Assembly (NCBI GenBank): GCA_049303795.1
Contig: JBAQNM010000006.1
Coordinates: forward strand, 717-64,716
Direction of reading: 5' to 3'
DNA: 64,000 bases
Origin: Candidatus Moraniibacteriota bacterium
GTDB taxonomy: Bacteria > Patescibacteriota > Minisyncoccia > Moranbacterales > UBA2206
The first letter of the stretch is position 1; each line of letters opens with the position of its first letter. The notes under the pieces are model-generated. The model had not been told where the DNA came from and ran no database searches. It saw only the letters and a list, made by a program, of their open reading frames with translations. Shown one piece after another: positions 1 to 64,000 of the stretch. Both the position numbers and the translations under genes were made by a program.

Positions 1-44
1 GCATAATAAAAACTTTGCCGTTTATGGCAAAGTTTTCAATGGAT

Positions 45-860
45 TTATTTTATAGGTGGCGGTGGCATATTTATCGCTTCTGGCGGTGGCAGTGGAAATC
101 CCCCAGGAAATTGCCCTCCTGGGCTTGGAAGTATCGGCGGAATAGCAGGAAATTGTCCGTTCCAATCATCAGGGAATTGCCTTATTGCAAAGGCATGCAT
201 TAAAAAATCACCGGTTTTTTCACCCATAACTCCAACCTTTTCACCAGCAACAATCTGGACGTCATCGAACATTTCGGTTTTTTGATCATAATATATTTTC
301 CAATTTTGATCATCAAAGCTTTTTAAATCGAAATTGTTTTGGTCAATGTTGATAATTTCTCCTCCGATTAGCCCGTCTCCCGGTCGCTGCCACCGCAATC
401 CTCCCGGTCCAGTTAATCTATTAAATCCAGGGGCATTTCTGTGAAAAAATCCGCCCATCCGATTGTCTATTCTAAGAACATGACTGAGCACTCCGAAAAT
501 TGAAATGACAAGCACCACCAAACTGGTTATAAAAAGAGTGCTACGGCGGTAACCCCTAACTGTTTTGCGAAAAGCCAGGATGCCAAAGATAAGTGCTGAT
601 AATGATAACGCCATCCAAAGATATGGCGCTGTAATAAAAAGAATAAAGATAAATTTTTGCAAGCCCAGATACCTTAAAAGATCAGGATTTATGTCTATAA
701 GATTAAAAAACGCCATTGACAATGATAAAGCCCCAAAAATAATCAAACAAATCATGATGACCCAAAAAAGATAGCTTTTCCACAGCAATTTAAACTTTGA
801 TTCAGGAATAATATGAGCCGTTTTGATTTTTTCTGTTATCAATTTTGAAAAGTCTTTCAT
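45..860 (-). CDS. Putative membrane-anchored anti-sigma factor. Short cytoplasmic N-terminus, about four TM helices, and a Pro/Gly-rich C-terminal tail. Start set at the internal ATG (MKDFSKL...).
   Basis: Sits immediately downstream of the ECF sigma gene (7-nt gap). Hydrophobic helices are seen in the ORF translation. Pro/Gly-rich tail is GGQFPGGFPLPPPEAINMPPPP. Function is inferred from context only. Confidence 0.35.
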   Translation of the reverse strand: MKDFSKLITEKIKTAHIIPESKFKLLWKSYLFWVIMICLIIFGALSLSMAFFNLIDINPDLLRYLGLQKFIFILFITAPYLWMALSLSALIFGILAFRKTVRGYRRSTLFITSLVVLVISIFGVLSHVLRIDNRMGGFFHRNAPGFNRLTGPGGLRWQRPGDGLIGGEIINIDQNNFDLKSFDDQNWKIYYDQKTEMFDDVQIVAGEKVGVMGEKTGDFLMHAFAIRQFPDDWNGQFPAIPPILPSPGGQFPGGFPLPPPEAINMPPPPIK

Positions 861-867
861 AAAAATA

Positions 868-1449
868 TTATTGTATATTAAATTTACTTTTAGCCTCATT
901 AAAAAGTATTTTTCGGCCGCGATTGATAAGCGCCGCAACTGTTCCTTTTGGTTTTTGAACGATATCCATTATTTCTTCATAATTTTTCTCCTCCAAAAAA
1001 CGCAGAATCATCACTTCCCGATATTTAAGCGGCAATGTCTTGATGATATCTTGCATCTTATTTAGCCTATCTTTCGTTTCTATACTGATCTGCATATCAT
1101 AATCAGATCGCAAAAACTTAATCAGATCGTCTTGCTCGAAGCATACTGTCGACGGACGGGTTTGTTTTTTTCGTATAGCATCAATGGTGGTATTTCTGGC
1201 AATCTGGTAAAGCCAGGTTGAAAATTTCAAATCTGTTTCAAATATATTCAAACTTTTATAGGTTTTGATAAAAGTCTCCTGAACAATATCTTCAATATCT
1301 TCAAGACAGAAAAATGAGATTCTCCTAACAAAACGAGTGAGTTTATCTTGATACCGAAGAACCAGCTCACCGAAAGCATCCGGATTACTTTTGGAATCCT
1401 CGACTAGCTCATTATCCGTCATTTTCTTGAATGATCCAGATGCATTCAT
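868..1449 (-). CDS. RNA polymerase sigma-70 factor, ECF subfamily
   Basis: 193 aa. Region-2-like segment (DIVQETFIKTYKSL...TWLYQIARNTTIDAIRKK) and region-4 HTH (ALINRGRKIL) typical of sigma-70/ECF factors. Confidence 0.85.
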   Translation of the reverse strand: MNASGSFKKMTDNELVEDSKSNPDAFGELVLRYQDKLTRFVRRISFFCLEDIEDIVQETFIKTYKSLNIFETDLKFSTWLYQIARNTTIDAIRKKQTRPSTVCFEQDDLIKFLRSDYDMQISIETKDRLNKMQDIIKTLPLKYREVMILRFLEEKNYEEIMDIVQKPKGTVAALINRGRKILFNEAKSKFNIQ

Positions 1450-1740
1450 TTACTTATACGAGAAAAAATTAATTTGTTTGTAGATCAGATTATTAATCGC
1501 AATTTATTGAATATTTTAATATTACCACACTTAAAAAATATGTGTAATTAAACATAAACAAAGACTTTCTTATTCAGCATTTGAATTCTGGACATTTTAA
1601 GAGTTTCATAGCCTAATATGTTTTTATGCCTTCGCCAGTTTGAATCTCTTTCTCTAGTACCTGATTTTGAGAAAAACTGGATTAAAAAAATGGCTTTAAT
1701 AAGAGAGAATTAGTCTTACTCAAACCATTTTACTTGATGC

Positions 1741-1863
1741 GGAGAGAGAGGGATTTGGTCACGCATAAGTTTTCTTGCGAAAATTTGCTCGACCCCAACT
1801 CGCGCCGTCGCGCTCCGTCTTTCAAATCCCTCCGCAAGCCAAATCGTTGGCTTGCTTCTCTCC
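1741..1863 (-). tRNA. Atypical 123-nt tRNA-like element (possible disrupted, intron-containing or pseudo long-arm tRNA). Shares the 5' GGAGAG and 3' CAAATCCCTCTCTCTCCG ends with the adjacent tRNA-Ser.
   Basis: Reverse complement begins GGAGAGAAGCAAGCC... and ends ...GACCAAATCCCTCTCTCTCC. A 7-bp acceptor stem can be drawn. The internal GC hairpin CGCG-ACGG-CGCG resembles a variable arm. No canonical T-loop (no TTCRANT) and no clean anticodon stem were found by eye. Confidence 0.3.
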
Positions 1864-1880
1864 TTATTCACTTTGTTCAC

Positions 1881-1969
1881 GGCGGAGAGAGAGGGATTTG
1901 AACCCTCGAAGCCGGTTAAAGCTTGCCACCTTTCCAAGGTGGTGCACTAGACCACTATGCGACCTCTCC
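1881..1969 (-). tRNA. tRNA-Ser (anticodon GGA), long variable arm
   Basis: RC reads GGAGAGGTCGCATAGTGGTCTAGTGCACCACCTTGGAAAGGTGGCAAGCTTTAACCGGCTTCGAGGGTTCAAATCCCTCTCTCTCCGCC. Anticodon stem CCACC/GGTGG with loop TTGGAAA. T-arm GAGGG-TTCAAAT-CCCTC. 7-bp acceptor stem. Confidence 0.8.
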
Positions 1970-2008
1970 AAATTGTGAAACGTGATATTAACGTTTCACA
2001 ATAACATA

Positions 2009-3421
2009 CTATATATTTCTTATTCCGACAAGTCTCATTTTTTCACCTCCAGGAAACCTGCCTAAGATAACAACTACACTATCCCCTTCACTTAATTCTT
2101 TTCTCTCTTTTAATTCATCAACCATTGAATCGATTAATTCTTCCAATTTATCTTCCCTAGGAAATAAAAATGAATTTACACCCCAAACCATCGCCAATTG
2201 ATTATATGTTTTTTCGCTATTCGTAGCCACAAAAATAGTTTTTTCAGAACGTCCATGAGCTAATTTTCTAGCCGTAAAACCAGACTGACTAATAACTAAA
2301 ATTGCCTTAGTATCAGAATTTTTAGCCAAATCATGCGCACTACAAATAATTGCCATATATTCCTCCATTGGATTTCCATAACCACAATGTGGGCAACGAT
2401 TATCAAAAGGTGAATCTTCTGTGTCTATAATTATTTTTGCCATTGTTTCAACTGAAGCTACTGGGTATTCACCATTGGCAGATTCTCCTGAAAGCATTAC
2501 GGCGTCAGCATGATCAATTACAGCGTTTGAAACGTCGGAAACCTCTGCTCGTGTTGGAATAGGATTCTTGATCATTGAATCGAGCATCTGTGTTGCCACA
2601 ATCACAGGACGTGTTGCTGTTAGACATTTAGCAATAATTTGTTTTTGATAAAGCACCACTTTTGTTTCATCAAGTTCAATACCTAAATCTCCTCTAGCTA
2701 TCATAATCACATCGGAAGCTGAAATTATTTCATCAATATTTTTAAGCGCCTCTTTTCTTTCCACTTTTGCAACAATTTGGGGTAATTCAATTTCGCGTCC
2801 CAAGATGCTCTTTATTTTTTCTCTTGTTTCCTCAATTTCTTTTCCATTAGAAACAAAAGATAAAGCAATAAAATCCACTTCTTGAGAAAGAGCATATTCC
2901 AAATCTGCCTCATCTTTTTCTGTCACAGCGCCAAATTGCAACTCTGTATCAGGCATATTAACCCCTTTTCTCGGTTTAATTTTTCCTCCGCTGATCACCT
3001 CCGCCTTAATAATATCAGCTATTTTCTCGATTATTTTTACTTCCATTAATCCATCCTCAATCAATATTCTTTCTCCCACTTTCAAAGAATTACAAACTCC
3101 ATCAGAATCAATAACTAATTCTTTCTCATCTTCCTGCATTTTTTTATCACTAACAAAAATAATTTCACCTTTTTCAACAGAAAATTCTTCTTCATTTCCA
3201 ACACGAATTCGTGGTCCCTGCAAGTCAACCATGATGCCCAGACTAATATTCAATTCTGAACGCAACTCCTTTAAATTATTTATCAATTCTCCATTCGAGG
3301 AGTAATCTCCATGAGAAAAATTAATACGAGCAACATTCAATCCAGCTTGAATCATTTTTCGTAAAATATCTTTTGATTTAGAGGCGGGACCAATAGTTGC
3401 AACGATTTTTGTTTTTTTCAT
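2009..3421 (-). CDS. pyk: Pyruvate kinase
   Basis: 470 aa. N-terminus MKKTKIVATIGPASKSKDILRKMIQAGLNVARINFSHGDY and later MVARGDLGIE are canonical pyruvate kinase motifs. Confidence 0.95.
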   Translation of the reverse strand: MKKTKIVATIGPASKSKDILRKMIQAGLNVARINFSHGDYSSNGELINNLKELRSELNISLGIMVDLQGPRIRVGNEEEFSVEKGEIIFVSDKKMQEDEKELVIDSDGVCNSLKVGERILIEDGLMEVKIIEKIADIIKAEVISGGKIKPRKGVNMPDTELQFGAVTEKDEADLEYALSQEVDFIALSFVSNGKEIEETREKIKSILGREIELPQIVAKVERKEALKNIDEIISASDVIMIARGDLGIELDETKVVLYQKQIIAKCLTATRPVIVATQMLDSMIKNPIPTRAEVSDVSNAVIDHADAVMLSGESANGEYPVASVETMAKIIIDTEDSPFDNRCPHCGYGNPMEEYMAIICSAHDLAKNSDTKAILVISQSGFTARKLAHGRSEKTIFVATNSEKTYNQLAMVWGVNSFLFPREDKLEELIDSMVDELKERKELSEGDSVVVILGRFPGGEKMRLVGIRNI

Positions 3422-3533
3422 AAATTTTAATTTTCCTTTTAATTATAACTTAATCTATATTCCCATAATACAATAAAATAAGCAATCCTTTCAAGGACTG
3501 CTCATTTTTATCTATTTTCAAATTTAAAAGGTA

Positions 3534-4058
3534 TTAATTTTTATACATATCTTTCATTTGAAATAGAACATACCAACCAATAATTGCCCCAATAATACCA
3601 CCAATAATGCCGTGAATAGAAATGATACTTCCAATCAGGCTAACAATACTAACATAAAAAAGCAATCGCCAAGCACTTTTAGTTCGCTTAAACAAACCGG
3701 GTACAGCCATTAATTCCATTACAATAGTAATGACCGCAATGATTAGTGAAATAATAGCCCCGAATCCCCAACCGAATCCATATCCAAGCCCATATCCGCC
3801 CATCATTGCAAATGGCGTAAGAATTGCAGTGAGACCCATGGCTGCCAAAATAATCGGAAGGAGCATGATAGCAGAAAGAATAATCAGGTATGGTGAGACA
3901 GCAGCGATAAATTCCTTAGCTCCCAATGGCAAAGCAAACGGGGCTTTTTTAACCATATATTCTTCCAGAAATGATTCGAATTTATTCAATTCACCTTTAA
4001 AATCTGCCGCATTAGATTTTCCCTTATTTACTTGATCTTCATTTTTTTGTTCGTTCAT
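3534..4058 (-). CDS. Hypothetical small membrane protein with a glycine-zipper (GYGLGYGFGWGFG) segment
   Basis: 174 aa. Several hydrophobic helices and a Gly-repeat TM motif. No family recognised. Confidence 0.45.
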   Translation of the reverse strand: MNEQKNEDQVNKGKSNAADFKGELNKFESFLEEYMVKKAPFALPLGAKEFIAAVSPYLIILSAIMLLPIILAAMGLTAILTPFAMMGGYGLGYGFGWGFGAIISLIIAVITIVMELMAVPGLFKRTKSAWRLLFYVSIVSLIGSIISIHGIIGGIIGAIIGWYVLFQMKDMYKN

Positions 4059-4157
4059 ATTACACCTCCAATCTATTTTTATATTCTTAAGAGATTCCTT
4101 TTCCTCTTAATCCTATCTTAGCATGATTTATAAATTCCACAACTAACGATATAGCTA

Positions 4158-4892
4158 CTATTTTTTTGCGATTTTCCAAAGCAATTTAAAATAGCTCAGA
4201 TAAGCATCATGAATATCTTGACTGTCCATTTGAATAGCAAATATTTCCTTGCCGAAAGAAATTAATGTGACGCAATTATGCCAAATTTGAATTGAAATTG
4301 GAGTTGTGTGCTCTTGTCTCAAAAATCTGCATTCTCTATTTATTCTCTTAAGATTTATAGCTTCTTTTCTATATGCTTCACTAAATAATAATTTTGATTT
4401 TATATTTTTGTCTTGTCGCAGCTTATTGCTTTTCTCGAGAATTCCTCCAACTTCCAACATCTTAGTATGCTCCTCTGCTAAACAAGCCAAGATATATATT
4501 TCACTATTGGCTGGCATTTTTTCGTCATTTCGCAAAATAAGTTCGCGATAAGCCTGCGCCCCTTCATAAATTTTTATCTCCTGTCTGTTTGTCTGCCCTC
4601 CGAGTTTTTGATTAATTTCTTTTATAAGATTTTTAGCAATTTGTTCTTTAGTTTTTATATTATCAAAAATATTATCCGGATTAGAAATTTTATAATGATT
4701 GCGTCGTCCTTTTACCACGCCAATTACCATATTTTTTTCTATAAGACCCTTTAAGGCATCATAAATGACCTGACGATGTATTTTCAGTCTTTCAATTATC
4801 GGTCCAACTGTAACCTCCCCAACTTCAAGAAGGGTTTTATAAACTTTTATTTCATTATTAGTCAAACCAAGTTGTTTTAGTTCATTTTCCAT
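4158..4892 (-). CDS. TrmB-like winged-helix transcriptional regulator, paralog 1 of 9
   Basis: N-terminal LGLTNNEIKVYKTLLEVGEVTVGPIIERLKIHRQVIYDALKGL matches the TrmB-type wHTH. About 245 aa. C-terminus ends ...YFKLLWKIAKK, as in the other paralogs. Confidence 0.6.
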   Translation of the reverse strand: MENELKQLGLTNNEIKVYKTLLEVGEVTVGPIIERLKIHRQVIYDALKGLIEKNMVIGVVKGRRNHYKISNPDNIFDNIKTKEQIAKNLIKEINQKLGGQTNRQEIKIYEGAQAYRELILRNDEKMPANSEIYILACLAEEHTKMLEVGGILEKSNKLRQDKNIKSKLLFSEAYRKEAINLKRINRECRFLRQEHTTPISIQIWHNCVTLISFGKEIFAIQMDSQDIHDAYLSYFKLLWKIAKK

Positions 4893-5089
4893 TTTTTCTT
4901 GATGTCAGTTTAAAAATGACACCTAATTATTTTTTGGTTAATTATAGACCTATACTAGCGCAGTTTTTAACTGATGTCAAGTTTTGTCATCGGTTTTTTG
5001 TTGACAATATTTTTAAGATATGCTACTTTTCGCTGTTATTTACAACGCTAGATAGCTTACTTTAACAATCTAATAAAGGAAAATTAATC

Positions 5090-5431
5090 ATGACAACATC
5101 AGCTATGTTAAAAATCCATTTCCCTTACGTAAAAATTAACACCTTAAACAATTTAAATGAATTCTTAAAAAGTGAGGAAAATAAAATCCCTAATAATTTA
5201 TGTAGAGGTGGAGGAGGAGATCGCTATTATTTTTGTATTATTGAAAAAATCTCCTTATCTATGGTGTGTGATGAGTCTAAAGATATAGCCTTAGCAATAA
5301 CTTTGACACTAGTCGATGGCTATCACAGTAATATTTTTAAGGATGGCTTTTATCAATATGTGTCTGTTCGTGATAATTTTTTTAAAAAAATATCCGAAAT
5401 TATTGGTGACGACCATCCACTACGGGACTAA
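5090..5431 (+). CDS. Hypothetical protein (113 aa), divergent from TrmB-like paralog 1
   Basis: ORF with upstream AAAGGA-type RBS, followed by a strong terminator. No recognisable domain. Confidence 0.4.
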   Translation: MTTSAMLKIHFPYVKINTLNNLNEFLKSEENKIPNNLCRGGGGDRYYFCIIEKISLSMVCDESKDIALAITLTLVDGYHSNIFKDGFYQYVSVRDNFFKKISEIIGDDHPLRD

Positions 5432-5461
5432 TTAATAAAACTACAACATTAACTTACACAA

Positions 5462-5495
5462 AAGGACGAGAATTATCTCGTCCTTATTTTTTTAT
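5462..5495. terminator. Bidirectional rho-independent terminator (AAGGACGAGA-atta-TCTCGTCCTT followed by a T-run)
   Basis: Perfect 10-bp stem plus TTATTTTTTT. Lies between convergent genes 5090..5431(+) and htpX(-). Confidence 0.7.
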
Positions 5496-5511
5496 CTAAA
5501 GATTAGAGTTA

Positions 5512-6408
5512 TTACACATCCATCCCTCTTAACGCCTTTATTCTCTCTTCAATTGGTGGGTGGGTCATAAACATCTTCATCATTTTTTTTCCCTTGAAAG
5601 GATTGGCGATAAAGAGATGGGCGGTGGCGCGGTTAGCGGCTTCGAGTGGCTCCGTATCTTGAGAAATTTTTTCCAAAGCTTTTGCCAACCCTTCTGGATA
5701 GCGAGTGAGAAGTGCGCCTGAAGCATCCGCCAAAAATTCACGTTTACGAGAAATTGCCAATTGCATTAGCATGGCCGCAATAGGCGCTAAAATAGAAAGA
5801 ATGATTGCTACAATTATGAGAATCATTCGCAATTGTCCACCTTCACTGTTATTGTCTCTCGAGCGTCCTCCAAAAAAAGCCCAGTGACGAAACCAATCTG
5901 CCAAAAGTGTCACGAATCCCACCAGAATCACGATCACGGTTGAAAGTAAAATGTCGCGATTGCCAATATGTGATAACTCATGCGCAATCACGCCCTCAAT
6001 TTCCGTTTTTTCTAATCGTGAAATTATCCCAGTAGTGAGACAAATTACTCCATGCTGTGGATCACGGCCTGTGGCAAAAGCATTCATCGCTGAATCTTGG
6101 ATTATATATATTTTTGGCACTGGTAGTCCCGCCGTAATGCAAAGATTTTCCACAAGATGATAAATTTCCGGATTTTCAGAATGCTTTACCTCCTTGGCAG
6201 AACTCATCGCTAAAACTATTTTGTCACTCCACCAATATGAACCAAGACTCATAAGTGTTGAAAAAATAACTGCTCCATATAAAATTGCACTATTCCCCAT
6301 CGCCTGAGCAAAAACATAGCCCACACCAATAACAAAAATTAAAAAACCAGAAATATAAATCCAGGTAAGTCGAGTATTTCTATCTGATTGATCATATAAA
6401 GTCGCCAT
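5512..6408 (-). CDS. htpX: Zinc metalloprotease HtpX (peptidase M48)
   Basis: HELSHIGNRD (HExxH) motif and TM helices. The C-terminal FMTHPPIEERIKAL motif is typical of HtpX. Confidence 0.9.
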   Translation of the reverse strand: MATLYDQSDRNTRLTWIYISGFLIFVIGVGYVFAQAMGNSAILYGAVIFSTLMSLGSYWWSDKIVLAMSSAKEVKHSENPEIYHLVENLCITAGLPVPKIYIIQDSAMNAFATGRDPQHGVICLTTGIISRLEKTEIEGVIAHELSHIGNRDILLSTVIVILVGFVTLLADWFRHWAFFGGRSRDNNSEGGQLRMILIIVAIILSILAPIAAMLMQLAISRKREFLADASGALLTRYPEGLAKALEKISQDTEPLEAANRATAHLFIANPFKGKKMMKMFMTHPPIEERIKALRGMDV

Positions 6409-6423
6409 AAGAATATAATACCA

Positions 6424-7482
6424 CTAATTATTTAAAATTGTAAACTTTCCACCCATAATCGCCTTTTTTTCCTCGTTTTCAGGAATAAAATGCTGGGACA
6501 ATCGCTCAAAAATCAAATTCCTCTTCTGTTCATCAGCTAGAATTAATTGACCTTGTGAATTAAGATGAAGCACTTCTAGATAAAAATCAATTTTTTCCTT
6601 GGAAAGCGAGACTCCAACAGCCAACCTATTTTTAACATCCTCAGAAAAATATTGATCAAACACAAAATTCCCCAAAGAATAAAAAATAGCCTTATTTTTA
6701 TAAATTTCTATTGGTTGAATCACATGTGGATGCGATCCAATAATCAAATCCGCCCCACTATCAACAAAAAGATGGGCTAAATTCCTTTGTTTTTCATTTT
6801 CCACTGTCTCATATTCTTCTCCCCAATGTGTGTAGACAATCACAAAAGAAACTTGTTTTTTTATTTCTTTTATTTTCTGAATTACTTTATCAGATGTTAT
6901 TTTGGAAAATTGATTATAATTAACAAACCCAATTTTAATTCCGTTTATTTCTTTGATTAAAAAGTTATTCTCATCCATAGGACTACCGAAATAATCCACT
7001 CCAAAACTTTTTAAATTAGTTTCTGTCTCCAAGAGCCCTTCTTCCTTAAAATTAAGTGTATGATTATTACCAAGACTAACTAAATTAATTCGATTTCCCC
7101 CCAAGAATGCTTTTGTTGTCTTTGGGTCAAAAGTGAAAATAAAATGATTTTTTTCTGTTTGTAAAGCGTTAGAAGAAACAGAATTTTGAGAAGTAACTGG
7201 TCCTTCAAGATTAGTTACGATCACATCCTTTTTCAAAAAAATTTGTCGGACATTCTCAGTCAAAAAATCAACCCCCTTTCTTTGGACAATATTTCTAATA
7301 TAACGATCCAACATACTATCTCCTAAAAAAAGTATTTCAACAGTTTCTTCATTTATACTATTAAAAGAAACAACCCCTAACGAGGTTGTTTCTTTTTGAG
7401 AATAGGCAACTAAGCCGGTTCTTATTATTAAAATAAGTATAAATACAATAAACAGACCAGGAATAATAAATTGCTTTTTCAT
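6424..7482 (-). CDS. CapA/PgsA-family metallophosphoesterase (poly-gamma-glutamate synthesis-like)
   Basis: N-terminal TM anchor. FLGDSMLDR, GNNH and DLIIGSHPHVIQPIE motifs are typical of the CapA family. Confidence 0.7.
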   Translation of the reverse strand: MKKQFIIPGLFIVFILILIIRTGLVAYSQKETTSLGVVSFNSINEETVEILFLGDSMLDRYIRNIVQRKGVDFLTENVRQIFLKKDVIVTNLEGPVTSQNSVSSNALQTEKNHFIFTFDPKTTKAFLGGNRINLVSLGNNHTLNFKEEGLLETETNLKSFGVDYFGSPMDENNFLIKEINGIKIGFVNYNQFSKITSDKVIQKIKEIKKQVSFVIVYTHWGEEYETVENEKQRNLAHLFVDSGADLIIGSHPHVIQPIEIYKNKAIFYSLGNFVFDQYFSEDVKNRLAVGVSLSKEKIDFYLEVLHLNSQGQLILADEQKRNLIFERLSQHFIPENEEKKAIMGGKFTILNN

Positions 7483-7490
7483 TATTCTAC

Positions 7491-8042
7491 TTAGAATTCC
7501 ACCTTTACCACTTCCTTTTCTTTTTCATCTGCCTCAAAGAATTCTCTTTTAACAAAATTCAACATTCCAGCAATCATATTGGTTGGGAAAACCTCAATTT
7601 TTGTATTAAAGTCACGAACGTTGCCATTGTAAAATCTTCTGGAAGCCATGATCTTATCTTCAGTATCAGTTAATTCTCTTTGCAATTCTAGAAAGTTTTG
7701 ATTAGCCTTGAGTTCTGGATAGTTTTCTGAAACAGCAAATAACGACTTCAGTGTTCCACTAAGCATATTTTCTGCATCTGCTTTTTCTTGAGTTGAACCA
7801 GCATTCATTGCTCGCGTTCGTGCCTCCGTTACCTTTTCAAACACTTCTTTCTCGTGTGCTGCATAACCTTTAACGGTATTTATCAAATTAGGAATCAAAT
7901 CATAGCGTCTTTTAAGTTGAACATCGATATCGCTCCAAGCTTCATCTACTCTATTTTTTAGAGTAATTAACCCATTATACATTGCAATTATCCAGACTGC
8001 GATAACCACAATAATTCCGAGTAAAACTAATCCTACTACCAT
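7491..8042 (-). CDS. lemA: LemA family protein
   Basis: N-terminal TM followed by the LemA signature (NGLITLKNRVDEAWSDIDVQLKRRYDLIPNLINTVKGYAAHEKEV...). Confidence 0.85.
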   Translation of the reverse strand: MVVGLVLLGIIVVIAVWIIAMYNGLITLKNRVDEAWSDIDVQLKRRYDLIPNLINTVKGYAAHEKEVFEKVTEARTRAMNAGSTQEKADAENMLSGTLKSLFAVSENYPELKANQNFLELQRELTDTEDKIMASRRFYNGNVRDFNTKIEVFPTNMIAGMLNFVKREFFEADEKEKEVVKVEF

Positions 8043-8190
8043 ATATTTTTAAATTAATTAATTATACCCAAATCATAGCAGATTTTATTTATCATGTAAA
8101 ATACAAGAATTACCATCAAAATTTAAATAAATTTATACAAACAAAAAAACTATGCTATAATTTTGTAGTAAGAAAATAATAATAATTTAT

Positions 8191-8631
8191 ATGGATATTT
8201 TAAGGCCCTACTACATCTTTCTGATTCCAATGCTCGTTGGCGGTATCGTGCAAACAATCAAATTCATCGTGTATTCATTAAAACATGGTTGGAACATCCA
8301 ATACGCCATGACACACGGCCATATGCCAAGTGCTCATACTGGCTTTATCGTTTCACTTGTCACTTCAATTGGATATTATGATGGCGTGAACACTGGCGCT
8401 TTTGCCGTTGCAGTCGCACTCGCAATTATCGTAATCGACGACGCCGCCCGCCTTCGTATGTATATGGGTGATCAAGGCCGTTATCTCAATATGCTTATCC
8501 GTCAACTTAATATCAATGAGGAACAATTCCCAAGACTACAAGAAAGAGTTGGACACCGCATCAGTGAAGTGATTGTTGGGGGAATTTTAGGGTTTATTTT
8601 AACTTTGCTTATCGCAAGAATTCTTGGATAA
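8191..8631 (+). CDS. Divergent PAP2-family membrane protein (DUF212/YuiD-like)
   Basis: 146 aa. The GMPSAHTGFIVSL...DDAARLR pattern is typical of acid-phosphatase-related DUF212. Confidence 0.55.
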   Translation: MDILRPYYIFLIPMLVGGIVQTIKFIVYSLKHGWNIQYAMTHGHMPSAHTGFIVSLVTSIGYYDGVNTGAFAVAVALAIIVIDDAARLRMYMGDQGRYLNMLIRQLNINEEQFPRLQERVGHRISEVIVGGILGFILTLLIARILG

Positions 8632-8727
8632 AATTTGTTTTCTTTTTTATGAAAAAAACGGGCACTCTTTTGAGTAAATCCCGTTTTTTATTTTCAGGTT
8701 TTATTAAATTGTTAAAAATATTTTTCT

Positions 8728-9003
8728 CTAAATTTTTTTTCTGATCGCATAAAATTTTAGCGTCACCCTTCTTAGCAATGGCATCTTGAAAACATGGGCA
8801 TTAAAGCGAGGATTGATTTTATTTATTTGATCGCAGCACATTCTCGCAAATTTTTTTTTATTAAAATTTGCGATTCTGGTCCCGCCTACTATTTCGCCGC
8901 TTTCTTCATCAAAAAGATCAGCAAAAACCGCATAACGAAAGACTTTACCCCATTTAACTGCACCCTTAAATTCCAATCCTATTTCTGATTTAAATTTTTT
9001 CAT
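8728..9003 (-). CDS. Hypothetical protein (91 aa)
   Basis: ORF overlaps the upstream gene by ATGA (9000-9003), forming a two-gene operon divergent from TrmB-like paralog 2. Confidence 0.35.
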   Translation of the reverse strand: MKKFKSEIGLEFKGAVKWGKVFRYAVFADLFDEESGEIVGGTRIANFNKKKFARMCCDQINKINPRFNAHVFKMPLLRRVTLKFYAIRKKI

Positions 9004-9359
9004 TCTTCCGCCCCCTCGGGAATTTTCACCGCCAAAACATCAATACACCTAGTAGCTTCTCTGTCAGACAACTTATTCCTCAAAAAAATCATATTATTGC
9101 GATTATGCGAAAGAATTTCAACTGAATCGATGATCATTTCATCATAGATTATCTCTTCTTTTAGCCTATCAAAATATGAAATAAAAACAGTTTGCCCGAG
9201 ACGGCCCTGGAAAATATTTGTTATTTTTTTCGCCAAATCTTCAATTTGTTCATCGTACATCTCAAACACCAGTCTTGATGATCCACCACCTTTTATTTGC
9301 TCTAGCCTCCACCACATAATCTTGCACAATTCTGCAAAAAAATTATAAGTTTTCATCAC
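9000..9359 (-). CDS. Hypothetical protein (119 aa)
   Basis: ORF only; translationally coupled to 8728..9003. Confidence 0.35.
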   Translation of the reverse strand: MMKTYNFFAELCKIMWWRLEQIKGGGSSRLVFEMYDEQIEDLAKKITNIFQGRLGQTVFISYFDRLKEEIIYDEMIIDSVEILSHNRNNMIFLRNKLSDREATRCIDVLAVKIPEGAEE

Positions 9360-9417
9360 TCTCTCCTATCACCTTTTATTAAATTGTTTAAAGAACTTAC
9401 CATTATCCATCCACATA

Positions 9418-9446
9418 TTGACATTAGTAATATTTTGTAATATTGT
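9418..9446 (+). promoter_or_regulatory. Putative sigma-70 promoter for paralog 2 (TTGACA - 17 nt - TATTGT)
   Basis: Perfect -35 hexamer at 9418-9423. 17-nt spacer. AT-rich -10. Confidence 0.4.
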
Positions 9447-9475
9447 AAATACTGTCGTAACATTTCCACAACATT

Positions 9476-10243
9476 ATGAAACTAGACAATATTTTGAATC
9501 TATTTAATATTAGAGAAACAGAGAAAGAAATTTTTAAGATTTGCTTTGAATCTGATGGGATTGGGGCTAGCGAAATTGCCAAAAAAATAGGAATTAACCG
9601 CACTTCGACTTATGATTTTTTGGATAATTTGGTTAAAGCCGGTCTAATCATTGAATCACAAAAACAAGGAGTAAAAAAATTTTACGTCCAAAAACCGGAA
9701 AAAATCGAAGAGCTAATTAAAGAAAAAGAAGGAAAAGTTTCAGTTGCTAAAAAATCGATAGAGGATCTTAAAAATAATTTTTACCAAAATAAAAAAAGAA
9801 TTGCCCCAAAAATGCAGTTCTACGAAGGAAAAGAAGAATTACGACAGATGATGAAAGATTTGCTATTATATCAAAACATAACAATCTATTCATTCTGGCC
9901 AATTGAGAATATTATTCAAGCTCTTGGAAAAGATTTTTACAGAGAATTTCATGTAAAAAGAGTCGCTAGTAACATTAAAATTAAAGTTATTTGGCCACAA
10001 AAACATACTAAGCAAAAAGAGAAGCACTCTTTTCTTGAAGGATCTGAAAATTTCAAAAGAGAAATCAGAATCTTACCTGAAGATATAGACTTTAATCTCG
10101 GCTACACTATTTATAGTAATAATGTTAGATTTATGTCCTCTCAAAAAGAAGGCTACGGATTTATAATTGAGAGCCAAGAAATGGCAGATACAATGAAAAA
10201 ACAATTTGAGATTATTTGGAAAATATCTAAACCCTTATCTTAA
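9476..10243 (+). CDS. TrmB-like winged-helix transcriptional regulator, paralog 2 of 9
   Basis: N-terminal wHTH (EKEIFKICFESDGIGASEIAKKIGINRTSTYDFLDNLVKAGLI). C-terminal GYTIYSNNVRFMSSQKEGYGFIIESQEMADTMKKQFEIIWKISKP is shared with the other paralogs. Confidence 0.6.
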   Translation: MKLDNILNLFNIRETEKEIFKICFESDGIGASEIAKKIGINRTSTYDFLDNLVKAGLIIESQKQGVKKFYVQKPEKIEELIKEKEGKVSVAKKSIEDLKNNFYQNKKRIAPKMQFYEGKEELRQMMKDLLLYQNITIYSFWPIENIIQALGKDFYREFHVKRVASNIKIKVIWPQKHTKQKEKHSFLEGSENFKREIRILPEDIDFNLGYTIYSNNVRFMSSQKEGYGFIIESQEMADTMKKQFEIIWKISKPLS

Positions 10244-11544
10244 TTTAACTTTCCCAACTCTTCCAAAATAACTTTCTTCTCATTCCAAGGAATTCTTCGC
10301 TTGCCAATCGCCATCACCTCTTCCGCGCCTTTGCCGGTGATGACAAAAATATCTCCCGGCTTTGCAAGTTGCAAAGCCTTTTTGATTGCCTCGCGGCGAT
10401 CCATAATTCGAAATAAATTTTCACCAAGTTTTTTATTTTTTATCCCACCTAAAACTTCGTCAACAATCTGATTCGGATTTTCGTTATATGGATCTTCATT
10501 GGTGATAATTATATAATCCGCGTAGCGTGAAACTATCTCCCCCATTATTGGTCGTTTTCCACGATCCCTCTCCCCACAAGATCCAAAAACTGAAATAATT
10601 TTCGAATCAGCTTTTTTTATTTTAGAAATTAATTCATATAATTTTTCTAGACTATCTGGAGTCAGAGCATAATCAATAATAATTTCAATGCCTCTACTGT
10701 TAGGCACTTTCTCCATTCTCCCCGGTACTCCTTGAATTTTTTCTAGAGCTTTTTTTATAACATCTTCCGAGATTCCATAAGCCATTCCCACACAAGTTGC
10801 CGCCAAAGCATTTTCCACATTAAATAGTCCTGGCAAATTTATTTGATATGAAATTCCAGCTACTTCATATTTAGAATTATCAATTCCCAGTTCAATTTTT
10901 TCTGCTTTCACTATTTTTATTTTCTGTTCTTCTTTAATCAACTCTTGATTTTTAGCTGTATATCCAAAAATCGTCTCCGCTTTTGAATTTAGAAATTCTT
11001 CCGATTTTTCCATATCCAAATTCACCACAACTCTCTTAACGCCATTAAAAAGTTTTAACTTAGCTCGACGATAGCCTTCCATCGTCTTATGATAATCCAA
11101 ATGTTCACGTGTAATATTGGTGATTACTGCTGTATCATATTTAATTCCCCATGTTCGAAATTGATCAAGAGAATGCGATGATGTTTCAAGAACGAAATAT
11201 TCACAACCCAATTTAACTGCCTTAGTAATAAATTTTTGCACTTGAATACTGGAAAGAGTTGTGAATTTTGTTGCATTTACCCATTCTTCTTTATCAAGCT
11301 TAAAATTGATAGTCGAAGCCATTGCTACCTTCGCCCCAGATTCTTCCAAAATTTTTGTGATCATCTGAACAGTGGTAGTTTTTCCATTCGTTCCCGTCAC
11401 GCCAATTATCTTAATCTTACGAGCAGGCCTGCCCGCAATGCTACGCATAGCGTTGCAGGCGGGAAAACCATAAAAAATATTTGCAACAATTGCTTGCATT
11501 AAGTGATAATAATTTTTTAATTTTTGAGGAATATATTTTTTCAT
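10240..11544 (-). CDS. Mur ligase family protein (MurE-like: IIGVTGTNGKTTT)
   Basis: P-loop of the Mur ligase central domain, and a C-terminal Mur ligase domain. Lacks a long N-terminal domain. Overlaps the FemAB gene by 4 nt. Confidence 0.7.
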   Translation of the reverse strand: MKKYIPQKLKNYYHLMQAIVANIFYGFPACNAMRSIAGRPARKIKIIGVTGTNGKTTTVQMITKILEESGAKVAMASTINFKLDKEEWVNATKFTTLSSIQVQKFITKAVKLGCEYFVLETSSHSLDQFRTWGIKYDTAVITNITREHLDYHKTMEGYRRAKLKLFNGVKRVVVNLDMEKSEEFLNSKAETIFGYTAKNQELIKEEQKIKIVKAEKIELGIDNSKYEVAGISYQINLPGLFNVENALAATCVGMAYGISEDVIKKALEKIQGVPGRMEKVPNSRGIEIIIDYALTPDSLEKLYELISKIKKADSKIISVFGSCGERDRGKRPIMGEIVSRYADYIIITNEDPYNENPNQIVDEVLGGIKNKKLGENLFRIMDRREAIKKALQLAKPGDIFVITGKGAEEVMAIGKRRIPWNEKKVILEELGKLN

Positions 11545-12494
11545 TTAATTAAACTTTTTAGTTTTTGAATTATTCTATATAGCCAATATTTTATAGGATC
11601 AATAATAATATCATAACTTCCTGGAAATTCAACTGGTTTAGTTTTAGGTGAAAAACCCAATTTGAATCTAGTAACACCCTCCCACGATCTTCCTTTCTTT
11701 TCATTGATTTTTACTCCGCAAAAGTCATACTTAGTACAATTAGCCTTGCGCGCATCTTGAATTTGTTTCCATTGCAAAAGATAGGGTGCCATTAAATTTT
11801 TGTATTTATCATCAGAAGCTCCATGTAAATAATAGGCAGTGTCTTCGTAAAAAACAACGATATTGGCCGCAATAATTTTCTCGTCATATTCTGCTACATA
11901 TAATTTTATGATATCATTCGGAATAATTTCAAACATCTTTCGATAATATTTTTCCTTGTGTGTAGTAATCCCCTGTCTTTCAGCCATTATTTTTGTCAGT
12001 TTCAAAAATTCTTCAATGTTTTTTTTATCAGAAATTGCAATCTTAACTCCTTTTTTTTCTGCCAATTTAATATTATACCTCGTCTTACTTTTCATCCCCG
12101 CCAAAATTTCTTCTTCGCTTTTTGAAATATCCATTATCAAAGTTTCCTTCGGTTGCATATCATGCGGAGCCTTAATAATTTTATTTTTTATAGTCTTTTT
12201 AATCAACTTTAAAATATCATTATTTTCCGGATCAATTCGAATCCATCCCGCTTCGTTTTTTATCGCTAAATCTAGTAACTTTTTGAACTGTTCTTTGTTT
12301 ATTGATTCTTGCTCGCTAATTATTGGTCCATGTGGGATATATAAATACTTTCCAACTATTGGCAAGCTATGTTCGACTATGCTGGCTGAAAAATCACCAT
12401 CGCAAACACTAAAGATTTTCCGCTCTACTGCTTCTTGAAATTTCTGCCATTCGTTTGATTGAAGAAAATCTCTATTTTCAAATTTATTATGCAT
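11541..12494 (-). CDS. FemAB-family aminoacyltransferase (peptidoglycan interpeptide bridge formation)
   Basis: SNEWQKFQ, TRYNIKLAEKKGV, MAPYLLQWKQIQDARKANCTKYDFCG and FKLGF motifs match the FemAB family. Confidence 0.75.
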   Translation of the reverse strand: MHNKFENRDFLQSNEWQKFQEAVERKIFSVCDGDFSASIVEHSLPIVGKYLYIPHGPIISEQESINKEQFKKLLDLAIKNEAGWIRIDPENNDILKLIKKTIKNKIIKAPHDMQPKETLIMDISKSEEEILAGMKSKTRYNIKLAEKKGVKIAISDKKNIEEFLKLTKIMAERQGITTHKEKYYRKMFEIIPNDIIKLYVAEYDEKIIAANIVVFYEDTAYYLHGASDDKYKNLMAPYLLQWKQIQDARKANCTKYDFCGVKINEKKGRSWEGVTRFKLGFSPKTKPVEFPGSYDIIIDPIKYWLYRIIQKLKSLIK

Positions 12495-12496
12495 AA

Positions 12497-13738
12497 CTAG
12501 CTTATTTTAATATTAATATGTTTAGGAGAAATCTTTAAAAGAACAATCGCCACAATCGCTCCAAATATTCCCAATAGTCCGAAGGTATTATGATAACCGA
12601 AAGCATCAGCCATAATTCCAGCTAACATAGGACCGAAAATATATCCTAGGTTTGTAAAAAAATCTTCTGCCGCTTCAATTTCGCTTTCAAATTGAGGATT
12701 TTCTGAAATATAATCAGCATAAGCACTATTTATAGCCGGCAAAGATACTCCCAAAAAACAAGCCGCAATAAATGTCATCACAATAGCTGGCACTGTATTA
12801 TTCCCAATATAAATAAAAAATGTCATCATTAGAGACCCGATAAGAAAAGCAACGTAAGCTGTTTTCTTTTTGCCTAATTTATTAGTTATTCCACCTACAT
12901 ACCAGCCAAGTAAAACAGCTGGAATAAAGTATGCCATAACAAATAACCCATTAAACTGTCCCAGATTTAATTCTTCCGCATAAATAGGTCCTATTGTCCA
13001 AAAAAAAGCTTCAAATATATATACCATCATTGTCATGATTAGAGCGGGGAAAATTATTTTTGAAATTTTAACCATAATCATAATTTTCTTCGAAGAATCA
13101 ATAATCAAGCAGCTCTCTTCTTTATATAATGAGTTTTGATTTCTTGTTTTGATAAAAAGGACAATAAATGAAAAAACCGCTACTGCTAAAAAAACCCAGG
13201 AAAAAGTTATTGATCCAAAAGTAACTACCGCCATAGCAATTGTGAGCCCCGCAACCAAAGGCCCAATGATTGATCCAAGAGATCTAAACGCTTGAGTAAC
13301 TCCAAAACTTGAGGAATGATCCTCTTTTTTAGTATATCTACCGACAAAATCAAAAACTCCATAATTATACAGGTCATAATAAACTCCCCACAATGCCATA
13401 GCAATAATAAACATCCAAACCGTTTTAGCCTCCCATAAAATCAAAGGGTAAAAAAAACAAATAATAAACATCACAAAAAAAATTCTTCGGAAAGTGCTGT
13501 TTTTAACAAATCTGCAGAAAATAAAATCAAAAAATGCTCCAAAAATTGAAGAACTTCCAATTATTATACCCATTGCAGTATTGGAGAAACCTCTTTCAAT
13601 AAGAAGTAGCGGTGTGATATATGAAACAATACTATCAAAAACGGTAAAGAAGAAAATGATAAAACCCAAAAGATACAAGGACTGATGACTTGAACCGTAT
13701 TTTTTTATATGACTAAATAAATGATTTAGGTTGGGCAT
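12497..13738 (-). CDS. MFS-type transporter (12 predicted TM helices)
   Basis: 413 aa of repeated hydrophobic helices. The GR[FY]xD-like loop (FVGRYTKKED) between TM helices is MFS-like. Confidence 0.6.
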   Translation of the reverse strand: MPNLNHLFSHIKKYGSSHQSLYLLGFIIFFFTVFDSIVSYITPLLLIERGFSNTAMGIIIGSSSIFGAFFDFIFCRFVKNSTFRRIFFVMFIICFFYPLILWEAKTVWMFIIAMALWGVYYDLYNYGVFDFVGRYTKKEDHSSSFGVTQAFRSLGSIIGPLVAGLTIAMAVVTFGSITFSWVFLAVAVFSFIVLFIKTRNQNSLYKEESCLIIDSSKKIMIMVKISKIIFPALIMTMMVYIFEAFFWTIGPIYAEELNLGQFNGLFVMAYFIPAVLLGWYVGGITNKLGKKKTAYVAFLIGSLMMTFFIYIGNNTVPAIVMTFIAACFLGVSLPAINSAYADYISENPQFESEIEAAEDFFTNLGYIFGPMLAGIMADAFGYHNTFGLLGIFGAIVAIVLLKISPKHINIKIS

Positions 13739-13782
13739 TTTATTTTTTGAAAAAACTTTAAAAATTACACTTAGACCTATTA

Positions 13783-14355
13783 CTATTTCCTCCCTAAATT
13801 TCGAAGTGCCATCTTCACTCTTTGTCCCACATCTTTCACATCCAATGGAACAACTTTCAAGGCGTCACGCGCTTCGGTGACGCTGTAGCCCATCGTGATA
13901 AGCGCCTCAATAGCATCTGAATCGATTGTGGCTTCTTCTTTTTCGCCAGTCGTCATATCAGCTACTTTGTTTCGCAATTCCAAAATAACCCGTTCGGCGG
14001 TTTTTTTGCCGATGCCGGAAACCTTCGTAAGAATGGATGGGTCTTCATTAAGAATAGCTGTTCGAATAGTTTTCGGTGTGGCAATAGAAAGAATGCCCAT
14101 GCCGGCTTTTGGACCAATACCGGAAATAGAAATCAAAAGCTCAAACATTTCTTGTTCATCTGAAGTTAGAAAGCCATGCAGCGCCAAAGCATCTTCTCTA
14201 ACGTGAGTATAGATAAATAAATTAACATCTTCTTTTCCTGCTATCTTGCCGAAAGTATAAGCAGATAAATTCACTTTATAACCGACTCCGTTCACATCTA
14301 ATATCACGTAATTATTTTTAAGATATTCTATTTTACCTTTAAGATATGCAATCAT
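13783..14355 (-). CDS. ruvA: Holliday junction DNA helicase RuvA
   Basis: MIAYLKGKIEYL...VNGVGYKVNLS OB-fold start and a central HhH pair (ISGIGPKAGMGIL...VSGIGKKTAERVILEL). Confidence 0.9.
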   Translation of the reverse strand: MIAYLKGKIEYLKNNYVILDVNGVGYKVNLSAYTFGKIAGKEDVNLFIYTHVREDALALHGFLTSDEQEMFELLISISGIGPKAGMGILSIATPKTIRTAILNEDPSILTKVSGIGKKTAERVILELRNKVADMTTGEKEEATIDSDAIEALITMGYSVTEARDALKVVPLDVKDVGQRVKMALRNLGRK

Positions 14356-14527
14356 AAATTTATACTCTTTTTATCAATTATTCTATAAACATTTTAGCAC
14401 ACAGTAAAGACAGAAGCCAATTAACAATCCTCTTTCTAAAATACATCAAAAGAGCAGTCTTGATAGTATTTTTTACTATTTATTGCTATAATTAATTCAC
14501 AATCAATTATTACAATTTCAAAATTAT

Positions 14528-17251
14528 ATGTCAGAAAAGCCTAAAAAACTTATTCTCATTGATGGCAATGCGATCATTCATCGCTCCTATCATGCACTTC
14601 CACCCTTCACCACCAAAAAGGGCGAGTTAGTAAATGCGGTCTATGGTTTCGCTTCAACTGTTATTTCTATCATTGCAAAATTTCAGCCGGAATATATTAT
14701 TGCCACTTTTGATTTGGCCGGACCGACTTTTCGCCATCTGGATTATGCGGAATATAAAGCAACGAGAGTAAAGGCAGACGAAGCGCTTTACGCCCAAATC
14801 CCCCGCGTCAAAGAAGTTGTGCGAGCTTTTGGTATTCCAATTTGCGAAGCGTCTGGTTTTGAAGCGGACGATGTGATTGGAACGCTAACTAAAAAAGCGG
14901 AAGAGAGCACTGAAAATTTGGAAATCATTATTGTCACTGGTGACATGGACACTTTGCAACTAGTTAGTGATAAAACAAAAGTCTACACAATGCGCCGGGG
15001 TCTGACTGACGCAGTGCTCTATGGCAAGCCGGAAATTTTTGACCGCTATTCTCTTTTGCCAGAGCAGTTGATTGATTATAAAGGTCTGCGTGGCGATCCA
15101 TCAGATAATATTCCAGGAGTGAAAGGAATTGGAGAGAAAACCGCCATTGAGCTTTTAAAAACTTACGGTACATTAGAAGGTGTTTATGAGCACTTGGGTG
15201 AAATTAAAAAAAACCTCCAAGAAAAACTGGAGCATGATCGTATGATGGCAATCAAAAGCAAAGAGCTGGCCACTATTTCCAAAGGAGCGCCGGTCGAACT
15301 GGAATTAGAAAAATCCGTTACGCGCGAATATGACAAACCAACCCTGCTCGCCCTTTTTGATGAATTAAATTTTCATAGTCTCAAAAAAAGATTAGGAGGA
15401 GTAGAAAAAAATGCCGGAGAGACTGCTACTGAAAATAAAACTAAAAAAGAAACTGGTGTGAAAGATTTTAAATTTGAACTCGTTTCAGAAAAAAATGCTG
15501 ATGAATTATTAAAAAACATTTCTGAGCAAAGTGAAATCGCCTTAAAATTAAAAATAGTTGGTGAAACCACTCTTAATGCCAAACTACTTGGCATCTCTGT
15601 GGGCTATAAAGCCGGTCGTGTCGCCTATTTTGACTGTGAAGACAAGGCGATTTTTTCAAAGATAAAAACAATCATAGAAAATCCGGAGATTGAAAAAATT
15701 GGATATGATCTAAAAAATGATTTCAAGGTTCTGTATAAAGCGGGTGTAAGTTTGGCCGGCGAGTATTTTGATATTCTCATCAGTAGCTATCTTCTCAATC
15801 CTGGCCGAAAAGTAAACTTGGGTGAGTTAGTTTCTGAATATCTGCACGAGGAAATGGAAATGGAAAATAAAAAAGGCCAACTCGGATTAGAAATCGAATC
15901 GCCAGAAGAAGTGCTGAGAAAAATTTGCAGCGTTTCTGATTATATTTTCAAACTAAAAAAAATTCACGAAGAAGAAATAAAAAAAATCAGCGAAGAACAA
16001 GTCAAAAACAATAATCAAGCAAAAAATATTTTAACCGAAGTTTTTTCCAAAATCGAAATGCCACTGATTGAAGTTTTGGGACAAATGGAGTTGTGGGGTA
16101 TTAAATTAAACACGCTAATTTTCAAAGGCATCTCCGAAACAATCACAGAACGTCTAGCGAAACTCGAACAGTCCATCTATAAATTAAGCGGGGAAACTTT
16201 CAATATTGCTTCGCCTAAACAACTCTCTGAGGTATTATTTGAAAAAATGAAAATTTCGACAGAGGGCTTAAAGAAGGGAAAAACAGGTGTCATTTCTACT
16301 GCCTCGGCAGAGTTGGAAAAATTAAAAGGCGAACATAAAATCGTGGAAAAAATTGAAGAATTCCGCGAAATTTCTAAATTGAAAAATACCTATCTCGATA
16401 CACTTCCTTTGATGGTTGATGAAAATTCTCACTTGCACACCACTTTCAATCAAGCTGTCACGGCCACCGGACGATTATCTTCTTCTGAGCCTAATTTACA
16501 AAATATTCCTATTCGCACCGAACTCGGTCAACTTCTGCGCGTTGCTTTTGTCGCTGAAGATGGTTGGAAATTAATCAGCGCCGATTATTCTCAGATAGAT
16601 TTGCGCGTTGTTGCTCATGTCAGTTCTGATAAAAAAATGATTGAACTTTTTCATGCCGGCGAAGATATTCATCGCGCCACCGCAGCGGAGATAAATAAGA
16701 TTCCCCTTTCCCAAGTTTCCGATAAAATCAGACGAACCGCCAAAGAACTGAATTTTGGCGTGATCTATGGTATGGGTACTTTTGGCTTTGCTTCTCGCAC
16801 CGGAATTTCCAGAGAAGATGCTAAAAAATTCATCGACGCTTATTTTGAAAAATTCCAAGGCGTCGCCACTTATATGCGCGAAATAAAAGAATTTGCTAAA
16901 ACCAATGGTTATGTGGAAACAGAAATTGGACGACGCAGATATCTCCCGGAAATTAACTCCCCTAATTTTCAAGTCCAAAGTGGAGCAGAAAGAATGGCGA
17001 TCAATATGCCGATTCAAGGACTCGCTTCAGATATTATGAAAATTGCGATGCTCAAAGTTCACGAAGAATACAAAAATAATCCGGACGTGAAAATGCTTTT
17101 GCAAATTCATGATGAAATTATTTTGGAAGTGAAAGAAAATGTTGCCAAGGAAATTTCAGAAAAAATAAAAACCATTCTGGAAAACGCCTACACGCTTCGT
17201 GTTCCACTAGTGGCGAATGTGGAAATTGGAGATAATTGGGGGGAGATTTAA
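14528..17251 (+). CDS. polA: DNA polymerase I (5'-3' exonuclease plus polymerase domains)
   Basis: 907 aa. N-terminal 5' nuclease motifs (LILIDGNAIIHRSYHA, GDPSDNIPGVKGIGEKTA). Pol A motifs RRxxKxxNFGxxYG (RRTAKELNFGVIYG) and QIHDEIILE. Confidence 0.95.
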   Translation: MSEKPKKLILIDGNAIIHRSYHALPPFTTKKGELVNAVYGFASTVISIIAKFQPEYIIATFDLAGPTFRHLDYAEYKATRVKADEALYAQIPRVKEVVRAFGIPICEASGFEADDVIGTLTKKAEESTENLEIIIVTGDMDTLQLVSDKTKVYTMRRGLTDAVLYGKPEIFDRYSLLPEQLIDYKGLRGDPSDNIPGVKGIGEKTAIELLKTYGTLEGVYEHLGEIKKNLQEKLEHDRMMAIKSKELATISKGAPVELELEKSVTREYDKPTLLALFDELNFHSLKKRLGGVEKNAGETATENKTKKETGVKDFKFELVSEKNADELLKNISEQSEIALKLKIVGETTLNAKLLGISVGYKAGRVAYFDCEDKAIFSKIKTIIENPEIEKIGYDLKNDFKVLYKAGVSLAGEYFDILISSYLLNPGRKVNLGELVSEYLHEEMEMENKKGQLGLEIESPEEVLRKICSVSDYIFKLKKIHEEEIKKISEEQVKNNNQAKNILTEVFSKIEMPLIEVLGQMELWGIKLNTLIFKGISETITERLAKLEQSIYKLSGETFNIASPKQLSEVLFEKMKISTEGLKKGKTGVISTASAELEKLKGEHKIVEKIEEFREISKLKNTYLDTLPLMVDENSHLHTTFNQAVTATGRLSSSEPNLQNIPIRTELGQLLRVAFVAEDGWKLISADYSQIDLRVVAHVSSDKKMIELFHAGEDIHRATAAEINKIPLSQVSDKIRRTAKELNFGVIYGMGTFGFASRTGISREDAKKFIDAYFEKFQGVATYMREIKEFAKTNGYVETEIGRRRYLPEINSPNFQVQSGAERMAINMPIQGLASDIMKIAMLKVHEEYKNNPDVKMLLQIHDEIILEVKENVAKEISEKIKTILENAYTLRVPLVANVEIGDNWGEI

Positions 17252-17342
17252 AAAATATTATTGACTTTTTTGAAAATAAAAACGCTCGCCGGACCTTGCC
17301 ATTGAGCGTTTAAGCTTGTATTAATCTTTTTTAAACCAGTTT

Positions 17343-17903
17343 TTACTTCAAAACAAATATCAGTTCAACTCCGGATACTTTCAAGACTCTGACATTTTTC
17401 CGTTCGTGCGCAGGCATTTCTACCGGCTGTCCATCTGCACATTGGGACACTTCTTTCTCAACGAATTGTCCTCCGCAGGTCTCACAGATATCCCCGGATT
17501 TTTTCCATTGATTGATCTCTGAGTGGGGGCAGGGTGCTACGCTGATTTCTGCCTTAATAGTGGGGCTTACTTTTTTAATAAAAACCCCCTTGCTGTTGGG
17601 CACCATCGGATTGCCACTGCTCTCATCAAGAAGTTGTGCGGAACCGGAAATTTCGATGCTATGGAAATCCAGGTAGTGCTTTATTGACCATGCGAGATCC
17701 TTATCTTGCCTGACAATACTTTTCTCCGCTTTTTCTTCAAGAGCGTTCAGGCTATTTTCAAACTCCTCAATTTTTGCTTCGAATGCCTCGAATTCATCAT
17801 TCGCAGTAATTTCACCTTCCACCTCAACGCTTTTTTTGAGAACCTTCAATTGATCTTTCATCCCGTTGATTTTTTTCCGCAGAACATCCGCTTCTTCTTT
17901 CAT
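17343..17903 (-). CDS. Hypothetical coiled-coil protein with a C-terminal Cys-rich zinc-ribbon-like segment (CPHS...CETCGG...C)
   Basis: N-terminal heptad-rich acidic/lysine region. C-terminal Cys cluster. The 3' half of the gene is visibly GC-richer than the 5' half. Confidence 0.4.
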   Translation of the reverse strand: MKEEADVLRKKINGMKDQLKVLKKSVEVEGEITANDEFEAFEAKIEEFENSLNALEEKAEKSIVRQDKDLAWSIKHYLDFHSIEISGSAQLLDESSGNPMVPNSKGVFIKKVSPTIKAEISVAPCPHSEINQWKKSGDICETCGGQFVEKEVSQCADGQPVEMPAHERKNVRVLKVSGVELIFVLK

Positions 17904-17931
17904 AACCCTCTCCCTTTTTAAAATTAATAGT

Positions 17932-18510
17932 TTAAATCGAAAATCTCAATCCATGTGCTTCCAAGACATCCCCCAGCTCAGCTAAACCTTTTCGGCCGAA
18001 GTTTTTCATTTTCAACAGTTCACTCTCGGTTTTTTTGGTCAAATCTGCAATTGTAATTATATTGCAATTTCTCAAGATATTTACAACTCTCACTGACAAT
18101 TCATAATTGTCTTCAATCACAACCAGCTGTGAATTATCAAAAGATTCAGATTCCAACTCCCTTGATTTTATCGCAATATTTTCCAATTTTTTCAGCCTAA
18201 GAGGGTTTCTTAATCGCCGGACTGATCCCGCTATATGCACCCTAACAGCTGAAGGCGTTACGCTGTATATCATGGCTATTTCTCTTAAATTATGAGCTTT
18301 ACAATCCAAGCCAAATCTCAATTCTACGACCTCCCTTCGCGAAATCTTATTTGTCCTCTTTTTATTGTTATCGCCAACAAACCCCAGGGAATCAAGAATT
18401 CTTTTAACAATATCCTTATCGCTTTCACTAAGCGCTTTGATATTTTCTCTTGGAATTCCTGTGATTTCTGCCAAAAAAAATGCATATCCTCCTAAAAGCA
18501 TTTTTTTCAT
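17932..18510 (-). CDS. DNA-binding protein with a sigma-70 region-4-like HTH fused to an RNA polymerase alpha-subunit C-terminal-domain-like HhH module
   Basis: RREVVELRFGL...REIAMIYSVTPSAVRVHIAGSVRRLR resembles sigma region 4.2. LSVRVVNILRNCNIITIADLTKKTESELLKMKNFGRKGLAELGDVLEAHGL closely resembles the RpoA alpha-CTD (LTVRSANCLK...ELLKTPNLGKKSL.EIKDVL). Confidence 0.5.
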   Translation of the reverse strand: MKKMLLGGYAFFLAEITGIPRENIKALSESDKDIVKRILDSLGFVGDNNKKRTNKISRREVVELRFGLDCKAHNLREIAMIYSVTPSAVRVHIAGSVRRLRNPLRLKKLENIAIKSRELESESFDNSQLVVIEDNYELSVRVVNILRNCNIITIADLTKKTESELLKMKNFGRKGLAELGDVLEAHGLRFSI

Positions 18511-18619
18511 AATAATCCTCTTTTTATGGTTAAGCTACGGGTTTCTTGCCTATATAAATTGTCAATGAACGGACCCTTAATGTAAGCAAATATCCTTAAG
18601 TTTGTCAATTTTTTAAAGG

Positions 18620-19363
18620 CTATCTATGATTCACATACTGCTTCGACCTTTTCCAGATTATTTCAAACATTGCCGTTAAGGCATTCTTTACTTTAATATT
18701 TTCAATGACAATACACAGACTGTCTTCCGGAATCATAACAACAGTTTTATTTGAAAATAGATAAAGCATAATTTTAAAATCATCAAACATGGCGCTAGTT
18801 CGAATTTGAATTTTGTGATTTTGAATAACAAACTCATCTTTTTCACTGGAAGGAATAATGGTACGGGATTTTATTCCTAGCTTTTTCTTCTCTGTCAATA
18901 AGTCTTTCCAAAAATCATAGCCTAACTTGAAAGCAGAACGAATATCCCCTTCTATTGTTAATAGCTCGTCTTTTTCTGGATTTAAAACGATAATCTCTTT
19001 TAATGTTTCTTTCAGACCCGTGTTTGTATCATAAAATCTTATTTTATTTCCAGCCGATTTTTGCTCAAATGCATTTTCCAATTGAGGCATTAGAGCATCC
19101 AAAAGATAATACTGATCCTTGATTCGTGAGAGCAGTATCTTTGGATTTTTTATATAATACCTCTTTCTTTTTTTGATTATCTCCATGGCAATCAAATCTT
19201 TCTCTGCCATTTGATCAATCACTAAATATAGGGATGTTCTTTTGATTCCTGTATTTTTTGATATTTCCTGAAGAAATTGCGGTCCTTTTTGAAGAAGGGA
19301 AAGATAAATTTTTCCTTGACTGTCAGGCAAGCCAATTTTTTCTAGTTGTTCTTTTGTTATCAT
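18620..19363 (-). CDS. TrmB-like winged-helix transcriptional regulator, paralog 3 of 9
   Basis: N-terminal wHTH (GKIYLSLLQKGPQFLQEISKNTGIKRTSLYLVIDQMAEKDLI). C-terminus ...LTAMFEIIWKRSK. Confidence 0.6.
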   Translation of the reverse strand: MITKEQLEKIGLPDSQGKIYLSLLQKGPQFLQEISKNTGIKRTSLYLVIDQMAEKDLIAMEIIKKRKRYYIKNPKILLSRIKDQYYLLDALMPQLENAFEQKSAGNKIRFYDTNTGLKETLKEIIVLNPEKDELLTIEGDIRSAFKLGYDFWKDLLTEKKKLGIKSRTIIPSSEKDEFVIQNHKIQIRTSAMFDDFKIMLYLFSNKTVVMIPEDSLCIVIENIKVKNALTAMFEIIWKRSKQYVNHR

Positions 19364-19541
19364 AATAATGACGTCAATAATGACGATAAATTTATAATAT
19401 TATTCAATATAACCTTTAAATATAGTATGATATATTATTTAGTTTGTCAAATAAATTGACTAAATATAGAAATAACATACAATCAGACTATCTTTCAATT
19501 GGAAAGATGCACATTAACAATTTATAAAAAGGGAGAATACT

Positions 19542-20660
19542 ATGAAAATAGGAGACTTAGAAAGATTTCAGGCAACAAAAAGATTACCCAAAAGACTTAT
19601 TGAGGATATTCCTGATTTAGTAGCGGCAGTTATTAATCGGGAGTGCAATTTAAGTTGCAAACACTGTGGTTGGGCACCAAAAAATAGTGTTTGCGAAAAA
19701 TATCTCAATAGGGATGGCTGGGATAAGTTCATTGAAAGCTTTTGTCTAGTTGGGAATAAAAAAGAAGAAAAAACAATCGTGATTTCTGGGCGAGAGCCAT
19801 TATATGATCTGGATTCAAGAAAAAAACTCATATCTATTCTATTGAGCTCTCGAAAGCAAGGGATTTATTCCGGATTTATCACAAATGGAATTAATCTGCC
19901 TTTTTTGTTCGAAGAGTATCCTTATTTTATTCCGGATTTTATGGATATCAGCCTTGAGGGGCCAAAAGAAATTAATGATAAAATTCGAGGAGCAGGATCT
20001 TTTGAAAAAACTTTGGCTGGTCTAAAGATAGCTCTTAAAAAAGTGGAAAAATTGTTTATTTCCACCACTGTAACAGCTATTAACATTCAGACTATTCCGA
20101 ATTTTGTTCAGTATTTGGCTCGGTTGGGAGCTAAGCGGTTAGTTTTTCATTCTCTAATACCAGGAGAATTTGTTGCGCCAGGAATTCAGACTGAAGATGA
20201 CGACTTTCTTGAAATGATAAAGAAAATAAATCAATTAGCGATTAAGCTAGAATTAGAACAAGTCATTTTTGATTTATATCCACCGTCTTTTAAAAATTTC
20301 CCCATGGTAATTGAGAAAATAAAGCCGGAAAATCTATTTATTGATAATTATATCGTGATGCCACTAGCTTCAAATGTATTTATCCGATTTGTTAATCTCA
20401 TGGAGTCATACGCTATTTCTTTTCTGGTTTCTCCGGAAGGCTATACTATTACCCCGCTGGAAATGAGAATGATAAATTATCTCAAGAACAAGGAAAATTG
20501 CCATCATGTTCAAAATATTTTGGCTTGGGATGGAAACCCTTATGCTAATGAAATAGTAAAATTGGCAAAAAACATTCCTGATATTTGTTTTGAGCAAAAA
20601 TGTTTCAAATTTTGTCTGGGGCAAAACTCATTTTGCCCATTATCTAAAAACAAAAAATAA
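19542..20660 (+). CDS. Radical SAM enzyme with a C-terminal Cys-rich auxiliary-cluster (SPASM/twitch-like) region. Candidate peptide-modifying maturase.
   Basis: CNLSCKHC (CX3CX2C) at residues about 36-43. GGE-like ISGREPL. C-terminal Cys cluster NCHH...DIC-FEQKC-FKFC-LGQNSFC. Confidence 0.7.
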   Translation: MKIGDLERFQATKRLPKRLIEDIPDLVAAVINRECNLSCKHCGWAPKNSVCEKYLNRDGWDKFIESFCLVGNKKEEKTIVISGREPLYDLDSRKKLISILLSSRKQGIYSGFITNGINLPFLFEEYPYFIPDFMDISLEGPKEINDKIRGAGSFEKTLAGLKIALKKVEKLFISTTVTAINIQTIPNFVQYLARLGAKRLVFHSLIPGEFVAPGIQTEDDDFLEMIKKINQLAIKLELEQVIFDLYPPSFKNFPMVIEKIKPENLFIDNYIVMPLASNVFIRFVNLMESYAISFLVSPEGYTITPLEMRMINYLKNKENCHHVQNILAWDGNPYANEIVKLAKNIPDICFEQKCFKFCLGQNSFCPLSKNKK

Positions 20661-20674
20661 AGGAGGATTGTAAC

Positions 20675-20791
20675 ATGGAAAAAAATAGTACTAAAAAAAT
20701 TGAAGCTGGATCAATGGCTGGCAGTAAAGGTGGAGTCAAGAAACCGCAACAGCCGGAACCGAAGGAGAATGAAGAAAAACGCAAAGAATAA
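20675..20791 (+). CDS. Small ORF (38 aa, MEKNSTKKIEAGSMAGSKGGVKKPQQPEPKENEEKRKE) immediately downstream of the radical SAM gene. Candidate substrate peptide or small protein.
   Basis: Strong RBS AAAGGAGGA 5 nt upstream of the ATG. Followed about 30 nt downstream by a rho-independent terminator. Too short for the supplied ORF track. Confidence 0.4.
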   Translation: MEKNSTKKIEAGSMAGSKGGVKKPQQPEPKENEEKRKE

Positions 20792-20820
20792 AAAATAAAC
20801 CCTAAATATAAACAACCAGA

Positions 20821-20855
20821 AAAGGCTGCGAGTGAAACACTCAAAGCCTTTTTAA
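20821..20855 (+). terminator. Rho-independent terminator (AAAGGCT-GC-GAGTG-AAA-CACTC-A-AAGCCTTTTT), copy 1 of a repeated 3' module
   Basis: Nested stem-loop followed by a T-run. Near-identical copy at 22117..22150. Confidence 0.65.
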
Positions 20856-20942
20856 ATTTGTGTTATCGCCAATATTTCCTAAATCCGAGCTTTAGGATAT
20901 AAAATTATTTATTATTTATATATCGCTTCGACCTTTTCCAGA

Positions 20943-21692
20943 TTATTTTGTTAAGCTCCAAATCAAATCAAATTTGCTTTTCTCGCTTTTAGCTATTTCT
21001 TCACTTTCGATTTTAACGGCAATTAGCTCTTTTTTGGAGGTGAAAATTGCTACTGTATTTTGATATATTAAAACAAAAGATGGGTGATAAAAATCTGCTG
21101 GTAGAAATTTTATTTCTCGTAAATCGCTAGCATTTTTTTCACTCGAAAAAAAATCTTTAGGAAAAAATTCTGCCACTTCTTTCTCAAAATATAAAGCTTT
21201 TATCTTGGAATTATTTTTTATTCTTTCGGGAATATAGTATTTTTGATCATATTCTTGCCCAACTATTTCATAAATTTTTTTGAGAGATCCAATAGCTCGG
21301 ATAGTTTCGTTCATTTTTAATGATTCATTGGCAATTGAAATGTAACCTTCTTTTCCCTCATACATAGTCACTCTCGGCTTGTAATAAGAGTTTTTTTGAA
21401 TAGCATTAAGTTCAGGGATTATTTCATTGACCTCGCTCAATCTTTTTTTTAATTGATCAGAAAGCAAAGTTGGTGACGAAGCAACAAAACGCAAACCATT
21501 GGGTAATTTAAAATTTCCCATCAAACCTTTTTCTTCAAGATTTTTTGCAATCAAATATGCTGAACTTCTTTTAATCCCAGCTATTTTAGCGATTCTGGCT
21601 AGAGGTGCTTCGCCTAATTTCAAACCAGCCAGATATAGTCGTGTTTCTTCATTGCTTAGTCCATAATTTTTCAAAACTTGTTCAATATTCAT
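20943..21692 (-). CDS. TrmB-like winged-helix transcriptional regulator, paralog 4 of 9
   Basis: N-terminal wHTH (ETRLYLAGLKLGEAPLARIAKIAGIKRSSAYLIAKNLEEKGLM). C-terminus ...SKFDLIWSLTK. Confidence 0.6.
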   Translation of the reverse strand: MNIEQVLKNYGLSNEETRLYLAGLKLGEAPLARIAKIAGIKRSSAYLIAKNLEEKGLMGNFKLPNGLRFVASSPTLLSDQLKKRLSEVNEIIPELNAIQKNSYYKPRVTMYEGKEGYISIANESLKMNETIRAIGSLKKIYEIVGQEYDQKYYIPERIKNNSKIKALYFEKEVAEFFPKDFFSSEKNASDLREIKFLPADFYHPSFVLIYQNTVAIFTSKKELIAVKIESEEIAKSEKSKFDLIWSLTK

Positions 21693-21897
21693 ATTGTTGT
21701 TATTTATGACAACAGTATATCATGCTTATATTTAATAGTCAATAGTGGCTTAATTTAAGCAATAATATTACTTTAAATTTAATAAAAATAGTCATATTTC
21801 AGGACATAACTTTGACTAATAGCTACATTTCTGCTAGTATTAACAGTTAATAAAAAAGGATAGTTATTTAAAAATTTAATTGAAAAGGAGAAATAAG

Positions 21898-22098
21898 GTG
21901 AATGGAGACCTACTATTAATAAAACTACTAGCTTCTTTTGGAGTATCCATTATTATGGGAGTTATAATGACACTATTGGATCAAATGTTTGCGGTAAAAA
22001 GCGATATATTATATAAGGTAGCCCTCATGGGGTGCGGAGCGTGTTTATATAAAATTTTTTCCTTTATTTTTCTGTCAGAGGATAAAGATGAGAAGTAG
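21898..22098 (+). CDS. Small hydrophobic Cys-containing ORF (66 aa from GTG, ...KVALMGCGACLYKIFSFIFLSEDKDEK). Candidate precursor peptide or small membrane protein.
   Basis: RBS AAAAGGAG 6 nt upstream of the GTG (the ORF track starts earlier at TTG 21880). Its C-terminal acidic/lysine tail and 3' UTR/terminator are shared with the 38-aa ORF at 20675. Confidence 0.4.
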   Translation: MNGDLLLIKLLASFGVSIIMGVIMTLLDQMFAVKSDILYKVALMGCGACLYKIFSFIFLSEDKDEK

Positions 22099-22116
22099 AA
22101 AATAACATAAACACAA

Positions 22117-22150
22117 AAAAGGCTGAGAGTGAAACACTCAAGGCCTTTTT
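22117..22150 (+). terminator. Rho-independent terminator, copy 2 of the repeated 3' module (AAAAGGCTGAGAGTGAAACACTCAAGGCCTTTTT)
   Basis: Differs from the copy at 20821 by 2-3 substitutions. Flanks are also similar. Confidence 0.65.
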
Positions 22151-22448
22151 AAATTTGTGCGTATCATTGGGCTTAATCCACTTTGCATTTTGTTTTTATA
22201 TATGATTTGCGATTAGAGGTTATCGCATCGCTTCAAAGCCAAAAAGGCTTTCAATCGAAAAACAAGAAAGCAAGAAAAAGCGAGAAGTAAATTTTGATAA
22301 TAAAAAAACGGGCGATTCGCAATGAAATCGCCCGGGTCGTTTAAGTTATAAATTTTTTTAGAAAAATTAACCATATAAATGGATGATTGACCAGCTTTTC
22401 AATCAATTCAATTTTGTACAGACCTTCAAGTTAATCCGCCAGTAATTA

Positions 22449-22697
22449 TTAGATTTCTTTGAACTTTTTAGATTTGCTTTTCACTTTTTTTCTCCTATAT
22501 TTCAAAATGGTGTCTTTTTTATTCTGAAAAATATCCAGAGAGAACGCTATGAAAATAGCTATTAGCATTGTTGAATAAAAAGCTGAGAAAAAACGTATAT
22601 AGGGGTCTTCTGATAAAAAACTAATTGACCCCAAGGTAATTACGCAAACCATGATTATCTCTATACGAATTTTTATTGATTTACTGATTTTTTTCAT
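22449..22697 (-). CDS. Hypothetical small membrane protein (82 aa)
   Basis: Two hydrophobic helices with a lysine-rich tail. Terminator hairpin on the minus strand at about 22300-22340. Confidence 0.35.
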   Translation of the reverse strand: MKKISKSIKIRIEIIMVCVITLGSISFLSEDPYIRFFSAFYSTMLIAIFIAFSLDIFQNKKDTILKYRRKKVKSKSKKFKEI

Positions 22698-22699
22698 TT

Positions 22700-23359
22700 T
22701 TATCTCCTTGGCTTTTCCTCAATAGTTGCCATCAGGTCATCAATTATTTGATTTCCTGATTTTTCCAATAATTCCAACACTCCTTTTGCACCGTAATCCA
22801 ATAATGTTAGCTTGCCTTTATGATAGGAAAAATTTTCGGGGTTAGAAAAAGTGTGTCCGACTGCACCTATTTCTTCTCGGTATTCTTTTTTTGCAACTAT
22901 TTCCCAAAGTTTTCCAAAAGTAAATCTTTTTTTGACATTTCCTCTTTGATAATCGAATTTTATTTTGCCAGCGCCTTCTTCAAAGCGGTAGAAATTTATA
23001 AATCCGAGCGAAAAATACAACTTTGTCAGTAAAGGATGTTTTGTTTTGTGCCAGCATACGGCCTCTCTGTAGTTTTCCATTAAACCTAACGTCAACCATT
23101 CCCATATTATTTCGAGGCTTGAAATAATAGTTGATCTTTTTTCTCCTTTTAAAATATCCTTACAAAGACGACGGAGTTCTTGATATAAAAACAAAAGTCT
23201 TATCCTGGGTATTTTCATGACTATATTTCTTTTTGTCACTTTATTACTAAAATTACCATATTTTTCTTTTCGTATCTCTTTCACAGTTTTACTTTCAAGG
23301 ATAATTATTAGTCGGGTTGTACCTTCACTGCTAAACGTTATTTTCAGTTCATTTATCAT
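22700..23359 (-). CDS. Hypothetical protein (219 aa), divergent from TrmB-like paralog 5
   Basis: ORF only; no recognisable domain. Confidence 0.35.
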   Translation of the reverse strand: MINELKITFSSEGTTRLIIILESKTVKEIRKEKYGNFSNKVTKRNIVMKIPRIRLLFLYQELRRLCKDILKGEKRSTIISSLEIIWEWLTLGLMENYREAVCWHKTKHPLLTKLYFSLGFINFYRFEEGAGKIKFDYQRGNVKKRFTFGKLWEIVAKKEYREEIGAVGHTFSNPENFSYHKGKLTLLDYGAKGVLELLEKSGNQIIDDLMATIEEKPRR

Positions 23360-23426
23360 TTTTTATCTCCTATTTCTAAATAGATTGTTCGTTATGTTTT
23401 TAAATAACTTTGCCAAACGCCAATCG

Positions 23427-23455
23427 TTGACAATCAAGGGAATATACTATAATAT
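23427..23455 (+). promoter_or_regulatory. Putative sigma-70 promoter for paralog 5 (TTGACA - 17 nt - TAATAT), followed by palindrome CGTCA-tcc-GACG at 23477..23488
   Basis: Consensus -35 and an AT-rich -10. An inverted repeat lies between the promoter and the ATG at 23503. Confidence 0.45.
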
Positions 23456-23502
23456 CCAATGTATGTAAATATGTTGTCGTCATCCGACGAACAAGCAAAA
23501 AT

Positions 23503-24288
23503 ATGGATATAATAAAAATCTTAGAAAAAATCAATTGCACGGATTTTGAAGCCAGAACTTTCCTGGCGCTCTTGGAGGAATCAAAAGGCGCGAGCGTTTT
23601 GGGTTTGAGTAAAAAGTTAAATCTGCCTCGTCCTACAATTTATGGTCATATAGAATCTTTGATTGAAAAAGGGTTGGCAAAAAAAGGCGTGGGAGAAACC
23701 GGGGCAGTTTTTTATGCTGAAGATAAGGAAAATATTCTAAGCATTTATAATGAAAAAATTGAAGAAATGAAAAAGGCCCGGGAAAATTTTTCTGAGGCAT
23801 TTAAAAATAAAGATTATGGAGCCACTTATCAGCCAAAATTAATCCACTATTCCACTAAAGATGCTGCCAAATCAATTTTGCGCGATATTTTGAGATCAAG
23901 AGAAAAGGAAACTTATTGGTTCTGGCCTCTCAAAGAAATGCTGAAAGTAATTCCGGAAGAGGTTCTGCAAAATTTTAATGAAGAAAGGGTAAGAAGAAAA
24001 ATTTGGACAAATATACTTTGGCCACCAAAAAGAAAAATTGATATAAAAAAATATCCCTTGCTTGGGCCTTGGAACGAGAAAGAATCTTTGCGCAGGATAA
24101 AAATTTTACCGGAAAATATCGATCAGACTTTAGGTTATGCGATTTATGGCGACAAAGTAGCCTTCATTTCTTCCGATAGGGAAAATTACGGCATGATTAT
24201 TGACAGCCGAGAACTTGCCCAAACTCTGAAAGCTCAATTTGATTATTTTTGGAAAATATCAAGACTTATAAAACAAGAATCAGTCTAA
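23503..24288 (+). CDS. TrmB-like winged-helix transcriptional regulator, paralog 5 of 9
   Basis: N-terminal wHTH (FEARTFLALLEESKGASVLGLSKKLNLPRPTIYGHIESLIEKGL). C-terminal GYAIYGDKVAFISSDRENYGMIIDSRELAQTLKAQFDYFWKISR. Confidence 0.6.
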   Translation: MDIIKILEKINCTDFEARTFLALLEESKGASVLGLSKKLNLPRPTIYGHIESLIEKGLAKKGVGETGAVFYAEDKENILSIYNEKIEEMKKARENFSEAFKNKDYGATYQPKLIHYSTKDAAKSILRDILRSREKETYWFWPLKEMLKVIPEEVLQNFNEERVRRKIWTNILWPPKRKIDIKKYPLLGPWNEKESLRRIKILPENIDQTLGYAIYGDKVAFISSDRENYGMIIDSRELAQTLKAQFDYFWKISRLIKQESV

Positions 24289-24519
24289 CTTATTAAATCA
24301 AATTCTAGATCAATTTATACTATCATACTATTATTAGACTTAATTCATTTCAAACAAGCCTGGAATTAAAAAATTTAACCGAAGAGGAAATGAGTCTTTC
24401 TGTCGAAGAGTTTAGAAAAATCTTTTAATACCAATACTTTTTTACAAAATAAAAACGCACCCAAGGATTTTTTCCTGAGTGCGAATTTTTTTCGAATATT
24501 TTTTTTGGGAGCAGCGTTG

Positions 24520-25050
24520 CTATTTAAACAAGCTCTCGATTTCTGTCAGCGGTTCGAAAATATTTCGCTGGCCTCTGTTGAGCGAAAGATGGACGATTAT
24601 ACATACAAGAAATCTGTCTTTCGCGGAGTCATTTTTGGTGACAAGAAACTCTGAAACATACGTGGTCGTACCCTTGTCAGCCTCTTTTGAAACAACTGAA
24701 TAATCAGAGAAGACGAAATAGATCTCGCCTTTACCGCTTACCCATATTTTTTTTGGAGCCTCCTTGATGCCAGTACCCCTGAATTCATAGAACCAATCAT
24801 CTTTAAGAATCAAATTTCTTCCTTTCGGCGACTGCATGGGAACGTAGACCAAGAATCCAGCAAATTCCCATTCTGCATCCAGGAAAAATTGACCTTTGGG
24901 AGCTCGCATGACGACGTAGTAATCGCAGGTCGTATCAGGTCCTACAAATTTTGCGGCCAGGATATACTGATGAGTTTCCTCACAAAAAGCCGGGGTCACT
25001 ACCAACAAAACGATTGCCAATACTGCCATAACTAAAGTCGTTTTTTTCAT
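24520..25050 (-). CDS. Hypothetical secreted protein (signal peptide MKKTTLVMAVLAIVLLVVTPAFC)
   Basis: N-terminal signal-peptide-like segment. Bidirectional terminator hairpin at about 24456-24495. Confidence 0.45.
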   Translation of the reverse strand: MKKTTLVMAVLAIVLLVVTPAFCEETHQYILAAKFVGPDTTCDYYVVMRAPKGQFFLDAEWEFAGFLVYVPMQSPKGRNLILKDDWFYEFRGTGIKEAPKKIWVSGKGEIYFVFSDYSVVSKEADKGTTTYVSEFLVTKNDSAKDRFLVCIIVHLSLNRGQRNIFEPLTEIESLFK

Positions 25051-25340
25051 GAATCTTTCTCCCTGTTTTAGTTTTTAAAATAATAAAGTTAATTTTCATT
25101 TACCCCTTAAATCAAGGATTATTCCCGAAAATAAGGGGTAAATGGAAAAAGGAGAGATAAATTCGGTTGTCAATGAACGACGTGTAAATATAGAGTATTT
25201 AAAAGATTTTGTCAAACAAAAAATTTGGATCAAAACTGACATAAACATCTAACTATGCTAGAATTTTATCACTAATAAAGGACGGGCTATGTGATCATTC
25301 GCAATAATATCCCAAAAAATAATCCCCCTAAAATAATATT

Positions 25341-26195
25341 ATGCCGGAACTACCCGAAGTTGAAACAATCATTTCTGATTTGAATAAAAAAATTAAAGGT
25401 GCCGTAATCACTGATTTTTGGTCTGATTTTTCCAAAGCTATTAAAGGCTCCACGCTAGAAAAATTTAAACGTGAAATGCGCGGAAAAAAAATTCTCAAAG
25501 CAGAAAGAGTTGGTAAAAACATCCTTATCAATCTTTCTGACAATAAAACTTTACATATTCATTTGCGCATGACTGGACATCTCCTAGTTAAAGATAAATC
25601 AAAAAAACTTAACCAAAAAAACTTTGCTGATAAAGTCAATCAATATATTCATCATATTTGGAAATTAGATAAAGATAAAACTTTGGAATTTTCTGATTTG
25701 CGTAAATTCGCCACTATCACATTATTTGACACTAATGAAATTTCAAATTATCTCGCAGACAAAAAAATTGGCATTGATGCTTTGGATAAAAAATTTACAT
25801 TCGTAATATTTAATCAACTCTTGAACGCAAAACCTAAAATGCCAATCGGGATTTTTCTTCTTGATCAAAGCATTATTTCTGGTATTGGCAATATCTATCG
25901 CAGTGAAATTCTTTTTGCTTCCGGGGTTTTGCCAGAACGAAAAAATGAAAGCTTAAATAAAATTGAACGTAAAAAAATCTTCGTAAACACTGAGAAAATA
26001 TTAAAACTGGCCATAAAAATGCGAGGAACGTCTGACAGTGACTATCGTGATTCTTCTGGAGCGCCGGGACATTTTCAAAAAATGCTTAAAGTTTATCGCA
26101 AAGACAAAACGCCTTGCTCAAAATGTGGAAATATTCTTCTACGCAAAAAAATGGCGCAACGCAGTGTTTTTTATTGCGCAAATTGTCAGAAATAA
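25341..26195 (+). CDS. fpg: Formamidopyrimidine-DNA glycosylase (Fpg/Nei family)
   Basis: MPELPEVETI N-terminus with catalytic Pro2/Glu. H2TH region. C-terminal zinc finger CSKCGN...CANCQ. Confidence 0.85.
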   Translation: MPELPEVETIISDLNKKIKGAVITDFWSDFSKAIKGSTLEKFKREMRGKKILKAERVGKNILINLSDNKTLHIHLRMTGHLLVKDKSKKLNQKNFADKVNQYIHHIWKLDKDKTLEFSDLRKFATITLFDTNEISNYLADKKIGIDALDKKFTFVIFNQLLNAKPKMPIGIFLLDQSIISGIGNIYRSEILFASGVLPERKNESLNKIERKKIFVNTEKILKLAIKMRGTSDSDYRDSSGAPGHFQKMLKVYRKDKTPCSKCGNILLRKKMAQRSVFYCANCQK

Positions 26196-26313
26196 AAAAC
26201 TTTATTATTTCTTTTTTCTTTATTCTCTAACTTGAAGCCATTTTATGACTATTTTTGTCAAACCGTCTATTTGATGTATAATTAAAATATAATTCATTAA
26301 CCCTAAATAAAAA

Positions 26314-27474
26314 ATGGGCAAAAAACAAAAAGTCATTATTGTTATTATTGCAATTCTGATTGTCGGAGCAGGCAGCTACTTTTTTTCAAAGAGAAGCGCT
26401 AAAACAATAATTAGCAAACAGATTAATCTAAATCAAGATGAACAAATTCCTGAATTAATCAATACTGGTCCGGTTAGTCCAATCTCTGGTTTAAGTTGTG
26501 AAAATTGGAATCGCAGACCAATTGCAGTTATGCAGCCATCTGACATACAAGCCCGTCCAGCAGCCGGTTTTTCCGAGGCTGATATGGTAATTGAAATGCC
26601 AGCCTACACTTCATCAGTCACTAGGCTTATGGGAGTGTATATTTGTAATATTCCTAAAGAAATCGGAGCTATTCGCAGTTCTCGCCATGATTATATTGCT
26701 CTTGCAAGCGGACTTAACGCGTTTTTCATTCATTGGGGAGGATCACACTTTGCACTCGATCTTTTAAGTAAAAATGTAATCGACCATATTGACTGCATGA
26801 ACACTAGCTATTGCGAACGCTGGCCGGTTTCTGGAAATATGAGAATGGAAGATACTGGACACATCAAAGGAGAAAAAGCCTTATCAGCTATGAATAATTT
26901 AAAATTAGATATGACAAATAAATTTTCTGGCTATCGTCATCAAGCCGAAACCCCTATTGATCAGAGACCAAATGGTGGACATCTTCGAGTAGCTTTCGCT
27001 AAGCCATATGACGCAGAGTATGACTATGATAAAAATTCTAATTCATATCTTCGAACTTGGGGAGAAGCAGCTGACACAGACAGAAATAATAATCAGAGAA
27101 TTGCTCCAAAAAACATCGTGGTAATGTTCGCTAAATCTGAGCAAATAGTTAATACAAAAGACTATAAAGCACTGGGGTTACAAAATCCTTGGGAAAATGT
27201 TGAAGCAGTTAAAAATACCGGTGTAGAAAGTATTAGCGGAAGATATAATAATGTCCAGATTGGTGATCCTTGGTATGACGAATCTGACTCTGGAGAAGCG
27301 CATTATTATCTAAACGGAAAAGAATATACCGGAACATGGAAAAAAGACCGTTCGAAAATAGATAGCAAGCTTTTTTTCTATGATGCAAGTGGACAGGAAA
27401 TGAAATTTGTTCCAGGCCAAATTTGGGTAGAAATTCTAGAGCCAGGGCAAGCATTAAGATGGGAAATAAGTTAG
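26314..27474 (+). CDS. Secreted or membrane-anchored DUF3048-like protein
   Basis: N-terminal TM anchor. RPIAVMQPSDIQARPAAGFSEADMVIEMPAYTSSVTRLMGVY resembles the DUF3048 N-terminal domain (YerB-like). Confidence 0.45.
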   Translation: MGKKQKVIIVIIAILIVGAGSYFFSKRSAKTIISKQINLNQDEQIPELINTGPVSPISGLSCENWNRRPIAVMQPSDIQARPAAGFSEADMVIEMPAYTSSVTRLMGVYICNIPKEIGAIRSSRHDYIALASGLNAFFIHWGGSHFALDLLSKNVIDHIDCMNTSYCERWPVSGNMRMEDTGHIKGEKALSAMNNLKLDMTNKFSGYRHQAETPIDQRPNGGHLRVAFAKPYDAEYDYDKNSNSYLRTWGEAADTDRNNNQRIAPKNIVVMFAKSEQIVNTKDYKALGLQNPWENVEAVKNTGVESISGRYNNVQIGDPWYDESDSGEAHYYLNGKEYTGTWKKDRSKIDSKLFFYDASGQEMKFVPGQIWVEILEPGQALRWEIS

Positions 27475-27490
27475 TTTTAAAAAACATACT

Positions 27491-28462
27491 ATGCTTTTCT
27501 TTCTTTATGGAGAAGATTCTTTTCGCTCTTATGAAAAAGTCTTAGAAATAAAAAATAAGTTTCAAATGAATGACAAATCCGGAGCGGGTTTGTCTTCTTT
27601 TGATGCACAAGAAGAAAAAAAAATTCTAGAAAAAATTGAAGATAATATGCGCAATACTGGATTATTTTCTTCTAAAAAATTACTAATTCTCAAAAGAGTT
27701 ATTTCTCACTCTATAAGCGAAGAGCAAAAAAAAATTCTAGACTTCTTGAAAAAAAATATTGACACGTTGAAAAGCAACACCGATTGTGTGGTTATTTTTT
27801 GGGAGGAACAAATTCCGAGAAAAAATAATGCCCTCTTTAAGTTCCTACTTTTAAACGCCAAAAAGCAGAATTTTGAAAAATTAATTGGACCAAAAATTAA
27901 TCAATGGGTATTGGAAAAAATTAAAAAGTCGAATTCAAATACAGAAATTTCGAGAACAGCCCTGGATAAATTAGTCGTCTATACAAATGGAAACACAGCT
28001 ATCCTAAGCCAAGAAATTGAAAAATTAATCAGCTTTTCATATGGAAAAACGATTGATGATATAGCAATAGATTCACTAACAAAAGCTGATTTGGATAATG
28101 ATATTTTCAAAACGATTGAAGCTTTGGCTGGCAAAAATAAAAAGCTAGCACTAAAATTACTTCGTCAACATCTTGAACGTGGCGACGATCCATTCTATCT
28201 TTTCTCTATGTTTGTTTATCAATTTCGAAATCTTTTGCGCATTTCAGCATTGCAAGAAAATAAAATATTTAATGAATTTGAAATTGCTAAAATTACAAAG
28301 CTCCATCCCTATGTAGTGAAAAAAAGTTTTTCTCAGGCAAGAAATTTCGGCCTTCATAATTTAAAAGTAATCTACAAAAACTTAGGCGAAATTGACACTA
28401 ACATAAAAACGGGGAAACTGGATGCAAAACTAGCCTTGGATAAGTTTATAGTTGAACTTTAA
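27491..28462 (+). CDS. holA: DNA polymerase III delta subunit
   Basis: MLFFLYGEDSFRSYEKV start typical of HolA. Length 323 aa. Helical C-terminal domain. Confidence 0.65.
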   Translation: MLFFLYGEDSFRSYEKVLEIKNKFQMNDKSGAGLSSFDAQEEKKILEKIEDNMRNTGLFSSKKLLILKRVISHSISEEQKKILDFLKKNIDTLKSNTDCVVIFWEEQIPRKNNALFKFLLLNAKKQNFEKLIGPKINQWVLEKIKKSNSNTEISRTALDKLVVYTNGNTAILSQEIEKLISFSYGKTIDDIAIDSLTKADLDNDIFKTIEALAGKNKKLALKLLRQHLERGDDPFYLFSMFVYQFRNLLRISALQENKIFNEFEIAKITKLHPYVVKKSFSQARNFGLHNLKVIYKNLGEIDTNIKTGKLDAKLALDKFIVEL

Positions 28463-28463
28463 A

Positions 28464-29210
28464 TCAGATTAAATTTTTAGAATATACTTTTGCTCCACTC
28501 CATGATAACTCATAAACTTGACGCATAGCATCTGCAATAACTCTACTTTCAATAATTATTGACATATTTTCCGTATAATTCATAAAAGCGACTTTGTTTT
28601 TGTATATATTTACTTCAATTTGAGGATTGAAAATTTCTTCAGAAACAATAATTGTTTCTGATAACTCTTTTTTATCTAAGAATTTATGCTTTGTATCCCA
28701 CAAAGATCCTTGTCCAGCAATACGACGCGCCTTAATGTTTAAGTTAGTACGTTTTTCAATGTAATTATAATCCCTAGGAAAACGTTCAAAAAAAGCATTA
28801 GTATTCCATTCTAAAATTTCTCCTGGCTTTTCCCTGAGGGTATCTTCGTAAATATTGTGAATCGCATTTTCTCCTTCAAAAAAAAGAATCTTAGGTTTAG
28901 TTTCATTTTTATTATAGATCGCTTCTAGCTGAGGTAGGTTTTTTTTAATTTCAGCTTGAACTTCTCCAGCTATGCTTAAAAGTTTCTCCGGAGGTTCAGC
29001 TACAAATTTAGTTTTATTTTTTATTATAGTTTTTCCTACAACTCCACGATTTACAAGGTAACCCAAAACAGAATAGGCAGTGGTTCGTTTTAGATTAGCT
29101 TTTTTAGCAATGTCTTGCGCAGAGGATGTGCCTAATTCTAAAGAAGCCAAATAAATTTTTGCTTCATTATGGGAAAAACCAAATTTTTCTAAAATGTGTT
29201 CTATTTTCAT
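28464..29210 (-). CDS. TrmB-like winged-helix transcriptional regulator, paralog 6 of 9
   Basis: N-terminal wHTH (EAKIYLASLELGTSSAQDIAKKANLKRTTAYSVLGYLVNRGVV). C-terminus ...MRQVYELSWSGAK. Confidence 0.6.
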   Translation of the reverse strand: MKIEHILEKFGFSHNEAKIYLASLELGTSSAQDIAKKANLKRTTAYSVLGYLVNRGVVGKTIIKNKTKFVAEPPEKLLSIAGEVQAEIKKNLPQLEAIYNKNETKPKILFFEGENAIHNIYEDTLREKPGEILEWNTNAFFERFPRDYNYIEKRTNLNIKARRIAGQGSLWDTKHKFLDKKELSETIIVSEEIFNPQIEVNIYKNKVAFMNYTENMSIIIESRVIADAMRQVYELSWSGAKVYSKNLI

Positions 29211-29223
29211 AATGCTAAATTAA

Positions 29224-29317
29224 ATGACGAATTATTTGTCGTCATTATATAAAAATAAAACTCAATTGTCAAGGATATCTCCATAGAAAGGATAATGTAT
29301 GCTCGTCATTATTGACG
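29224..29317. promoter_or_regulatory. Two palindromic candidate operators upstream of paralog 6: ATGACGA-attatttg-TCGTCAT (29224..29246) and CGTCA-ttat-TGACG (29304..29317)
   Basis: Inverted repeats read directly from the sequence. The second 14-mer is identical to one upstream of paralog 3 (19372..19385, opposite strand). Confidence 0.45.
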
Positions 29318-29431
29318 AAAAAAATTGACATTTTATATCTATTTTCCTATAATAGGCTATCAAATTAAAAATAATTTGAAGTATGTTGATATGTAAACTT
29401 GCTTGTAATTTTAAAAAGGAGGAATGGAGCT

Positions 29432-29716
29432 ATGATGAGCATCGAGATTCATGGGTTTACTTGGCTAGAGGCAAGAAAAGTAAGGGAAGGAGTTATTGAA
29501 ATTATTGGAAAAAGAGATATCTTCAAAAGAGACGTGTCTGTTTCTATAATGCCAAAAACAATATGGTGCAGTAGACCAATATTGAGACTGAGAGCGCCTT
29601 TCTTTAGAATATTTGTTCCACCTGAAATTATAGATGAGGGCAATGAAGTCTCATTGTTGCTTAAGACTGTATTCGCCAGGGATATACAGCTTATGATTTT
29701 AAGTCAGATTATATAA
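29432..29716 (+). CDS. Hypothetical protein (94 aa from the ATG after RBS AAAAAGGAGG), divergent from paralog 6
   Basis: Strong RBS. The ORF track begins at an upstream TTG (29399). Confidence 0.35.
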   Translation: MMSIEIHGFTWLEARKVREGVIEIIGKRDIFKRDVSVSIMPKTIWCSRPILRLRAPFFRIFVPPEIIDEGNEVSLLLKTVFARDIQLMILSQII

Positions 29717-29731
29717 AATAAAATCAAATAA

Positions 29732-29770
29732 AAATCCGCAGGAGAACATTTCCCTGCGGATTTATTTTTT
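29732..29770. terminator. Bidirectional terminator (AAATCCGCAGG-agaacatttc-CCTGCGGATTT flanked by A/T runs)
   Basis: 11-bp perfect stem between convergent genes 29432..29716(+) and rpsT(-). Confidence 0.7.
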
Positions 29771-29779
29771 TCATGAAGA

Positions 29780-30052
29780 CTATTTTTTCAACGCCAAGGC
29801 TTTTACTTGCTTATTCAAACGGGATTTTCTTCTGGCAATTGTATTTTTATGTAAAACTTTTTTTTGTCCAGCTTTATCCAAAGCCTTGATTGACTTCTTG
29901 AGAGATTCTTGAGCTTTAGCGATATCAACTTTAGCAATTGCTTCTTTAGTTGATTTTATTGCGCTTTTGAAAGCTCCCTTAATTTTGCGGTTTTTTTCGG
30001 TTTTTCGCTCCGTTACCCGCATATACTTTTTAGCTGCTTTTTTAATTGGCAT
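29780..30052 (-). CDS. rpsT: 30S ribosomal protein S20
   Basis: MPIKKAAKKYMRVTERKTEKNRKIKGAFKSAIK... is a typical S20 sequence (90 aa, basic). Confidence 0.9.
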   Translation of the reverse strand: MPIKKAAKKYMRVTERKTEKNRKIKGAFKSAIKSTKEAIAKVDIAKAQESLKKSIKALDKAGQKKVLHKNTIARRKSRLNKQVKALALKK

Positions 30053-30232
30053 AGTTTTTTAGAATTATTTATAACCTACTTGTCTATTCTTTTTAGCATA
30101 GCTTTATGATTTTGGCAAGTTGCTTGTTTTTAAACGCGTCGATTTTAAAAAGCTATCGGGCGAAGGATATAAAAAACGGCAGGAATTTAAATAAACTCCT
30201 ACCGCAATCATTCTGTTGAAATTCACTTCTTT

Positions 30233-30727
30233 TTATAGCCAGCCTACGAGCTTCCAATTTTCCCCCGATGTTTGTGTTGGAGCCTTTTTTTGCCCCACTT
30301 GCATGGAAGCCTTTATCGCAGTCACGAATTCATCGTGACTAGCATTAACCCCAATCCAAGCGGTTACGCCTATCCGCTGATACGTACCAGAGTAGCATTG
30401 ATGATCTATGATAATAATTGGCACATTTTGGTACGCCTTTAAGGTGCGTATCATTTCAACGGTATCTTCCGTATTGATCCGCATATTATCACTTGAGCCT
30501 CTATATCCGGACATAATTATAAGATCAAAGGTATTTCTGTGGCTCAAGCTTGCTAAGCATTGCATCGCAATGTCAACGCCTGACATAGCCTGAACATAGT
30601 CATACATCTTCAAACTGCTCTCGTTATCCAACAAAAAGACATCATTCAAGACCCTGAACATATTGGACTCTACCACGCTTAAAGGCTCGCCAATAAGTAT
30701 GCGCGGTCTCCTTTCAAATTCTTTCAT
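30233..30727 (-). CDS. Hypothetical protein (possibly receiver-domain-like fold), in a GC-rich patch
   Basis: 164 aa. The alternating hydrophobic beta-strand pattern (RILIGEP...DLIIMSG...VPIIII) is reminiscent of CheY-like folds. Local GC is much higher than the flanks. Confidence 0.3.
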   Translation of the reverse strand: MKEFERRPRILIGEPLSVVESNMFRVLNDVFLLDNESSLKMYDYVQAMSGVDIAMQCLASLSHRNTFDLIIMSGYRGSSDNMRINTEDTVEMIRTLKAYQNVPIIIIDHQCYSGTYQRIGVTAWIGVNASHDEFVTAIKASMQVGQKKAPTQTSGENWKLVGWL

Positions 30728-30996
30728 TTGATCTTCCTCCTTTTATTCGTGACAATCTTTTTTGAATTCAGTCGATCAAGTGCAGTAAATATTTTTGCCG
30801 ACTCTTTGGTAACAATAGTTGTAATTCTTTTTATCAATGCCTTCTTGGATTTTTTAACTGAAGAAAATCTTCCAAGGGCTTCATATATCATTCTGCCTCC
30901 ATAGTGATTAGTAAAAATCACTGCTTCTAATCGTTCAACATTCACGACCAACTCATACTGACCGACTTGCGCCCTATAATATTCCGGGTCTCTCAT
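30724..30996 (-). CDS. Hypothetical protein (90 aa), translationally coupled (ATGA overlap) to 30233..30727
   Basis: ORF only. Confidence 0.3.
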   Translation of the reverse strand: MRDPEYYRAQVGQYELVVNVERLEAVIFTNHYGGRMIYEALGRFSSVKKSKKALIKRITTIVTKESAKIFTALDRLNSKKIVTNKRRKIK

Positions 30997-31174
30997 GATA
31001 TGATCCCAGCCATCTTTATCACTGAATACCTGTATAATCCTTCTCCTTTGCTGTTATTATAGATATTAAAAAATAAATTGTTAAACAACCCGCCATTGAC
31101 TCGTTAAGTCTGACCATGTATTCAAGCACATTTAATCGAAAAAGTCAATTTAATGTATGAGTTCCAAAATTTTT

Positions 31175-31618
31175 TTATTCACCTAGAGCAATCTTTCTCT
31201 CCTTTTCATTTAACCATTCAAAATTAATCCAAATTGCTCGAGCGGGAATTACTTTTTTTATCTTATCAGCCCATTCTATAATAGATATGTTTTTCTTATC
31301 AATCATTATTTCTTCCCAGCCAAGATTTAGAAAATCAATTTCTTCAACGCGATAAGCATCAAAATGATATACTTTTTCAATCCTAGCCTTCTTCGCATTA
31401 AATCTTTTTAGTATATATTCTTTCATCACAATGAAAGTTGGGCTTGTGTAGGGCTTTTCAGCACCCAATTCTTCCAATAGTCCTTGCGTGAAAGTTGTCT
31501 TGCCAGCACCAAGTTCACCAGAAAGGCAAATAATCTCTCCTCCATCCAATTCCCTAGCTAAAAGTTTGCCCAAATTTTGCGTTTCTCTTGATTTTTTAGT
31601 AATGAATATTTTTTGCAT
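31175..31618 (-). CDS. tsaE: tRNA threonylcarbamoyladenosine biosynthesis protein TsaE (YjeE)
   Basis: P-loop LSGELGAGKTTFTQG and about 147 aa are typical of TsaE. Confidence 0.75.
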   Translation of the reverse strand: MQKIFITKKSRETQNLGKLLARELDGGEIICLSGELGAGKTTFTQGLLEELGAEKPYTSPTFIVMKEYILKRFNAKKARIEKVYHFDAYRVEEIDFLNLGWEEIMIDKKNISIIEWADKIKKVIPARAIWINFEWLNEKERKIALGE

Positions 31619-31704
31619 ATTTCTATTTTAACCTAATTTGACATAAATTCCAATACTTGCTATTTTATACTATCAATCTAAAAAAACCAACTATTTGTTA
31701 TTCT

Positions 31705-32835
31705 ATGAGCCTATTGCCACAAGAACAACTGCATAAATTCATTGATAGCTCAAAAGAGATTATTATTTTTATTCCTGAAAATCCCAGCTTCGATGCTATC
31801 GGAAGTGCGTGGGCGCTGTCTATTTTTTTGAGCAAAAAAAATATTAAAACAACCATTGTTTCTCCGGATCAAGATGAAAATAAAGTTGCCTTTCTTCCTA
31901 GGCCAGAAAATGTCATTTCCACTATTTCTGGAGCAAGAGAGTTTGTTCTATCTTTTAATACTACTAGAAATAAAATTACCGGCTTGCGCCAAGAAACAGT
32001 TGGCGATTTTTTTAATGTCTATCTTACTCCTGAAAAGGGTTCGATTGATCCACGTGATTTTTCATTTATTCTCGCCAAATTTAAATATGACCTAATTATT
32101 GTTCTTGATAGTCCGGACTTGGAAAATTTAGGAAAGGTATATATTAATAATTCTGATCTTTTTTTTGAAGTACCAATTGTCAACATTGATCACCGTAGTA
32201 ATAATGAAAATTTTGGTCAAATAAATTTAGTTGATTCAAAGGCATCATCCTGCGCTGAAATTCTAAAAACTGCTTTGGAAAATATAGACAGCAATATTCT
32301 TGATGAGGGCATTGCCACTTGCCTTTTGACCGGAATTATAGGAGCGACTAATAATTTTCAAAGAAAAAACACCACTCCAAAAGCTCTTCTAAATGCAGCT
32401 GAATTGATGGATAAAGGAGCTGATCAACAAGGCATTATTCGTTTTATGTATAAAACACAACCATTAAATATTCTCAAATTACTTGGTCGCGTCATGAGCA
32501 AATTAAATTGGGAGGAAAAACATAAACTAGCCTGGACAACACTGTCGATTGAAGATTTTGTTCAAAGTCGCTCCACTTCAGAGAATTTACCCATAATTTT
32601 AGAAAAACTTCAAGAAAACTATACTGACGGACAAATTTTTATGATCATCTATAATGATAAGCCGGAAAGTTCTGTAGCAATTATCAAAACGACCAGTCTT
32701 GAGATTTCACAAAAAATAGCTTTGAATTTTGGCGCCTTACACAAGCAAGATTTATTAGAAATCAAATGCGCTCAAGGTGATTTAAATCTTGCCACAAGAC
32801 TTATTCTTGAAAAATTAGACAACATCCTACTCTAA
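31705..32835 (+). CDS. DHH/DHHA1-family phosphoesterase (NrnA-like) with partly degenerate catalytic motifs
   Basis: NPSFDAIGSAWAL corresponds to the NrnA motif NPDGDAIGS. NIDHRSNNENFGQINLVD corresponds to DHHxxxxFGD with DHH replaced by DHR. C-terminal DHHA1-like region. Confidence 0.5.
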   Translation: MSLLPQEQLHKFIDSSKEIIIFIPENPSFDAIGSAWALSIFLSKKNIKTTIVSPDQDENKVAFLPRPENVISTISGAREFVLSFNTTRNKITGLRQETVGDFFNVYLTPEKGSIDPRDFSFILAKFKYDLIIVLDSPDLENLGKVYINNSDLFFEVPIVNIDHRSNNENFGQINLVDSKASSCAEILKTALENIDSNILDEGIATCLLTGIIGATNNFQRKNTTPKALLNAAELMDKGADQQGIIRFMYKTQPLNILKLLGRVMSKLNWEEKHKLAWTTLSIEDFVQSRSTSENLPIILEKLQENYTDGQIFMIIYNDKPESSVAIIKTTSLEISQKIALNFGALHKQDLLEIKCAQGDLNLATRLILEKLDNILL

Positions 32836-32865
32836 TTCTCTTACATATTTAATATTCTTTTTTAA

Positions 32866-32892
32866 AAACCCTTAAAAATAGGGTTTTTATTT
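32866..32892 (+). terminator. Terminator hairpin AAAAACCCTtaaaaatAGGGTTTTTATTTTTT downstream of the NrnA-like gene
   Basis: Stem ACCCT/AGGGT followed by a T-run. Confidence 0.55.
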
Positions 32893-32917
32893 TTTAGTTT
32901 TCGTTTTTCATGCTAGA

Positions 32918-35900
32918 ATGAATTTAAGTAAACTATTTATTGAAAACAAAATTATGATAAAAATTACAAAAAAAGCTACTGGGGATAATGCTTCGAAAAA
33001 AGCTGTTTCTGAAAAACTCGTTTCGACCATGCGCCACAAGTCCGAGGAAGAAGAAGCGTCACGTTTTGCTGCCACACTTAATCTCCCCTATATTGATACC
33101 AATATCGTCCCGGTTTCTTTGGATAATTTAAAACTCATCGAGGAAGAAGATGCAAGAAGATTAAGCGTCGCTATTATTCAAAAAATAGGACGCATTATTA
33201 CCATAGTCTCAACGGATCCATCCAAAACAGAAACTAAAGAATTTATAAACAAATTTTGTAAAGAATTTGGGCTTGAAGCTAAGATTTTCGTTGTTTCACA
33301 TTATAATTTTGAAAAAATTCTAGAAAAATATAAAAAAATTGTTTTTACAGAAATTCTTGATCAACTCAGCCTAAATATCAACGACCGTTATGCCTCCAAT
33401 TTTGAAAAATCCCTTAGAGATTTAGTTATGTTAAAAGAAAGAATCAAAGAACTTCCTGTTACTCAAGTTCTTGGTATTATTATGGCCGGAGCAACTGAAC
33501 TCGGCGCATCTGATGTCCATTTTGAACCAGAAGAAAATGACTTTCGCTTACGTTATCGTGTGGATGGAGTTTTGCAAGATGTAGCTTTTTTTCCTATTAA
33601 TGTCTACAGGAGCATCATATCAAGAATAAAAATGATGGCTGGTATGAAATTAAACTTAAATGATATTGCTCAAGATGGAACTTTTGCTATAAATATTGGC
33701 GATAAAAAAATTGATACTCGCGTATCTTCTATTCCCGGGAATTATGGAGAATCACTTGTGATTAGAATGCTTGACCCTGCTGCTGCGCATGTTGATATTG
33801 AAGTTTTGGGTCTCCAAGGATTGGCATATGAAACAATTCAAAAACAAATCCAAGCCCCTAACGGAATGATTCTCACAACTGGACCAACCGGTAGTGGAAA
33901 AACGACCACTCTTTATTCCATCATCAACAAACTCAATACGCCAGACAAAAAAATTATCACCATTGAAGATCCAATCGAATATCAATTAAAGGGAATATCT
34001 CAAACTCAAATTGAAAAAGATCGCGGCTACACTTTTGCTAATGGACTTCGTGCTATTGTTCGTCAAGATCCTAACATAATTCTTGTTGGTGAAATTCGTG
34101 ATGATGAAACAGCTGATATTGCAATCAATTCAGCACTTACCGGCCATCTTGTATTATCCACTTTTCACACTAACAGCGCCATTGCTTCCGTTCCTCGTTT
34201 AATTGAAATGGGAGTAAAGCCTTCTTTTATTGCCCCTGCCGTTAACGCTATTATTGCTCAACGTCTAGTGAGAAAATTATGTTCCTGCAAAGAAGAATAC
34301 TTTCCTGCCAAAGAAACAATTGACTCACTTAAAAAAATTCTTTCCATTATTTCGCCTCGCGCTAAAGTGGAAATTCCCAAAGATATCACCAAGCTTTATC
34401 GACCAAAGGGCTGTCTTAAATGTAATAATACTGGATACAAAGGTCGTATTGGTATTTTTGAAGTGTTCACAATCAGTCCCGAAACAGAAAAACTGATTAT
34501 GGACTTGGCCGGAGAAACTGAAATCACCATGTCAGTTTTAGAAGAAGGTATGGTCACAATGCTTCAAGATGGCATTCTAAAAGCAATTAGTGGAATAACT
34601 TCTATTGATGAAGTGAAAAAAGAAACTGGACAAGGAGAATTTTTGGAAAATATATATGAAAAATTAATGTCACAATTACTTGGAAGCACACTAACTATCA
34701 AAAAAGACTTCTATGAAAAAGCGCTGGAAAATATTGATGACTTTTCTAAACTGCAAACATTATTTTCTGAAACCAAGATTATTGATATTATAAAAATTAT
34801 TTTTTCTGCTGCTCAAATTTTGGGTGTTGGCGATGTCCATATTGAACCAGAAAAAAATGATGTCAAAATTCGCTTCCGAGTTGATGGAATCTTACAAACA
34901 ATCGCTGTCATCCCCCTCACTGAATACACTACTTTCATAGGACAAATTAAACTCTTAAGTGGAGTGAAGACTGAGGTGCGCCAAGGCGTAATTGATGGTC
35001 GTTTCAGTGTTGTTTTCGATGATGAAATAGAAAGTTTAAAAGAAAAAACAGTTGATATTCGCGTCTCTATTATTCTTGGTGGATATGGAGAAACGATTGT
35101 AATGCGTTTGCTTAGTAAATCAACCGTTGAATTAAATCTGGATAAACTAGGAATCAGAAAGCAAAATCTGGATAGAATAAAACATGAAATTTCTAAGCCA
35201 AATGGGGTTGTGCTTAATACTGGACCAACTGGTAGTGGAAAAACGACAACGCTTTATGCTATTTTAAATTATGTCAACAACCCAAAGATAAAAATCATTA
35301 CTGTTGAAGATCCGATTGAATATCAAATGGAAGGCATCTTGCAAACACCAATCAATGAAAAAGAAGGCTACACCTTTTCTACAGCTCTACGATCACTACT
35401 CAGACAAAATCCTGACATTATGATGATCGGTGAAATTCGTGATGATGAAACCGCCCAAGTTGCAGTGCAAGCTGCGCTGACCGGCCATCTCGTGCTTTCC
35501 ACTATTCACACCAATGACGCCGCCGGAACAGTTACTCGTATAATTAATATGGGAGTTAACCCTCAAGATGTAACATCCGCTGTCAATGCCTTTATTGCTC
35601 AGCGTTTAGTTCGCAAACTCTGCACCTGCAAAACTAAAATCACCCCAACTGAAGAAGAAAAACAAAAAATTGAAGGTGTCCTAAAAACAATCAGTTCAAA
35701 CGCTAAAGTAGAAATTCCTAAAACTGATGAAATATACAAACCAAATGGCTGTGAAAAATGTAACCATCTTGGTTATAAAGGTCGCACAACTATCAGCGAG
35801 GTTTTTGTCTTGTCGCGAGAAATTCAAGCAGAAATTATGCGCGGAGCAATTACATCAGAATTAAAAGACAAAGCCATTGAAGAAGGTATGATTTCAATGA

Positions 35901-35974
35901 CTCAAGATGGAGTTTTGAAAGTTTTGGAAGGTGAGACGACTTTAGAAGAGGTGGAGAGGGTTACGGATCTTTAG
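32918..35974 (+). CDS. Tandem (duplicated) GspE/PilB-family type II secretion / type IV pilus assembly ATPase in one 1018-aa polypeptide
   Basis: N-terminal GspE-N-like domain. Two complete ATPase cores, each with Walker A GPTGSGKTTTLY (about residues 325 and 770), Asp box IITIEDPIEYQ / IITVEDPIEYQ, Walker B ILVGEIRD / MMIGEIRD, His box LVLSTFHTN / LVLSTIHTN and a tetracysteine CxC...CxxC motif. Confidence 0.85.
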   Translation: MNLSKLFIENKIMIKITKKATGDNASKKAVSEKLVSTMRHKSEEEEASRFAATLNLPYIDTNIVPVSLDNLKLIEEEDARRLSVAIIQKIGRIITIVSTDPSKTETKEFINKFCKEFGLEAKIFVVSHYNFEKILEKYKKIVFTEILDQLSLNINDRYASNFEKSLRDLVMLKERIKELPVTQVLGIIMAGATELGASDVHFEPEENDFRLRYRVDGVLQDVAFFPINVYRSIISRIKMMAGMKLNLNDIAQDGTFAINIGDKKIDTRVSSIPGNYGESLVIRMLDPAAAHVDIEVLGLQGLAYETIQKQIQAPNGMILTTGPTGSGKTTTLYSIINKLNTPDKKIITIEDPIEYQLKGISQTQIEKDRGYTFANGLRAIVRQDPNIILVGEIRDDETADIAINSALTGHLVLSTFHTNSAIASVPRLIEMGVKPSFIAPAVNAIIAQRLVRKLCSCKEEYFPAKETIDSLKKILSIISPRAKVEIPKDITKLYRPKGCLKCNNTGYKGRIGIFEVFTISPETEKLIMDLAGETEITMSVLEEGMVTMLQDGILKAISGITSIDEVKKETGQGEFLENIYEKLMSQLLGSTLTIKKDFYEKALENIDDFSKLQTLFSETKIIDIIKIIFSAAQILGVGDVHIEPEKNDVKIRFRVDGILQTIAVIPLTEYTTFIGQIKLLSGVKTEVRQGVIDGRFSVVFDDEIESLKEKTVDIRVSIILGGYGETIVMRLLSKSTVELNLDKLGIRKQNLDRIKHEISKPNGVVLNTGPTGSGKTTTLYAILNYVNNPKIKIITVEDPIEYQMEGILQTPINEKEGYTFSTALRSLLRQNPDIMMIGEIRDDETAQVAVQAALTGHLVLSTIHTNDAAGTVTRIINMGVNPQDVTSAVNAFIAQRLVRKLCTCKTKITPTEEEKQKIEGVLKTISSNAKVEIPKTDEIYKPNGCEKCNHLGYKGRTTISEVFVLSREIQAEIMRGAITSELKDKAIEEGMISMTQDGVLKVLEGETTLEEVERVTDL

Positions 35975-36024
35975 TCTGAACCACTGATTCGCACTGATTA
36001 ACACATGAACACACTTGAATTTTT

Positions 36025-36411
36025 ATGAACGACTATATTAACAATAAATATTATAAACCAGACGTCACTGCTAAAATTATCGGTTGCGCACATAAAGTCC
36101 ATCGTTTTTTAGGTAACGGATTTCAAGAAGTAATTTACCAAAGAGCTCTGGAAATTGAATTTGGAAAAGAAGACTTGAAATTCGAAAGAGAAAAAGAAAT
36201 GGATACATACTATGAAGATAATCTTATTAGAAATAGAAGGGTAGACTTTTTAGTTGATCAAGATATTATGGTTGAATTGAAAGCTATTACAAAATTAGAA
36301 GATGTTAATATTGCTCAACTTATAAATTATATCGAGGCTTATAAAGTAAGAATTGGACTTCTTATAAATTTTGGAGCAAAAAGTTTAGAAGTGAAAAGAT
36401 ATATAAAGTAA
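36025..36411 (+). CDS. GxxExxY-family protein (PD-(D/E)xK nuclease-like)
   Basis: IIGCAHKVHRFLGNGFQEVIYQRALEIEF...VDFLVDQDIMVELKAITKLEDVNIAQLINYIEAYKVRIGLLINFG matches the GxxExxY family signature. Confidence 0.7.
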   Translation: MNDYINNKYYKPDVTAKIIGCAHKVHRFLGNGFQEVIYQRALEIEFGKEDLKFEREKEMDTYYEDNLIRNRRVDFLVDQDIMVELKAITKLEDVNIAQLINYIEAYKVRIGLLINFGAKSLEVKRYIK

Positions 36412-36420
36412 TTAAAATTT

Positions 36421-36466
36421 CAGTGTAATCAGGATAATCATGTGCTAATCATATGGTTCAGACAAT
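36421..36466. repeat. Left copy of imperfect direct repeats (CAGTG..GATAATCAtGTG..GGTTCAGACA) flanking a high-GC islet
   Basis: Matches 37846..37871 (CAGTGATAATCACGTGGTTCAGACA). The left copy carries extra short internal duplications (taatca). Confidence 0.5.
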
Positions 36467-36500
36467 TAAAAAAGGCTTTCCCATTCGGGTTAGCCCTTTT
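36467..36500. terminator. Bidirectional terminator hairpin AAAAAGGCTTTCCCATTCGGGTTAGCCCTTTTTT. A near-identical copy lies at 59605..59640.
   Basis: Stem GGGCT/AGCCC with an internal CCC/GGG and T-runs on both sides. Confidence 0.6.
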
Positions 36501-36527
36501 TTGTCAGGTCCTCAATCCTGATCTTAT

Positions 36528-36902
36528 TTATTTTTTAAGGATTCTATATTGCCGACCGCCTATGTTAATATCGTAATCAGCGTCATCGGGAATTTGGATT
36601 TCCATTCCTGTAGTGGTCCATTTTATTTCCTTCAGCACCCAGCTACTCAGGAAACCCTCGTAACAATTCCTGCCCGATAAATTCCGTAAACCTTTTATGA
36701 ATATTATCTGTTTTTCATAATCCATAGAGGCCTCGTCACATACGACAACCAAGACAGGGTCATCAAGAAACATTACTGAACGAGAGATGGTAACAATTAT
36801 TCCCACATCTATTTCATCTATCGTTATCCGCGAGCCATTATCACAGCCCGCAAAACCCAGACCAAGAACAACAATCATCAGCATCAGCGTTATTTTTTTC
36901 AT
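36528..36902 (-). CDS. Putative lipoprotein (lipobox LGLGFAGC), first listed gene of the high-GC islet operon
   Basis: Start placed at the internal MKKITLMLMIVVLGLGFAGCDNG. The ORF track extends further 5'. Local GC is well above that of the surroundings. Confidence 0.4.
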   Translation of the reverse strand: MKKITLMLMIVVLGLGFAGCDNGSRITIDEIDVGIIVTISRSVMFLDDPVLVVVCDEASMDYEKQIIFIKGLRNLSGRNCYEGFLSSWVLKEIKWTTTGMEIQIPDDADYDINIGGRQYRILKK

Positions 36903-37234
36903 TTCCATCCCCTTTCTTTGTTTTCCCTGGCCTTCATCACGGCCAGCGAGATTAGGGCTCCCACAAGAAAAATCGTAGGGCCAATATAGACGACGTCTTT
37001 TGCCGATTGAATTATATCGTTTTTTTGCAACGCAATCCATATCGGCGCGTTGCCGATTCCTAATCCAATGGCAACAATAGAAAGTATCAGTACTGCTTTT
37101 TCTGTGGGCTCACTCCGTAATGTAAACGGAAAAAACACTCCCACAAAAAAGAACAATGGCCAGGAAAAATATGAGAAAAAACTCCCAATTGCCCCAACCA
37201 GCATCATTCCCAGAAAATAACCAGCGATACGCAT
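36899..37234 (-). CDS. Hypothetical membrane protein (111 aa) in the high-GC islet
   Basis: Three hydrophobic helices. ATGA overlap with the downstream lipoprotein gene. Confidence 0.4.
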   Translation of the reverse strand: MRIAGYFLGMMLVGAIGSFFSYFSWPLFFFVGVFFPFTLRSEPTEKAVLILSIVAIGLGIGNAPIWIALQKNDIIQSAKDVVYIGPTIFLVGALISLAVMKARENKERGWK

Positions 37235-37252
37235 TGCTTCCTCCTCCGCTCT

Positions 37253-37438
37253 TCAAAAATTTATTTTACATGCGACGAACCCCGTCACAATCAAAATCAA
37301 TTCGTGGGAAAGCTTTCCTGCTGTTGAAACATTCTCGATGGCCGTCTGAAATCCTGATGCATAATCGATCAGATAAACGATCATGCAACCAAACACCACA
37401 ATTCCCATCTTAACTGCTATCCTCGGATAGTCTATCAT
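37253..37438 (-). CDS. Hypothetical small membrane protein (61 aa) in the high-GC islet
   Basis: Two hydrophobic helices. Operon context. Confidence 0.3.
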   Translation of the reverse strand: MIDYPRIAVKMGIVVFGCMIVYLIDYASGFQTAIENVSTAGKLSHELILIVTGFVACKINF

Positions 37439-37475
37439 AGCATCCTCCCCCTTTTATCAGAAAAATTGTTTTTCA

Positions 37476-37787
37476 TTACTCAGCCGGAACAGTCGTTCCC
37501 GGAATCAACTCCACGGAAACAACATCACCATCCTCATCAAGAATGATGCAGCCTTTGAACTCGAATTTTGAGATTGACAATCGATGCTCGTGGCTGATTC
37601 CTTTGGAGAATTTTTCCATGTTGTTGTGGTGTCCCATTTCCATTATGCTCCACAGAGCAATAACGAAACCAATTATTAATGTTATTAAGATTATTTTTTT
37701 ACTGGTCTCAGATATAGAGGGCAAGACTAAAAACAAACAACAACCATAAACCATTAAACTTCCAATCACGGTGGCTATCGCATACAT
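37476..37787 (-). CDS. Hypothetical membrane protein (103 aa) with a His-rich loop (MEMGHHNNMEKF...HEH) in the high-GC islet
   Basis: Two TM helices plus a His-rich segment. Operon context. Confidence 0.35.
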   Translation of the reverse strand: MYAIATVIGSLMVYGCCLFLVLPSISETSKKIILITLIIGFVIALWSIMEMGHHNNMEKFSKGISHEHRLSISKFEFKGCIILDEDGDVVSVELIPGTTVPAE

Positions 37788-37845
37788 ATCTATCTCCTTC
37801 TTTTGTCAAAAAACTTGTTAATATTTCACGTGAAATCAATGACTT

Positions 37846-37871
37846 CAGTGATAATCACGTGGTTCAGACAC
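37846..37871. repeat. Right copy of the direct repeats flanking the high-GC islet. It lies between two CACGTG palindromes.
   Basis: CAGTGATAATCACGTGGTTCAGACA. Compare 36421..36466. Confidence 0.5.
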
Positions 37872-38107
37872 TAATCTGCAGGCAAAAATCTCAAACTAGG
37901 AGCCTGAGAAAAGGAACAAAATCGAGGTATAACGCAGCCAGTTCACTAAGAGCGAAAAAACCACCTTACCCATGTCTTGAAAAAAGTTCCCAATATTGAT
38001 GACAAAAGATAGAAGTCACCAATTGCCTGCAATTTACTGCTAGCCACTGCTTTTAGGAAAAAATCACAAAAAGCAATGACTAGCCAATTTAGCATAGTTT
38101 TTGCTTT

Positions 38108-38136
38108 TTGTCAAATGCGGTTATTTAGTGTATACT
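38108..38136 (+). promoter_or_regulatory. Putative sigma-70 promoter of ruvB (TTGTCA - 17 nt - TATACT)
   Basis: Near-consensus hexamers with a 17-nt spacer, about 40 nt upstream of the ruvB ATG. Confidence 0.5.
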
Positions 38137-38175
38137 TTACTTATAAGAACTAGCTAATATTCCCTAAATTACCCT

Positions 38176-39180
38176 ATGATCACTAATTCACATGAACAAT
38201 CTGAGGATATAACCCTGGATAACACGCTACGACCACAAAGCTTCAAGGAATATGTCGGACAAGAGAAAGTTAAAAAAAATCTTGATATTCTAATTCAATC
38301 AGCCAAAAAACGTCAAGAACAAATTGAACACGTTTTGCTTTATGGACCAGCGGGACTCGGAAAAACTACCCTTGCCAACATCATTGCTAAAGAATTAGGC
38401 GTAAATATCAAAACCACTTCTGGCCCAGCGATCGAGCGCGTGGGAGATTTTGGCTCGATTCTAACTAACTTGCAAGATGGTGACATTCTTTTTATTGACG
38501 AAATTCACAGACTTAATAAATCTATTGAAGAAATTCTTTATCCGGCTATGGAAGATTATAAGTTAGATATTATTATTGGCAAAGGACCATCAGCTCGAAC
38601 AATTCAACTGGACTTACCAAAATTCACTCTCATTGGCGCAACAACCAAACTAGGCTCACTTTCAAATCCTTTGCGCAACCGCTTTGGTGCCATTCATCGC
38701 CTGGAGTTCTATGAACAAGATGAGATCAAACGTATCCTAGAACGCTCGGGACGCATTTTGGAAATTCCCATGGAAGATTCCGGTATTTCTGAAATCGCCA
38801 AATGTTCACGTGCCACACCTCGTGTTGCCAATCGACTTTTGAAACGCGTGCGTGATTTTTCTCAAATCAAAAACTATCCTTCGATTGATAGTGCTCATGC
38901 CCGTGAAGCATTAGAAATGATTGATGTTGATCATATTGGCCTCGAACCATCTGACAGACACATCTTACGCACCATTATTGAAAAATTTTCTGGTGGTCCT
39001 GTTGGACTTTCCACAATTGCCGCAGCAACATCTGAAGAAGTTAAAACAATTGAAGATGTTTACGAGCCATACCTTTTACAAATCGGTTTTCTCGCAAGAA
39101 CTCCTCGCGGAAGAACCGCTACTGAATCAGCCTATAAACATCTTGGCATAGAATTTCCCAATAATAGCCTCCACTTTTAA
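38176..39180 (+). CDS. ruvB: Holliday junction DNA helicase RuvB
   Basis: Walker [22 protein letters not shown] sensor region. 334 aa with a typical RuvB N-terminus ([16 protein letters not shown]). Confidence 0.95.
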
Positions 39181-39202
39181 GTTAATTTTTTTTATTTAAT
39201 AT

Positions 39203-39442
39203 ATGTTCGCTATTGTCTATTCATTTTATGCCTTGCTTGTTTTAATGAATCTCGTCTTTTATATTTTTATTGTTTATCATTTAATTAACTACTCCGTAAA
39301 CACGCAATTTAGTCGTATTATGGTTTACATTTTCACCATCGGCTCTGTTATTTTAATTATTTCAAATATCACCTTATTTTCCATAGTTGATTGGAAAATA
39401 GCTTTGGAAAATGCATTTCCTAATAAAATTAACTTTCTTTAA
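39203..39442 (+). CDS. Hypothetical small membrane protein (79 aa)
   Basis: Two hydrophobic helices. Confidence 0.3.
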   Translation: MFAIVYSFYALLVLMNLVFYIFIVYHLINYSVNTQFSRIMVYIFTIGSVILIISNITLFSIVDWKIALENAFPNKINFL

Positions 39443-39444
39443 TT

Positions 39445-40032
39445 ATGGAACATTTTAATCGATATCATTTCAAAGGGCAAAAATTAAATGAGAAGATACT
39501 CATGGTTATTCATCGTCACTGGTTTGATATCTTAAGTCAATTTTTGGTTATTTTTGCTATGCTTCTTTTTTTGCTTGGTAGCTTCTTTTTGGGTCCTCAA
39601 TTTTTCCCCAATCTAGATAATCTCGTTAGCTCTGGTCTACTTTCTTTTTTGCAAAACTTTTTTCTACTCATTACTTGGATGCTCGCTTTTATCCTTTGGA
39701 TTGATTATTACTTTGATGTTTGGATTGTCACCAATGAAAGAATTGTTAATGTCGAACAAAAAGGTTTATTTTTCCGCAGTATTAGTGAATTAAAGCTGGA
39801 GAACATTCAAGATGTAACCGTAGAAGTGTCTGGAATCATTCCAACGTTTCTGAATTATGGAGACCTCTTTATTCAAACCGCTGCTGAAAAGGAACGCTTT
39901 GTTTTTAAACACGTCCCCAACCCATATGCCATTAAAGATTTAATTATGAATCTCCAGAAAAACTATGAGAAGAAAGAAGCTCGAGATCTAGGCGCAGCAA
40001 TTAGAAGAGAAATTCACGATGAATTAAGTTAA
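39445..40032 (+). CDS. Membrane protein with a bacterial PH-like (YdbS/YdbT-type) domain
   Basis: Two N-terminal TM helices followed by a domain of about 100 aa. The pattern is reminiscent of bPH_2 proteins. Weak call. Confidence 0.3.
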   Translation: MEHFNRYHFKGQKLNEKILMVIHRHWFDILSQFLVIFAMLLFLLGSFFLGPQFFPNLDNLVSSGLLSFLQNFFLLITWMLAFILWIDYYFDVWIVTNERIVNVEQKGLFFRSISELKLENIQDVTVEVSGIIPTFLNYGDLFIQTAAEKERFVFKHVPNPYAIKDLIMNLQKNYEKKEARDLGAAIRREIHDELS

Positions 40033-40047
40033 CTTAGAAAGTTTTTA

Positions 40048-41898
40048 ATGTCTTTTTTGAAAAACAAAAATAAATCTATCTTTGTTTTGGTTATTTTTTT
40101 CTGGCTAGTTTCAATAGCTAGCTTTTTTATTTGGGGGAAAATTTGCAAAGCCGAACCAATTTTAAAAATAACAAACGTTCAATTTAGTGGCGGAGCTGGT
40201 AAGACTGATGAAGATTTTATTGAAATCACTAATACAACAGAAAATGAGCTCAATCTTAATGAATACAAACTTGTCAAAAAAACATCTTCCGGAACACGAA
40301 CTAGCATAGTATCTTTTAGTAATGAAGATTCTATCCCTCCTGAAAAAACTTATCTCTGGGCTAGTAGTGAAAATGATGACTTTCCTAAAAAAATAGGCGC
40401 CGACATTTGGAGAGAAGAAACTATTTCTGAAAATAATGGCATTGCAATAATATTAGGCAACAAGGATACTGGAGTTATTATCGACAGCTTGAATTGGAAA
40501 AAAGAAGATGAACCAGAAGATGAAGATGTTCCACCAGAAGAAACCGCAGATTATTCAAAAATCAGAATCAATGAAATTTATCCGGCGCCTAACACTAAAG
40601 AAGACGAAGAAGAATTTGTAGAGATAATAAATGAAAGTGAAAAAACTCCTGATTTTTCCGATTGGACTATTAAGGATTCCAAGGGAGCCAAGGGAAAAAT
40701 TTCTCGGCACGAAAAAGACGGCGCTTTTATTGTTTTCTATGGTTCATTTTCACTCAATAATGATTCTAAGGGTGACACGGTTTTTCTTTATGACAAAAAA
40801 GACGCTTTGATTGCCAGTCAAAAATATGCCACCGGAAAAACTGCCTACTCCTATTCTTTTGACGGCTCCGCTTGGCGATGGACTCCACATATTACACCGG
40901 GCGCAGACAATGAATTTGCGGAAATTCTCTCTGGAAAAATCAAAAAGGATAAAACTATTTACGCCGGAGTTTATGCTAATTTTGAAGTCTCTAATAGCAA
41001 AAAAGCTAAAAAATTCACTTGGAACTTTGGCGATGGACATAAAAGCTATCTCAAAAAAACTCGTCATAAATATGAAAAAACTGGAAAATATACTGCCAGC
41101 CTAAAAATTACTGGTGACGGCGAAGATAATCTAATTGAATTTGAAATTAAAGTAGAAAAATATAATGCACCAAAAGTTCGCATAATAAGTTTATCAGCCA
41201 ATCCGAAGGGAAGTGATACGAAAAATGAATGGATTGAAATTGAAAATAAATCTAAGAAAAAAGTAAATCTTAAAGGTTGGTCAATTGCCACTGGCTGGAA
41301 AAAATTCATCAATCATCCCATAAGAGAAGATTTCGAAATCAAACCTGGAAAATCAAAAAAATTATTGCGCGATATCTGCGCTTTCTCCTTAACTAATACT
41401 AAAAATAAACTTGAACTCAGAAGTCCTGATGGAAAAACAATTCAAGATATGAAATACAATCATAAAGATGCTTCAATTTCTGATGATGAAATTTATCAGA
41501 AAAATAAAAGTGGCTGGGCTTGGGTAAAAGCGCCAATACTAATGGAAGATAGTGCCACAGAAAAATCCACCGTGAACAATCTAAGCGCCCCACAGCAGCT
41601 TGAAATAGAAGAAAACATTCAACCCCAAATTGATATTGATTTATCCTCCATAGGAAAATCTTCCAAAAATCCAAGATGGGAAAGGAAAAAAGATACTCAA
41701 ATTACTTTACTTTTTTCCAAATCAAAAATCGATTCAGCCAAGTTTTTAGATAAAACTCAGGGACAGGTCCTGGGCATTTCAACTATAAAACATCTTTCAA
41801 ATAGTCAGATAAAAACTGAGTCTGAAAAATCGAAACTATTCAACCAACTTTGGAAAAAAATCAATTCAAAATTGAACAAGTTAATACTAAATTTCTAA
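40048..41898 (+). CDS. Surface protein with an N-terminal TM anchor, three lamin-tail-domain (LTD) repeats and a PKD-like domain
   Basis: LTD signatures are read at three places: KITNVQFSGG..DEDFIEITNTTENELNLNEYKL, IRINEIYPAPN..EEEFVEIINESEKTPDFSDWTI and VRIISLSANPKGSDTKNEWIEIENKSKKKVNLKGWSI. PKD-like motif FTWNFGDGH. Confidence 0.6.
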   Translation: MSFLKNKNKSIFVLVIFFWLVSIASFFIWGKICKAEPILKITNVQFSGGAGKTDEDFIEITNTTENELNLNEYKLVKKTSSGTRTSIVSFSNEDSIPPEKTYLWASSENDDFPKKIGADIWREETISENNGIAIILGNKDTGVIIDSLNWKKEDEPEDEDVPPEETADYSKIRINEIYPAPNTKEDEEEFVEIINESEKTPDFSDWTIKDSKGAKGKISRHEKDGAFIVFYGSFSLNNDSKGDTVFLYDKKDALIASQKYATGKTAYSYSFDGSAWRWTPHITPGADNEFAEILSGKIKKDKTIYAGVYANFEVSNSKKAKKFTWNFGDGHKSYLKKTRHKYEKTGKYTASLKITGDGEDNLIEFEIKVEKYNAPKVRIISLSANPKGSDTKNEWIEIENKSKKKVNLKGWSIATGWKKFINHPIREDFEIKPGKSKKLLRDICAFSLTNTKNKLELRSPDGKTIQDMKYNHKDASISDDEIYQKNKSGWAWVKAPILMEDSATEKSTVNNLSAPQQLEIEENIQPQIDIDLSSIGKSSKNPRWERKKDTQITLLFSKSKIDSAKFLDKTQGQVLGISTIKHLSNSQIKTESEKSKLFNQLWKKINSKLNKLILNF

Positions 41899-41899
41899 A

Positions 41900-42421
41900 C
41901 TAAAGAAGGTTTTTGATTTTATTTTTTATCAATTCAAAATCATCATACTTATGATTATTACCTAAAATTTCTATCACTTTAATATTTTTCTTGTCTAATC
42001 TTTGAATCATTTCTTGAACTTCTTCAAAAGGAGTATAGGGATCATTTGAGTTTTGAATGATAACTGTTAGTATGTCATATTTTTCCAGCCAAATTTCCAA
42101 GGGAAAGTTATTTTCCTTTGCCCAGCTAATTGGCAACCCAACAAAGATACATCTCTTTGGTTTTACATCTCCATCAAAAACTCCATAAATAGAAAGCAGC
42201 GATCCAGCGGATTTGGCAAAAACAATATATTCTTTTTCATTTCCAATATTCTCTTTCAATTTTTTCAGTTCAATATCTAAATTGATTATTTCTTCGCCAG
42301 TATCCCAATGGGAATAATATTGTTCATATTGATCTTCAAAAATATCTAAAAAAGCTTGGCCGGCATCATCCGCCCATTCTTTATTTGCTTGGCCATTTCC
42401 TGGTAAAATAATTAGTTTCAT
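41900..42421 (-). CDS. Alpha/beta-hydrolase-fold serine hydrolase (YdeN/RBBP9-like)
   Basis: Nucleophile elbow FAKSAGS (GxSxG-like) and 173 aa. Confidence 0.45.
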   Translation of the reverse strand: MKLIILPGNGQANKEWADDAGQAFLDIFEDQYEQYYSHWDTGEEIINLDIELKKLKENIGNEKEYIVFAKSAGSLLSIYGVFDGDVKPKRCIFVGLPISWAKENNFPLEIWLEKYDILTVIIQNSNDPYTPFEEVQEMIQRLDKKNIKVIEILGNNHKYDDFELIKNKIKNLL

Positions 42422-42520
42422 GAATACATTATAGCACGGTAATAATATCCTTCCCTTGAATATTACATTTTCAAATGCTAAACTTAATTTATATTAATTA
42501 CCATTAACTTATTTACTACT

Positions 42521-43234
42521 ATGTCAGGACACTCACATTGGGCTGGAATAAAGCATCGCAAAGGGATAAATGATGCCAAACGTGCCAAGATTTTTACTAA
42601 ACTCGCCAAACCAATTGTTATTGCGGCACGTGAAAGCGGTGGTAACCCGGATACAAATTTCAAACTCAGAATGGCCATAAAAAAAGCCCAGGAATTTAAT
42701 ATGCCCAAAGACAATATTGACAAAGCGGTTAAAAAAGGAACGGGCGAATTAGGTGACGTAGAAATTTCAGAAATCATTTATGAGGCCATGGGTCCAGGCA
42801 ACATCATGATGCTCATCAAAACTTCCACTGACAATAAAAACCGCACAGTCAGCGAAGTCAAAAGCATTATCACTAAAGCTGGTGGAAAATTTGGTGAAGC
42901 TGGCAGTGCTATGTGGAATTTTGAACAAGTTGGTGGCATCATAATTGATTTGACTGGCAAAGATGCAGACGAGCTCGAAATGCTCGCCATTGAAGCCGGG
43001 GCCAAAGATACTAAAATTGAAGAAGATTTACTTTTCATCTACACAGAACCTCAGGACCTGCAAAAAGTTCAAGAAAAATTAATCGAAAAAAATATTGAAA
43101 TTTCTGAATCCAATCTAACCTTCTTGCCAAAAACTACTGTCGAAATTAATGAAAGCACTCAGGAAAGCTACGACAAACTTCTTGAAACTCTTGATGAACA
43201 AGAGGATGTGGAGGAAATTTTTGATAATTTATAA
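42521..43234 (+). CDS. YebC/PmpR-family transcriptional regulatory protein
   Basis: The N-terminus MSGHSHWAGIKHRKG...AKRAKIFTKL is diagnostic for the YebC family. Confidence 0.9.
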   Translation: MSGHSHWAGIKHRKGINDAKRAKIFTKLAKPIVIAARESGGNPDTNFKLRMAIKKAQEFNMPKDNIDKAVKKGTGELGDVEISEIIYEAMGPGNIMMLIKTSTDNKNRTVSEVKSIITKAGGKFGEAGSAMWNFEQVGGIIIDLTGKDADELEMLAIEAGAKDTKIEEDLLFIYTEPQDLQKVQEKLIEKNIEISESNLTFLPKTTVEINESTQESYDKLLETLDEQEDVEEIFDNL

Positions 43235-43242
43235 AATAATCC

Positions 43243-43806
43243 GTGAACATTTTTGAATCAATCCACGCAACACCCATAGAATTAATTGCCGGATTTGGAT
43301 ATTTAATCGGCCATTTTTTACTTTCAAATAAGCGTACTTCTGGATGGATTATTAAAATGATTGGTGCAATAGCTTGGACTACCTTTCTATTTCAAAATCA
43401 AAATTATATATTTATGTCAGTTTCTATTATTATAGTTTTAATGATGCTCTACGGTTTTTATAAATGGAAAATTGGCCAATATAACAAACAAACTAACATA
43501 GACAGATTTTTTGAGATTATTGCCGCAGTTGTGGCAATATCCATGATCTTAAGATTCGCCTTTTCTGGCATTTATCATTTAGGCCCACTTTTTGAAAGCC
43601 TAATCGTTACCGCAGAAATACTTGGAACAATCTTATTAGCAAACAAAAAAATAGCTGGGTGGTACTTTTATATCATCATGAGTATATTAGTAGGTATTTT
43701 AGTAATTTTTGTTAATCCAAAACCAGCAATAATTCTCGGCATCCTAGAAATGGCTTCGATTTATTTTTATTACAATGGGATTAAAAATTTTTCTAAAAAA
43801 ATATAA
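43243..43806 (+). CDS. Hypothetical polytopic membrane protein (possibly PnuC-like)
   Basis: 6-7 hydrophobic helices with Trp-containing segments. Weak resemblance to nicotinamide riboside transporters. Confidence 0.3.
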   Translation: MNIFESIHATPIELIAGFGYLIGHFLLSNKRTSGWIIKMIGAIAWTTFLFQNQNYIFMSVSIIIVLMMLYGFYKWKIGQYNKQTNIDRFFEIIAAVVAISMILRFAFSGIYHLGPLFESLIVTAEILGTILLANKKIAGWYFYIIMSILVGILVIFVNPKPAIILGILEMASIYFYYNGIKNFSKKI

Positions 43807-43815
43807 TATAAAAAA

Positions 43816-43852
43816 TCTAACTACGTACTAATGTAGTTTAGTTTTTTTTCTT
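43816..43852 (+). terminator. Terminator hairpin CTAACTACgtactaatGTAGTTTAG followed by a T-run
   Basis: 8-9-bp stem followed by TTTTTTTT. Confidence 0.55.
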
Positions 43853-43975
43853 AGAAAGTACTAAAAAATATTTGAAACACCTTCCCGCACAAGCCAAATT
43901 TTTTTGTAATAAATACAGATTTAATGCTACAATAAAGCTACGGTTTAGCTTAAGAAATCACAACTCAATCTCATT

Positions 43976-44530
43976 ATGAAAAACAATGCCCTAAAAATAC
44001 TCTTTATCTATAATGGTATTTTTGTTTTTGCTTCGGGACTACTCGGACCTCTTTATGCTATTTTTGTTGGAACAATTGATAAAAATATAATCTCCATAAG
44101 CATATCCTGGTCAGTCTTCTTGCTATCAACTACATTATCAATGTTATTCCTTAGAAATTACGGAGATAAAGTAAGGGAAAAAGAATACTTCCTTTTAGCA
44201 GGATTTTTGATTAGGGCCCTTGTGTGGTTCACATTCCCTTTTATTTCCACAATCTTTTTTTTAATTATATTGCAAGCATTACTTGGTATTGGAGAAGCCC
44301 TTGGTTCTCCTACGTTTGATACTATTTTTGCTGAACATCTCGATGATGGCAGACATATCAGGGAATATACTGATTGGAAGTTAATCTCCAACATTGCTAG
44401 CGCATTTGCAATTATTCTAGGTGGAATAATAATCAAACGATTTGGCTTTTCAATACTATTTTACATAATGGGAGTCTTGTCTTTAATTTCCTTTTTTGGT
44501 ATTTTATTTAAACCGAGAAAGTTATTATAA
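43976..44530 (+). CDS. Hypothetical membrane protein, MFS-half-like (6 TM)
   Basis: 184 aa. LLGIGEALGSPTF resembles an MFS motif. Confidence 0.3.
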   Translation: MKNNALKILFIYNGIFVFASGLLGPLYAIFVGTIDKNIISISISWSVFLLSTTLSMLFLRNYGDKVREKEYFLLAGFLIRALVWFTFPFISTIFFLIILQALLGIGEALGSPTFDTIFAEHLDDGRHIREYTDWKLISNIASAFAIILGGIIIKRFGFSILFYIMGVLSLISFFGILFKPRKLL

Positions 44531-44549
44531 AAAACTAACCAATCTCCTT

Positions 44550-44903
44550 ATGTTTAAAATAATAAAAATTTCTCACACATTAGTCTGGATTGTTATGGTT
44601 TCGGCCTGTTTTTATATTCTATACGCTGGCCTCACCAATACATTTGATTTAATTTTAGTTATTTCTATAATCTTACTCACTATAGAATCATTGGTGCTCA
44701 TATTCAATAACTGGACTTGCCCTTTCACTCCACTAGCAGAAAAATACACCACTGAAAAAAGTCATAATTTTGATATTTATATTCCAAGTTGGCTAGCTAA
44801 ATATAATAAACTTATCTTTGGGATAATCTTTGTAATGGGGATGATGCTGGTTATTTTTAATTGGATAACAAAATTCAAAACAATATGCACAATATCTTTT
44901 TAA
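44550..44903 (+). CDS. Hypothetical small membrane protein
   Basis: Start moved to the internal ATG (MFKIIKISHTLVWIVMV) to avoid overlap. Three helices. Confidence 0.3.
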   Translation: MFKIIKISHTLVWIVMVSACFYILYAGLTNTFDLILVISIILLTIESLVLIFNNWTCPFTPLAEKYTTEKSHNFDIYIPSWLAKYNKLIFGIIFVMGMMLVIFNWITKFKTICTISF

Positions 44904-45565
44904 TTCCTGGCTATGGGATACCTAAAAATATCCTAGAAGACGAAAATTATAATTTTTATTTAAAGCTGGCCTTTAATAAGATTTATAATTTTGTAGCGGA
45001 AAGCACCCCGGCAGAAACTCTAATTATTTGTTGTGGTGGAAAAACAGATATGATTAAGCCCTACAAACGAACCGAGGCTGATGAAATGAATAAGTTTTTT
45101 GCAGAATTAATTAAACAAAAACCATTTTTAGCTCCAATAACCAAAAACTGGGTTTTTATTTCTGAGAAAGAGTCACTATCAACCTTAGAGAATCTAATCA
45201 ACAGTAAGAAAATAATTGAAAAACAAAAAATTAAAAATGCTCGTATTTTTATTTTTTGCGAACAAACACGCGAAAAGCGTATTAAAACTTTAGCTAAAAA
45301 AATATTCAGCAGTGCTCACAACATTAAAATCATAGCGATTGATTTTGATCTATCCTCAAATAGATATTTATCACCAGAGTTTCTCGCTAAAAAAGAAAAG
45401 GCTAATCTAAAACATCTCTTATGGGCAATGCAAAGTCCGGAAAATCTAAAGAAGCATCGCGAGCTCCTTATTGAAAAAATAAACTACTTGCGCAAAGCAG
45501 GACCAAAAGCACATACCGACGCTGTAAAAAAATGGTGGGAACAAAAACTCAAGGAGTTAGACTAA
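44861..45565 (+). CDS. YdcF/ElyC/SanA-like (DUF218) protein
   Basis: IICCGGKTD...EADEM...ESLSTLENL pattern resembles the DUF218 core. Confidence 0.4.
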   Translation: MDNKIQNNMHNIFLIPGYGIPKNILEDENYNFYLKLAFNKIYNFVAESTPAETLIICCGGKTDMIKPYKRTEADEMNKFFAELIKQKPFLAPITKNWVFISEKESLSTLENLINSKKIIEKQKIKNARIFIFCEQTREKRIKTLAKKIFSSAHNIKIIAIDFDLSSNRYLSPEFLAKKEKANLKHLLWAMQSPENLKKHRELLIEKINYLRKAGPKAHTDAVKKWWEQKLKELD

Positions 45566-45614
45566 AACCCTAAAAGATTCATGCATAAATAAAAGAGTTG
45601 TATTTATATTTTAT

Positions 45615-46307
45615 ATGAAAGAAAATTTTAAAAAAATACCCAGACTTCCGCTATCAGCTTTGATTTTTTATTTGAGCATTCTTATTCTCTGGAAGTTTGG
45701 CTTCATTCCAAGCCCAAGCAATATCCTTGTTTTTTTAGAAAATTTATATACATCTTATGGATTAACTGGACTTTTCATCGCTTCCTTTCTTGAAGGAATT
45801 GTTTATCTTGGTTTATATTTTCCTGGCTCTTTTATCGTTGCCCTAGCAGTCATTTTATCAGATGGAAGCTTTACTTCCCTCCTCTTAATCAGTTTGATTG
45901 TTGCTTCTGCGCTAACAATAACTGCCTTAATAAATTATTCCTTTGGAAAAAAGATAGGAATTAATAAACAAAAAAATCAACTGCCACCTAAAGAAAATAG
46001 GGTTTTATCGAATGGATTGCTCATATCGATGTTACACCCAAATTCTTTAGCTTTCTATTTTTTTAATTCCGGCATAAAAAAACAAAATTTTCTAAAAATT
46101 TTATTCGTCCCTCTCGTTATGATTCCTTATGGACTTGCAGTTGGATATTTGCTTTATTCCATAAAAGGAGCTGTAAAGAAAGCCGTTGAAAGCCCTTATC
46201 TTATGATAACAATAATTTTAATTTGGATATTATTAGCTTTTGTAATAGAAATTAGAAAAACTTATCAAAATAATAACCATACAAAAGAATATGGGAAAGA
46301 TTTTTGA
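45615..46307 (+). CDS. Hypothetical membrane protein (DedA/SNARE-associated-like)
   Basis: FLEGIVYLGLYFPGSFIVALA motif and 5-6 TM helices. Confidence 0.35.
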   Translation: MKENFKKIPRLPLSALIFYLSILILWKFGFIPSPSNILVFLENLYTSYGLTGLFIASFLEGIVYLGLYFPGSFIVALAVILSDGSFTSLLLISLIVASALTITALINYSFGKKIGINKQKNQLPPKENRVLSNGLLISMLHPNSLAFYFFNSGIKKQNFLKILFVPLVMIPYGLAVGYLLYSIKGAVKKAVESPYLMITIILIWILLAFVIEIRKTYQNNNHTKEYGKDF

Positions 46308-46372
46308 TAACTTGGAATTTTAAAAGCCAAGTTCATGGAATAGCGAACCTGGCTTTTTAAATACTTCTTATG

Positions 46373-46546
46373 CTATGAGTAACCTAAGAATTTTTCATGC
46401 GGACTCGCTTCTTTCTTTCCACACTTAATACATGCTTTTTTTACCGCAAGCCAGTGCTCCCTTCGGCCGCAACCATTAGGTTGCGACCATTTCCATTTTT
46501 CTATTTGTACAAAAAAATGCTCACATTCCCCTTTCTTTTTTAGCAT
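46373..46546 (-). CDS. Unannotated small Cys/His-rich ORF (57 aa, zinc-ribbon-like, C-x-H...C...C-x2-C)
   Basis: Strong RBS AAAGGGGGT 5 nt upstream of the ATG. The ORF is GC-richer than its surroundings. Not in the supplied ORF track. Confidence 0.3.
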   Translation of the reverse strand: MLKKKGECEHFFVQIEKWKWSQPNGCGRREHWLAVKKACIKCGKKEASPHEKFLGYS

Positions 46547-46714
46547 GATACCCCCTTTTTTTAAAATAAACTACAATAAGAACTGTCCTTATAATAGTCA
46601 TTAAATTTTATAATTACAAAGTTTTTATTAATTACTTGACTAAAATAGCCATTATGTGCTATTTTTTTAATATTAAATAAGACGATATTGTCGTCACTTT
46701 AATATTAATCACCT

Positions 46715-47473
46715 ATGAACAGAATAGAAAAAATATCCAAGGCACTCAATCTTTCAATTTACGAAGCAAAGATATATATTGCGCTCCAACAAAATGGCCC
46801 TCTCCTGATAAAAACACTTTCTAGACATGCAGAAATTCCAAGAACAACTATCTATACTCCGTTGCAAAAACTCCTCAAAAGGGGATTCGCTTCAAAAACT
46901 GTTTTTGGAAAACGTACATATTATTCCGCAATTCAACCAGAATATCTTCTTGGATTTATTGATGAACAAAAAAATCTTCTTCAGCAAACGATTTTAGAAT
47001 TAAATGGATTGGGAAAAATTCAGTCAGAAAAAAATAATTTTGAAACTACCTTTCATAGTGGAATAAACGGAATTAAAACTGCCGGATTATTTTTTTTACA
47101 TAATACCAAAGAAAAAACATGGTACTCTTTTGAAAACCTAGACTTAATAACAGAAAAGGTTAGTTTTGAGTTTGAAACATTTTATATAAAAGAGCGTGTC
47201 GCAAGAAAAATTAAATCAAAAATGATTCTTTCTTTCTCGGAAAAATCTTTTATATCTAATAATTTTTTAAAAAATGACATAAAAGACCTAAGGGAAACCG
47301 TATTGCTTTCTCAAAATCAATACCCCTTCCAAACAACAGTAGTTGCTACAAAAGGATTGGCACTTCTAATAAATCCCAATGAAAATCCTTTTGCTTTGTT
47401 AATTCGCAATAAACATTTAGCCGATACGTTTATCACTATCCATAAATGTTTATGGGGAAAATATAAAGCATAG
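46715..47473 (+). CDS. TrmB-like winged-helix transcriptional regulator, paralog 7 of 9
   Basis: N-terminal wHTH (EAKIYIALQQNGPLLIKTLSRHAEIPRTTIYTPLQKLLKRGF). Palindrome GACGA-tattg-TCGTC at 46681..46695 immediately upstream. Confidence 0.55.
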   Translation: MNRIEKISKALNLSIYEAKIYIALQQNGPLLIKTLSRHAEIPRTTIYTPLQKLLKRGFASKTVFGKRTYYSAIQPEYLLGFIDEQKNLLQQTILELNGLGKIQSEKNNFETTFHSGINGIKTAGLFFLHNTKEKTWYSFENLDLITEKVSFEFETFYIKERVARKIKSKMILSFSEKSFISNNFLKNDIKDLRETVLLSQNQYPFQTTVVATKGLALLINPNENPFALLIRNKHLADTFITIHKCLWGKYKA

Positions 47474-47545
47474 ATAAAAAGTTCCGTTAATCTAATAAAA
47501 TCCTTTCCGAAACTTTATTTTGAGGTTATAATATAAACATAAATT

Positions 47546-47636
47546 ATGAATAATTTGCGAATTTTAGGCATCGATCCAGGCACCACGACAACCGGTTGGG
47601 CGATTATTGAAAAAAATGGCGATAAACTACTATGAT
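47546..47636 (+). pseudogene. Truncated duplicate of the ruvC 5' end (MNNLRILGIDPGTTTTGWAIIEKNGDKLL*)
   Basis: 35 nt (gggcgattattgaaaaaaatggcgataaactacta) are identical to ruvC at 49102, and the upstream ataatataaacata is shared. The reading frame ends after 30 codons. Confidence 0.7.
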
Positions 47637-47697
47637 AAATACAATAAAAGGGCTTGCATTTGCAAACCCTTTTTTTATTAAGCTCAACCTTCATATT

Positions 47698-48090
47698 TTA
47701 TTCAATGCTCTCTATTTCAGCACAAATATGCACTTCGATTTTAATACCAAGCTTTCCCAATAATCCAATAGCTCGTAACACCTCAGATACTTGACTTGCT
47801 GAGATAATTTTTGGCAAGACGTCTTCCATAATCAAATTTATTTTATATTTTCCAACATCCCTCACATCATAACTATCACCCTTAAACCTAATGGCTGGAA
47901 AGATTAATCGCAGTCCATCCTTATTACATCCCATTACTGTTTGAAGAGGGCTTATCCATTTTTCAGGCGCAACCCTCTTTCCTGAAATAATCTGACTCAA
48001 AAATGATCTAACGCCACTGAGATTTTTTCCTCCAATAAGGGGCATTAATTTTTCTGCAACTTCCTTTTGGCTAATTTTTAACATCATCAA
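47698..48090 (-). CDS. Hypothetical protein (130 aa), divergent from paralog 8
   Basis: ORF only. Terminator-like hairpin AAGGGCTTGCATTTGCAAACCCTTTTTT at about 47650-47680. Confidence 0.35.
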   Translation of the reverse strand: MMMLKISQKEVAEKLMPLIGGKNLSGVRSFLSQIISGKRVAPEKWISPLQTVMGCNKDGLRLIFPAIRFKGDSYDVRDVGKYKINLIMEDVLPKIISASQVSEVLRAIGLLGKLGIKIEVHICAEIESIE

Positions 48091-48302
48091 CTCCTCCTTT
48101 ATTTTATATTATTAAACAACTTTCCAAAAAAATACCTTTCTGGAAAATACTATACACCAATTCGAATAAAATATTGCCAGTAGCGTTATCTTTTAAAAAA
48201 CCTTAATAAGATAAGTTGCTATTATTAGCTTTAATATTGACTTTTTAAGCTATTTTAATTATAATAAAAATAACGACGAAAGTAGCGTTATTATAAAAAA
48301 TT

Positions 48303-49046
48303 ATGCTTTTAGAAAAATTACAAATTGCTGGGTTATCAGAAAAAGAGGCTAAGGTATATGTAGCTGTTTTGGAATTGGGAGAGGCAACAATCGCCGAAAT
48401 TACAAAAAAATCCAAGATTAAAAGATCCACTATTTATGACATACTTAATACTTTAAAGGAAAAAGGCATAATAAGTCAGACTCGCCTCAACAAAAGACCT
48501 ATCTTTTTAGCAGAAAATCCAAAAAAAATGCTTGAAAAATTGGAGGAGAAAAAAAGAGGACTCGAAGAAGCTGTACCAGAGTTGCTTTCGATTATGAATC
48601 TTTTGGATAAGAAACCGAAAATTCGCTACTTTGAAGGAATAGAGGGAGTAAGAGAGGTTTTTGAAGATACACTTCGATATCCCAATCAAGAACTTCTAAC
48701 CTGGTTTTCTCATCCTAATATTAATCTTGGTGAAGATTTTTTTTGGAAATATTACAATCCAGAGCGCTTAAAAAGAAAAATTTGGGGCAGGGCAATCGCC
48801 ACTGATACTCCGCAAAACAGAGCTCTGAACGAAACTTTTGGAAATAAATGGCTAGCAAAAATGAAAATTTCCTCCAATAAATCTCTTCTTAAACTTGATA
48901 TCGAAATAAAGATTTATGGGAAAAATAAGGTTGGAATTGTTTCATACAAAGAAGATCTGGGAATTGTCATTGAAAGTAAAAAAATATATGACGGACTAAA
49001 AGCAATCTTTGAAGTAATGTGGGATTTATTGCCGGAAATAAAATAA
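48303..49046 (+). CDS. TrmB-like winged-helix transcriptional regulator, paralog 8 of 9
   Basis: N-terminal wHTH (EAKVYVAVLELGEATIAEITKKSKIKRSTIYDILNTLKEKGII). C-terminus ...LKAIFEVMWDLLPEIK. Confidence 0.6.
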   Translation: MLLEKLQIAGLSEKEAKVYVAVLELGEATIAEITKKSKIKRSTIYDILNTLKEKGIISQTRLNKRPIFLAENPKKMLEKLEEKKRGLEEAVPELLSIMNLLDKKPKIRYFEGIEGVREVFEDTLRYPNQELLTWFSHPNINLGEDFFWKYYNPERLKRKIWGRAIATDTPQNRALNETFGNKWLAKMKISSNKSLLKLDIEIKIYGKNKVGIVSYKEDLGIVIESKKIYDGLKAIFEVMWDLLPEIK

Positions 49047-49101
49047 AAAGCGCTTTAAAGAAACTTGTTTTAGGACTATAATATAAACATACTCATAAGC
49101 T

Positions 49102-49629
49102 ATGAAAAAAAAATCTGAAACTTTAAACTCAACCTTGCGAATTCTTGGCGTTGATCCCGGAACAGCCACGACTGGCTGGGCGATTATTGAAAAAAATGGC
49201 GATAAACTACTACCTTTAGCCTATGGCCACATCAGTACTTCGAAAGACAACACTGACGACGAAAGAATTTTTGAGGTTTCCAATGATCTTGCAAAAATAA
49301 TTCAAAAACACAAACCGACTGAAGCCGCTATTGAAAGTCTTTTCTTTTTTAAGAATCAAAAAACCGTCATCCAAGTTGCCCAGTCAAGAGGCGCAATTCT
49401 CTTGACTTTATGCCAAAATAGTGTTACAGTGTCCAGTTATACTCCGCTCCAAGTCAAGCAGGCCTTGACCGGATATGGACGAGCGGAAAAAAAACAAATG
49501 CAGTTGATGACTAAAAATATTCTGCATCTAAGCTCACTACCCAAGCCAGATGACGTGGCAGATGCATTGGCAATTGCGGTTTGTCATGTTAATAGCAGAT
49601 TTCTAATCAATTTAAAAAAACACTCATGA
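49102..49629 (+). CDS. ruvC: Crossover junction endodeoxyribonuclease RuvC
   Basis: ILGVDPGTATTGWAII start, catalytic Asp/Glu pattern, and 175 aa. Confidence 0.9.
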   Translation: MKKKSETLNSTLRILGVDPGTATTGWAIIEKNGDKLLPLAYGHISTSKDNTDDERIFEVSNDLAKIIQKHKPTEAAIESLFFFKNQKTVIQVAQSRGAILLTLCQNSVTVSSYTPLQVKQALTGYGRAEKKQMQLMTKNILHLSSLPKPDDVADALAIAVCHVNSRFLINLKKHS

Positions 49630-50291
49630 ACGAAATTAATTTCAGCCTCAGTCCAATCTTGACTTTCTTTTTGGATAAAGGCGTCCCTTTTGAAACAATA
49701 AAATTGATTTTAATGCTTCCGATTATCGCCACTTTTATCGCATTCCTCCGTCAAGTGGTTGGAATCAAAGCTTTTGGAATTTATACTCCCCTTCTTGTCA
49801 CTTTTGCTTTCCTAGCAACAAATGGGTTACGCTATGGTATTGCAATTTTTATCACAGTCATTCTCGTTGGAATGTTTATGCGAACCGCTTTGAAATCTTT
49901 TCGCTTGCTCTATCTTCCTCGCGTTGCAATTATGATCACAGTGGTAGCACTCTCTATTTTAATCATGCTTGCAATTGGCGGTGGCTTTAAAAGAACTGGC
50001 CTTGCTTCTGTTTCAATCTTCCCCATTTTGATTATGATCACTCTAGTTGAAAAATTTATCGCTGTTCAAATTGAAAAAGGCGACCGCGCCGCAATCATTT
50101 TGGCGATTGAAACGCTGATCATCTCTATTGTTGGTTTTTATATTGCCAGCTGGCAAGCTCTTATTCATTTTATTGCTTATTACCCTTGGGTTATTCTTTT
50201 AACAATCCCTGTTAATATTGCTTTTGGTAAATGGACAGGGCTACGCCTTACCGAATATCTGCGTTTTGGACAAATCATAAAAAGAACTTAG
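49626..50291 (+). CDS. Polytopic (about 7 TM) membrane protein. Candidate 7TM partner of the RimK-like ATP-grasp / retropepsin system.
   Basis: 221 aa, almost entirely hydrophobic helices. Start overlaps the ruvC stop (ATGA). Immediately precedes the ATP-grasp/protease fusion. Confidence 0.45.
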   Translation: MNEINFSLSPILTFFLDKGVPFETIKLILMLPIIATFIAFLRQVVGIKAFGIYTPLLVTFAFLATNGLRYGIAIFITVILVGMFMRTALKSFRLLYLPRVAIMITVVALSILIMLAIGGGFKRTGLASVSIFPILIMITLVEKFIAVQIEKGDRAAIILAIETLIISIVGFYIASWQALIHFIAYYPWVILLTIPVNIAFGKWTGLRLTEYLRFGQIIKRT

Positions 50292-50300
50292 GTTTATTAT

Positions 50301-51731
50301 ATGTTTGAACTTATCAAAAAAAGCTTCATCTGTTATAAAGCAGGTCGCAATGTATTAGGAATGAATTCCAGAAATTTGGAATATATTCGACCATTTAATC
50401 GCATTAATGCTAAAAAAATTGCTGATGATAAGCTTCTAAGCAAAAGGGTTCTTAAAAAAGCCGAGATTGCTGTTCCAAAACTTATTGGAAAAATATCAGA
50501 TCTTGCTAGTTTAGATAATTTTGATTGGCAAACCCTGCCAGATAGTTTTGTTTTAAAACCCAATAAAGGTTTTGGCGGAGAAGGTATTGTCGTTGTTTAT
50601 GGTAAGAAAAAAAATAGATCTGATGCTTGGATAAAAGCCGATGGAACTCTTATTACCATTGAAGATTTAAAAAGCCATGTTCGCAATATTATTGATGGAT
50701 CATTTTCTTTATCTGGCGTTCCTGATATTGCTTTTTTTGAAGAACGCTTAAAACTGTTAAAGCTTTTCAAGCCCTACGCCTTCAAAGGAATTCCTGATAT
50801 TCGTATTATTGTTTTCAATAAAATGCCTATCATGGCCATGCTTCGCTTGCCCACTAGAGAGTCCAATGGAAAAGCCAATTTGGCCCAAGGAGCAATTGGT
50901 GTCGGAATCGACCTTGCCTCTGGGACAACTACAACAGCAGTAATGGGAAAGAAAAAAATTATTGAATATCTTCCCGGCACAAGACTGCTACTTTCCGGAA
51001 TTAAAATTCCCTATTGGATGGATATTCTAAACCTCGCTGTTCGCTCACAAGAAATTTCCGGACTTGGTTTTCTCGGCGCCGACATTGCGATTGATAAAGA
51101 ACTAGGGCCAGTAATTTTGGAATTAAACGCTCGTCCTGGTCTTGCAATTCAAGTTGCCAATCTTGACGGTTTAAAGGGTCGCCTAAAAAAAGCAGCTGGA
51201 ATAAAAATCAAGACAATTAAAAAAGGTATCAGAGTTGGCATGGATCTTTTTGGAGGAGAAATCGAAGAAGAGCTGGAAGAAATTTCTGGAAAAAAAGTAA
51301 TAGGTGCAATAGAAAAAGTGAAGCTAATTGGAAAAGATGAAAAAGAAATTGAAGTGGAAGCTAAAATAGACACTGGTGCTTATTCATCTTCGATTGATGA
51401 AGAATTAGCTAAGGAATTGGGGTTTTCCGAATTAATTGAAAAATTTGCAACAATCGATCTATCAAAATACACTATTACAGCCGAGAATGAAACCCTAATA
51501 AAAGAAGATGTTTTAAAAAATTATAAAAATCAAATGCCTTTACTTGAAGATGTGGCTGTGATTTTCTCAGCTAGTGGCTCATCAATCCGTCCAATGGTGA
51601 AAATTTCTTTTATTTTAGATGCAATAAACATTGAAACTAAGGTTAATATAACAGATCGAAAAACACTAGCCTACCCAATGCTTATTGGAAGAAGAAATTT
51701 GGGTAAGTTTTTAATTAATATAAATAAGTAA
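50301..51731 (+). CDS. Alpha-L-glutamate-ligase-related (RimK-like) ATP-grasp protein fused to a C-terminal retropepsin-like (putative Zn-protease family, DTGA) domain
   Basis: ATP-grasp motifs (FVLKPNKGFGGEGI, ILELNARPGLAIQVAN). C-terminal VIGAIEKVKLIGKDEKEIEVEAKIDTGAYSSSID resembles retropepsin-like aspartyl protease domains found next to RimK-like ligases. Confidence 0.55.
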   Translation: MFELIKKSFICYKAGRNVLGMNSRNLEYIRPFNRINAKKIADDKLLSKRVLKKAEIAVPKLIGKISDLASLDNFDWQTLPDSFVLKPNKGFGGEGIVVVYGKKKNRSDAWIKADGTLITIEDLKSHVRNIIDGSFSLSGVPDIAFFEERLKLLKLFKPYAFKGIPDIRIIVFNKMPIMAMLRLPTRESNGKANLAQGAIGVGIDLASGTTTTAVMGKKKIIEYLPGTRLLLSGIKIPYWMDILNLAVRSQEISGLGFLGADIAIDKELGPVILELNARPGLAIQVANLDGLKGRLKKAAGIKIKTIKKGIRVGMDLFGGEIEEELEEISGKKVIGAIEKVKLIGKDEKEIEVEAKIDTGAYSSSIDEELAKELGFSELIEKFATIDLSKYTITAENETLIKEDVLKNYKNQMPLLEDVAVIFSASGSSIRPMVKISFILDAINIETKVNITDRKTLAYPMLIGRRNLGKFLININK

Positions 51732-51735
51732 CCTC

Positions 51736-52692
51736 GTGAAAAAAGTTCTCATTCTTTTCGGAAAATCCGATTGGGAAAATAATACCCTTTTTTTAAATAA
51801 AGATTTTCAAGCATCCTATGAGTGTCTATATTCTTTGGCTAAAGAAAATGGCATTCAAATGTATCGCGCCTCCTATGAATGGTATGATTATGAAAGTCAT
51901 GTTTTTAAATATGCTTGGACATATGAAGACGCCTCTGGATGGAAAAGAGTTTATAATATTTCGCCTGATTTAATTTATGACAAAACAAGGGCTAGTATGG
52001 AAACTTATTTTAAAAAAGAACTCATTGCCAAGCGCTATCGTTTTGTTAATAGTTTGAGATTTACTTACATGCTAGATGACAAACTGACAACTAGCATGAT
52101 TTTTCACAAATGGAGCAAAAAAAGCTGGATTGTTAATAATCCAGAAAAGTTAAAAAAAATTCTTCCCAAAATAAACTCGCGTAGATTTGTGATCAAGCCA
52201 ATTTCTGAAAGTGGTGGGAAAAACGTTCAAATTCTTGAAAGAGAAGAGGCTTTAGAAAAAGTAACATTTAGTAACGACTATATTATTCAAGAATTTATTG
52301 ATTCTTCTTCTGGCATTCCTGGTATAAGCGAAAGCATGCATGATTTAAGACTTGTTTTTGTAAATAATAAAATCAGTTATGCCTACATGCGAGAACCAGC
52401 AGAAGGAAATTATCTAGCTAATCTTTCTCAAGGAGGATCACTTTCTATCGTTCCAACAAACGACATTCCAAAATCATTACACCCAATCATTCGTTGCGTT
52501 AATAGAGTTTTTGAAACATTTAACCCGCGAATTTTCTCAATCGATTTTATGTTTGATGAAAAAAAAAGACCTTGGATAGTTGAACTCAATTCTATGCCTG
52601 GACTTTATTTTACTCCACAAGAAAAACCTTATATGCTAGAATTATACCAAGAAATTATTGAAGTATTTTTGAAAAAATTAGAACTAAAATAA
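51736..52692 (+). CDS. ATP-grasp family ligase
   Basis: FVIKPISESGGKNV and WIVELNSMPGL motifs. Confidence 0.55.
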   Translation: MKKVLILFGKSDWENNTLFLNKDFQASYECLYSLAKENGIQMYRASYEWYDYESHVFKYAWTYEDASGWKRVYNISPDLIYDKTRASMETYFKKELIAKRYRFVNSLRFTYMLDDKLTTSMIFHKWSKKSWIVNNPEKLKKILPKINSRRFVIKPISESGGKNVQILEREEALEKVTFSNDYIIQEFIDSSSGIPGISESMHDLRLVFVNNKISYAYMREPAEGNYLANLSQGGSLSIVPTNDIPKSLHPIIRCVNRVFETFNPRIFSIDFMFDEKKRPWIVELNSMPGLYFTPQEKPYMLELYQEIIEVFLKKLELK

Positions 52693-52720
52693 ATTTTAAT
52701 TAAAGTTTATCTCAAAATTT

Positions 52721-53674
52721 ATGATTTCCTTAAAAGGCAAAAAAATAGCTATCTCAACACCAGTTATCGGAGGAATAGGAGGGGCAGAAAGAAACATTTT
52801 CAGTGTTATAAAAGCTTGTCATGATTGCAAAATTGATATTTATACAAACAATGTTATCGACAGTGAGTACATACCAAAAGTAAAAAATTTAACTATTTTT
52901 ATAAATAAAATTCAGAATTGGAAAACAAAAAAAAGAAAGCGGTACGATCTATATTTACACTATAACTTTCTTGATTCTACTTACTTAGGCGATAAAATAA
53001 ACTGCACGTTAAAAATATTAAATCCTTGCGGAAAAGAAGTTTTCGACAAAGAAGATCTTTTTGATTTTATAATTAGCCAATCACCCGATGGCATGAAATT
53101 ATTTAAAAATAAAAAGAAAAATATTTTACTTAGCCAGCCAATATGCATTGTTTCTGATAAAATAGAGCGTCCAGAGGGACTACCTGAAAAATATTTTTTA
53201 ACCGTTTTTAATCCCTACGGGGGAGAAAATAATCCAGTTAAGGGACAAGATATACTTTATGAGATATCCCAGAAGCTACCTTTCAAAATCGTTTGGTGCT
53301 ATAGTTTAAAAACTAAAAAATGGAAAGGGTTAAAAAAGACCTCTAAAAATATTATATATTTAGAATCAATACCTCAATCGCAATTAGCTTATCTTTATAA
53401 AAACACACTGGCGTATATTTCTTTTTCTAGAAAGGAGGGCTTTGGCTGGTCAATCGCAGACGCTCTGTTATATCAAAAATCCATAATTTCTAAGAAGGTT
53501 GGCGTGCTATCCTATTATAAAAAACCTCCTGAAGGAGTGTTTTTCTATAAAAATAAAGAAGAGCTAATAAGCCTTACAAAAAAAACTGATTTTTCCAAAA
53601 TAAAACCTCTCTATGATTTAGATTTTATCAAAGTTGAAAAATTCAGAGAAGAAATAGCTTCGCTTTTAAAATAA
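52721..53674 (+). CDS. Glycosyltransferase, GT-B fold (family 4-like)
   Basis: C-terminal SRKEGFGWSIADALLYQKSIIS matches the GT1/GT4 EX7E region. Confidence 0.55.
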   Translation: MISLKGKKIAISTPVIGGIGGAERNIFSVIKACHDCKIDIYTNNVIDSEYIPKVKNLTIFINKIQNWKTKKRKRYDLYLHYNFLDSTYLGDKINCTLKILNPCGKEVFDKEDLFDFIISQSPDGMKLFKNKKKNILLSQPICIVSDKIERPEGLPEKYFLTVFNPYGGENNPVKGQDILYEISQKLPFKIVWCYSLKTKKWKGLKKTSKNIIYLESIPQSQLAYLYKNTLAYISFSRKEGFGWSIADALLYQKSIISKKVGVLSYYKKPPEGVFFYKNKEELISLTKKTDFSKIKPLYDLDFIKVEKFREEIASLLK

Positions 53675-53698
53675 ACTTAATCAATTTAACTTTAAAAA

Positions 53699-54634
53699 AT
53701 GAGTGCATCTAAAAATCCACAAGTTTCAATTATTACTCCCGTTTTCAATCGAGAAGAATTAATCATTGAATGCATAGAAAGTATTCAAAACCAAGATTAT
53801 AAAAATTATGAACATATTATTGTCGATGATTGCAGTACTGACAATACCGCTGAAGTCGTCAAAGCTTATGCCAAAAAAGATCCAAGGATAGTTTTTGTAA
53901 AAAGTCCCAAAAATAGTGGTGGGAATATTGGAAAGGTAAGAAATATTGGAATAAAAATAGCTAAAGGAGAACTGATTGCTTTTTTAGATTCTGATGACAT
54001 GTGGGAAAAAGAAAAACTAAGTCTACAAATAACTCACTTACAGGAAAACAAACTCGATTTTTCCTATCACCCATTATCACGATTTATGAAAAACACTGAC
54101 GACACTCCAATGAGTTTTTGGGGAAGAGATTGCTTTCAAAAAGATTATTTTCGAGGATTATTTTTAAGTAATTTTATCTCAACTTGCTCAGTTTTAACAA
54201 AAAAGAAGGTACTTGAAGAAGTTGGTCTTTTTGACGAATCTCTTAAATATTCTGAGGATTATTGCTTATGGCTTCTAATCGCTTTGAAAAATTATAAAAT
54301 TGGTTTTCTGAACAATGTACTTGGCCGTTTCCGAAGAAGCGATCATGGAAATGTAAATGCTGTTTTAAATAAAAAGGAAAAACATGAATGCAGTATTAGA
54401 CTAAGAGAAAAAATTCTTTTTGAGCATTCACCTGAATCACTTCCCAGACTAATGAAAAGCGACCTAATCCATAATTATATTTATTATTATTATGAATTAA
54501 TAAAAACTGAGGATTCTCCTGAAAGAAAAAAAGAACTTTTTGTAAAAATTATTGACAGATTATTTGAGTTAAAGATATCACATCTATTTATTGAGGAATT
54601 GGAGTTTTTGACAAAATTAAGAAAAAATAATTAA
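53699..54634 (+). CDS. Glycosyltransferase family 2
   Basis: VSIITPVFNRE...IIVDDCSTDNT...FLDSDDMW (DxD) GT-A signature. Confidence 0.8.
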   Translation: MSASKNPQVSIITPVFNREELIIECIESIQNQDYKNYEHIIVDDCSTDNTAEVVKAYAKKDPRIVFVKSPKNSGGNIGKVRNIGIKIAKGELIAFLDSDDMWEKEKLSLQITHLQENKLDFSYHPLSRFMKNTDDTPMSFWGRDCFQKDYFRGLFLSNFISTCSVLTKKKVLEEVGLFDESLKYSEDYCLWLLIALKNYKIGFLNNVLGRFRRSDHGNVNAVLNKKEKHECSIRLREKILFEHSPESLPRLMKSDLIHNYIYYYYELIKTEDSPERKKELFVKIIDRLFELKISHLFIEELEFLTKLRKNN

Positions 54635-54635
54635 C

Positions 54636-55424
54636 ATGGAAAAAACTTTTTTATTGCCCAATAAAATAATCTGGCGAAGAGAAACAAGCAAAAATACTTC
54701 CGCTTGTTTTTATCCTTCTTTTTATAAAGACCTCGTGAAAAGAACGCCTTTTTTTCAAGAAAATTTTGATGTGCAATTTGTTGATGCTGATGAAAAAAAT
54801 ATGCGAGAATATTTTTTACCTCTTTATACTGAAGAAATAATGGCTCGCGAAGATTTCAAATTAGATCGAAATAAAATAACTGCTGATTTAATAAAAAAAG
54901 TTTCGGAAAATAAAAATTACAAATTCATGTTTATTTTCTATGAAAAAGAATTAGTCTCAGCTACGCTTTTTTCCATAAAAGATTCTGGTTTATTTGTTGG
55001 TTATCGAGCAATGAAAAAAAATTTCGATAGAAAATTAAGTCACAAGGCAACCGTGAGTCATTGGAACGAACAAATGATTTTTGATTTCGGCAAAAAAAAT
55101 AATGTCAGCTTTTTCTCTTACGGCAAAGATACACATCCTTTTCTAGCTAAAACCAATATTGGACGTCCGCTTTATAAAATTAAAACTGGCATGAAACCAA
55201 GATGCCCCATAGACAAAACTTCATTCGCAATGGAAGAAATTAGAGAGGAAGATTTAATTAAAAAAACAGAGCCCACACTTTTTTTCACTAATCCTGATAA
55301 AAATGGTTTGTATAAGTGTTGTTATTTATATTACCCAAAAGATTTTTTGGATGACTCCTATATTCATGAATTTAATAAAATTATGTCTTGGTCTGGTTTA
55401 GTTTTTAATCCTATAGCCTACTAA
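54636..55424 (+). CDS. Hypothetical protein (possibly acyl/aminoacyl-transferase fold) within the ATP-grasp/GT cluster
   Basis: ORF only. 1-nt spacing from the upstream GT2 gene implies an operon. Confidence 0.3.
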   Translation: MEKTFLLPNKIIWRRETSKNTSACFYPSFYKDLVKRTPFFQENFDVQFVDADEKNMREYFLPLYTEEIMAREDFKLDRNKITADLIKKVSENKNYKFMFIFYEKELVSATLFSIKDSGLFVGYRAMKKNFDRKLSHKATVSHWNEQMIFDFGKKNNVSFFSYGKDTHPFLAKTNIGRPLYKIKTGMKPRCPIDKTSFAMEEIREEDLIKKTEPTLFFTNPDKNGLYKCCYLYYPKDFLDDSYIHEFNKIMSWSGLVFNPIAY

Positions 55425-55431
55425 CAATAAA

Positions 55432-56892
55432 ATGAAAAAATATATTATCAACGATTTAGCGTCGTTAGAAAAATACGCTAAAACTATAAAAAATCCGATC
55501 ATTGCCGTAGGCGCTCGTCCATTCAATTTAACTATCGGCGTATATGATTTATTCAATCATTTTGAAGTTTTGGCCTGTAGGCGGTCAACAAAAGAAGCGT
55601 CTCTCTTGGAAGAAAAAATTAAAATTACCTATCTAAATGCTAAAAAAGAATTTAAGAATACAAAAAATTTCAAAACATACATCCCCCATATGCCGAAAGA
55701 TATCTTTAAAAACAAGGAGATAATGGATTACCTAGAAGCATATCGAGAAAAACCAGCCCTTCTTTTTTTCAGAATGTCGGAAGAACTGGAAAATATTTTA
55801 AAAAATAAAAAAGTTATTCCAGTCGGCACTGATTTTCGCATGTATGATAAATATGAAAACAAACTTAACTTTCAAAAACTACTTGAGCAATTGAAAATTT
55901 CCACTCCAAAATTTATAAAAGAAAAAGCTGCCAACTTAAATTACGCAAAACTAAAAAAAGAATTGGGTGATAAGTTTGTTGTTCAACTTCCAGTCACAGC
56001 ATTAGGCGCAGGAACTTTTTTTATTTTCGAAAAAACTGATTTTGAGAAAATGCTAAAAAAGGAAAATATCAAAAAAGCTATTGCTAAAAATGTTGATACA
56101 AAAATAGCCCGCTATATCGAGATGAGTTGCTCTCCTAGCATGACCGTTTGTGTCACAAAATTTGGAATCCTGCACACTAATCTTCAAAATCAAATAATCG
56201 ATGCCAAAGAAGTTCTTGAAAAAGGGAGAAGGTCTGGAGTTTTTTGCGGACACGACTGGAATAAAATTTTTAAAAAAGAAATTGAAGACCAGGCAATAAA
56301 AATTGCTGAAAAAATTGGCACATATCTCAAAGAAAAAGAAAACTTTGAAGGAATTTTTGGACTTGATTTTGTTCTAGAAAAAGAAACAAACAAGCTCTAT
56401 CCTATTGAAGCTAATGTCCGACTACTTGGATCATTTCCAATTTTACCAATGGTGCAAAAAAATGCTAACCAACCTTCCATTCAAGGATTACAAATTATTG
56501 AAAGTCTTAATAAAAAAGATTACGTATTGGACATCCAAGCACTTAATACTTTAATGCACCAACCAAAATCAGGCGCACACCTAAATATTCACGCCAGAAA
56601 CAAGCAACCAGTCTATGTTTCAGGAAGTATCAAACCAGGAATTTATAACATTGACGTAAAAAATAACAAAGTCTCTTATGCAAGAAAAGGTATATTTTTT
56701 AACGATCTAAAAAAACCAAACGAAATTCTACTTGTAAATGTGCCTTATAAAAATCGTGTTTTTGAACAACACAATGCATTATGCAAAATTATCACCAAAA
56801 GCACTTTTTTGAATGATAATGATAAGCTGAACAAATTAGCTAAATCAATGGTTAATTATGCCTATAAAAAGCTAGCCTTAAAGGCTATTTAA
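55432..56892 (+). CDS. ATP-grasp-like domain protein (486 aa)
   Basis: FVVQLPVTALGAGTFF and GIFGLDFVLEKETNKLYPIEANVRL resemble ATP-grasp B/C-domain motifs. Confidence 0.45.
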   Translation: MKKYIINDLASLEKYAKTIKNPIIAVGARPFNLTIGVYDLFNHFEVLACRRSTKEASLLEEKIKITYLNAKKEFKNTKNFKTYIPHMPKDIFKNKEIMDYLEAYREKPALLFFRMSEELENILKNKKVIPVGTDFRMYDKYENKLNFQKLLEQLKISTPKFIKEKAANLNYAKLKKELGDKFVVQLPVTALGAGTFFIFEKTDFEKMLKKENIKKAIAKNVDTKIARYIEMSCSPSMTVCVTKFGILHTNLQNQIIDAKEVLEKGRRSGVFCGHDWNKIFKKEIEDQAIKIAEKIGTYLKEKENFEGIFGLDFVLEKETNKLYPIEANVRLLGSFPILPMVQKNANQPSIQGLQIIESLNKKDYVLDIQALNTLMHQPKSGAHLNIHARNKQPVYVSGSIKPGIYNIDVKNNKVSYARKGIFFNDLKKPNEILLVNVPYKNRVFEQHNALCKIITKSTFLNDNDKLNKLAKSMVNYAYKKLALKAI

Positions 56893-56986
56893 ATAAATAC
56901 ACCAAAGCATAAAATTCCCTTGATAAATTCGCTAAAAAAAGCTAAACTATATATTGATTAAATCAATATTAATTTATTCAAATTTT

Positions 56987-59578
56987 ATGCGAAATATTTT
57001 TTCTCCTCAACTTTTTAACCCTTCCAAAAAAAGCTGGTTCAAAAGAAAATGGAATTGGAAGGCTATCTTTAAATTTATTGGGATTGGCCTTGGGATTGGC
57101 TTTATTGCAACTGTTTTATTGATAATCAGTGTTTTCGCTTATTTTTATAAAGACCTACCCAATCCAAACAACCTCAATACTCGTTTCATTGCTGAATCAA
57201 CTAAAATCTACGACCGCACTGGTGATCATCTGCTCTATGATGTTCATGGTGAAGAAAAACGTACTCAAATACCTTTTTCTGATATGCCTGATGTGCTCAA
57301 ATTTGCCACAATCGCATTGGAAGATCAAAACTTCTATACTCACCATGGAATACGCTTTAGCTCTATATTAAGAGCTGTTTTAAAAAATGTCCTAAATCGT
57401 GGAGTTGCTCAAGGTGGTTCAACTATTACTCAACAATTAATCAAACAGTCTATTCTCACATCTGAGAGAACTTTTTCACGAAAAATTAAAGAGGTCATTC
57501 TTTCTTTGGAATTAGAAAGAAAATTTTCCAAAGATGAAATATTAGCCATGTATCTAAATCAAATCCCTTATGGCTCAAATGCTTATGGTTCAGAAGCTGC
57601 TGCTCAAACTTTTTTTGGTAAAAACACTAAAGAATTAACTTTAGATGAATCGGCTCTTCTTGCCTCTCTTCCTCAAGCTCCTTCCTACTATTCACCCTAT
57701 GGAAGTCACACTGATGCCTTAAGAGGACGTCAACTATACGCTTTAACCCAAATGGCTAAATTAGGCTACATCACTGAAGAGCAGTCAGTAGAAGCTAAAC
57801 AGATTGACACGCTTTCTAAAATAAAAGTTGCTTCAGATAAGAATATTTTTGCTCCTCATTTTGTAATGTATATTAAAGAATATTTGAGTAATAAATACGG
57901 AGAGCAAGCGCTAGAGCAAGGTGGTTTAAAAGTCTACACAACGCTTGATTGGGATAAACAAAAGGCAGCTGAAAAAGCTGTTGCTGAAGGTGCAGAAAAT
58001 AATGCTAAACTATATAACGCTGGAAATGCAGCTCTTGTTGCTATGGATCCAAAAACAGGACAAATACTAGCCATGGTTGGAAGTAAGGATTATTTTAGAG
58101 AAAGTGAACCAAAAGGTTGTATATCGGGAAAGAATTGCGTTTTCGAAGCAAATGTCAATATTGCCACTTCACTTCTTCAACCAGGCTCTTCTTTTAAACC
58201 TTACGTTTATTTAACCGCTTTTGAAAAAGGCTACACACCAGAAACAAACCTTTGGGATGTTGACACTAATTTTTCCACTGATGATGGGAAGGAATATAAT
58301 CCTAAAAATTATGACGGAAAAAATAGTGGCCTATTACAAATGAAAGACGCGCTTGCTAGATCTCTCAATGTTCCTGCTGTCAAAACCCTCTATCTTGCTG
58401 GCGTAAATAATTCAGTTGATAATGCTCGAAAGATGGGAATAACTACTCTCACCCAACCTGATCGATATGGGTTATCCTTAGTGCTTGGAGGAGGTGAAGT
58501 AAGACTATTAGATCATGTTAATGCTTTTTCTACTTTTGCTACTGGCGGAATTCATCATGATAAAACAGCTATTTTGCGTATTGAAAATAGCAAGGGCGAC
58601 ATATTGGAAAAATATAACCAAAATGAAGGCAACCGTGCAATTGAAGAAAAATATATTGCCATGATTGATTATATTCTTTCTACAAATAGCTTAAGAGCAC
58701 CTGTTTTTGGTGAAAAAAATCCATTAAGCTTTACCGATCGTCCTGTTGCCGCCAAAACTGGAACCACTAATGAATGGCGTGATGGTTGGACAATTGGTTA
58801 CACTCCATCAATTGCAGTTGGTGTTTGGGCGGGAAATAATGATCACTCTATAATGAAACCAGGTGCTGATGGTGTTTTTGTGGCGGCTCCAATTTGGCGC
58901 AGTTTCATGGATCAAGTTTTATTAAATTATACCGTCGAACAATTTCCTAAATATGAACCTGAAGAAACAGGAAAAGACGTGCTAGATGGAAAACTTGAAA
59001 TGAAAAAAGAATTAAAGGTTTGTAAAATACCAGGTACTAAAAATGATTATTGCCTGGCAAGTTCAGCTTGTCCCGATGATGAGGTAGAAAAAAAGAAATT
59101 TTCTGATTCACATAGTATTTTGTATTATGTAAATAAAGATGACCCGCGCGGTGAAGATCCAAAAAATCCCGAAAAAGATCCCCAATTTAAAAATTGGGAA
59201 AAGGCGATAGAGAAATGGCTAGATAATGAAAAAGGTTATTCCACTAACTCGGCGCCAACAAAAGAGTGTGAGGATGATGACTTTTCTGATTATGAACTTG
59301 AGATAGAATCAATTTCTCCTTCCGACGGAGAAACCATAACCTCATCTTCTTTTAATATTTCAGTAAAAATCTCCGCTCCCTATGGGGTAAAAAAAGCTGA
59401 AATAAGCATAGATGGAGATAATATTGCCTCTAGTGATGACGAATCTTTTAGTGCTTCCTATTCTGTGCCAGATAATAAAAAGAATTCCAGTTTAAAAATA
59501 TCTGTTTATGCCGTAGATGAAAAGGGTAATTCGGATTCAAAAGAAATCACGGTTAAGACAGAAATTCCTACACCATAA
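56987..59578 (+). CDS. Class A penicillin-binding protein (transglycosylase plus transpeptidase) with a C-terminal Ig-like extension
   Basis: GT51 motifs (ALEDQNFYTHHGI, GGSTITQQL). Transpeptidase SGSSFKP (SxxK) and KTGT. Start placed at the ATG (MRNIF); the track begins at an upstream TTG. Confidence 0.85.
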   Translation: MRNIFSPQLFNPSKKSWFKRKWNWKAIFKFIGIGLGIGFIATVLLIISVFAYFYKDLPNPNNLNTRFIAESTKIYDRTGDHLLYDVHGEEKRTQIPFSDMPDVLKFATIALEDQNFYTHHGIRFSSILRAVLKNVLNRGVAQGGSTITQQLIKQSILTSERTFSRKIKEVILSLELERKFSKDEILAMYLNQIPYGSNAYGSEAAAQTFFGKNTKELTLDESALLASLPQAPSYYSPYGSHTDALRGRQLYALTQMAKLGYITEEQSVEAKQIDTLSKIKVASDKNIFAPHFVMYIKEYLSNKYGEQALEQGGLKVYTTLDWDKQKAAEKAVAEGAENNAKLYNAGNAALVAMDPKTGQILAMVGSKDYFRESEPKGCISGKNCVFEANVNIATSLLQPGSSFKPYVYLTAFEKGYTPETNLWDVDTNFSTDDGKEYNPKNYDGKNSGLLQMKDALARSLNVPAVKTLYLAGVNNSVDNARKMGITTLTQPDRYGLSLVLGGGEVRLLDHVNAFSTFATGGIHHDKTAILRIENSKGDILEKYNQNEGNRAIEEKYIAMIDYILSTNSLRAPVFGEKNPLSFTDRPVAAKTGTTNEWRDGWTIGYTPSIAVGVWAGNNDHSIMKPGADGVFVAAPIWRSFMDQVLLNYTVEQFPKYEPEETGKDVLDGKLEMKKELKVCKIPGTKNDYCLASSACPDDEVEKKKFSDSHSILYYVNKDDPRGEDPKNPEKDPQFKNWEKAIEKWLDNEKGYSTNSAPTKECEDDDFSDYELEIESISPSDGETITSSSFNISVKISAPYGVKKAEISIDGDNIASSDDESFSASYSVPDNKKNSSLKISVYAVDEKGNSDSKEITVKTEIPTP

Positions 59579-59604
59579 TAAACTTTTTCTATTCTACTAT
59601 AAAA

Positions 59605-59640
59605 TACTAAAAGGCTTTCCCGTTCGGGTTAGCCTTTTTA
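59605..59640. terminator. Bidirectional terminator hairpin AAAAGGCTTTCCCGTTCGGGTTAGCCTTTTTACTTTTT, repeat of the element at 36467
   Basis: 24/26-nt identity with 36470..36496. Confidence 0.6.
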
Positions 59641-59644
59641 CTTT

Positions 59645-60175
59645 TTAACAATAAACTACACCTATGATTGTTCCCAACCCTGCTGTAAATGCAAGCAGTG
59701 CAATAATAATGATAAAAAACTGCTCGATTAAACTCCACTCTTCTTCAAACTCTTTTTCTTTTAATCGAACAAGCGATAAAAATCTTATAATTTTTGCAAC
59801 AATAAATACCAAAAAACAAAAAGGCACAAAATGCAACAAAGAATGCAACCAGAAAAATATTTCCGCTCTAACTGTCGCACTCATTATCCACGCCTCTATC
59901 CATAGTCGAATGAACTGTCGGAATTTCCCAAAATCATCAAATCCAAAATAATACACAAGCAGTTTCTCTAATAATATAGGGTAAACTGAAACAAGAAGTG
60001 TTGCTACAGTTATTGCAAGTATTGCTTGAAATAGATTTGTTTTTTCTGCTACTTTTTTCGCAAAAATACATATAGTCAGTATAAAAAAGCAATAAGTAAT
60101 AATGACCACAACTGCAAGAAAAGAACACATAATTTTTGCAAAGTCCGCTACAAAAAACATCGCTATCATTTTCAT
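59645..60175 (-). CDS. Hypothetical polytopic membrane protein (176 aa), divergent from paralog 9
   Basis: 5-6 hydrophobic helices. Confidence 0.4.
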   Translation of the reverse strand: MKMIAMFFVADFAKIMCSFLAVVVIITYCFFILTICIFAKKVAEKTNLFQAILAITVATLLVSVYPILLEKLLVYYFGFDDFGKFRQFIRLWIEAWIMSATVRAEIFFWLHSLLHFVPFCFLVFIVAKIIRFLSLVRLKEKEFEEEWSLIEQFFIIIIALLAFTAGLGTIIGVVYC

Positions 60176-60330
60176 TTTTCCTCTCCTTTTTTTATATTTT
60201 TAAGAAACACTCGGCTTTCCCATAACAAACAAACTTACCATACCCGAATTACATCGTCAATATTTTAGACCTATTTTTGCAATAAATTTATATAAATCAA
60301 ATAAATACCTTGTTTGTGCTATTTTATAGC

Positions 60331-60375
60331 TTGACAAGTCTATTTTATTTGTCTATAATGTAGACTAATAGACTA
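60331..60375 (+). promoter_or_regulatory. Consensus sigma-70 promoter for paralog 9 (TTGACA - 17 nt - TATAAT). Inverted/direct repeats GTCTAT...TAGAC-taa-TAGAC overlap it as a candidate operator.
   Basis: Perfect -35 and -10 hexamers with a 17-nt spacer. Repeats GTCTATtttatttGTCTATaatgTAGACtaaTAGAC read directly. Confidence 0.55.
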
Positions 60376-60381
60376 AGCTAT

Positions 60382-61110
60382 ATGAAAAAAGAACTACAAA
60401 AGGCACTCTCATCTCTGGGAATAAACGAAAAACAAACCAGTCTATATTTGGCTTGTTTGGAATTGGGCTCAGCCAGTATTCAAGAATTAGCACAAAAATC
60501 CGGCATCAAAAGAACCAGCATTTATAATTTTCTTAAAGACCAGAAATTTAAAGAATTATTTTCTGAAATTGAAGAATCAGGCAAGGTTTTGTTAGTCCCC
60601 CAAAATCCTAAGATGCTCGTAGAAAAAGCCAGAAAAAATTTAGAAGAAATTAAATTTGCCTTGCCGGAACTTATGAGTATTTTTAATTTGCCTTCCGAGA
60701 AGCCACGCGTCCGATTTTATCAAGGTGAGGAAGGAATTAAAACGGCCTACCAAGATCTTCTTTTGGAAGGAAAAACCGTTTATGGTTTTTCCGATTATGA
60801 AAAAATGTTTGAGAGTATGCAACATTTTGATATGTGGAGAATTCCCAAGGAAAGAGTTAAAAGAAATATTAAGTTTTTTTGCATTGCAAAAAATGGCCCA
60901 ATGGGCCAAGAGGTGAAAAGAAAAGATAAGGAAGAATTACGCGAAACAAAACTCGTAGAAAATATTCAATTTGAAACAGAGATAAATATTTATGGCAATA
61001 AAGTGAGTCTCATAAGTTTTCGTGAACCTTTCGCCTGCGTGATCATAGAAGATCCCGCTATCTCTCAAACTCTAAAAAGCGTCTGGCAAAGTTGGTGGAA
61101 TTTGCTTTAA
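60382..61110 (+). CDS. TrmB-like winged-helix transcriptional regulator, paralog 9 of 9
   Basis: N-terminal wHTH (QTSLYLACLELGSASIQELAQKSGIKRTSIYNFLKDQ). C-terminus ...LKSVWQSWWNLL. Confidence 0.6.
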   Translation: MKKELQKALSSLGINEKQTSLYLACLELGSASIQELAQKSGIKRTSIYNFLKDQKFKELFSEIEESGKVLLVPQNPKMLVEKARKNLEEIKFALPELMSIFNLPSEKPRVRFYQGEEGIKTAYQDLLLEGKTVYGFSDYEKMFESMQHFDMWRIPKERVKRNIKFFCIAKNGPMGQEVKRKDKEELRETKLVENIQFETEINIYGNKVSLISFREPFACVIIEDPAISQTLKSVWQSWWNLL

Positions 61111-61185
61111 ATTTTTATTCTCAATTTATTTTTTTCCCACAAAAGTAATTTTTTAAAGCCAACTTTTGTTTCCCACTTTTTTATT

Positions 61186-62544
61186 TCAATCTTTTTTCCT
61201 TAAAACATAATACAAATTTTCATCATCTTTTCCAGTTTCCAGCTTCTCTTTTCTCACTTCTTCAATTTCAAAACCAGAAATTTGCGCTAGTTGCGATATG
61301 TCTTCCGAAGAATAAGCATAACGCGTGGCAAAATTTGTTCCATCTGGCGAGTCATAAATTGCGCCATAGCGAAAATTTTTAATTCCGTATTTTTTCATTT
61401 CGTACACATATTCTTCAACCAGCTCCTTGTATCCTCCTCTTTCTCGATTAGGAATGTCAAAAATAAATTTCCCCCCTCTTTTTAAAATTCTCGCCGCTTC
61501 CCTAAAAAATTGAGCTTGAGAAATAATGGAATAATCATGCAAAATATTTCTCCCCAAAGAATAAATCGCATCAAAGCTTTCATCTGCCAGCGCATTGTCA
61601 TACCAATCACCTTGAAAAACTTTTGCCTCAATTTTATTTTCTGCTAATTTTTCTTTCGTAATTTGCGCGTGACGCTCAGTATAATCATAACCACTAACAT
61701 CATACCCGGACTTCGCCAGCTCAATAATCAACCTTCCAGTCCCGCAACCCATTTCCAAAACTTTTTTATTTTTATCAATCACCTCTTGCAATAAAATCAC
61801 TTCCTTTTCATTCATCCTTTCATTAATTTTATAATCTTCAAATTTGATTTTAGTTTGATAGAATTCTTGAAGATTATAAATAGCTTCCTTATTATTATTA
61901 GGGGTGATAAAAGATCGTGCATATTCAAAATCGTCTACCTTTTTTTTATCACCATTTTGTTTATTCTCATAAATCAATTTATTCAATTTATTTCGCACTG
62001 TTTCCACTCCAACAAGATCAGTTGCCATTATGATAAGACCCGAGAATTGCCATTCATTAAAATTATTTTTATCCAAAATTGATAATATTCTCTCTAATGA
62101 ATATTCTGAATCATTCTTAAGAATCTGTATTATATCAAACATAAGAAGTGCTTCTCCGTCTGTTTGAATAAAAGATAAAACAAAATTAATTGCTTTTCGG
62201 AAACCAATTTTTGAAAGCATTTGAAATATATAATTAACATTTTCCTGATGATATTCTGCAATTGCATTTGGACCGGTGAAAACATCTTCTATAAAAGGTT
62301 GGTTTTTTTGAACGGCTTGTAAGAGATATCTTTCAGCTTTTTCACAAAAAATTTTATACGCCCTTTTTTCTATTTCATTTTTATCCAACTTATTATTCAC
62401 TAAAACACTTTGTATTAAATCTGCTTTCTTTTTATCATTGGCAGCCTCAAATTGTTCTAGAATATCTACTGCTGTTAATTTTTTTTCAATTTTTTGCTGA
62501 TCATTATCATACTTTAAATCTGTCAGTCTTAATTCTTGTCTCAT
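61186..62544 (-). CDS. Two-domain protein: unknown N-terminal helical domain plus a C-terminal class I SAM-dependent methyltransferase
   Basis: VLEMGCGTGRLIIELAKSGYDVSGYD (motif I), DAIYSL and GGKFIF motifs in the C-terminal half. Confidence 0.6.
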   Translation of the reverse strand: MRQELRLTDLKYDNDQQKIEKKLTAVDILEQFEAANDKKKADLIQSVLVNNKLDKNEIEKRAYKIFCEKAERYLLQAVQKNQPFIEDVFTGPNAIAEYHQENVNYIFQMLSKIGFRKAINFVLSFIQTDGEALLMFDIIQILKNDSEYSLERILSILDKNNFNEWQFSGLIIMATDLVGVETVRNKLNKLIYENKQNGDKKKVDDFEYARSFITPNNNKEAIYNLQEFYQTKIKFEDYKINERMNEKEVILLQEVIDKNKKVLEMGCGTGRLIIELAKSGYDVSGYDYTERHAQITKEKLAENKIEAKVFQGDWYDNALADESFDAIYSLGRNILHDYSIISQAQFFREAARILKRGGKFIFDIPNRERGGYKELVEEYVYEMKKYGIKNFRYGAIYDSPDGTNFATRYAYSSEDISQLAQISGFEIEEVRKEKLETGKDDENLYYVLRKKD

Positions 62545-62690
62545 AATTTTCTAATAGTTTATTAACCTTTCTAGTCACAATTATAATTATACTCTATTTG
62601 TGAAATATGGTAAAAAAAGCTTCTTGAAAAAAGAAAAAAGGCAGACCCGTAGATACAAGGTCTGCCTTAAATTATTTAAACTACTCCTTT

Positions 62691-64000
62691 TTATTTTACT
62701 GGAACAACAGCGTTCGTAATAAGAGGAAGGATTCCGCGAATTGTCTGAATTTCAATAACTTCCCATGCAATCAGCTGAAAACCAAATGCCTTAGAATCAA
62801 AACTTTGTTTGGCTTCATAGCTTCCTCGACGATACCATCCCCGACCTCGGCTTTCAAACACTCGATCAGGCAACCCAGCACAGATTGCCATACGTAAATC
62901 ATCTTCTTTCCCCAACTCATCATTAGGAGCAAAACCGAATCCACGCATACTAAGCATCAACTGACGAGCAACCATCCAAATATCTTTAACGGCTCGATAT
63001 GACACATAATTTTGTCGACACCAAGCCCCCAAAGACTCCCCACCTCTCTCCTCAGCAAGCCGGATAACTCGAACAGCTGTCCAGGCATCACATACTGAAG
63101 ATGTTTTAAATGCTTGATGTGCCATGTCTGCTCTGCGACCCTCTTCTCCTTTAGGTCGGTAAAGCAAACGCTTGCCTTGCTGATTAGCAATAGCAATTGC
63201 CATCTCGCGAAGACATCCGCGTTCTGCAGCCTTGAAAAGCATAGCTGCTTCACGAGGATCACATCCAAGTTCCACTGCCTTAAGGCCTAATTCGGTGATT
63301 TTTGCTTCGGGCGATTCGTCGACAAATCCAAGCATCTGAAGCTGAATCTTGGCTTCCTGCCAATTAGTCTTACCTGGATAATCAACGAGGCGAATGGGTT
63401 TGTTTTCCCTCGAAAGCTTCAGTGCTTTTAGGGTTAACACAACCTCACGAAGAGGCGTACGAAAAATTTCAGGTACTGTACGCTCAGACCTTTTTAAAAA
63501 GTTTTCTTCAGAGAATAATCCGACATACGTGCCAGATCTTACCCGTCCGCATCTGCCACGTCGCTGAATGATGCGATCTTGAGCAGTTTCTCGCACTTTA
63601 AGTGATGAAATATCAGAAACAGGATCATAACCCTTCTCGCGGGCAAGACCAGAATCAATCACCCAGCCAATATTTGGAAGTGTTGCTCCTGTTTCCACAA
63701 TATCAGTGGCCACAGTAATCGTAATTCCGCCTCGCTCTACAAATGGAGCATGGCGTTCATCGCCATTGAGTTCTCCGTGAAGCGGTAAAACTGTCACGCC
63801 TGAATTTTCCGGAAAAATTCGCTGAAGAGCTTCAACACTCATTGCGATTTCTCCTTTGCCAGGCATAAAAACCAAACCATTTCCCCTTTTCTCACCAACC
63901 AACCTTTGTGCTTCTCTACTAACAACTTTAAAAAAATCTTCATCACCGTCTTCCGAGATATATCGTTCTTCGATTGGAAAGTTAGTGACAAGATCGGATC
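62691..64000 (-). CDS. DEAH-box ATP-dependent helicase (HrpA/HrpB-like), C-terminal part. N-terminus lies beyond the window edge. Strongly GC-rich.
   Basis: LVFMPGKGEI, LPLHGEL, TVATDIVETGATLP, IQRRGRCGRVRSGT and the following HA2-like region. The reading frame stays open to position 64000 (no in-frame stop found upstream). GC content is far above the rest of the window. Confidence 0.7.
   Translation of the reverse strand, partial: SDLVTNFPIEERYISEDGDEDFFKVVSREAQRLVGEKRGNGLVFMPGKGEIAMSVEALQRIFPENSGVTVLPLHGELNGDERHAPFVERGGITITVATDIVETGATLPNIGWVIDSGLAREKGYDPVSDISSLKVRETAQDRIIQRRGRCGRVRSGTYVGLFSEENFLKRSERTVPEIFRTPLREVVLTLKALKLSRENKPIRLVDYPGKTNWQEAKIQLQMLGFVDESPEAKITELGLKAVELGCDPREAAMLFKAAERGCLREMAIAIANQQGKRLLYRPKGEEGRRADMAHQAFKTSSVCDAWTAVRVIRLAEERGGESLGAWCRQNYVSYRAVKDIWMVARQLMLSMRGFGFAPNDELGKEDDLRMAICAGLPDRVFESRGRGWYRRGSYEAKQSFDSKAFGFQLIAWEVIEIQTIRGILPLITNAVVPVK

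Follow-up and report, generated by a model that had tools for sequence, protein, structure and literature searches.

Organization of the region upstream of ruvC

The question raised by this locus is how the start of ruvC, a housekeeping repair gene, came to be present twice, with a different TrmB-like regulator ahead of each copy. Within the 64,000-nt stretch of DNA analyzed here (hereafter, the window), the order observed is TrmB7 (46715-47473, plus strand, 252 aa), a first copy of the ruvC leader, a truncated ruvC start termed the stub (47546-47635, plus strand), a terminator, orf130 (47698-48090, minus strand), TrmB8 (48303-49046, plus strand, 247 aa), a second leader copy and intact ruvC (49102-49629, plus strand), with the stub lying 1,580 nt upstream of intact ruvC. 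A preliminary description of the locus had placed these features correctly, small corrections aside. The truncated ruvC start comprises 29 codons and a stop codon rather than the 30 codons reported, the run identical in the stub and the authentic gene spans 36 nt and not 35 nt, and the minus-strand gene of 130 aa described between the stub and the eighth TrmB paralog was recovered as an ORF of 128-130 aa.

The same layout, 100% identical, was found in three further MAGs obtained from different samples (GCA_049296135, GCA_049286985 and GCA_049305975), with contigs of four independent assemblies, the source included, crossing both junctions. As the layout was assembled independently and read through both junctions, a one-off mis-assembly can be excluded. 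A chimera in which two co-occurring strains were joined at the common 36 nt could be imagined, given that the source is a metagenome-assembled genome and that several assemblies break nearby at recurrent positions (44276, 46589 and 49320). Such joining would not, however, yield the adjacency of R to the terminator, Logan k-mers likewise contain the junction R|TGATAA and the three other assemblies are identical across both junctions, making this explanation highly improbable.

The two ruvC 5' ends

Pairwise alignment of the two ruvC starts, as the preliminary description had proposed, yielded a direct repeat of 78 nt with 85% identity (47555-47632 and 49135-49212). The stub matches residues 10-37 of resident RuvC, followed by two stop codons. 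The possibility that it represents a second ruvC gene was rejected, since it offers only 29 codons and the full-length RuvC fold (PF02075) is absent; it is instead an orphaned 5' remnant. The product of intact ruvC covers positions 1-148 of the 148 positions of PF02075, i.e., the full length (E = 1e-49).

R, a perfect repeat of 36 nt, lies inside the stub at 47597-47632 and inside intact ruvC at 49177-49212 (both plus strand), and a perfect run of this length was obtained by chance in 0 of 100 shuffles. Identity jumps from 71% to 100% at the left edge of R, with 30 of 42 positions being identical in the stretch before R, as compared to 36 of 36 within it (Fisher p = 2.8e-4). The 12 differences in 47555-47596 comprise nine at third codon positions, three at first positions and none at second positions, and lead to only two amino acid changes. 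Because these differences are almost all silent, two distinct working ruvC alleles are indicated, and the divergence of the two 5' ends appears to be saturated at silent sites, that is, at a between-species level. The homology, which includes the leader and the ruvC 5' region, stops abruptly at 47632|47633; the boundary on the homologous side, at 49176|49177, falls within homologous ruvC.

The leader of the old ruvC promoter (copy 1; 47515-47541, plus strand) contains a -10 TATAAT at 47527-47532, and that of the current promoter (copy 2; 49054-49091, plus strand) reads TTTAAA-17-TATAAT. When 47515-47541 was compared with 49065-49091, the copies were 81% identical and shared an identical core of 15 nt, TATAATATAAACATA, bearing out the earlier report of a common leader at both ruvC starts. 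The whole window contains TATAATATAAACATA at just two positions, 47527 and 49077, as opposed to a chance expectation of 0.08 matches at <=1 mismatch, with no shuffle reaching two. Leader copy 1 is homologous to the ruvC leaders of the relatives L085 and L008, and the homology of leader copy 2 to the L085 leader reaches back to the TrmB stop codon.

Two signs of decay are evident in the stub, namely, a 30-nt in-frame deletion in the N-terminal extension and a Thr in the DPGT-A-TTGW motif that is found in 1 of about 155 relatives, this position being Ala in about 145 of the 155. The stub would seem to be the native ruvC start, now displaced, although nucleotide similarity to relatives does not decide nativeness: the L085 ruvC 5' end differs from the resident copy at 10 of 42 positions and from the stub at 14 of 42 (mismatches tallied by eye), and the N-terminal extension of the resident type also occurs in L008. 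Because identity switches at 49176|49177, intact ruvC would be chimeric, with incoming DNA supplying the promoter and the codons up to about 25 and the remainder being resident. A sliding-window comparison with 13 relatives gave no interpretable mosaic breakpoint inside resident ruvC, as synonymous sites are saturated.

Distinct histories of the two regulators

In TrmB7 and TrmB8, an N-terminal winged helix-turn-helix matches PF01978 (E = 6.4e-15 and E = 7.9e-17, respectively), with both matches clearing the curated cutoff. As in the TrmB family, a winged helix is present in both regulators, each of which has its own promoter and a palindrome just upstream of the start codon. Unlike in characterized TrmB proteins, a sugar-binding C-terminal domain was not detected, with no Pfam family matching residues about 80-250 of either protein at E <= 0.01. 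As only the HTH domain was matched, 'TrmB-like' is the best label. A search of the literature on TrmB in Patescibacteria returned no paper.

The palindrome GACGATATTGTCGTC (46681-46695), which is operator-like, lies between the TrmB7 promoter and start codon. TrmB8 is preceded by the promoter TTGACT-17-TATAAT (48237-48265, plus strand; 11/12 match) and, just upstream of the gene, by a second operator-like palindrome, AATAACGACGAAAGTAGCGTTATT (48269-48292, plus strand), both of which are kept upstream of the 82% identical ortholog in L092. Similar palindromes precede most paralogs and may reflect autoregulation.

TrmB7 and TrmB8 share only 30% identity, and each has nearer orthologs in other genomes than the other. 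This bears on a simple tandem duplication within the genome of a TrmB regulator together with the ruvC start, followed by divergence, which would explain why regulator, leader and ruvC start occur twice in the same orientation. Such an origin is, however, hard to reconcile with regulators that are 30% identical beside ruvC pieces that are 85% identical, with ruvC differences that are silent-saturated as in functional orthologs and not random as in decay, and with the absence from the left unit of any counterpart to orf130 and the terminator. A recent tandem duplication is effectively refuted by the regulator identity, the nearer orthologs elsewhere and the silent-site pattern, and the explanation as a whole is barely credible.

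The silent-site identity of TrmB7 to L085 equals that of the flanks (p = 0.23), such that TrmB7 looks to be the resident, vertically inherited upstream neighbor of ruvC. Divergent from it is a small Cys-rich ORF (46373-46546, minus strand) with 49% identity to a 79-aa ORF in L091 that sits upstream of the TrmB7 ortholog there. Orthologous ORFs of 79-81 aa are found in L087-L091 and L174-L175, and 46373-46546 would appear to be the shortened partner in a conserved pair of small ORF (minus strand) and TrmB7 (plus strand). TrmB7 orthologs were found in at least four contexts, including upstream of polA. For TrmB8, third-position identity to L092 is 54%, as compared to 38.5% for the flanking genes (p = 1.6e-5). 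Given this excess of silent-site similarity to a more distant relative, vertical descent of TrmB8 is unlikely, and TrmB8 looks to have been imported with the inserted DNA.

orf130 and the terminator

orf130, the divergent partner of TrmB8, has a strong GGAGGAG RBS and belongs to a family of 115-136-aa proteins sharing 30-42% identity. Its product returned no Pfam (HTH families included) or PHROG match. In the AF2 model (pLDDT 85), residues 7-62 form a helical bundle (pLDDT >90), for which Foldseek matches in the PDB are weak (E = 0.5-3; TM 0.3-0.57); the top matches are mostly XRE/C-protein/P22 c2 domains, with cyanase N-terminal domains recurring. On the basis of this model, the N-terminus is probably a Cro/XRE-type HTH. 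No orf130 homologs were found beside other TrmB paralogs or in relatives (186 loci). Between the stub and orf130 lies a bidirectional intrinsic terminator (47646-47673) with a 12-bp stem and T-runs on both strands. It would be the leftmost element carried by the insert and is predicted both to end orf130 transcripts and to block those from the old ruvC promoter.

The yebC-ruvC interval in relatives

Comparison of orthologous loci, another step proposed in the preliminary description, revealed that yebC and ruvC are commonly adjacent: of 82 related loci, 74 have a gap of <=400 nt between the two genes. As yebC normally adjoins ruvC in relatives, yebC (42521-43234, plus strand; TACO1/YebC family, PF20772 and PF01709) is the left edge of a variable interval here. 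The flanking synteny is kept, with ruvB...yebC on one side and ruvC-7TM-ATP-grasp on the other. In L085, the order is ruvB...yebC, two ORFs, TrmB7 (74%), promoter, intact ruvC and 7TM, an arrangement that represents the empty site matching this insertion. The closest relative of TrmB8 (82%) is found in L092, likewise in the yebC-ruvC interval, with yebC being followed by four genes and then TrmB8; the contig, which ends 80 nt past TrmB8, does not contain orf130. No contiguous orf130-TrmB8-promoter-ruvC donor was recovered among related genomes.

The interval is empty in most relatives, yet holds different cargo in at least nine lineages, and at least five unrelated TrmB subfamilies lie directly upstream of ruvC, co-directional with it, across lineages. 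This number of unrelated subfamilies in one slot marks a recurrent exchange hotspot, and the repeated TrmB-like nature of the cargo suggests more than random accretion.

The remainder of the interval is occupied here by genes encoding a PnuC-like transporter (43243-43806) and a half-length MFS protein (43976-44530), both assigned by Pfam, an ORF (44496-44903), a product with a weak DUF218 match under the Pfam cutoff (44861-45565) and a 230-aa membrane protein (45615-46307), all on the plus strand. These lineage-specific island genes (43243-46307) have no homolog in about 170 related ruvC loci. The intergenic gaps of the island contain no further remnant or pseudogene of ruvC or yebC, an Rfam search of the island at E <= 1 returned no RNA gene or riboswitch, and no tRNA is found close by.

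Search for mobility determinants

The perfect 36-nt direct repeats flank the 1,580-nt unit in the manner of attL and attR. One possibility considered was that this unit is an excisable integrative cassette with the 36-nt repeat as attachment site and possibly a circular form, which would spare ruvC by supplying a substitute for its promoter and 5' end, and which would be moved by a recombinase encoded elsewhere or by RecA acting between the repeats. Apart from the repeats themselves, a Logan contig (k=31) of 1,610 nt that corresponds to one period (47597-49206), has 30-nt overlapping ends and was seen in three samples can be cited in favor. Upstream Logan contigs, however, end at 47626 and downstream ones begin only at 49320. 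Since the 36-nt repeat exceeds k and the exit branch is missing from the graphs, a closed contig is to be expected; with the graph broken at R and at 49320, it was rejected as proof of a circle and is probably a graph artefact.

Pfam, PHROG and fold matches revealed no recombinase, integrase or transposase in the cassette, the two genes of which, orf130 and TrmB8, encode a putative and a clear HTH-type regulator, respectively, nor was a recombinase found among 10 ORFs of the window that are of recombinase-like size. The ends of the cassette are not paired by inverted repeats, and R, when inspected directly, is neither palindromic nor dif-like. No other copies of the 1,580-nt unit or of the orf130 family exist in the window or the 186 loci, and searches of viral contigs and plasmids with the cassette gave no match. 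Taken together, these results make an integrative cassette quite unlikely. A phage or defence origin was rejected in light of the viral-contig and plasmid searches and the lack of a meaningful PHROG match for the cassette genes, as was an insertion sequence or transposon, there being neither a transposase nor inverted repeats pairing the ends. The 36-nt duplication also lies within a homologous stretch of >130 nt, unlike a TSD.

The earlier proposal that a regulator-containing module was placed before ruvC, leaving the stub as its footprint, agrees with the empty site in L085, although its reading of the event as a duplication does not stand. Mobility of the module within the chromosome was likewise not upheld: the divergence of the regulators, the silent-site pattern of the ruvC ends and the greater similarity of TrmB8 to L092 argue for foreign DNA that was recombined in, rather than for an intragenomic copy. 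That TrmB-like modules move at all receives indirect support, on evolutionary time scales, from the at least five subfamilies at ruvC and the at least four contexts of TrmB7. No mobility machinery was found.

A probable recombination event within ruvC

Gene exchange at a variable position of the genome has left an ordinary, though very clean, trace at this locus, and we consider it probable that DNA from another Moraniibacteriota lineage recombined into ruvC, orphaning the old start. One joint is homologous and the other is without homology, and both the silent divergence of ruvC and the excess similarity of TrmB8 to L092 point to incoming DNA of a different lineage. The order of events, donor lineage and exact recombination mechanism that we infer are as follows. 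In the ancestral state of the phylum, yebC would have stood next to ruvC. In the lineage common with L085, the small ORF and TrmB7 would already have come to lie between them, giving TrmB7-promoter-ruvC. Linear or circularized DNA would then have arrived from an L092-like lineage with TrmB8 in the same slot, and would have contributed the bidirectional terminator, the minus-strand gene orf130, TrmB8 along with the promoter and operator-like palindrome that precede it, and a ruvC promoter followed by roughly 25 initial codons of the donor ruvC. On the right, a homologous crossover would have taken place at 49176|49177, within the 5' coding part of ruvC; on the left, the junction at 47632|47633 would be illegitimate. 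Because the latter falls 36 nt further into ruvC than the crossover point, 36 nt of the resident gene would be present twice; alternatively, a conversion tract may have equalized both copies. The outcome would be an intact chimeric ruvC under an imported promoter, while the old promoter and 29 codons would persist as a decaying orphan, shielded by the terminator that came with the insert.

In homology-facilitated illegitimate recombination, recipient DNA is usually deleted rather than duplicated, which speaks against this reading. Moreover, the 36-nt identity also fits integration of a circle together with a conversion tract, or a two-step history. In the latter, a unit comprising terminator-orf130-TrmB8-promoter-ruvC codons 1-37 would have been tandemly duplicated in a TrmB8-type genome, after which the left copy was replaced by TrmB7-type DNA of a relative through ordinary homologous recombination, its right-hand crossover falling in the stub at 47596|47597. 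Two standard events would thereby account for the sharp rise in identity, from 71% to 100%, as well as for the sudden end of homology at 47632, and slot occupants of both the TrmB7 and TrmB8 types are known in relatives. However, two rare events would be needed at one spot, the tandem intermediate was not found in any related genome examined and the opposite pattern of inheritance is predicted to that observed, where it is TrmB7 that looks vertical with its flanks and TrmB8 that looks imported. The two-step history is, as such, unlikely.

Comparison with known systems and possible significance

A combination of homologous recombination on one side and an illegitimate joint on the other, by which pieces of genes are left orphaned, has been put forward for the orphan immunity-gene arrays of Vibrio cholerae T6SS clusters and for the 'C-terminal displacement' at Rhs/CDI loci (PMC5361080). 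As in those cases, the module here is homologous to the locus at one end only and was added, not swapped, the displaced piece of the resident gene stays beside the new module, and the donor would be a related lineage with another occupant of the slot. The present locus differs in that a housekeeping repair gene, with its conserved 5' end, serves as the anchor in place of a toxin gene, a 5' stub was displaced together with its promoter, regulators were brought in and not toxin/immunity pairs, and the joint, for which the mechanism is inferred, shows a 36-nt duplication and no deletion. Gene-targeting integrative elements (for example, prophages and islands with att repeats in tRNA or protein-coding genes) likewise have direct repeats and a substitute gene end that keeps the target whole; unlike these, the insert has no integrase or excisionase, other copies or element-like genes, measures only 1.58 kb with two regulators, and replaces a 5' end, promoter included. 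Conserved core flanks and variable accessory cargo are shared with genomic hotspots and islets, in which such cargo is exchanged through homologous recombination in the flanks, but here a TrmB-like regulator recurs as the cargo, immediately preceding ruvC and reading in the same direction.

With the empty site, incoming module and recombination joint all legible at single-nucleotide resolution, the locus offers a clean, datable case of reduced CPR/Patescibacteria genomes acquiring and stacking regulators. A more speculative and rather doubtful extension is that Moraniibacteriota use the position immediately ahead of ruvC as a dedicated site at which self-contained TrmB-like modules are repeatedly swapped between lineages, and that, in this genome, RecA acting on the 36-nt repeats could delete or amplify the module. 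If so, swaps anchored in the ruvC 5' end would bring new promoters and rewire control of Holliday junction resolution, and ruvC might toggle from one promoter and regulator to the other, a behavior of which the closed 1,610-nt contig would be a first hint. Because at least five subfamilies are found at ruvC and TrmB7 orthologs lie upstream of polA, the abundant, uncharacterized TrmB-like regulators of these organisms may control DNA-repair genes.

Finally, three deposited assemblies call a 29-aa gene at the stub, which has no evident function and would be better flagged as a pseudogene remnant.

A truncated ruvC start precedes the intact gene

In this Candidatus Moraniibacteriota genome (Patescibacteria/CPR; 34% G+C), the gene encoding the TrmB-like regulator TrmB7 (46715-47473, plus strand) is followed, across a 72-nt spacer carrying a promoter-like leader, by a stub ORF of 29 codons and then two stop codons (47546-47635), reading MNNLRILGIDPGTTTTGWAIIEKNGDKLL. 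Beyond it lie a strong bidirectional hairpin terminator (47646-47673), the minus-strand gene orf130 (47698-48090; 128-130 aa; ribosome-binding site GGAGGAG), the gene for a further TrmB-like regulator, TrmB8 (48303-49046, plus strand), with a near-consensus promoter (48237-48265) 5' of it, a second copy of the leader and, finally, full-length ruvC (49102-49629; PF02075, E = 1e-49).

The stub ORF is the homologous counterpart of RuvC residues 10-37. At the DNA level, 47555-47632 and 49135-49212 match at 85% over 78 nt, the final 36 nt of which (47597-47632 and 49177-49212; repeat R) are identical, while within the 64-kb window the 15-nt leader core TATAATATAAACATA is confined to two sites, 47527 and 49077. 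Because neither the 78-nt match, R nor the leader core is expected by chance, the preliminary description of a truncated ruvC start, an identical run and a common leader upstream of intact ruvC is borne out, with the stub measuring 29 rather than 30 codons and the identical run 36 rather than 35 nt. In deposited MAG annotations (contigs L001, L003, L178 and L180), the stub is filed as a separate 29-aa protein-coding gene; its proper annotation is that of a pseudogene fragment.

At its other end, ruvC overlaps the next gene, which encodes a 7TM_transglut membrane protein, the stop and start codons sharing the ATGA at 49626-49629. Downstream of this gene, to 52692, are found ATP-grasp and RimK-like ligase genes. 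The ruvC-7TM-ATP-grasp linkage is kept across Moraniibacteriota, these being unusual operon partners for a Holliday-junction resolvase.

The same sequence, 100% identical to the window, is present in three more independently assembled MAGs. Both junctions are spanned by L001 (GCA_049296135) and by L003 (GCA_049286985), and in GCA_049305975 the left junction is crossed by contig L178 (44276-48654) and the right by L002 (48646-55629). As such, an assembly artefact is ruled out. Breaks nonetheless recur at shared coordinates, namely, 44276 (start of L178 and L181), 46589 (start of L001 and L003), 49320 (start of L185 and L186, inside ruvC) and 55629 (end of L001 and L002). Their recurrence in independent assemblies suggests that hidden repeats or variants between strains occur there.

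The two ruvC starts resemble alleles of different lineages

Of the duplication or recombination originally proposed, a recent duplication of a unit comprising a regulator and the ruvC start does not hold. TrmB7 and TrmB8 share 30% identity and are no more alike than any other pair among the window's nine TrmB-like paralogs, and each has a nearer ortholog in another genome (74% and 82%, respectively). Moreover, in the ruvC coding sequence, the 42 nt immediately 5' of R differ between the copies at 12 positions, nine in third, three in first (one a silent Leu change) and none in second codon positions, yielding only two amino-acid changes (I/V and T/A). Third positions agree in 5 of 14 codons of this stretch and are thus saturated; at R, the change to full identity is abrupt (36/36; Fisher p = 2.8e-4). 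Mostly third-position, saturated differences do not match a copy decaying in place; rather, the pattern points to two functional orthologous ruvC alleles of different lineages.

Relatives reveal an empty site and a probable source for the TrmB8 half

Approximately 170 ruvC loci were fetched from species-representative genomes and metagenomes. The conserved order is ruvB-bPH-LTD/PKD-...-yebC-ruvC-7TM_transglut-ATP-grasp, with the end of yebC lying no more than 400 nt from the ruvC start, and often touching it, in 74 of the 82 loci containing both genes. In the window, the gap between yebC (42521-43234) and ruvC is 5.9 kb. A second ruvC 5' end was absent from all of the approximately 170 loci examined. 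Within the gap, an MFS transporter ORF (43976-44530) is half-length (184 aa, corresponding to MFS_1 positions 1-173 of 347) and is overlapped by an ORF of 135 aa without a Pfam match (44496-44903); together these are possibly a frameshifted or truncated transporter in a lineage-specific island.

Among the relatives, L085 is the most informative. On this 180-kb ENA scaffold, which encodes a RuvB of approximately 87% identity, yebC is followed by two small minus-strand ORFs, the TrmB7 ortholog (74%), the leader (cttttaggaTTATAAT...), an intact ruvC (173 aa) and the 7TM gene. Judged by its gene order, L085 is an empty site, in which the left half of the window runs into a complete ruvC. Since silent-site identity to L085 in TrmB7 (47%) matches that in flanking genes (42.5%; p = 0.23), the TrmB7-ruvC adjacency is consistent with vertical inheritance.

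The history of the TrmB8 half is discordant with this. The nearest TrmB8 ortholog (82%) lies in L092 (Logan SRR29054613), again within the yebC-to-ruvC interval, in the order ruvB-...-yebC, four minus-strand genes, TrmB8, with the TrmB8 promoter and palindrome AACGACGAAAnnAGCGTTAT kept; orf130 is absent from this contig. The L092 contig stops 80 nt past the TrmB8 stop codon, in a GC-rich hairpin repeat, such that its ruvC is out of view. L092 is more distant from the window (RuvB 78-80%, YebC 64%, bPH 51%), with TrmB8 being its best-conserved protein. Third-position identity is 54% in TrmB8 versus 38.5% in pooled flanking genes (p = 1.6e-5), from which TrmB8 and the L092-type gene would share a more recent ancestor than do their genomes. 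Given this excess over the flanking genes, TrmB8 is, on sequence grounds, laterally exchanged. The leader 3' of TrmB8 is homologous to the L085 TrmB7-ruvC spacer back to the regulator stop codon; therefore, in the donor, TrmB8 stood where TrmB7 stands in L085 with respect to ruvC.

GC-rich short hairpin repeats (CCCTCTCC...GGAGAGGG) and tandem ATTGAAAATTGAAAA repeats are present in the ruvC-upstream spacer of some relatives (L092, 8760-8824; L005, about 5920-5960; L011, about 720-820). These are small repeat elements at the ruvC-upstream hotspot, one of which ends the L092 contig.

A single recombination event would account for the arrangement

Lateral acquisition of a 1.58-kb regulator module, inserted at a variable hotspot and marked by a displaced ruvC 5' pseudogene fragment, is well supported. 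We infer that the recipient originally carried TrmB7-promoter-ruvC and that the incoming DNA, from a TrmB8-type relative, brought terminator-orf130-TrmB8-promoter-ruvC 5'. One end would have been joined by homologous recombination inside the ruvC 5' coding region (switch point 49176|49177) and the other by an illegitimate joint at 47632|47633. With this joint 36 nt past the crossover, 36 resident nucleotides would be retained on either side of the insert, which would explain why R is present twice; the same outcome could alternatively stem from a heteroduplex or a conversion tract. The product would be an intact chimeric ruvC behind an imported promoter, with the old promoter and 29 codons orphaned. 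The imported terminator, located 10 nt past the stub stop codon, would be expected to end transcripts that begin at the old promoter. The stub bears signs of early decay, having a 30-nt in-frame deletion of an N-terminal extension that L085, a second relative (L008) and the resident copy retain and, at a motif position occupied by Ala in about 145 of 155 relatives, Thr.

The sequence is fitted equally well by a two-step history, in which tandem duplication came first and the left copy then underwent allelic replacement, yet this history accords less well with the silent-site data than does the single event. The latter is of the same kind as the homology-facilitated illegitimate recombination invoked for Vibrio T6SS orphan immunity-gene arrays and for displaced Rhs C-termini (PMC5361080). 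The footprint is that of a known kind of event and involves no new molecular machine.

Perfect 36-nt direct repeats flanking a 1,580-nt unit could also delimit an integrative element, possibly circular, and one Logan contig, L084 (SRR28062512_90293; 3 samples; 1,610 nt, window 47597-49206), comprises exactly one 1,580-nt period with ends overlapping by 30 nt (k-1), a k=31 cycle signature. Such a cycle is, however, unavoidable when a 36-nt repeat exceeds k. All upstream Logan contigs end with the final k-mer ahead of R (47626), and no downstream contig begins before 49320, leaving the graphs without an exit branch and allowing the cycle to close. L084 is thus probably a de Bruijn graph cycle, a circular or amplified form of the cassette being less likely. 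Furthermore, the cassette encodes neither recombinase nor transposase, orf130 weakly resembles HTH proteins, the unit lacks terminal inverted repeats, neither the window nor 186 loci contained another copy, viral and plasmid matches were not found, and none of 10 plausible-sized window ORFs was a recombinase, making an integrative element improbable. RecA-mediated loss across the 36-nt repeats is possible in principle.

The position upstream of ruvC is repeatedly occupied by TrmB-like genes

The yebC-ruvC gap exceeds 1 kb in 8 of 82 loci, plus L092. When these were surveyed together with L028 and L030 (ruvC loci without a detected yebC), ruvC was found to be directly preceded by a co-directional TrmB-like gene (247-299 aa) in L085, L092, L023, L113, L026, L028 and L030. 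The regulators form at least five groups, namely, TrmB7 with L085, TrmB8 with L092, L023 with L113, L026 with L030, and L028. Because similarity between groups (35-95 bits) is no higher than between random paralogs, the position was filled independently several times, the window being one such event caught as addition, not replacement. Of the by-products of the analysis, this repeated pairing of TrmB-like genes with ruvC in CPR genomes holds the most interest.

TrmB7 orthologs (66-74%), always accompanied by a small divergent ORF, occupy at least four settings, among them the position immediately 5' of polA (L087-L090), that upstream of ruvC (L085 and the window) and, in L091, one adjoining RNase HII and a GIY-YIG protein. 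Such repeated adjacency to DNA replication and repair genes may hint that this subfamily regulates repair functions.

The nine window paralogs (4158-4892, 9476-10243, 18620-19363, 20943-21692, 23503-24288, 28464-29210, 46715-47473, 48303-49046 and 60382-61110) share 17-34% identity within 64 kb. Each has its own promoter and a divergently transcribed partner gene; the partners mostly lack a Pfam match, and one encodes a radical SAM protein. In most cases, a palindrome specific to the paralog (variants of TGACGA...TCGTCA) precedes the start codon by 20-36 nt. The paralogs have the appearance of self-contained, probably autoregulated modules. Of the mobility earlier ascribed to these modules, relocation over evolutionary time agrees with their varied slots and contexts; active mobility within this chromosome is not supported.

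The orf130 product is one of a small family of proteins measuring 115-136 aa; its N-terminal helical domain is confidently modeled (pLDDT >90) and weakly resembles Cro/XRE/controller-protein HTH domains (E >= 0.5). In other metagenomes, P0153 (299 aa), P0154 (547 aa) and P0156 (632 aa) are longer proteins in which this HTH-like domain of about 60 residues is repeated in tandem 4-6 times.

What the first reader, a model, noticed from the sequence alone, without database searches (positions are those of the whole stretch)
49626..59578. 7TM / RimK-like ATP-grasp / retropepsin-like module fused and embedded in a cluster with two more ATP-grasp enzymes, GT4, GT2 and PBP1A
A polytopic membrane protein (49626) is followed by an ATP-grasp ligase whose C-terminus carries a DTGA retropepsin-like domain (50301-51731). 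Together these reproduce the conserved but functionally uncharacterised three-component system (7TM protein + alpha-L-glutamate-ligase-like + putative Zn-protease), here with ligase and protease fused. Downstream, transcribed in the same direction with tiny gaps, are a second ATP-grasp ligase, GT4- and GT2-family glycosyltransferases, an unknown protein, a third ATP-grasp-like protein and a class A PBP. The combination suggests synthesis of a peptide-decorated (ATP-grasp, non-ribosomal amide bonds) glycan, or cell-wall stem-peptide modification, coupled to peptidoglycan polymerisation. This is possibly a lineage-specific envelope polymer.
Basis: partly seen in the sequence, partly recalled or inferred. 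Interest (0 to 1): 0.6.

Follow-up and report, generated by a model that had tools for sequence, protein, structure and literature searches.

The report
Fused ligase-protease membrane module, Moranbacteria
An ultra-small (CPR) bacterium carries a compact version of the recently described Rlo/Rim system: a membrane protein next to one enzyme that both joins and cuts amino-acid chains. Behind it lies a set of accessory enzymes that differs between close relatives, and the neighbouring cell-wall synthase looks like a conserved flank, not a proven partner.

Summary
All ORFs sit at the stated coordinates and profiles support nearly every assignment.

- **Core:** a 7TM_transglut membrane protein, then an ATPgrasp_ST/TIGR02291 ligase fused to a PF05618 retropepsin with an invariant DTGA.
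- **Downstream:** a RimK/TTL-like ATP-grasp, a borderline GT4, a GT2, a third ATP-grasp and a class A PBP. The "unknown" 262-aa protein models confidently as a Fem/MprF/ATE1-like tandem-GNAT fold.
- **Source:** a Candidatus Moranbacteria (CPR) genome.
- **Known relative:** the three-component system is no longer wholly uncharacterised. It is RloABC of Pseudomonas aeruginosa (2025). Here RloB lacks its transglutaminase domain, and RloC and RloA are fused and cytoplasmic.

Across 118 related loci:

| Neighbour of the fusion gene | Frequency |
|---|---|
| 7TM gene directly upstream | 70/72 |
| Extra ATP-grasp gene within 2.5 kb downstream | 55/63 |
| PBP1A downstream | 9/9 close relatives, 1/21 distant |

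MATCAP, YdjC, a second ATP-grasp or the 7TM domain are physically fused to the core in other lineages. The genes between the fusion and PBP1A form a low-GC, mix-and-match cassette.

The most likely function is membrane-associated synthesis and trimming of an acidic peptide with lineage-specific decorations. Coupling to peptidoglycan polymerisation is not supported. This is a new variant of a known kind, of moderate interest.

The parts
49626..50291 (+). 221-aa polytopic membrane protein, equivalent to the 7TM half of RloB only. It has no transglutaminase or other extracytoplasmic domain. Its ATG overlaps the ruvC stop (ATGA).
   Evidence: PF14402 scores 112 bits, matching profile positions 55-246. 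NF052267 RloB matches only positions 312-507 of 508. About 7 helices. 59-86% identical across Moranbacteria. Directly upstream of the fusion gene in 70/72 loci. No significant PDB fold match.
50301..51731 (+). 476-aa cytoplasmic fusion protein: RloC-type ATP-grasp ligase + acidic linker + RimB/RloA-type retropepsin.
   Evidence: No TM segment was found by the hydropathy scan and the N-terminus is not hydrophobic. 58-82% identical across Moranbacteria. 1868 cluster representatives at E<=1e-3.
50346..51197 (+). ATP-grasp ligase domain (aa 16-299), ATPgrasp_ST / TIGR02291 type.
   Evidence: PF14397 224 bits. TIGR02291 291 bits (cut-off 314). RimK family only 46 bits. The 'LE(L/V)NARPG' motif is conserved.
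51243..51293 (+). Conserved Glu-rich linker, DLFGGEIEEELEEISGK (aa 315-331), directly before the protease domain.
   Evidence: Near-invariant in 30 Moranbacteria sequences and recognisable in relatives 42-50% identical. Its role (pseudo-substrate or autoprocessing site) is inferred only.
51297..51725 (+). Retropepsin-like aspartic protease domain (aa 333-475). Catalytic D357 lies in DTGA (nt 51369-51380).
   Evidence: PF05618 44 bits. NF052264 RloA3 44.6 bits. PDB 9g59, 9g58 and 2pma. D(T/S)GA in 30/30 sequences. K at D-2, the R of the 'RP' motif, the R of the 'DR' motif and the C-terminal 'IGR/K..L' motif are conserved.
51736..52692 (+). AG2: RimK/TTL-like ATP-grasp ligase. It belongs to subfamily 'A' of at least 17 subfamilies found in this position.
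   Evidence: PF08443 56 bits and PF03133 34.5 bits. PDB RimK 7qyr, 5zct, 4iwx. Subfamily analysis.
52721..53674 (+). Possible GT-B (GT4-like) glycosyltransferase. Weak assignment.
   Evidence: PF00534 26.5 bits against a cut-off of 26.4. No NCBIfam or PDB sequence hit. Orthologue only in L002.
53699..54634 (+). Soluble GT2 (GT-A) glycosyltransferase.
   Evidence: PF00535 131 bits. TuaG-like, 131 bits, far below the cut-off. No TM segment. Orthologue in L009.
54636..55424 (+). 262-aa orphan protein with a predicted tandem-GNAT fold. The fold is closest to aminoacyl-tRNA-dependent transferases (Sbb17/Sba18, ATE1, FemX, MprF).
   Evidence: No Pfam, NCBIfam or PDB sequence hit. Only 22 homologues among 5.8 billion proteins. 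AF2 pLDDT 91.3. Foldseek E 3.7e-8, TM about 0.5.
55432..56892 (+). AG3: 486-aa CPS/biotin-carboxylase-type ATP-grasp protein.
   Evidence: PRK06524 E 1e-33. Homologous over its full length to the C-terminal half of the triple fusion P0149 (E 9e-49) and to the gene after the fusion in L038 (E 1e-56).
56954..59578 (+). Class A PBP with a C-terminal Big_7 domain. It is the conserved downstream flank of the cassette in Moranbacteria and some other CPR. A functional link is not shown.
   Evidence: TIGR02074 518 bits. Downstream of the module in all 27 genome-contig loci that reach that far. Among metagenome loci it is downstream in 9/9, 3/5 and 1/21 by divergence class.
49102..49629 (+). RuvC. It is the conserved upstream flank and overlaps the 7TM start. 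Treated as a synteny anchor, not a functional component.
   Evidence: NF000711 213 bits. Upstream in 14/15, 6/8 and 5/24 loci by divergence class. In L035 and L038 the module lies between ruvC and ruvA/ruvB.

Best explanation
This is a CPR-type Rlo/Rim system: a membrane-associated machine that writes and trims a peptide.

Shown:
- A 7TM protein (the RloB membrane half only) is invariably paired with a cytoplasmic protein in which an RloC-type ATP-grasp amino-acid ligase is fused to a RimB/RloA-type retropepsin. The two domains are joined by a conserved Glu-rich linker and the catalytic motifs are intact.
- At least one further amide-bond ligase gene nearly always follows.
- In other lineages these accessory enzymes, or the 7TM domain itself, are fused to the core.
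- The accessory set is a low-GC cassette that is swapped between close relatives. Here it holds a RimK/TTL-like ligase, a possible GT4, a GT2, a Fem/MprF-fold protein and a CPS-type ATP-grasp.

Inferred mechanism:
1. The ATP-grasp domain docks on the cytoplasmic face of the 7TM protein and ligates or polymerises an acidic, Glu-rich, alpha-linked peptide.
2. The fused retropepsin acts as a dimer and cuts these chains. This would control their length and create new primers. RimB does this for RimK, and a cryptic hydrolytic site does it for cyanophycin synthetase.
3. The cassette enzymes add lineage-specific amino acids and sugars.
4. The 7TM protein passes or anchors the product to the envelope.

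RuvC and PBP1A are conserved flanks between which cassettes are exchanged. They are not demonstrated partners.
For: - Domain identities.
- Catalytic motifs are invariant. The basic residues K(D-2), R of 'RP' and R of 'DR' are conserved and align with RloA-orthologue structures. RloA uses conserved Lys/Arg residues to bind poly-Glu and cleaves 8E or longer (PMC12239564).
- RimB stimulates poly-alpha-Glu synthesis by RimK, and an active RimB-RimK hybrid exists (PMC11957791). CphA1 makes its own primers by hydrolysis (PMC9262961).
- Linkage: 7TM upstream in 70/72 loci and an ATP-grasp downstream in 55/63.
- Fusions in other lineages: grasp+retropepsin+MATCAP, +YdjC, +second ATP-grasp, 7TM+grasp and grasp+Transglut_core.
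- Related cassettes contain proteins like the G and M domains of cyanophycin synthetase, MATCAP peptidases, glycosyltransferases, YdjC and GNAT.
- At least 17 ATP-grasp subfamilies are recombined across 27 loci. Cassette GC is 0.30-0.32 against 0.35-0.40 for the flanks. L001 and L002 both have about 81% identical cores but different cassettes.
- P. aeruginosa genetics: loss of rloB or rloC suppresses loss of rloA1-3, so RloBC make what RloA removes.
Against: - No substrate or product is known for any RloC-type ligase, including in Pseudomonas.
- Here the protease is cytoplasmic, whereas RloA is secreted, so the logic may differ from Rlo.
- The 7TM fold matches no solved transporter. Export is therefore an assumption. 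It could instead be a sensor or scaffold.
- The Glu preference is inferred from family resemblance and a few conserved basic residues. Their mapping onto RloA K46/R114/R137 could not be verified.
- TIGR02291 scores below its trusted cut-off.
- The Fem-like assignment rests on fold only (TM about 0.5).
- The GT4 call is borderline.
Confidence: 0.45

Rival explanations
1. The whole block from the 7TM gene to PBP1A is one cell-wall operon. The ATP-grasp and Fem-like enzymes would build a side chain or cross-bridge on peptidoglycan precursors, or a peptide-decorated wall glycan, which PBP1A then polymerises.
For: - Same strand, 61-bp gap to PBP1A and no convincing terminator.
- PBP1A lies downstream in all Moranbacteria loci that reach that far and in some other CPR.
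- The orphan protein has a Fem/MprF-like fold.
- ATP-grasp ligases acting on peptidoglycan precursors are known, for example the D-Asp ligase of Enterococcus (own knowledge).
- Rlo mutants of P. aeruginosa have cell-shape and beta-lactam phenotypes.
- An LCP gene lies next to PBP1A in L032.
Against: - PBP1A adjacency decays with divergence (9/9, 3/5, 1/21), while the 7TM and ATP-grasp links persist.
- In L035 and L038 the module is followed by ruvA/ruvB.
- An opposite-strand tyrS (L031, L032, L072, L081) or an AbiE toxin-antitoxin pair (L001) separates the module from PBP1A.
- The genome has a separate MurE-FemX pair.
- The orphan protein shows no sequence or profile similarity to that FemX.
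Confidence: 0.15
2. A purely cytoplasmic writer/eraser system for protein tails, like RimK-RimB. The ligases would add Glu or other residues to the C-terminus of a protein such as ribosomal protein S6. The retropepsin and MATCAP-type peptidases would remove them. The 7TM protein would be only a membrane sensor or regulator.
For: - All enzymes, including the protease, have no TM segment by hydropathy scan and are taken to be cytoplasmic.
- RimK, TTL and MATCAP families together resemble the tubulin-tail code.
- A RimBK hybrid precedent exists.
Against: - The grasp domain is RloC-type, not RimK-type (291 bits against 46 bits).
- The 7TM partner is near-universal and is sometimes covalently fused. 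Extracytoplasmic PKD or transglutaminase domains occur on it in other lineages.
- Glycosyltransferases, a YdjC sugar deacetylase and GalT in the cassettes point to carbohydrate chemistry.
- Hypervariability of this kind is typical of surface structures.
Confidence: 0.2
3. A cytoplasmic storage or osmotic-buffer polymer, poly-Glu or cyanophycin-like. The ligase and protease domains would interconvert free amino acid and polymer, with the 7TM protein acting as a membrane-tension or osmotic sensor.
For: - Proteins like the G and M domains of cyanophycin synthetase occur in related cassettes.
- Antagonistic activities are fused in one protein.
- The Rlo phenotype in Pseudomonas is hypo-osmotic sensitivity, and its authors raise glutamate/polyglutamate homeostasis as a possibility.
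Against: - A storage polymer gives no reason for strain-level cassette diversification or for glycosyltransferases.
- The cyanophycin-like genes are absent from this window.
- There is no evidence that the 7TM protein senses anything.
Confidence: 0.1

Closest known systems
RloABC of Pseudomonas aeruginosa (Lormand et al. 2025, PMC12239564)
   Same: - The three protein families match: PF14402 7TM, ATPgrasp_ST/TIGR02291 ligase and PF05618 retropepsin with DTGA.
- The genes are adjacent and on the same strand.
- The protease domain aligns to RloA-orthologue crystal structures and keeps the basic residues near the active site.
   Different: - The 7TM protein lacks the periplasmic inactive-transglutaminase domain.
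- The protease has no signal peptide. It is fused to the C-terminus of the cytoplasmic ligase, so it cannot act outside the cell.
- One to five extra ligase, glycosyltransferase or peptidase genes always follow.
- The host is a CPR bacterium, whereas 96% of RloB hits were reported from Proteobacteria.
RimK-RimB and the RimBK hybrid (Pseudomonas fluorescens, Desulfotalea psychrophila; PMC11957791)
   Same: - A cytoplasmic ATP-grasp Glu ligase works with a cytoplasmic retropepsin that cuts poly-Glu and stimulates polymer synthesis.
- A natural fusion of the two activities exists.
   Different: - The domain order is reversed: RimBK has the protease at the N-terminus, here it is at the C-terminus.
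- The grasp domain is RloC-type, not RimK-type.
- This system has an obligatory 7TM partner.
- There is no evidence that ribosomal protein S6 is the target.
Cyanophycin synthetase CphA1 (PMC9262961)
   Same: - A multi-site polyamide synthetase that combines ATP-grasp and Mur-ligase chemistry with a built-in hydrolytic site that makes primers.
- Proteins like its G and M domains occur in sister cassettes (L001, L003, L014, L018).
   Different: - Those genes are not in this window.
- The hydrolase here is a retropepsin.
- The components are separate genes, not one polypeptide.
- A membrane partner is present.
Variable surface-polysaccharide loci flanked by conserved genes, such as O-antigen loci or the pneumococcal cps locus that lies between pbp2x and pbp1a (own knowledge)
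   Same: - A low-GC, mix-and-match cassette sits between strongly conserved flanks.
- Cassette content does not follow the phylogeny of the flanks.
   Different: - There is no priming transferase, flippase, polymerase or ABC exporter.
- The dominant enzymes are amide-bond ligases and peptidases, not glycosyltransferases.

Membership tests
RloABC system | RloC-type ATP-grasp (PF14397 / TIGR02291) | tested here: met
   PF14397 scores 224 bits against a cut-off of 31. TIGR02291 scores 291 bits, just below its 314 cut-off, so this is a family-level match and not an equivalog.
RloABC system | RloB = inactive transglutaminase domain fused to 7 TM helices | tested here: not met
   Only the 7TM half is present. 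The protein is 221 aa and matches RloB profile positions 312-507 of 508. No transglutaminase-like ORF or paralogue was found elsewhere in the window.
RloABC system | RloA = secreted retropepsin-like protease with a signal peptide | tested here: not met
   The retropepsin domain and DTGA are present. However, the domain is the C-terminal part of a 476-aa protein with no TM segment and a non-hydrophobic N-terminus.
RloABC system | Genes adjacent in one operon | tested here: met
   There is a 9-bp gap between the 7TM gene and the fusion gene. The adjacency holds in 70/72 loci.
RloABC system | Poly-Glu cleavage and a role in hypo-osmotic or envelope stress | not testable with these tools
   Only conserved basic residues near the active site were seen.
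RimK/RimB (RimBK) | RimK-family ATP-grasp (TIGR00768) | tested here: not met
   The fusion scores 46 bits and AG2 scores 52 bits against a cut-off of 143.
RimK/RimB (RimBK) | Cytoplasmic retropepsin partnered with or fused to the ligase, protease at the N-terminus in RimBK | tested here: inconclusive
   The protease is cytoplasmic and fused, but in the opposite order (grasp at the N-terminus, protease at the C-terminus).
RimK/RimB (RimBK) | Substrate is ribosomal protein S6 with a C-terminal Glu | not tested
   rpsF was not looked for in the window.
Fem/MprF/ATE1 aminoacyl-tRNA-dependent transferases (for ORF 54636-55424) | Tandem GNAT-like fold | tested here: met
   AF2 pLDDT 91.3. Foldseek hits to Sbb17, Sba18, ATE1, FemX and MprF at E 4e-8 to 1e-5, TM about 0.4-0.53.
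Fem/MprF/ATE1 aminoacyl-tRNA-dependent transferases (for ORF 54636-55424) | Sequence-profile membership (FemAB, DUF2156, ATE families) | tested here: not met
   No Pfam, NCBIfam or PDB profile hit. hhalign probability against the window's own FemX-like protein is 0.4%.
Fem/MprF/ATE1 aminoacyl-tRNA-dependent transferases (for ORF 54636-55424) | Use of aminoacyl-tRNA as donor | not testable with these tools
   The fold is shared with acetyl-CoA-dependent tandem GNATs such as VipF.
Conventional surface-polysaccharide gene cluster | Polyprenyl-phosphate priming transferase plus Wzx/Wzy, an ABC exporter or a membrane synthase | tested here: not met
   No cassette protein has a TM segment. Profiles give only soluble GT2 and a possible GT4.
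Peptidoglycan synthesis/modification operon | Linkage to PBP or Mur genes that persists across lineages | tested here: not met
   PBP1A lies downstream in 9/9, 3/5 and 1/21 loci by divergence class. The alternative downstream neighbours are ruvA/ruvB.

The most novel reading that the evidence does not exclude
CPR bacteria may use this locus to make a strain-variable, non-ribosomally built glyco-peptide surface polymer. It would be assembled by ATP-grasp ligases and a possible aminoacyl-tRNA-dependent transferase. It would be primed and trimmed by a built-in retropepsin and exported by a 7TM protein with no solved structural relative. Cassettes would be swapped between conserved flanks, as in O-antigen or capsule loci. 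That would make it a major determinant of how these episymbionts present themselves to hosts and phages, and it would show what the Rlo system makes.
Probability: 0.2. Interest if true: 0.75.

Novelty: new variant of a known kind. Interest (0 to 1): 0.45.

Why it matters
- **Clue to the Rlo product.** Rlo-type systems affect antibiotic tolerance, biofilm formation and cell shape in Pseudomonas, yet the product of the RloB/RloC pair is unknown. The CPR version is a stripped-down form: no transglutaminase domain, and ligase and protease in one chain. Its neighbours and fusion partners are informative. They include RimK-like and cyanophycin-synthetase-like ligases, MATCAP peptidases, glycosyltransferases and a sugar deacetylase. 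These point to a peptide-based, possibly glycosylated product, and they offer a simpler construct for biochemistry.
- **Importance to the host.** The core proteins are 58-86% identical across Moranbacteria. The locus takes up 7-10 kb of what are typically very small genomes (own knowledge). This suggests it matters to these organisms.
- **Caution about synteny.** Tight, same-strand linkage to a class A PBP can be inherited gene order and need not reflect function.

Tried and rejected
- **Promoter and terminator scan** of 47.4-60.4 kb: no better than shuffled sequence (44 against 49.9 promoters, 10 against 8.3 terminators). The operon is inferred from spacing only.
- **PDB sequence searches** for the orphan protein, AG3 and the GT4-like protein found nothing meaningful.
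- **Profile-profile comparison** of the orphan family with the window's FemX-like protein: 0.4% probability. BLASTP found nothing either.
- **Fold search of the 7TM model against PDB:** best E 1.7 (an Rnf complex chain), which is not significant.
- **Paralogue search** in the rest of the window for the retropepsin, 7TM or ligase domains: none found.
- **Rejected:** treating PBP1A and RuvC as components. Their linkage decays with divergence.
- **Not achieved:** exact mapping of K46/R114/R137 of P. aeruginosa RloA onto the fusion. The solved chains appear to be orthologues with different numbering, so only motif-level correspondence is claimed.

Full report
**1. What is in the sequence**

Between 49.1 and 59.6 kb, ten ORFs lie on the + strand with gaps of -4 to 61 bp.

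| Coordinates | Assignment | Support |
|---|---|---|
| 49102-49629 | RuvC | NF000711, 213 bits |
| 49626-50291 | 221-aa membrane protein | PF14402 7TM_transglut, 112 bits |
| 50301-51731 | ATP-grasp + retropepsin fusion | aa 16-299: PF14397 224 bits, TIGR02291 291 bits (cut-off 314). aa 333-475: PF05618 44 bits (cut-off 27), weaker RloA1-3 hits |
| 51736-52692 | RimK/TTL-like ATP-grasp (AG2) | PF08443 56 bits, PF03133 34.5 bits |
| 52721-53674 | Possible GT4 | PF00534 26.5 bits (cut-off 26.4), borderline |
| 53699-54634 | GT2 | PF00535 131 bits |
| 54636-55424 | Orphan protein | No family hit |
| 55432-56892 | ATP-grasp (AG3) | PRK06524, E 1e-33 |
| 56954-59578 | Class A PBP with Big_7 | TIGR02074, 518 bits |

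- The tenth ORF, upstream at 48303-49046, is a TrmB-family regulator (PF01978).
- The membrane protein covers only RloB profile positions 312-507 of 508, so the transglutaminase domain is absent.
- The protease domain aligns to the RloA-orthologue structures 9g59 and 9g58 and to 2pma, with DTGA in register. DTGA is at aa 357-360.
- A hydropathy scan finds no TM segment in any of the enzymes and their N-termini are not hydrophobic. Only the 7TM protein and PBP1A are membrane proteins.
The caveats are the weak GT4 call and the identity of the orphan protein (section 5).

**2. Source and known counterpart**

- The closest homologues are annotated Candidatus Moranbacteria/Moraniibacteriota, a CPR (Patescibacteria) group.
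- NCBIfam now names the three families after RloABC of P. aeruginosa.
- In that system, RloA is a secreted retropepsin that cleaves runs of at least 8 Glu. RloB is an inactive-transglutaminase 7TM protein. RloC is a cytoplasmic ATP-grasp.
- Loss of rloB or rloC suppresses the hypo-osmotic, beta-lactam, biofilm and cell-shape defects of the triple rloA mutant (PMC12239564).
- The related RimK-RimB pair polyglutamylates ribosomal protein S6 and trims the added tail. RimB stimulates poly-alpha-Glu synthesis by RimK, and a natural RimB-RimK hybrid is active (PMC11957791).
- Three differences are clear here. RloB is reduced to its membrane half. RloC and RloA are fused in the order grasp then protease, the reverse of RimBK. 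The protease must be cytoplasmic.

**3. Conservation of the core**

- In 31 genome contigs the 7TM protein is 59-86% identical to the window's copy across Moranbacteria. The fusion is 58-82% identical. The single Spechtbacteria locus, L031, is lower (38% and 47%).
- These features are conserved:
  - D(T/S)GA, present in 30/30 sequences
  - the Lys two residues before the catalytic Asp
  - the Arg of an "RP" motif
  - the Arg of a "DR" motif
  - the C-terminal "IGR/K..L..FLID" strand
  - the ATP-grasp "LE(L/V)NARPG" motif
- A Glu-rich linker, DLFGGEIEEELEEISGK, sits directly before the protease. It is almost invariant in Moranbacteria and recognisable in relatives only 42-50% identical.
- An exhaustive search found 1868 cluster representatives at E<=1e-3. 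Among the best 150:
  - About 30 align in one stretch through to the protease C-terminus.
  - About 46 are 740-960 aa long forms.

**4. Gene neighbourhood**

In the 27 genome-contig loci where both the fusion and PBP1A are on the contig, the order is 7TM, fusion, a 1.9-6.1 kb variable stretch, then PBP1A. RuvC lies directly upstream wherever the contig reaches that far. The outer flanks are not conserved.

The variable stretch is a mosaic. It contains:
- one to four RimK-like ATP-grasp genes, falling into at least 17 subfamilies at 45% identity or more
- proteins like the G domain and the M domain of cyanophycin synthetase
- MATCAP/QEGLA peptidases
- GT4, GT2 and GT8 glycosyltransferases
- YdjC deacetylase, GNAT, methyltransferase and a RimK+DUF3541 fusion

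Other points:
- The window's cassette type (AG2, GT4-like, GT2, orphan, AG3) recurs only in L002 and, in part, in L009.
- L001 has a core as similar as L002's (82% against 81%) but an unrelated cassette.
- Cassette genes have GC 0.30-0.32. The flanking genes have GC 0.35-0.40.

**5. Fusion evidence and the orphan protein**

Relatives of the fusion protein carry extra covalently attached domains:
- MATCAP, in three of the roughly 46 long forms that were checked (P0121, P0133, P0136)
- YdjC (P0123)
- a second ATP-grasp (P0149)
- the 7TM domain (P0247)
- a transglutaminase core (P0233)

The window's AG3 is homologous over its full length to the extra ATP-grasp of P0149 (E 9e-49). It is also homologous to the gene that follows the fusion in L038 (E 1e-56).

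The orphan 262-aa protein has only 22 homologues among 5.8 billion proteins.
- It models at pLDDT 91.
- Its fold is closest to the aminoacyl-tRNA-dependent peptide synthases Sbb17 and Sba18, and to ATE1, FemX and MprF. It also resembles acetyl-CoA-dependent tandem GNATs (E 4e-8 to 1e-5, TM about 0.4-0.53).
- There is no sequence or profile support for this, so the donor substrate stays open.

The 7TM model (pLDDT 79) has no significant match in the PDB.

**6. Is PBP1A part of it?**

I added 87 more loci from metagenomes and from exact-protein look-ups. Linkage was then stratified by identity of the fusion protein to the window's copy.

| Fusion identity | 7TM upstream | ATP-grasp within 2.5 kb downstream | PBP1A downstream | RuvC upstream |
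|---|---|---|---|---|
| >=55% | 25/25 | 16/16 | 9/9 | 14/15 |
| 45-55% | 13/14 | 9/10 | 3/5 | 6/8 |
| <45% | 32/33 | 30/37 | 1/21 | 5/24 |

- In L035/L036 and L038 the module sits inside yebC-ruvC-[galT-7TM-fusion-ligases-MATCAP]-ruvA-ruvB.
- In L031, L032, L072 and L081 an opposite-strand tyrS separates the module from PBP1A. In L001 an AbiEi/AbiEii pair does so.
- The window has its own MurE-FemX-like pair at 10240-12494.
- The 7TM protein and the extra ligases therefore behave as functional partners. RuvC and PBP1A behave as inherited flanks.
- Co-transcription of PBP1A in this genome is possible but was not tested. The consensus scans were uninformative.

**7. Most likely mechanism**

*Shown:* the parts list, the fusion, the intact catalytic motifs, the location of all enzymes (no TM segments by hydropathy scan), and the comparative links above.

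*Inferred:*
- The RloC-type domain ligates an acidic, Glu-rich peptide at the membrane, next to the 7TM protein.
- The 7TM+grasp fusion places the ligase at the cytoplasmic C-terminus of the membrane domain.
- The fused retropepsin dimer cuts the chains. This would limit their length and generate primers. Precedents are RimB with RimK and the cryptic hydrolytic site of cyanophycin synthetase (PMC9262961).
- Cassette enzymes add lineage-specific residues and sugars.
- The 7TM protein transfers or anchors the product to the envelope.
- The mosaic, low-GC cassette between conserved flanks resembles variable surface-antigen loci.

Confidence is about 0.45 for this outline, and much lower for any specific chemistry.

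**8. Rivals**

| Rival | Confidence | Main weakness |
|---|---|---|
| Peptidoglycan side-chain or wall-glycan operon coupled to PBP1A | 0.15 | The synteny decay in section 6 |
| Purely cytoplasmic protein-tail writer/eraser with the 7TM protein as a sensor | 0.2 | Near-universal 7TM partner, its extracytoplasmic domains in other lineages, and the sugar enzymes |
| Cytoplasmic storage or osmotic polymer | 0.1 | Does not explain cassette diversification |

**9. Novelty and score**

- The families are annotated in public databases, and the Rlo and Rim systems are described.
- The library searches and text searches of the two key papers turned up no description of the following:
  - the CPR architecture, meaning a 7TM-only RloB with an RloC-RloA fusion
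  - the conserved acidic linker
  - the hypervariable ligase, peptidase and glycosyltransferase cassette
  - the fusions to MATCAP, YdjC or a second ATP-grasp
- I rate this a new variant of a known kind, with interest 0.45. It is useful for working out what Rlo-type systems make, but the function here remains inferred.

Noticed in passing
window 51243-51293: A conserved Glu-rich linker (DLFGGEIEEELEEISGK) sits directly upstream of a protease domain whose relatives cut poly-Glu. It might be a pseudo-substrate or an autoprocessing site, as in retroviral polyproteins.
   Followed up: partly
window 10240-12494 (- strand): MurE (TIGR01085, 400 bits) is directly followed by a FemX-like aminoacyl transferase (NF047883, 91 bits). 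This looks like the genome's own peptidoglycan side-chain or cross-bridge enzyme pair, and it lies far from the finding.
   Followed up: partly
L035/L036 6780-17414; L038 6939-19132; window 38176-39180: In other CPR lineages the whole module is inserted inside the yebC-ruvC...ruvA-ruvB operon, after a galT gene. In this window ruvB lies 10 kb upstream of ruvC, so the ruv genes have been split.
   Followed up: partly
L034 10001-12801: This contig has an archaeal-looking gene set (PTH2, TruD, an intein-containing DUF87 ATPase). It carries a 7TM+ATPgrasp_ST fusion followed by a separate Transglut_core protein, and no retropepsin was detected.
   Followed up: no
L031 14037-15254; L032 10818-12005; L072; L081: tyrS lies on the opposite strand between the module and PBP1A in several lineages. 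This is curious next to TTL-like ligases and MATCAP (tyrosine carboxypeptidase) homologues, but it is probably the housekeeping gene.
   Followed up: no
L001 15816-17163: An AbiEi/AbiEii type IV toxin-antitoxin pair is inserted just upstream of PBP1A. The interval therefore accepts unrelated cargo.
   Followed up: no
window 46715-47473, 48303-49046, 60382-61110: Three TrmB-family regulator paralogues flank the block. TrmB genes also lie upstream in L007, L020, L030 and L037, so they may regulate it.
   Followed up: no
window 43976-44903: Two short overlapping ORFs. The first matches only the first half of the MFS_1 profile. This may be a frameshifted or split MFS transporter gene.
   Followed up: no
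L032 1870-3420: Here the 7TM protein carries N-terminal PKD domains (516 aa) in place of a transglutaminase domain. The extracytoplasmic part of this family is therefore interchangeable.
   Followed up: no
window 32918-35974; 40048-41898; 6424-7482: Three other genes of note: a 1018-aa protein with two T2SSE (PilB-like) ATPase stretches, a 616-aa Lamin-tail/PKD surface protein, and a PGA_cap-family protein next to HtpX.
   Followed up: no
window 49626-50291: The AF2 model of the 7TM protein (pLDDT 79) has no significant structural neighbour in the PDB. Many charged residues within or beside the helices are invariant (R42, K48, R86, R93, R99, E142, E150, E162, R207, E210, R213).
   Followed up: partly
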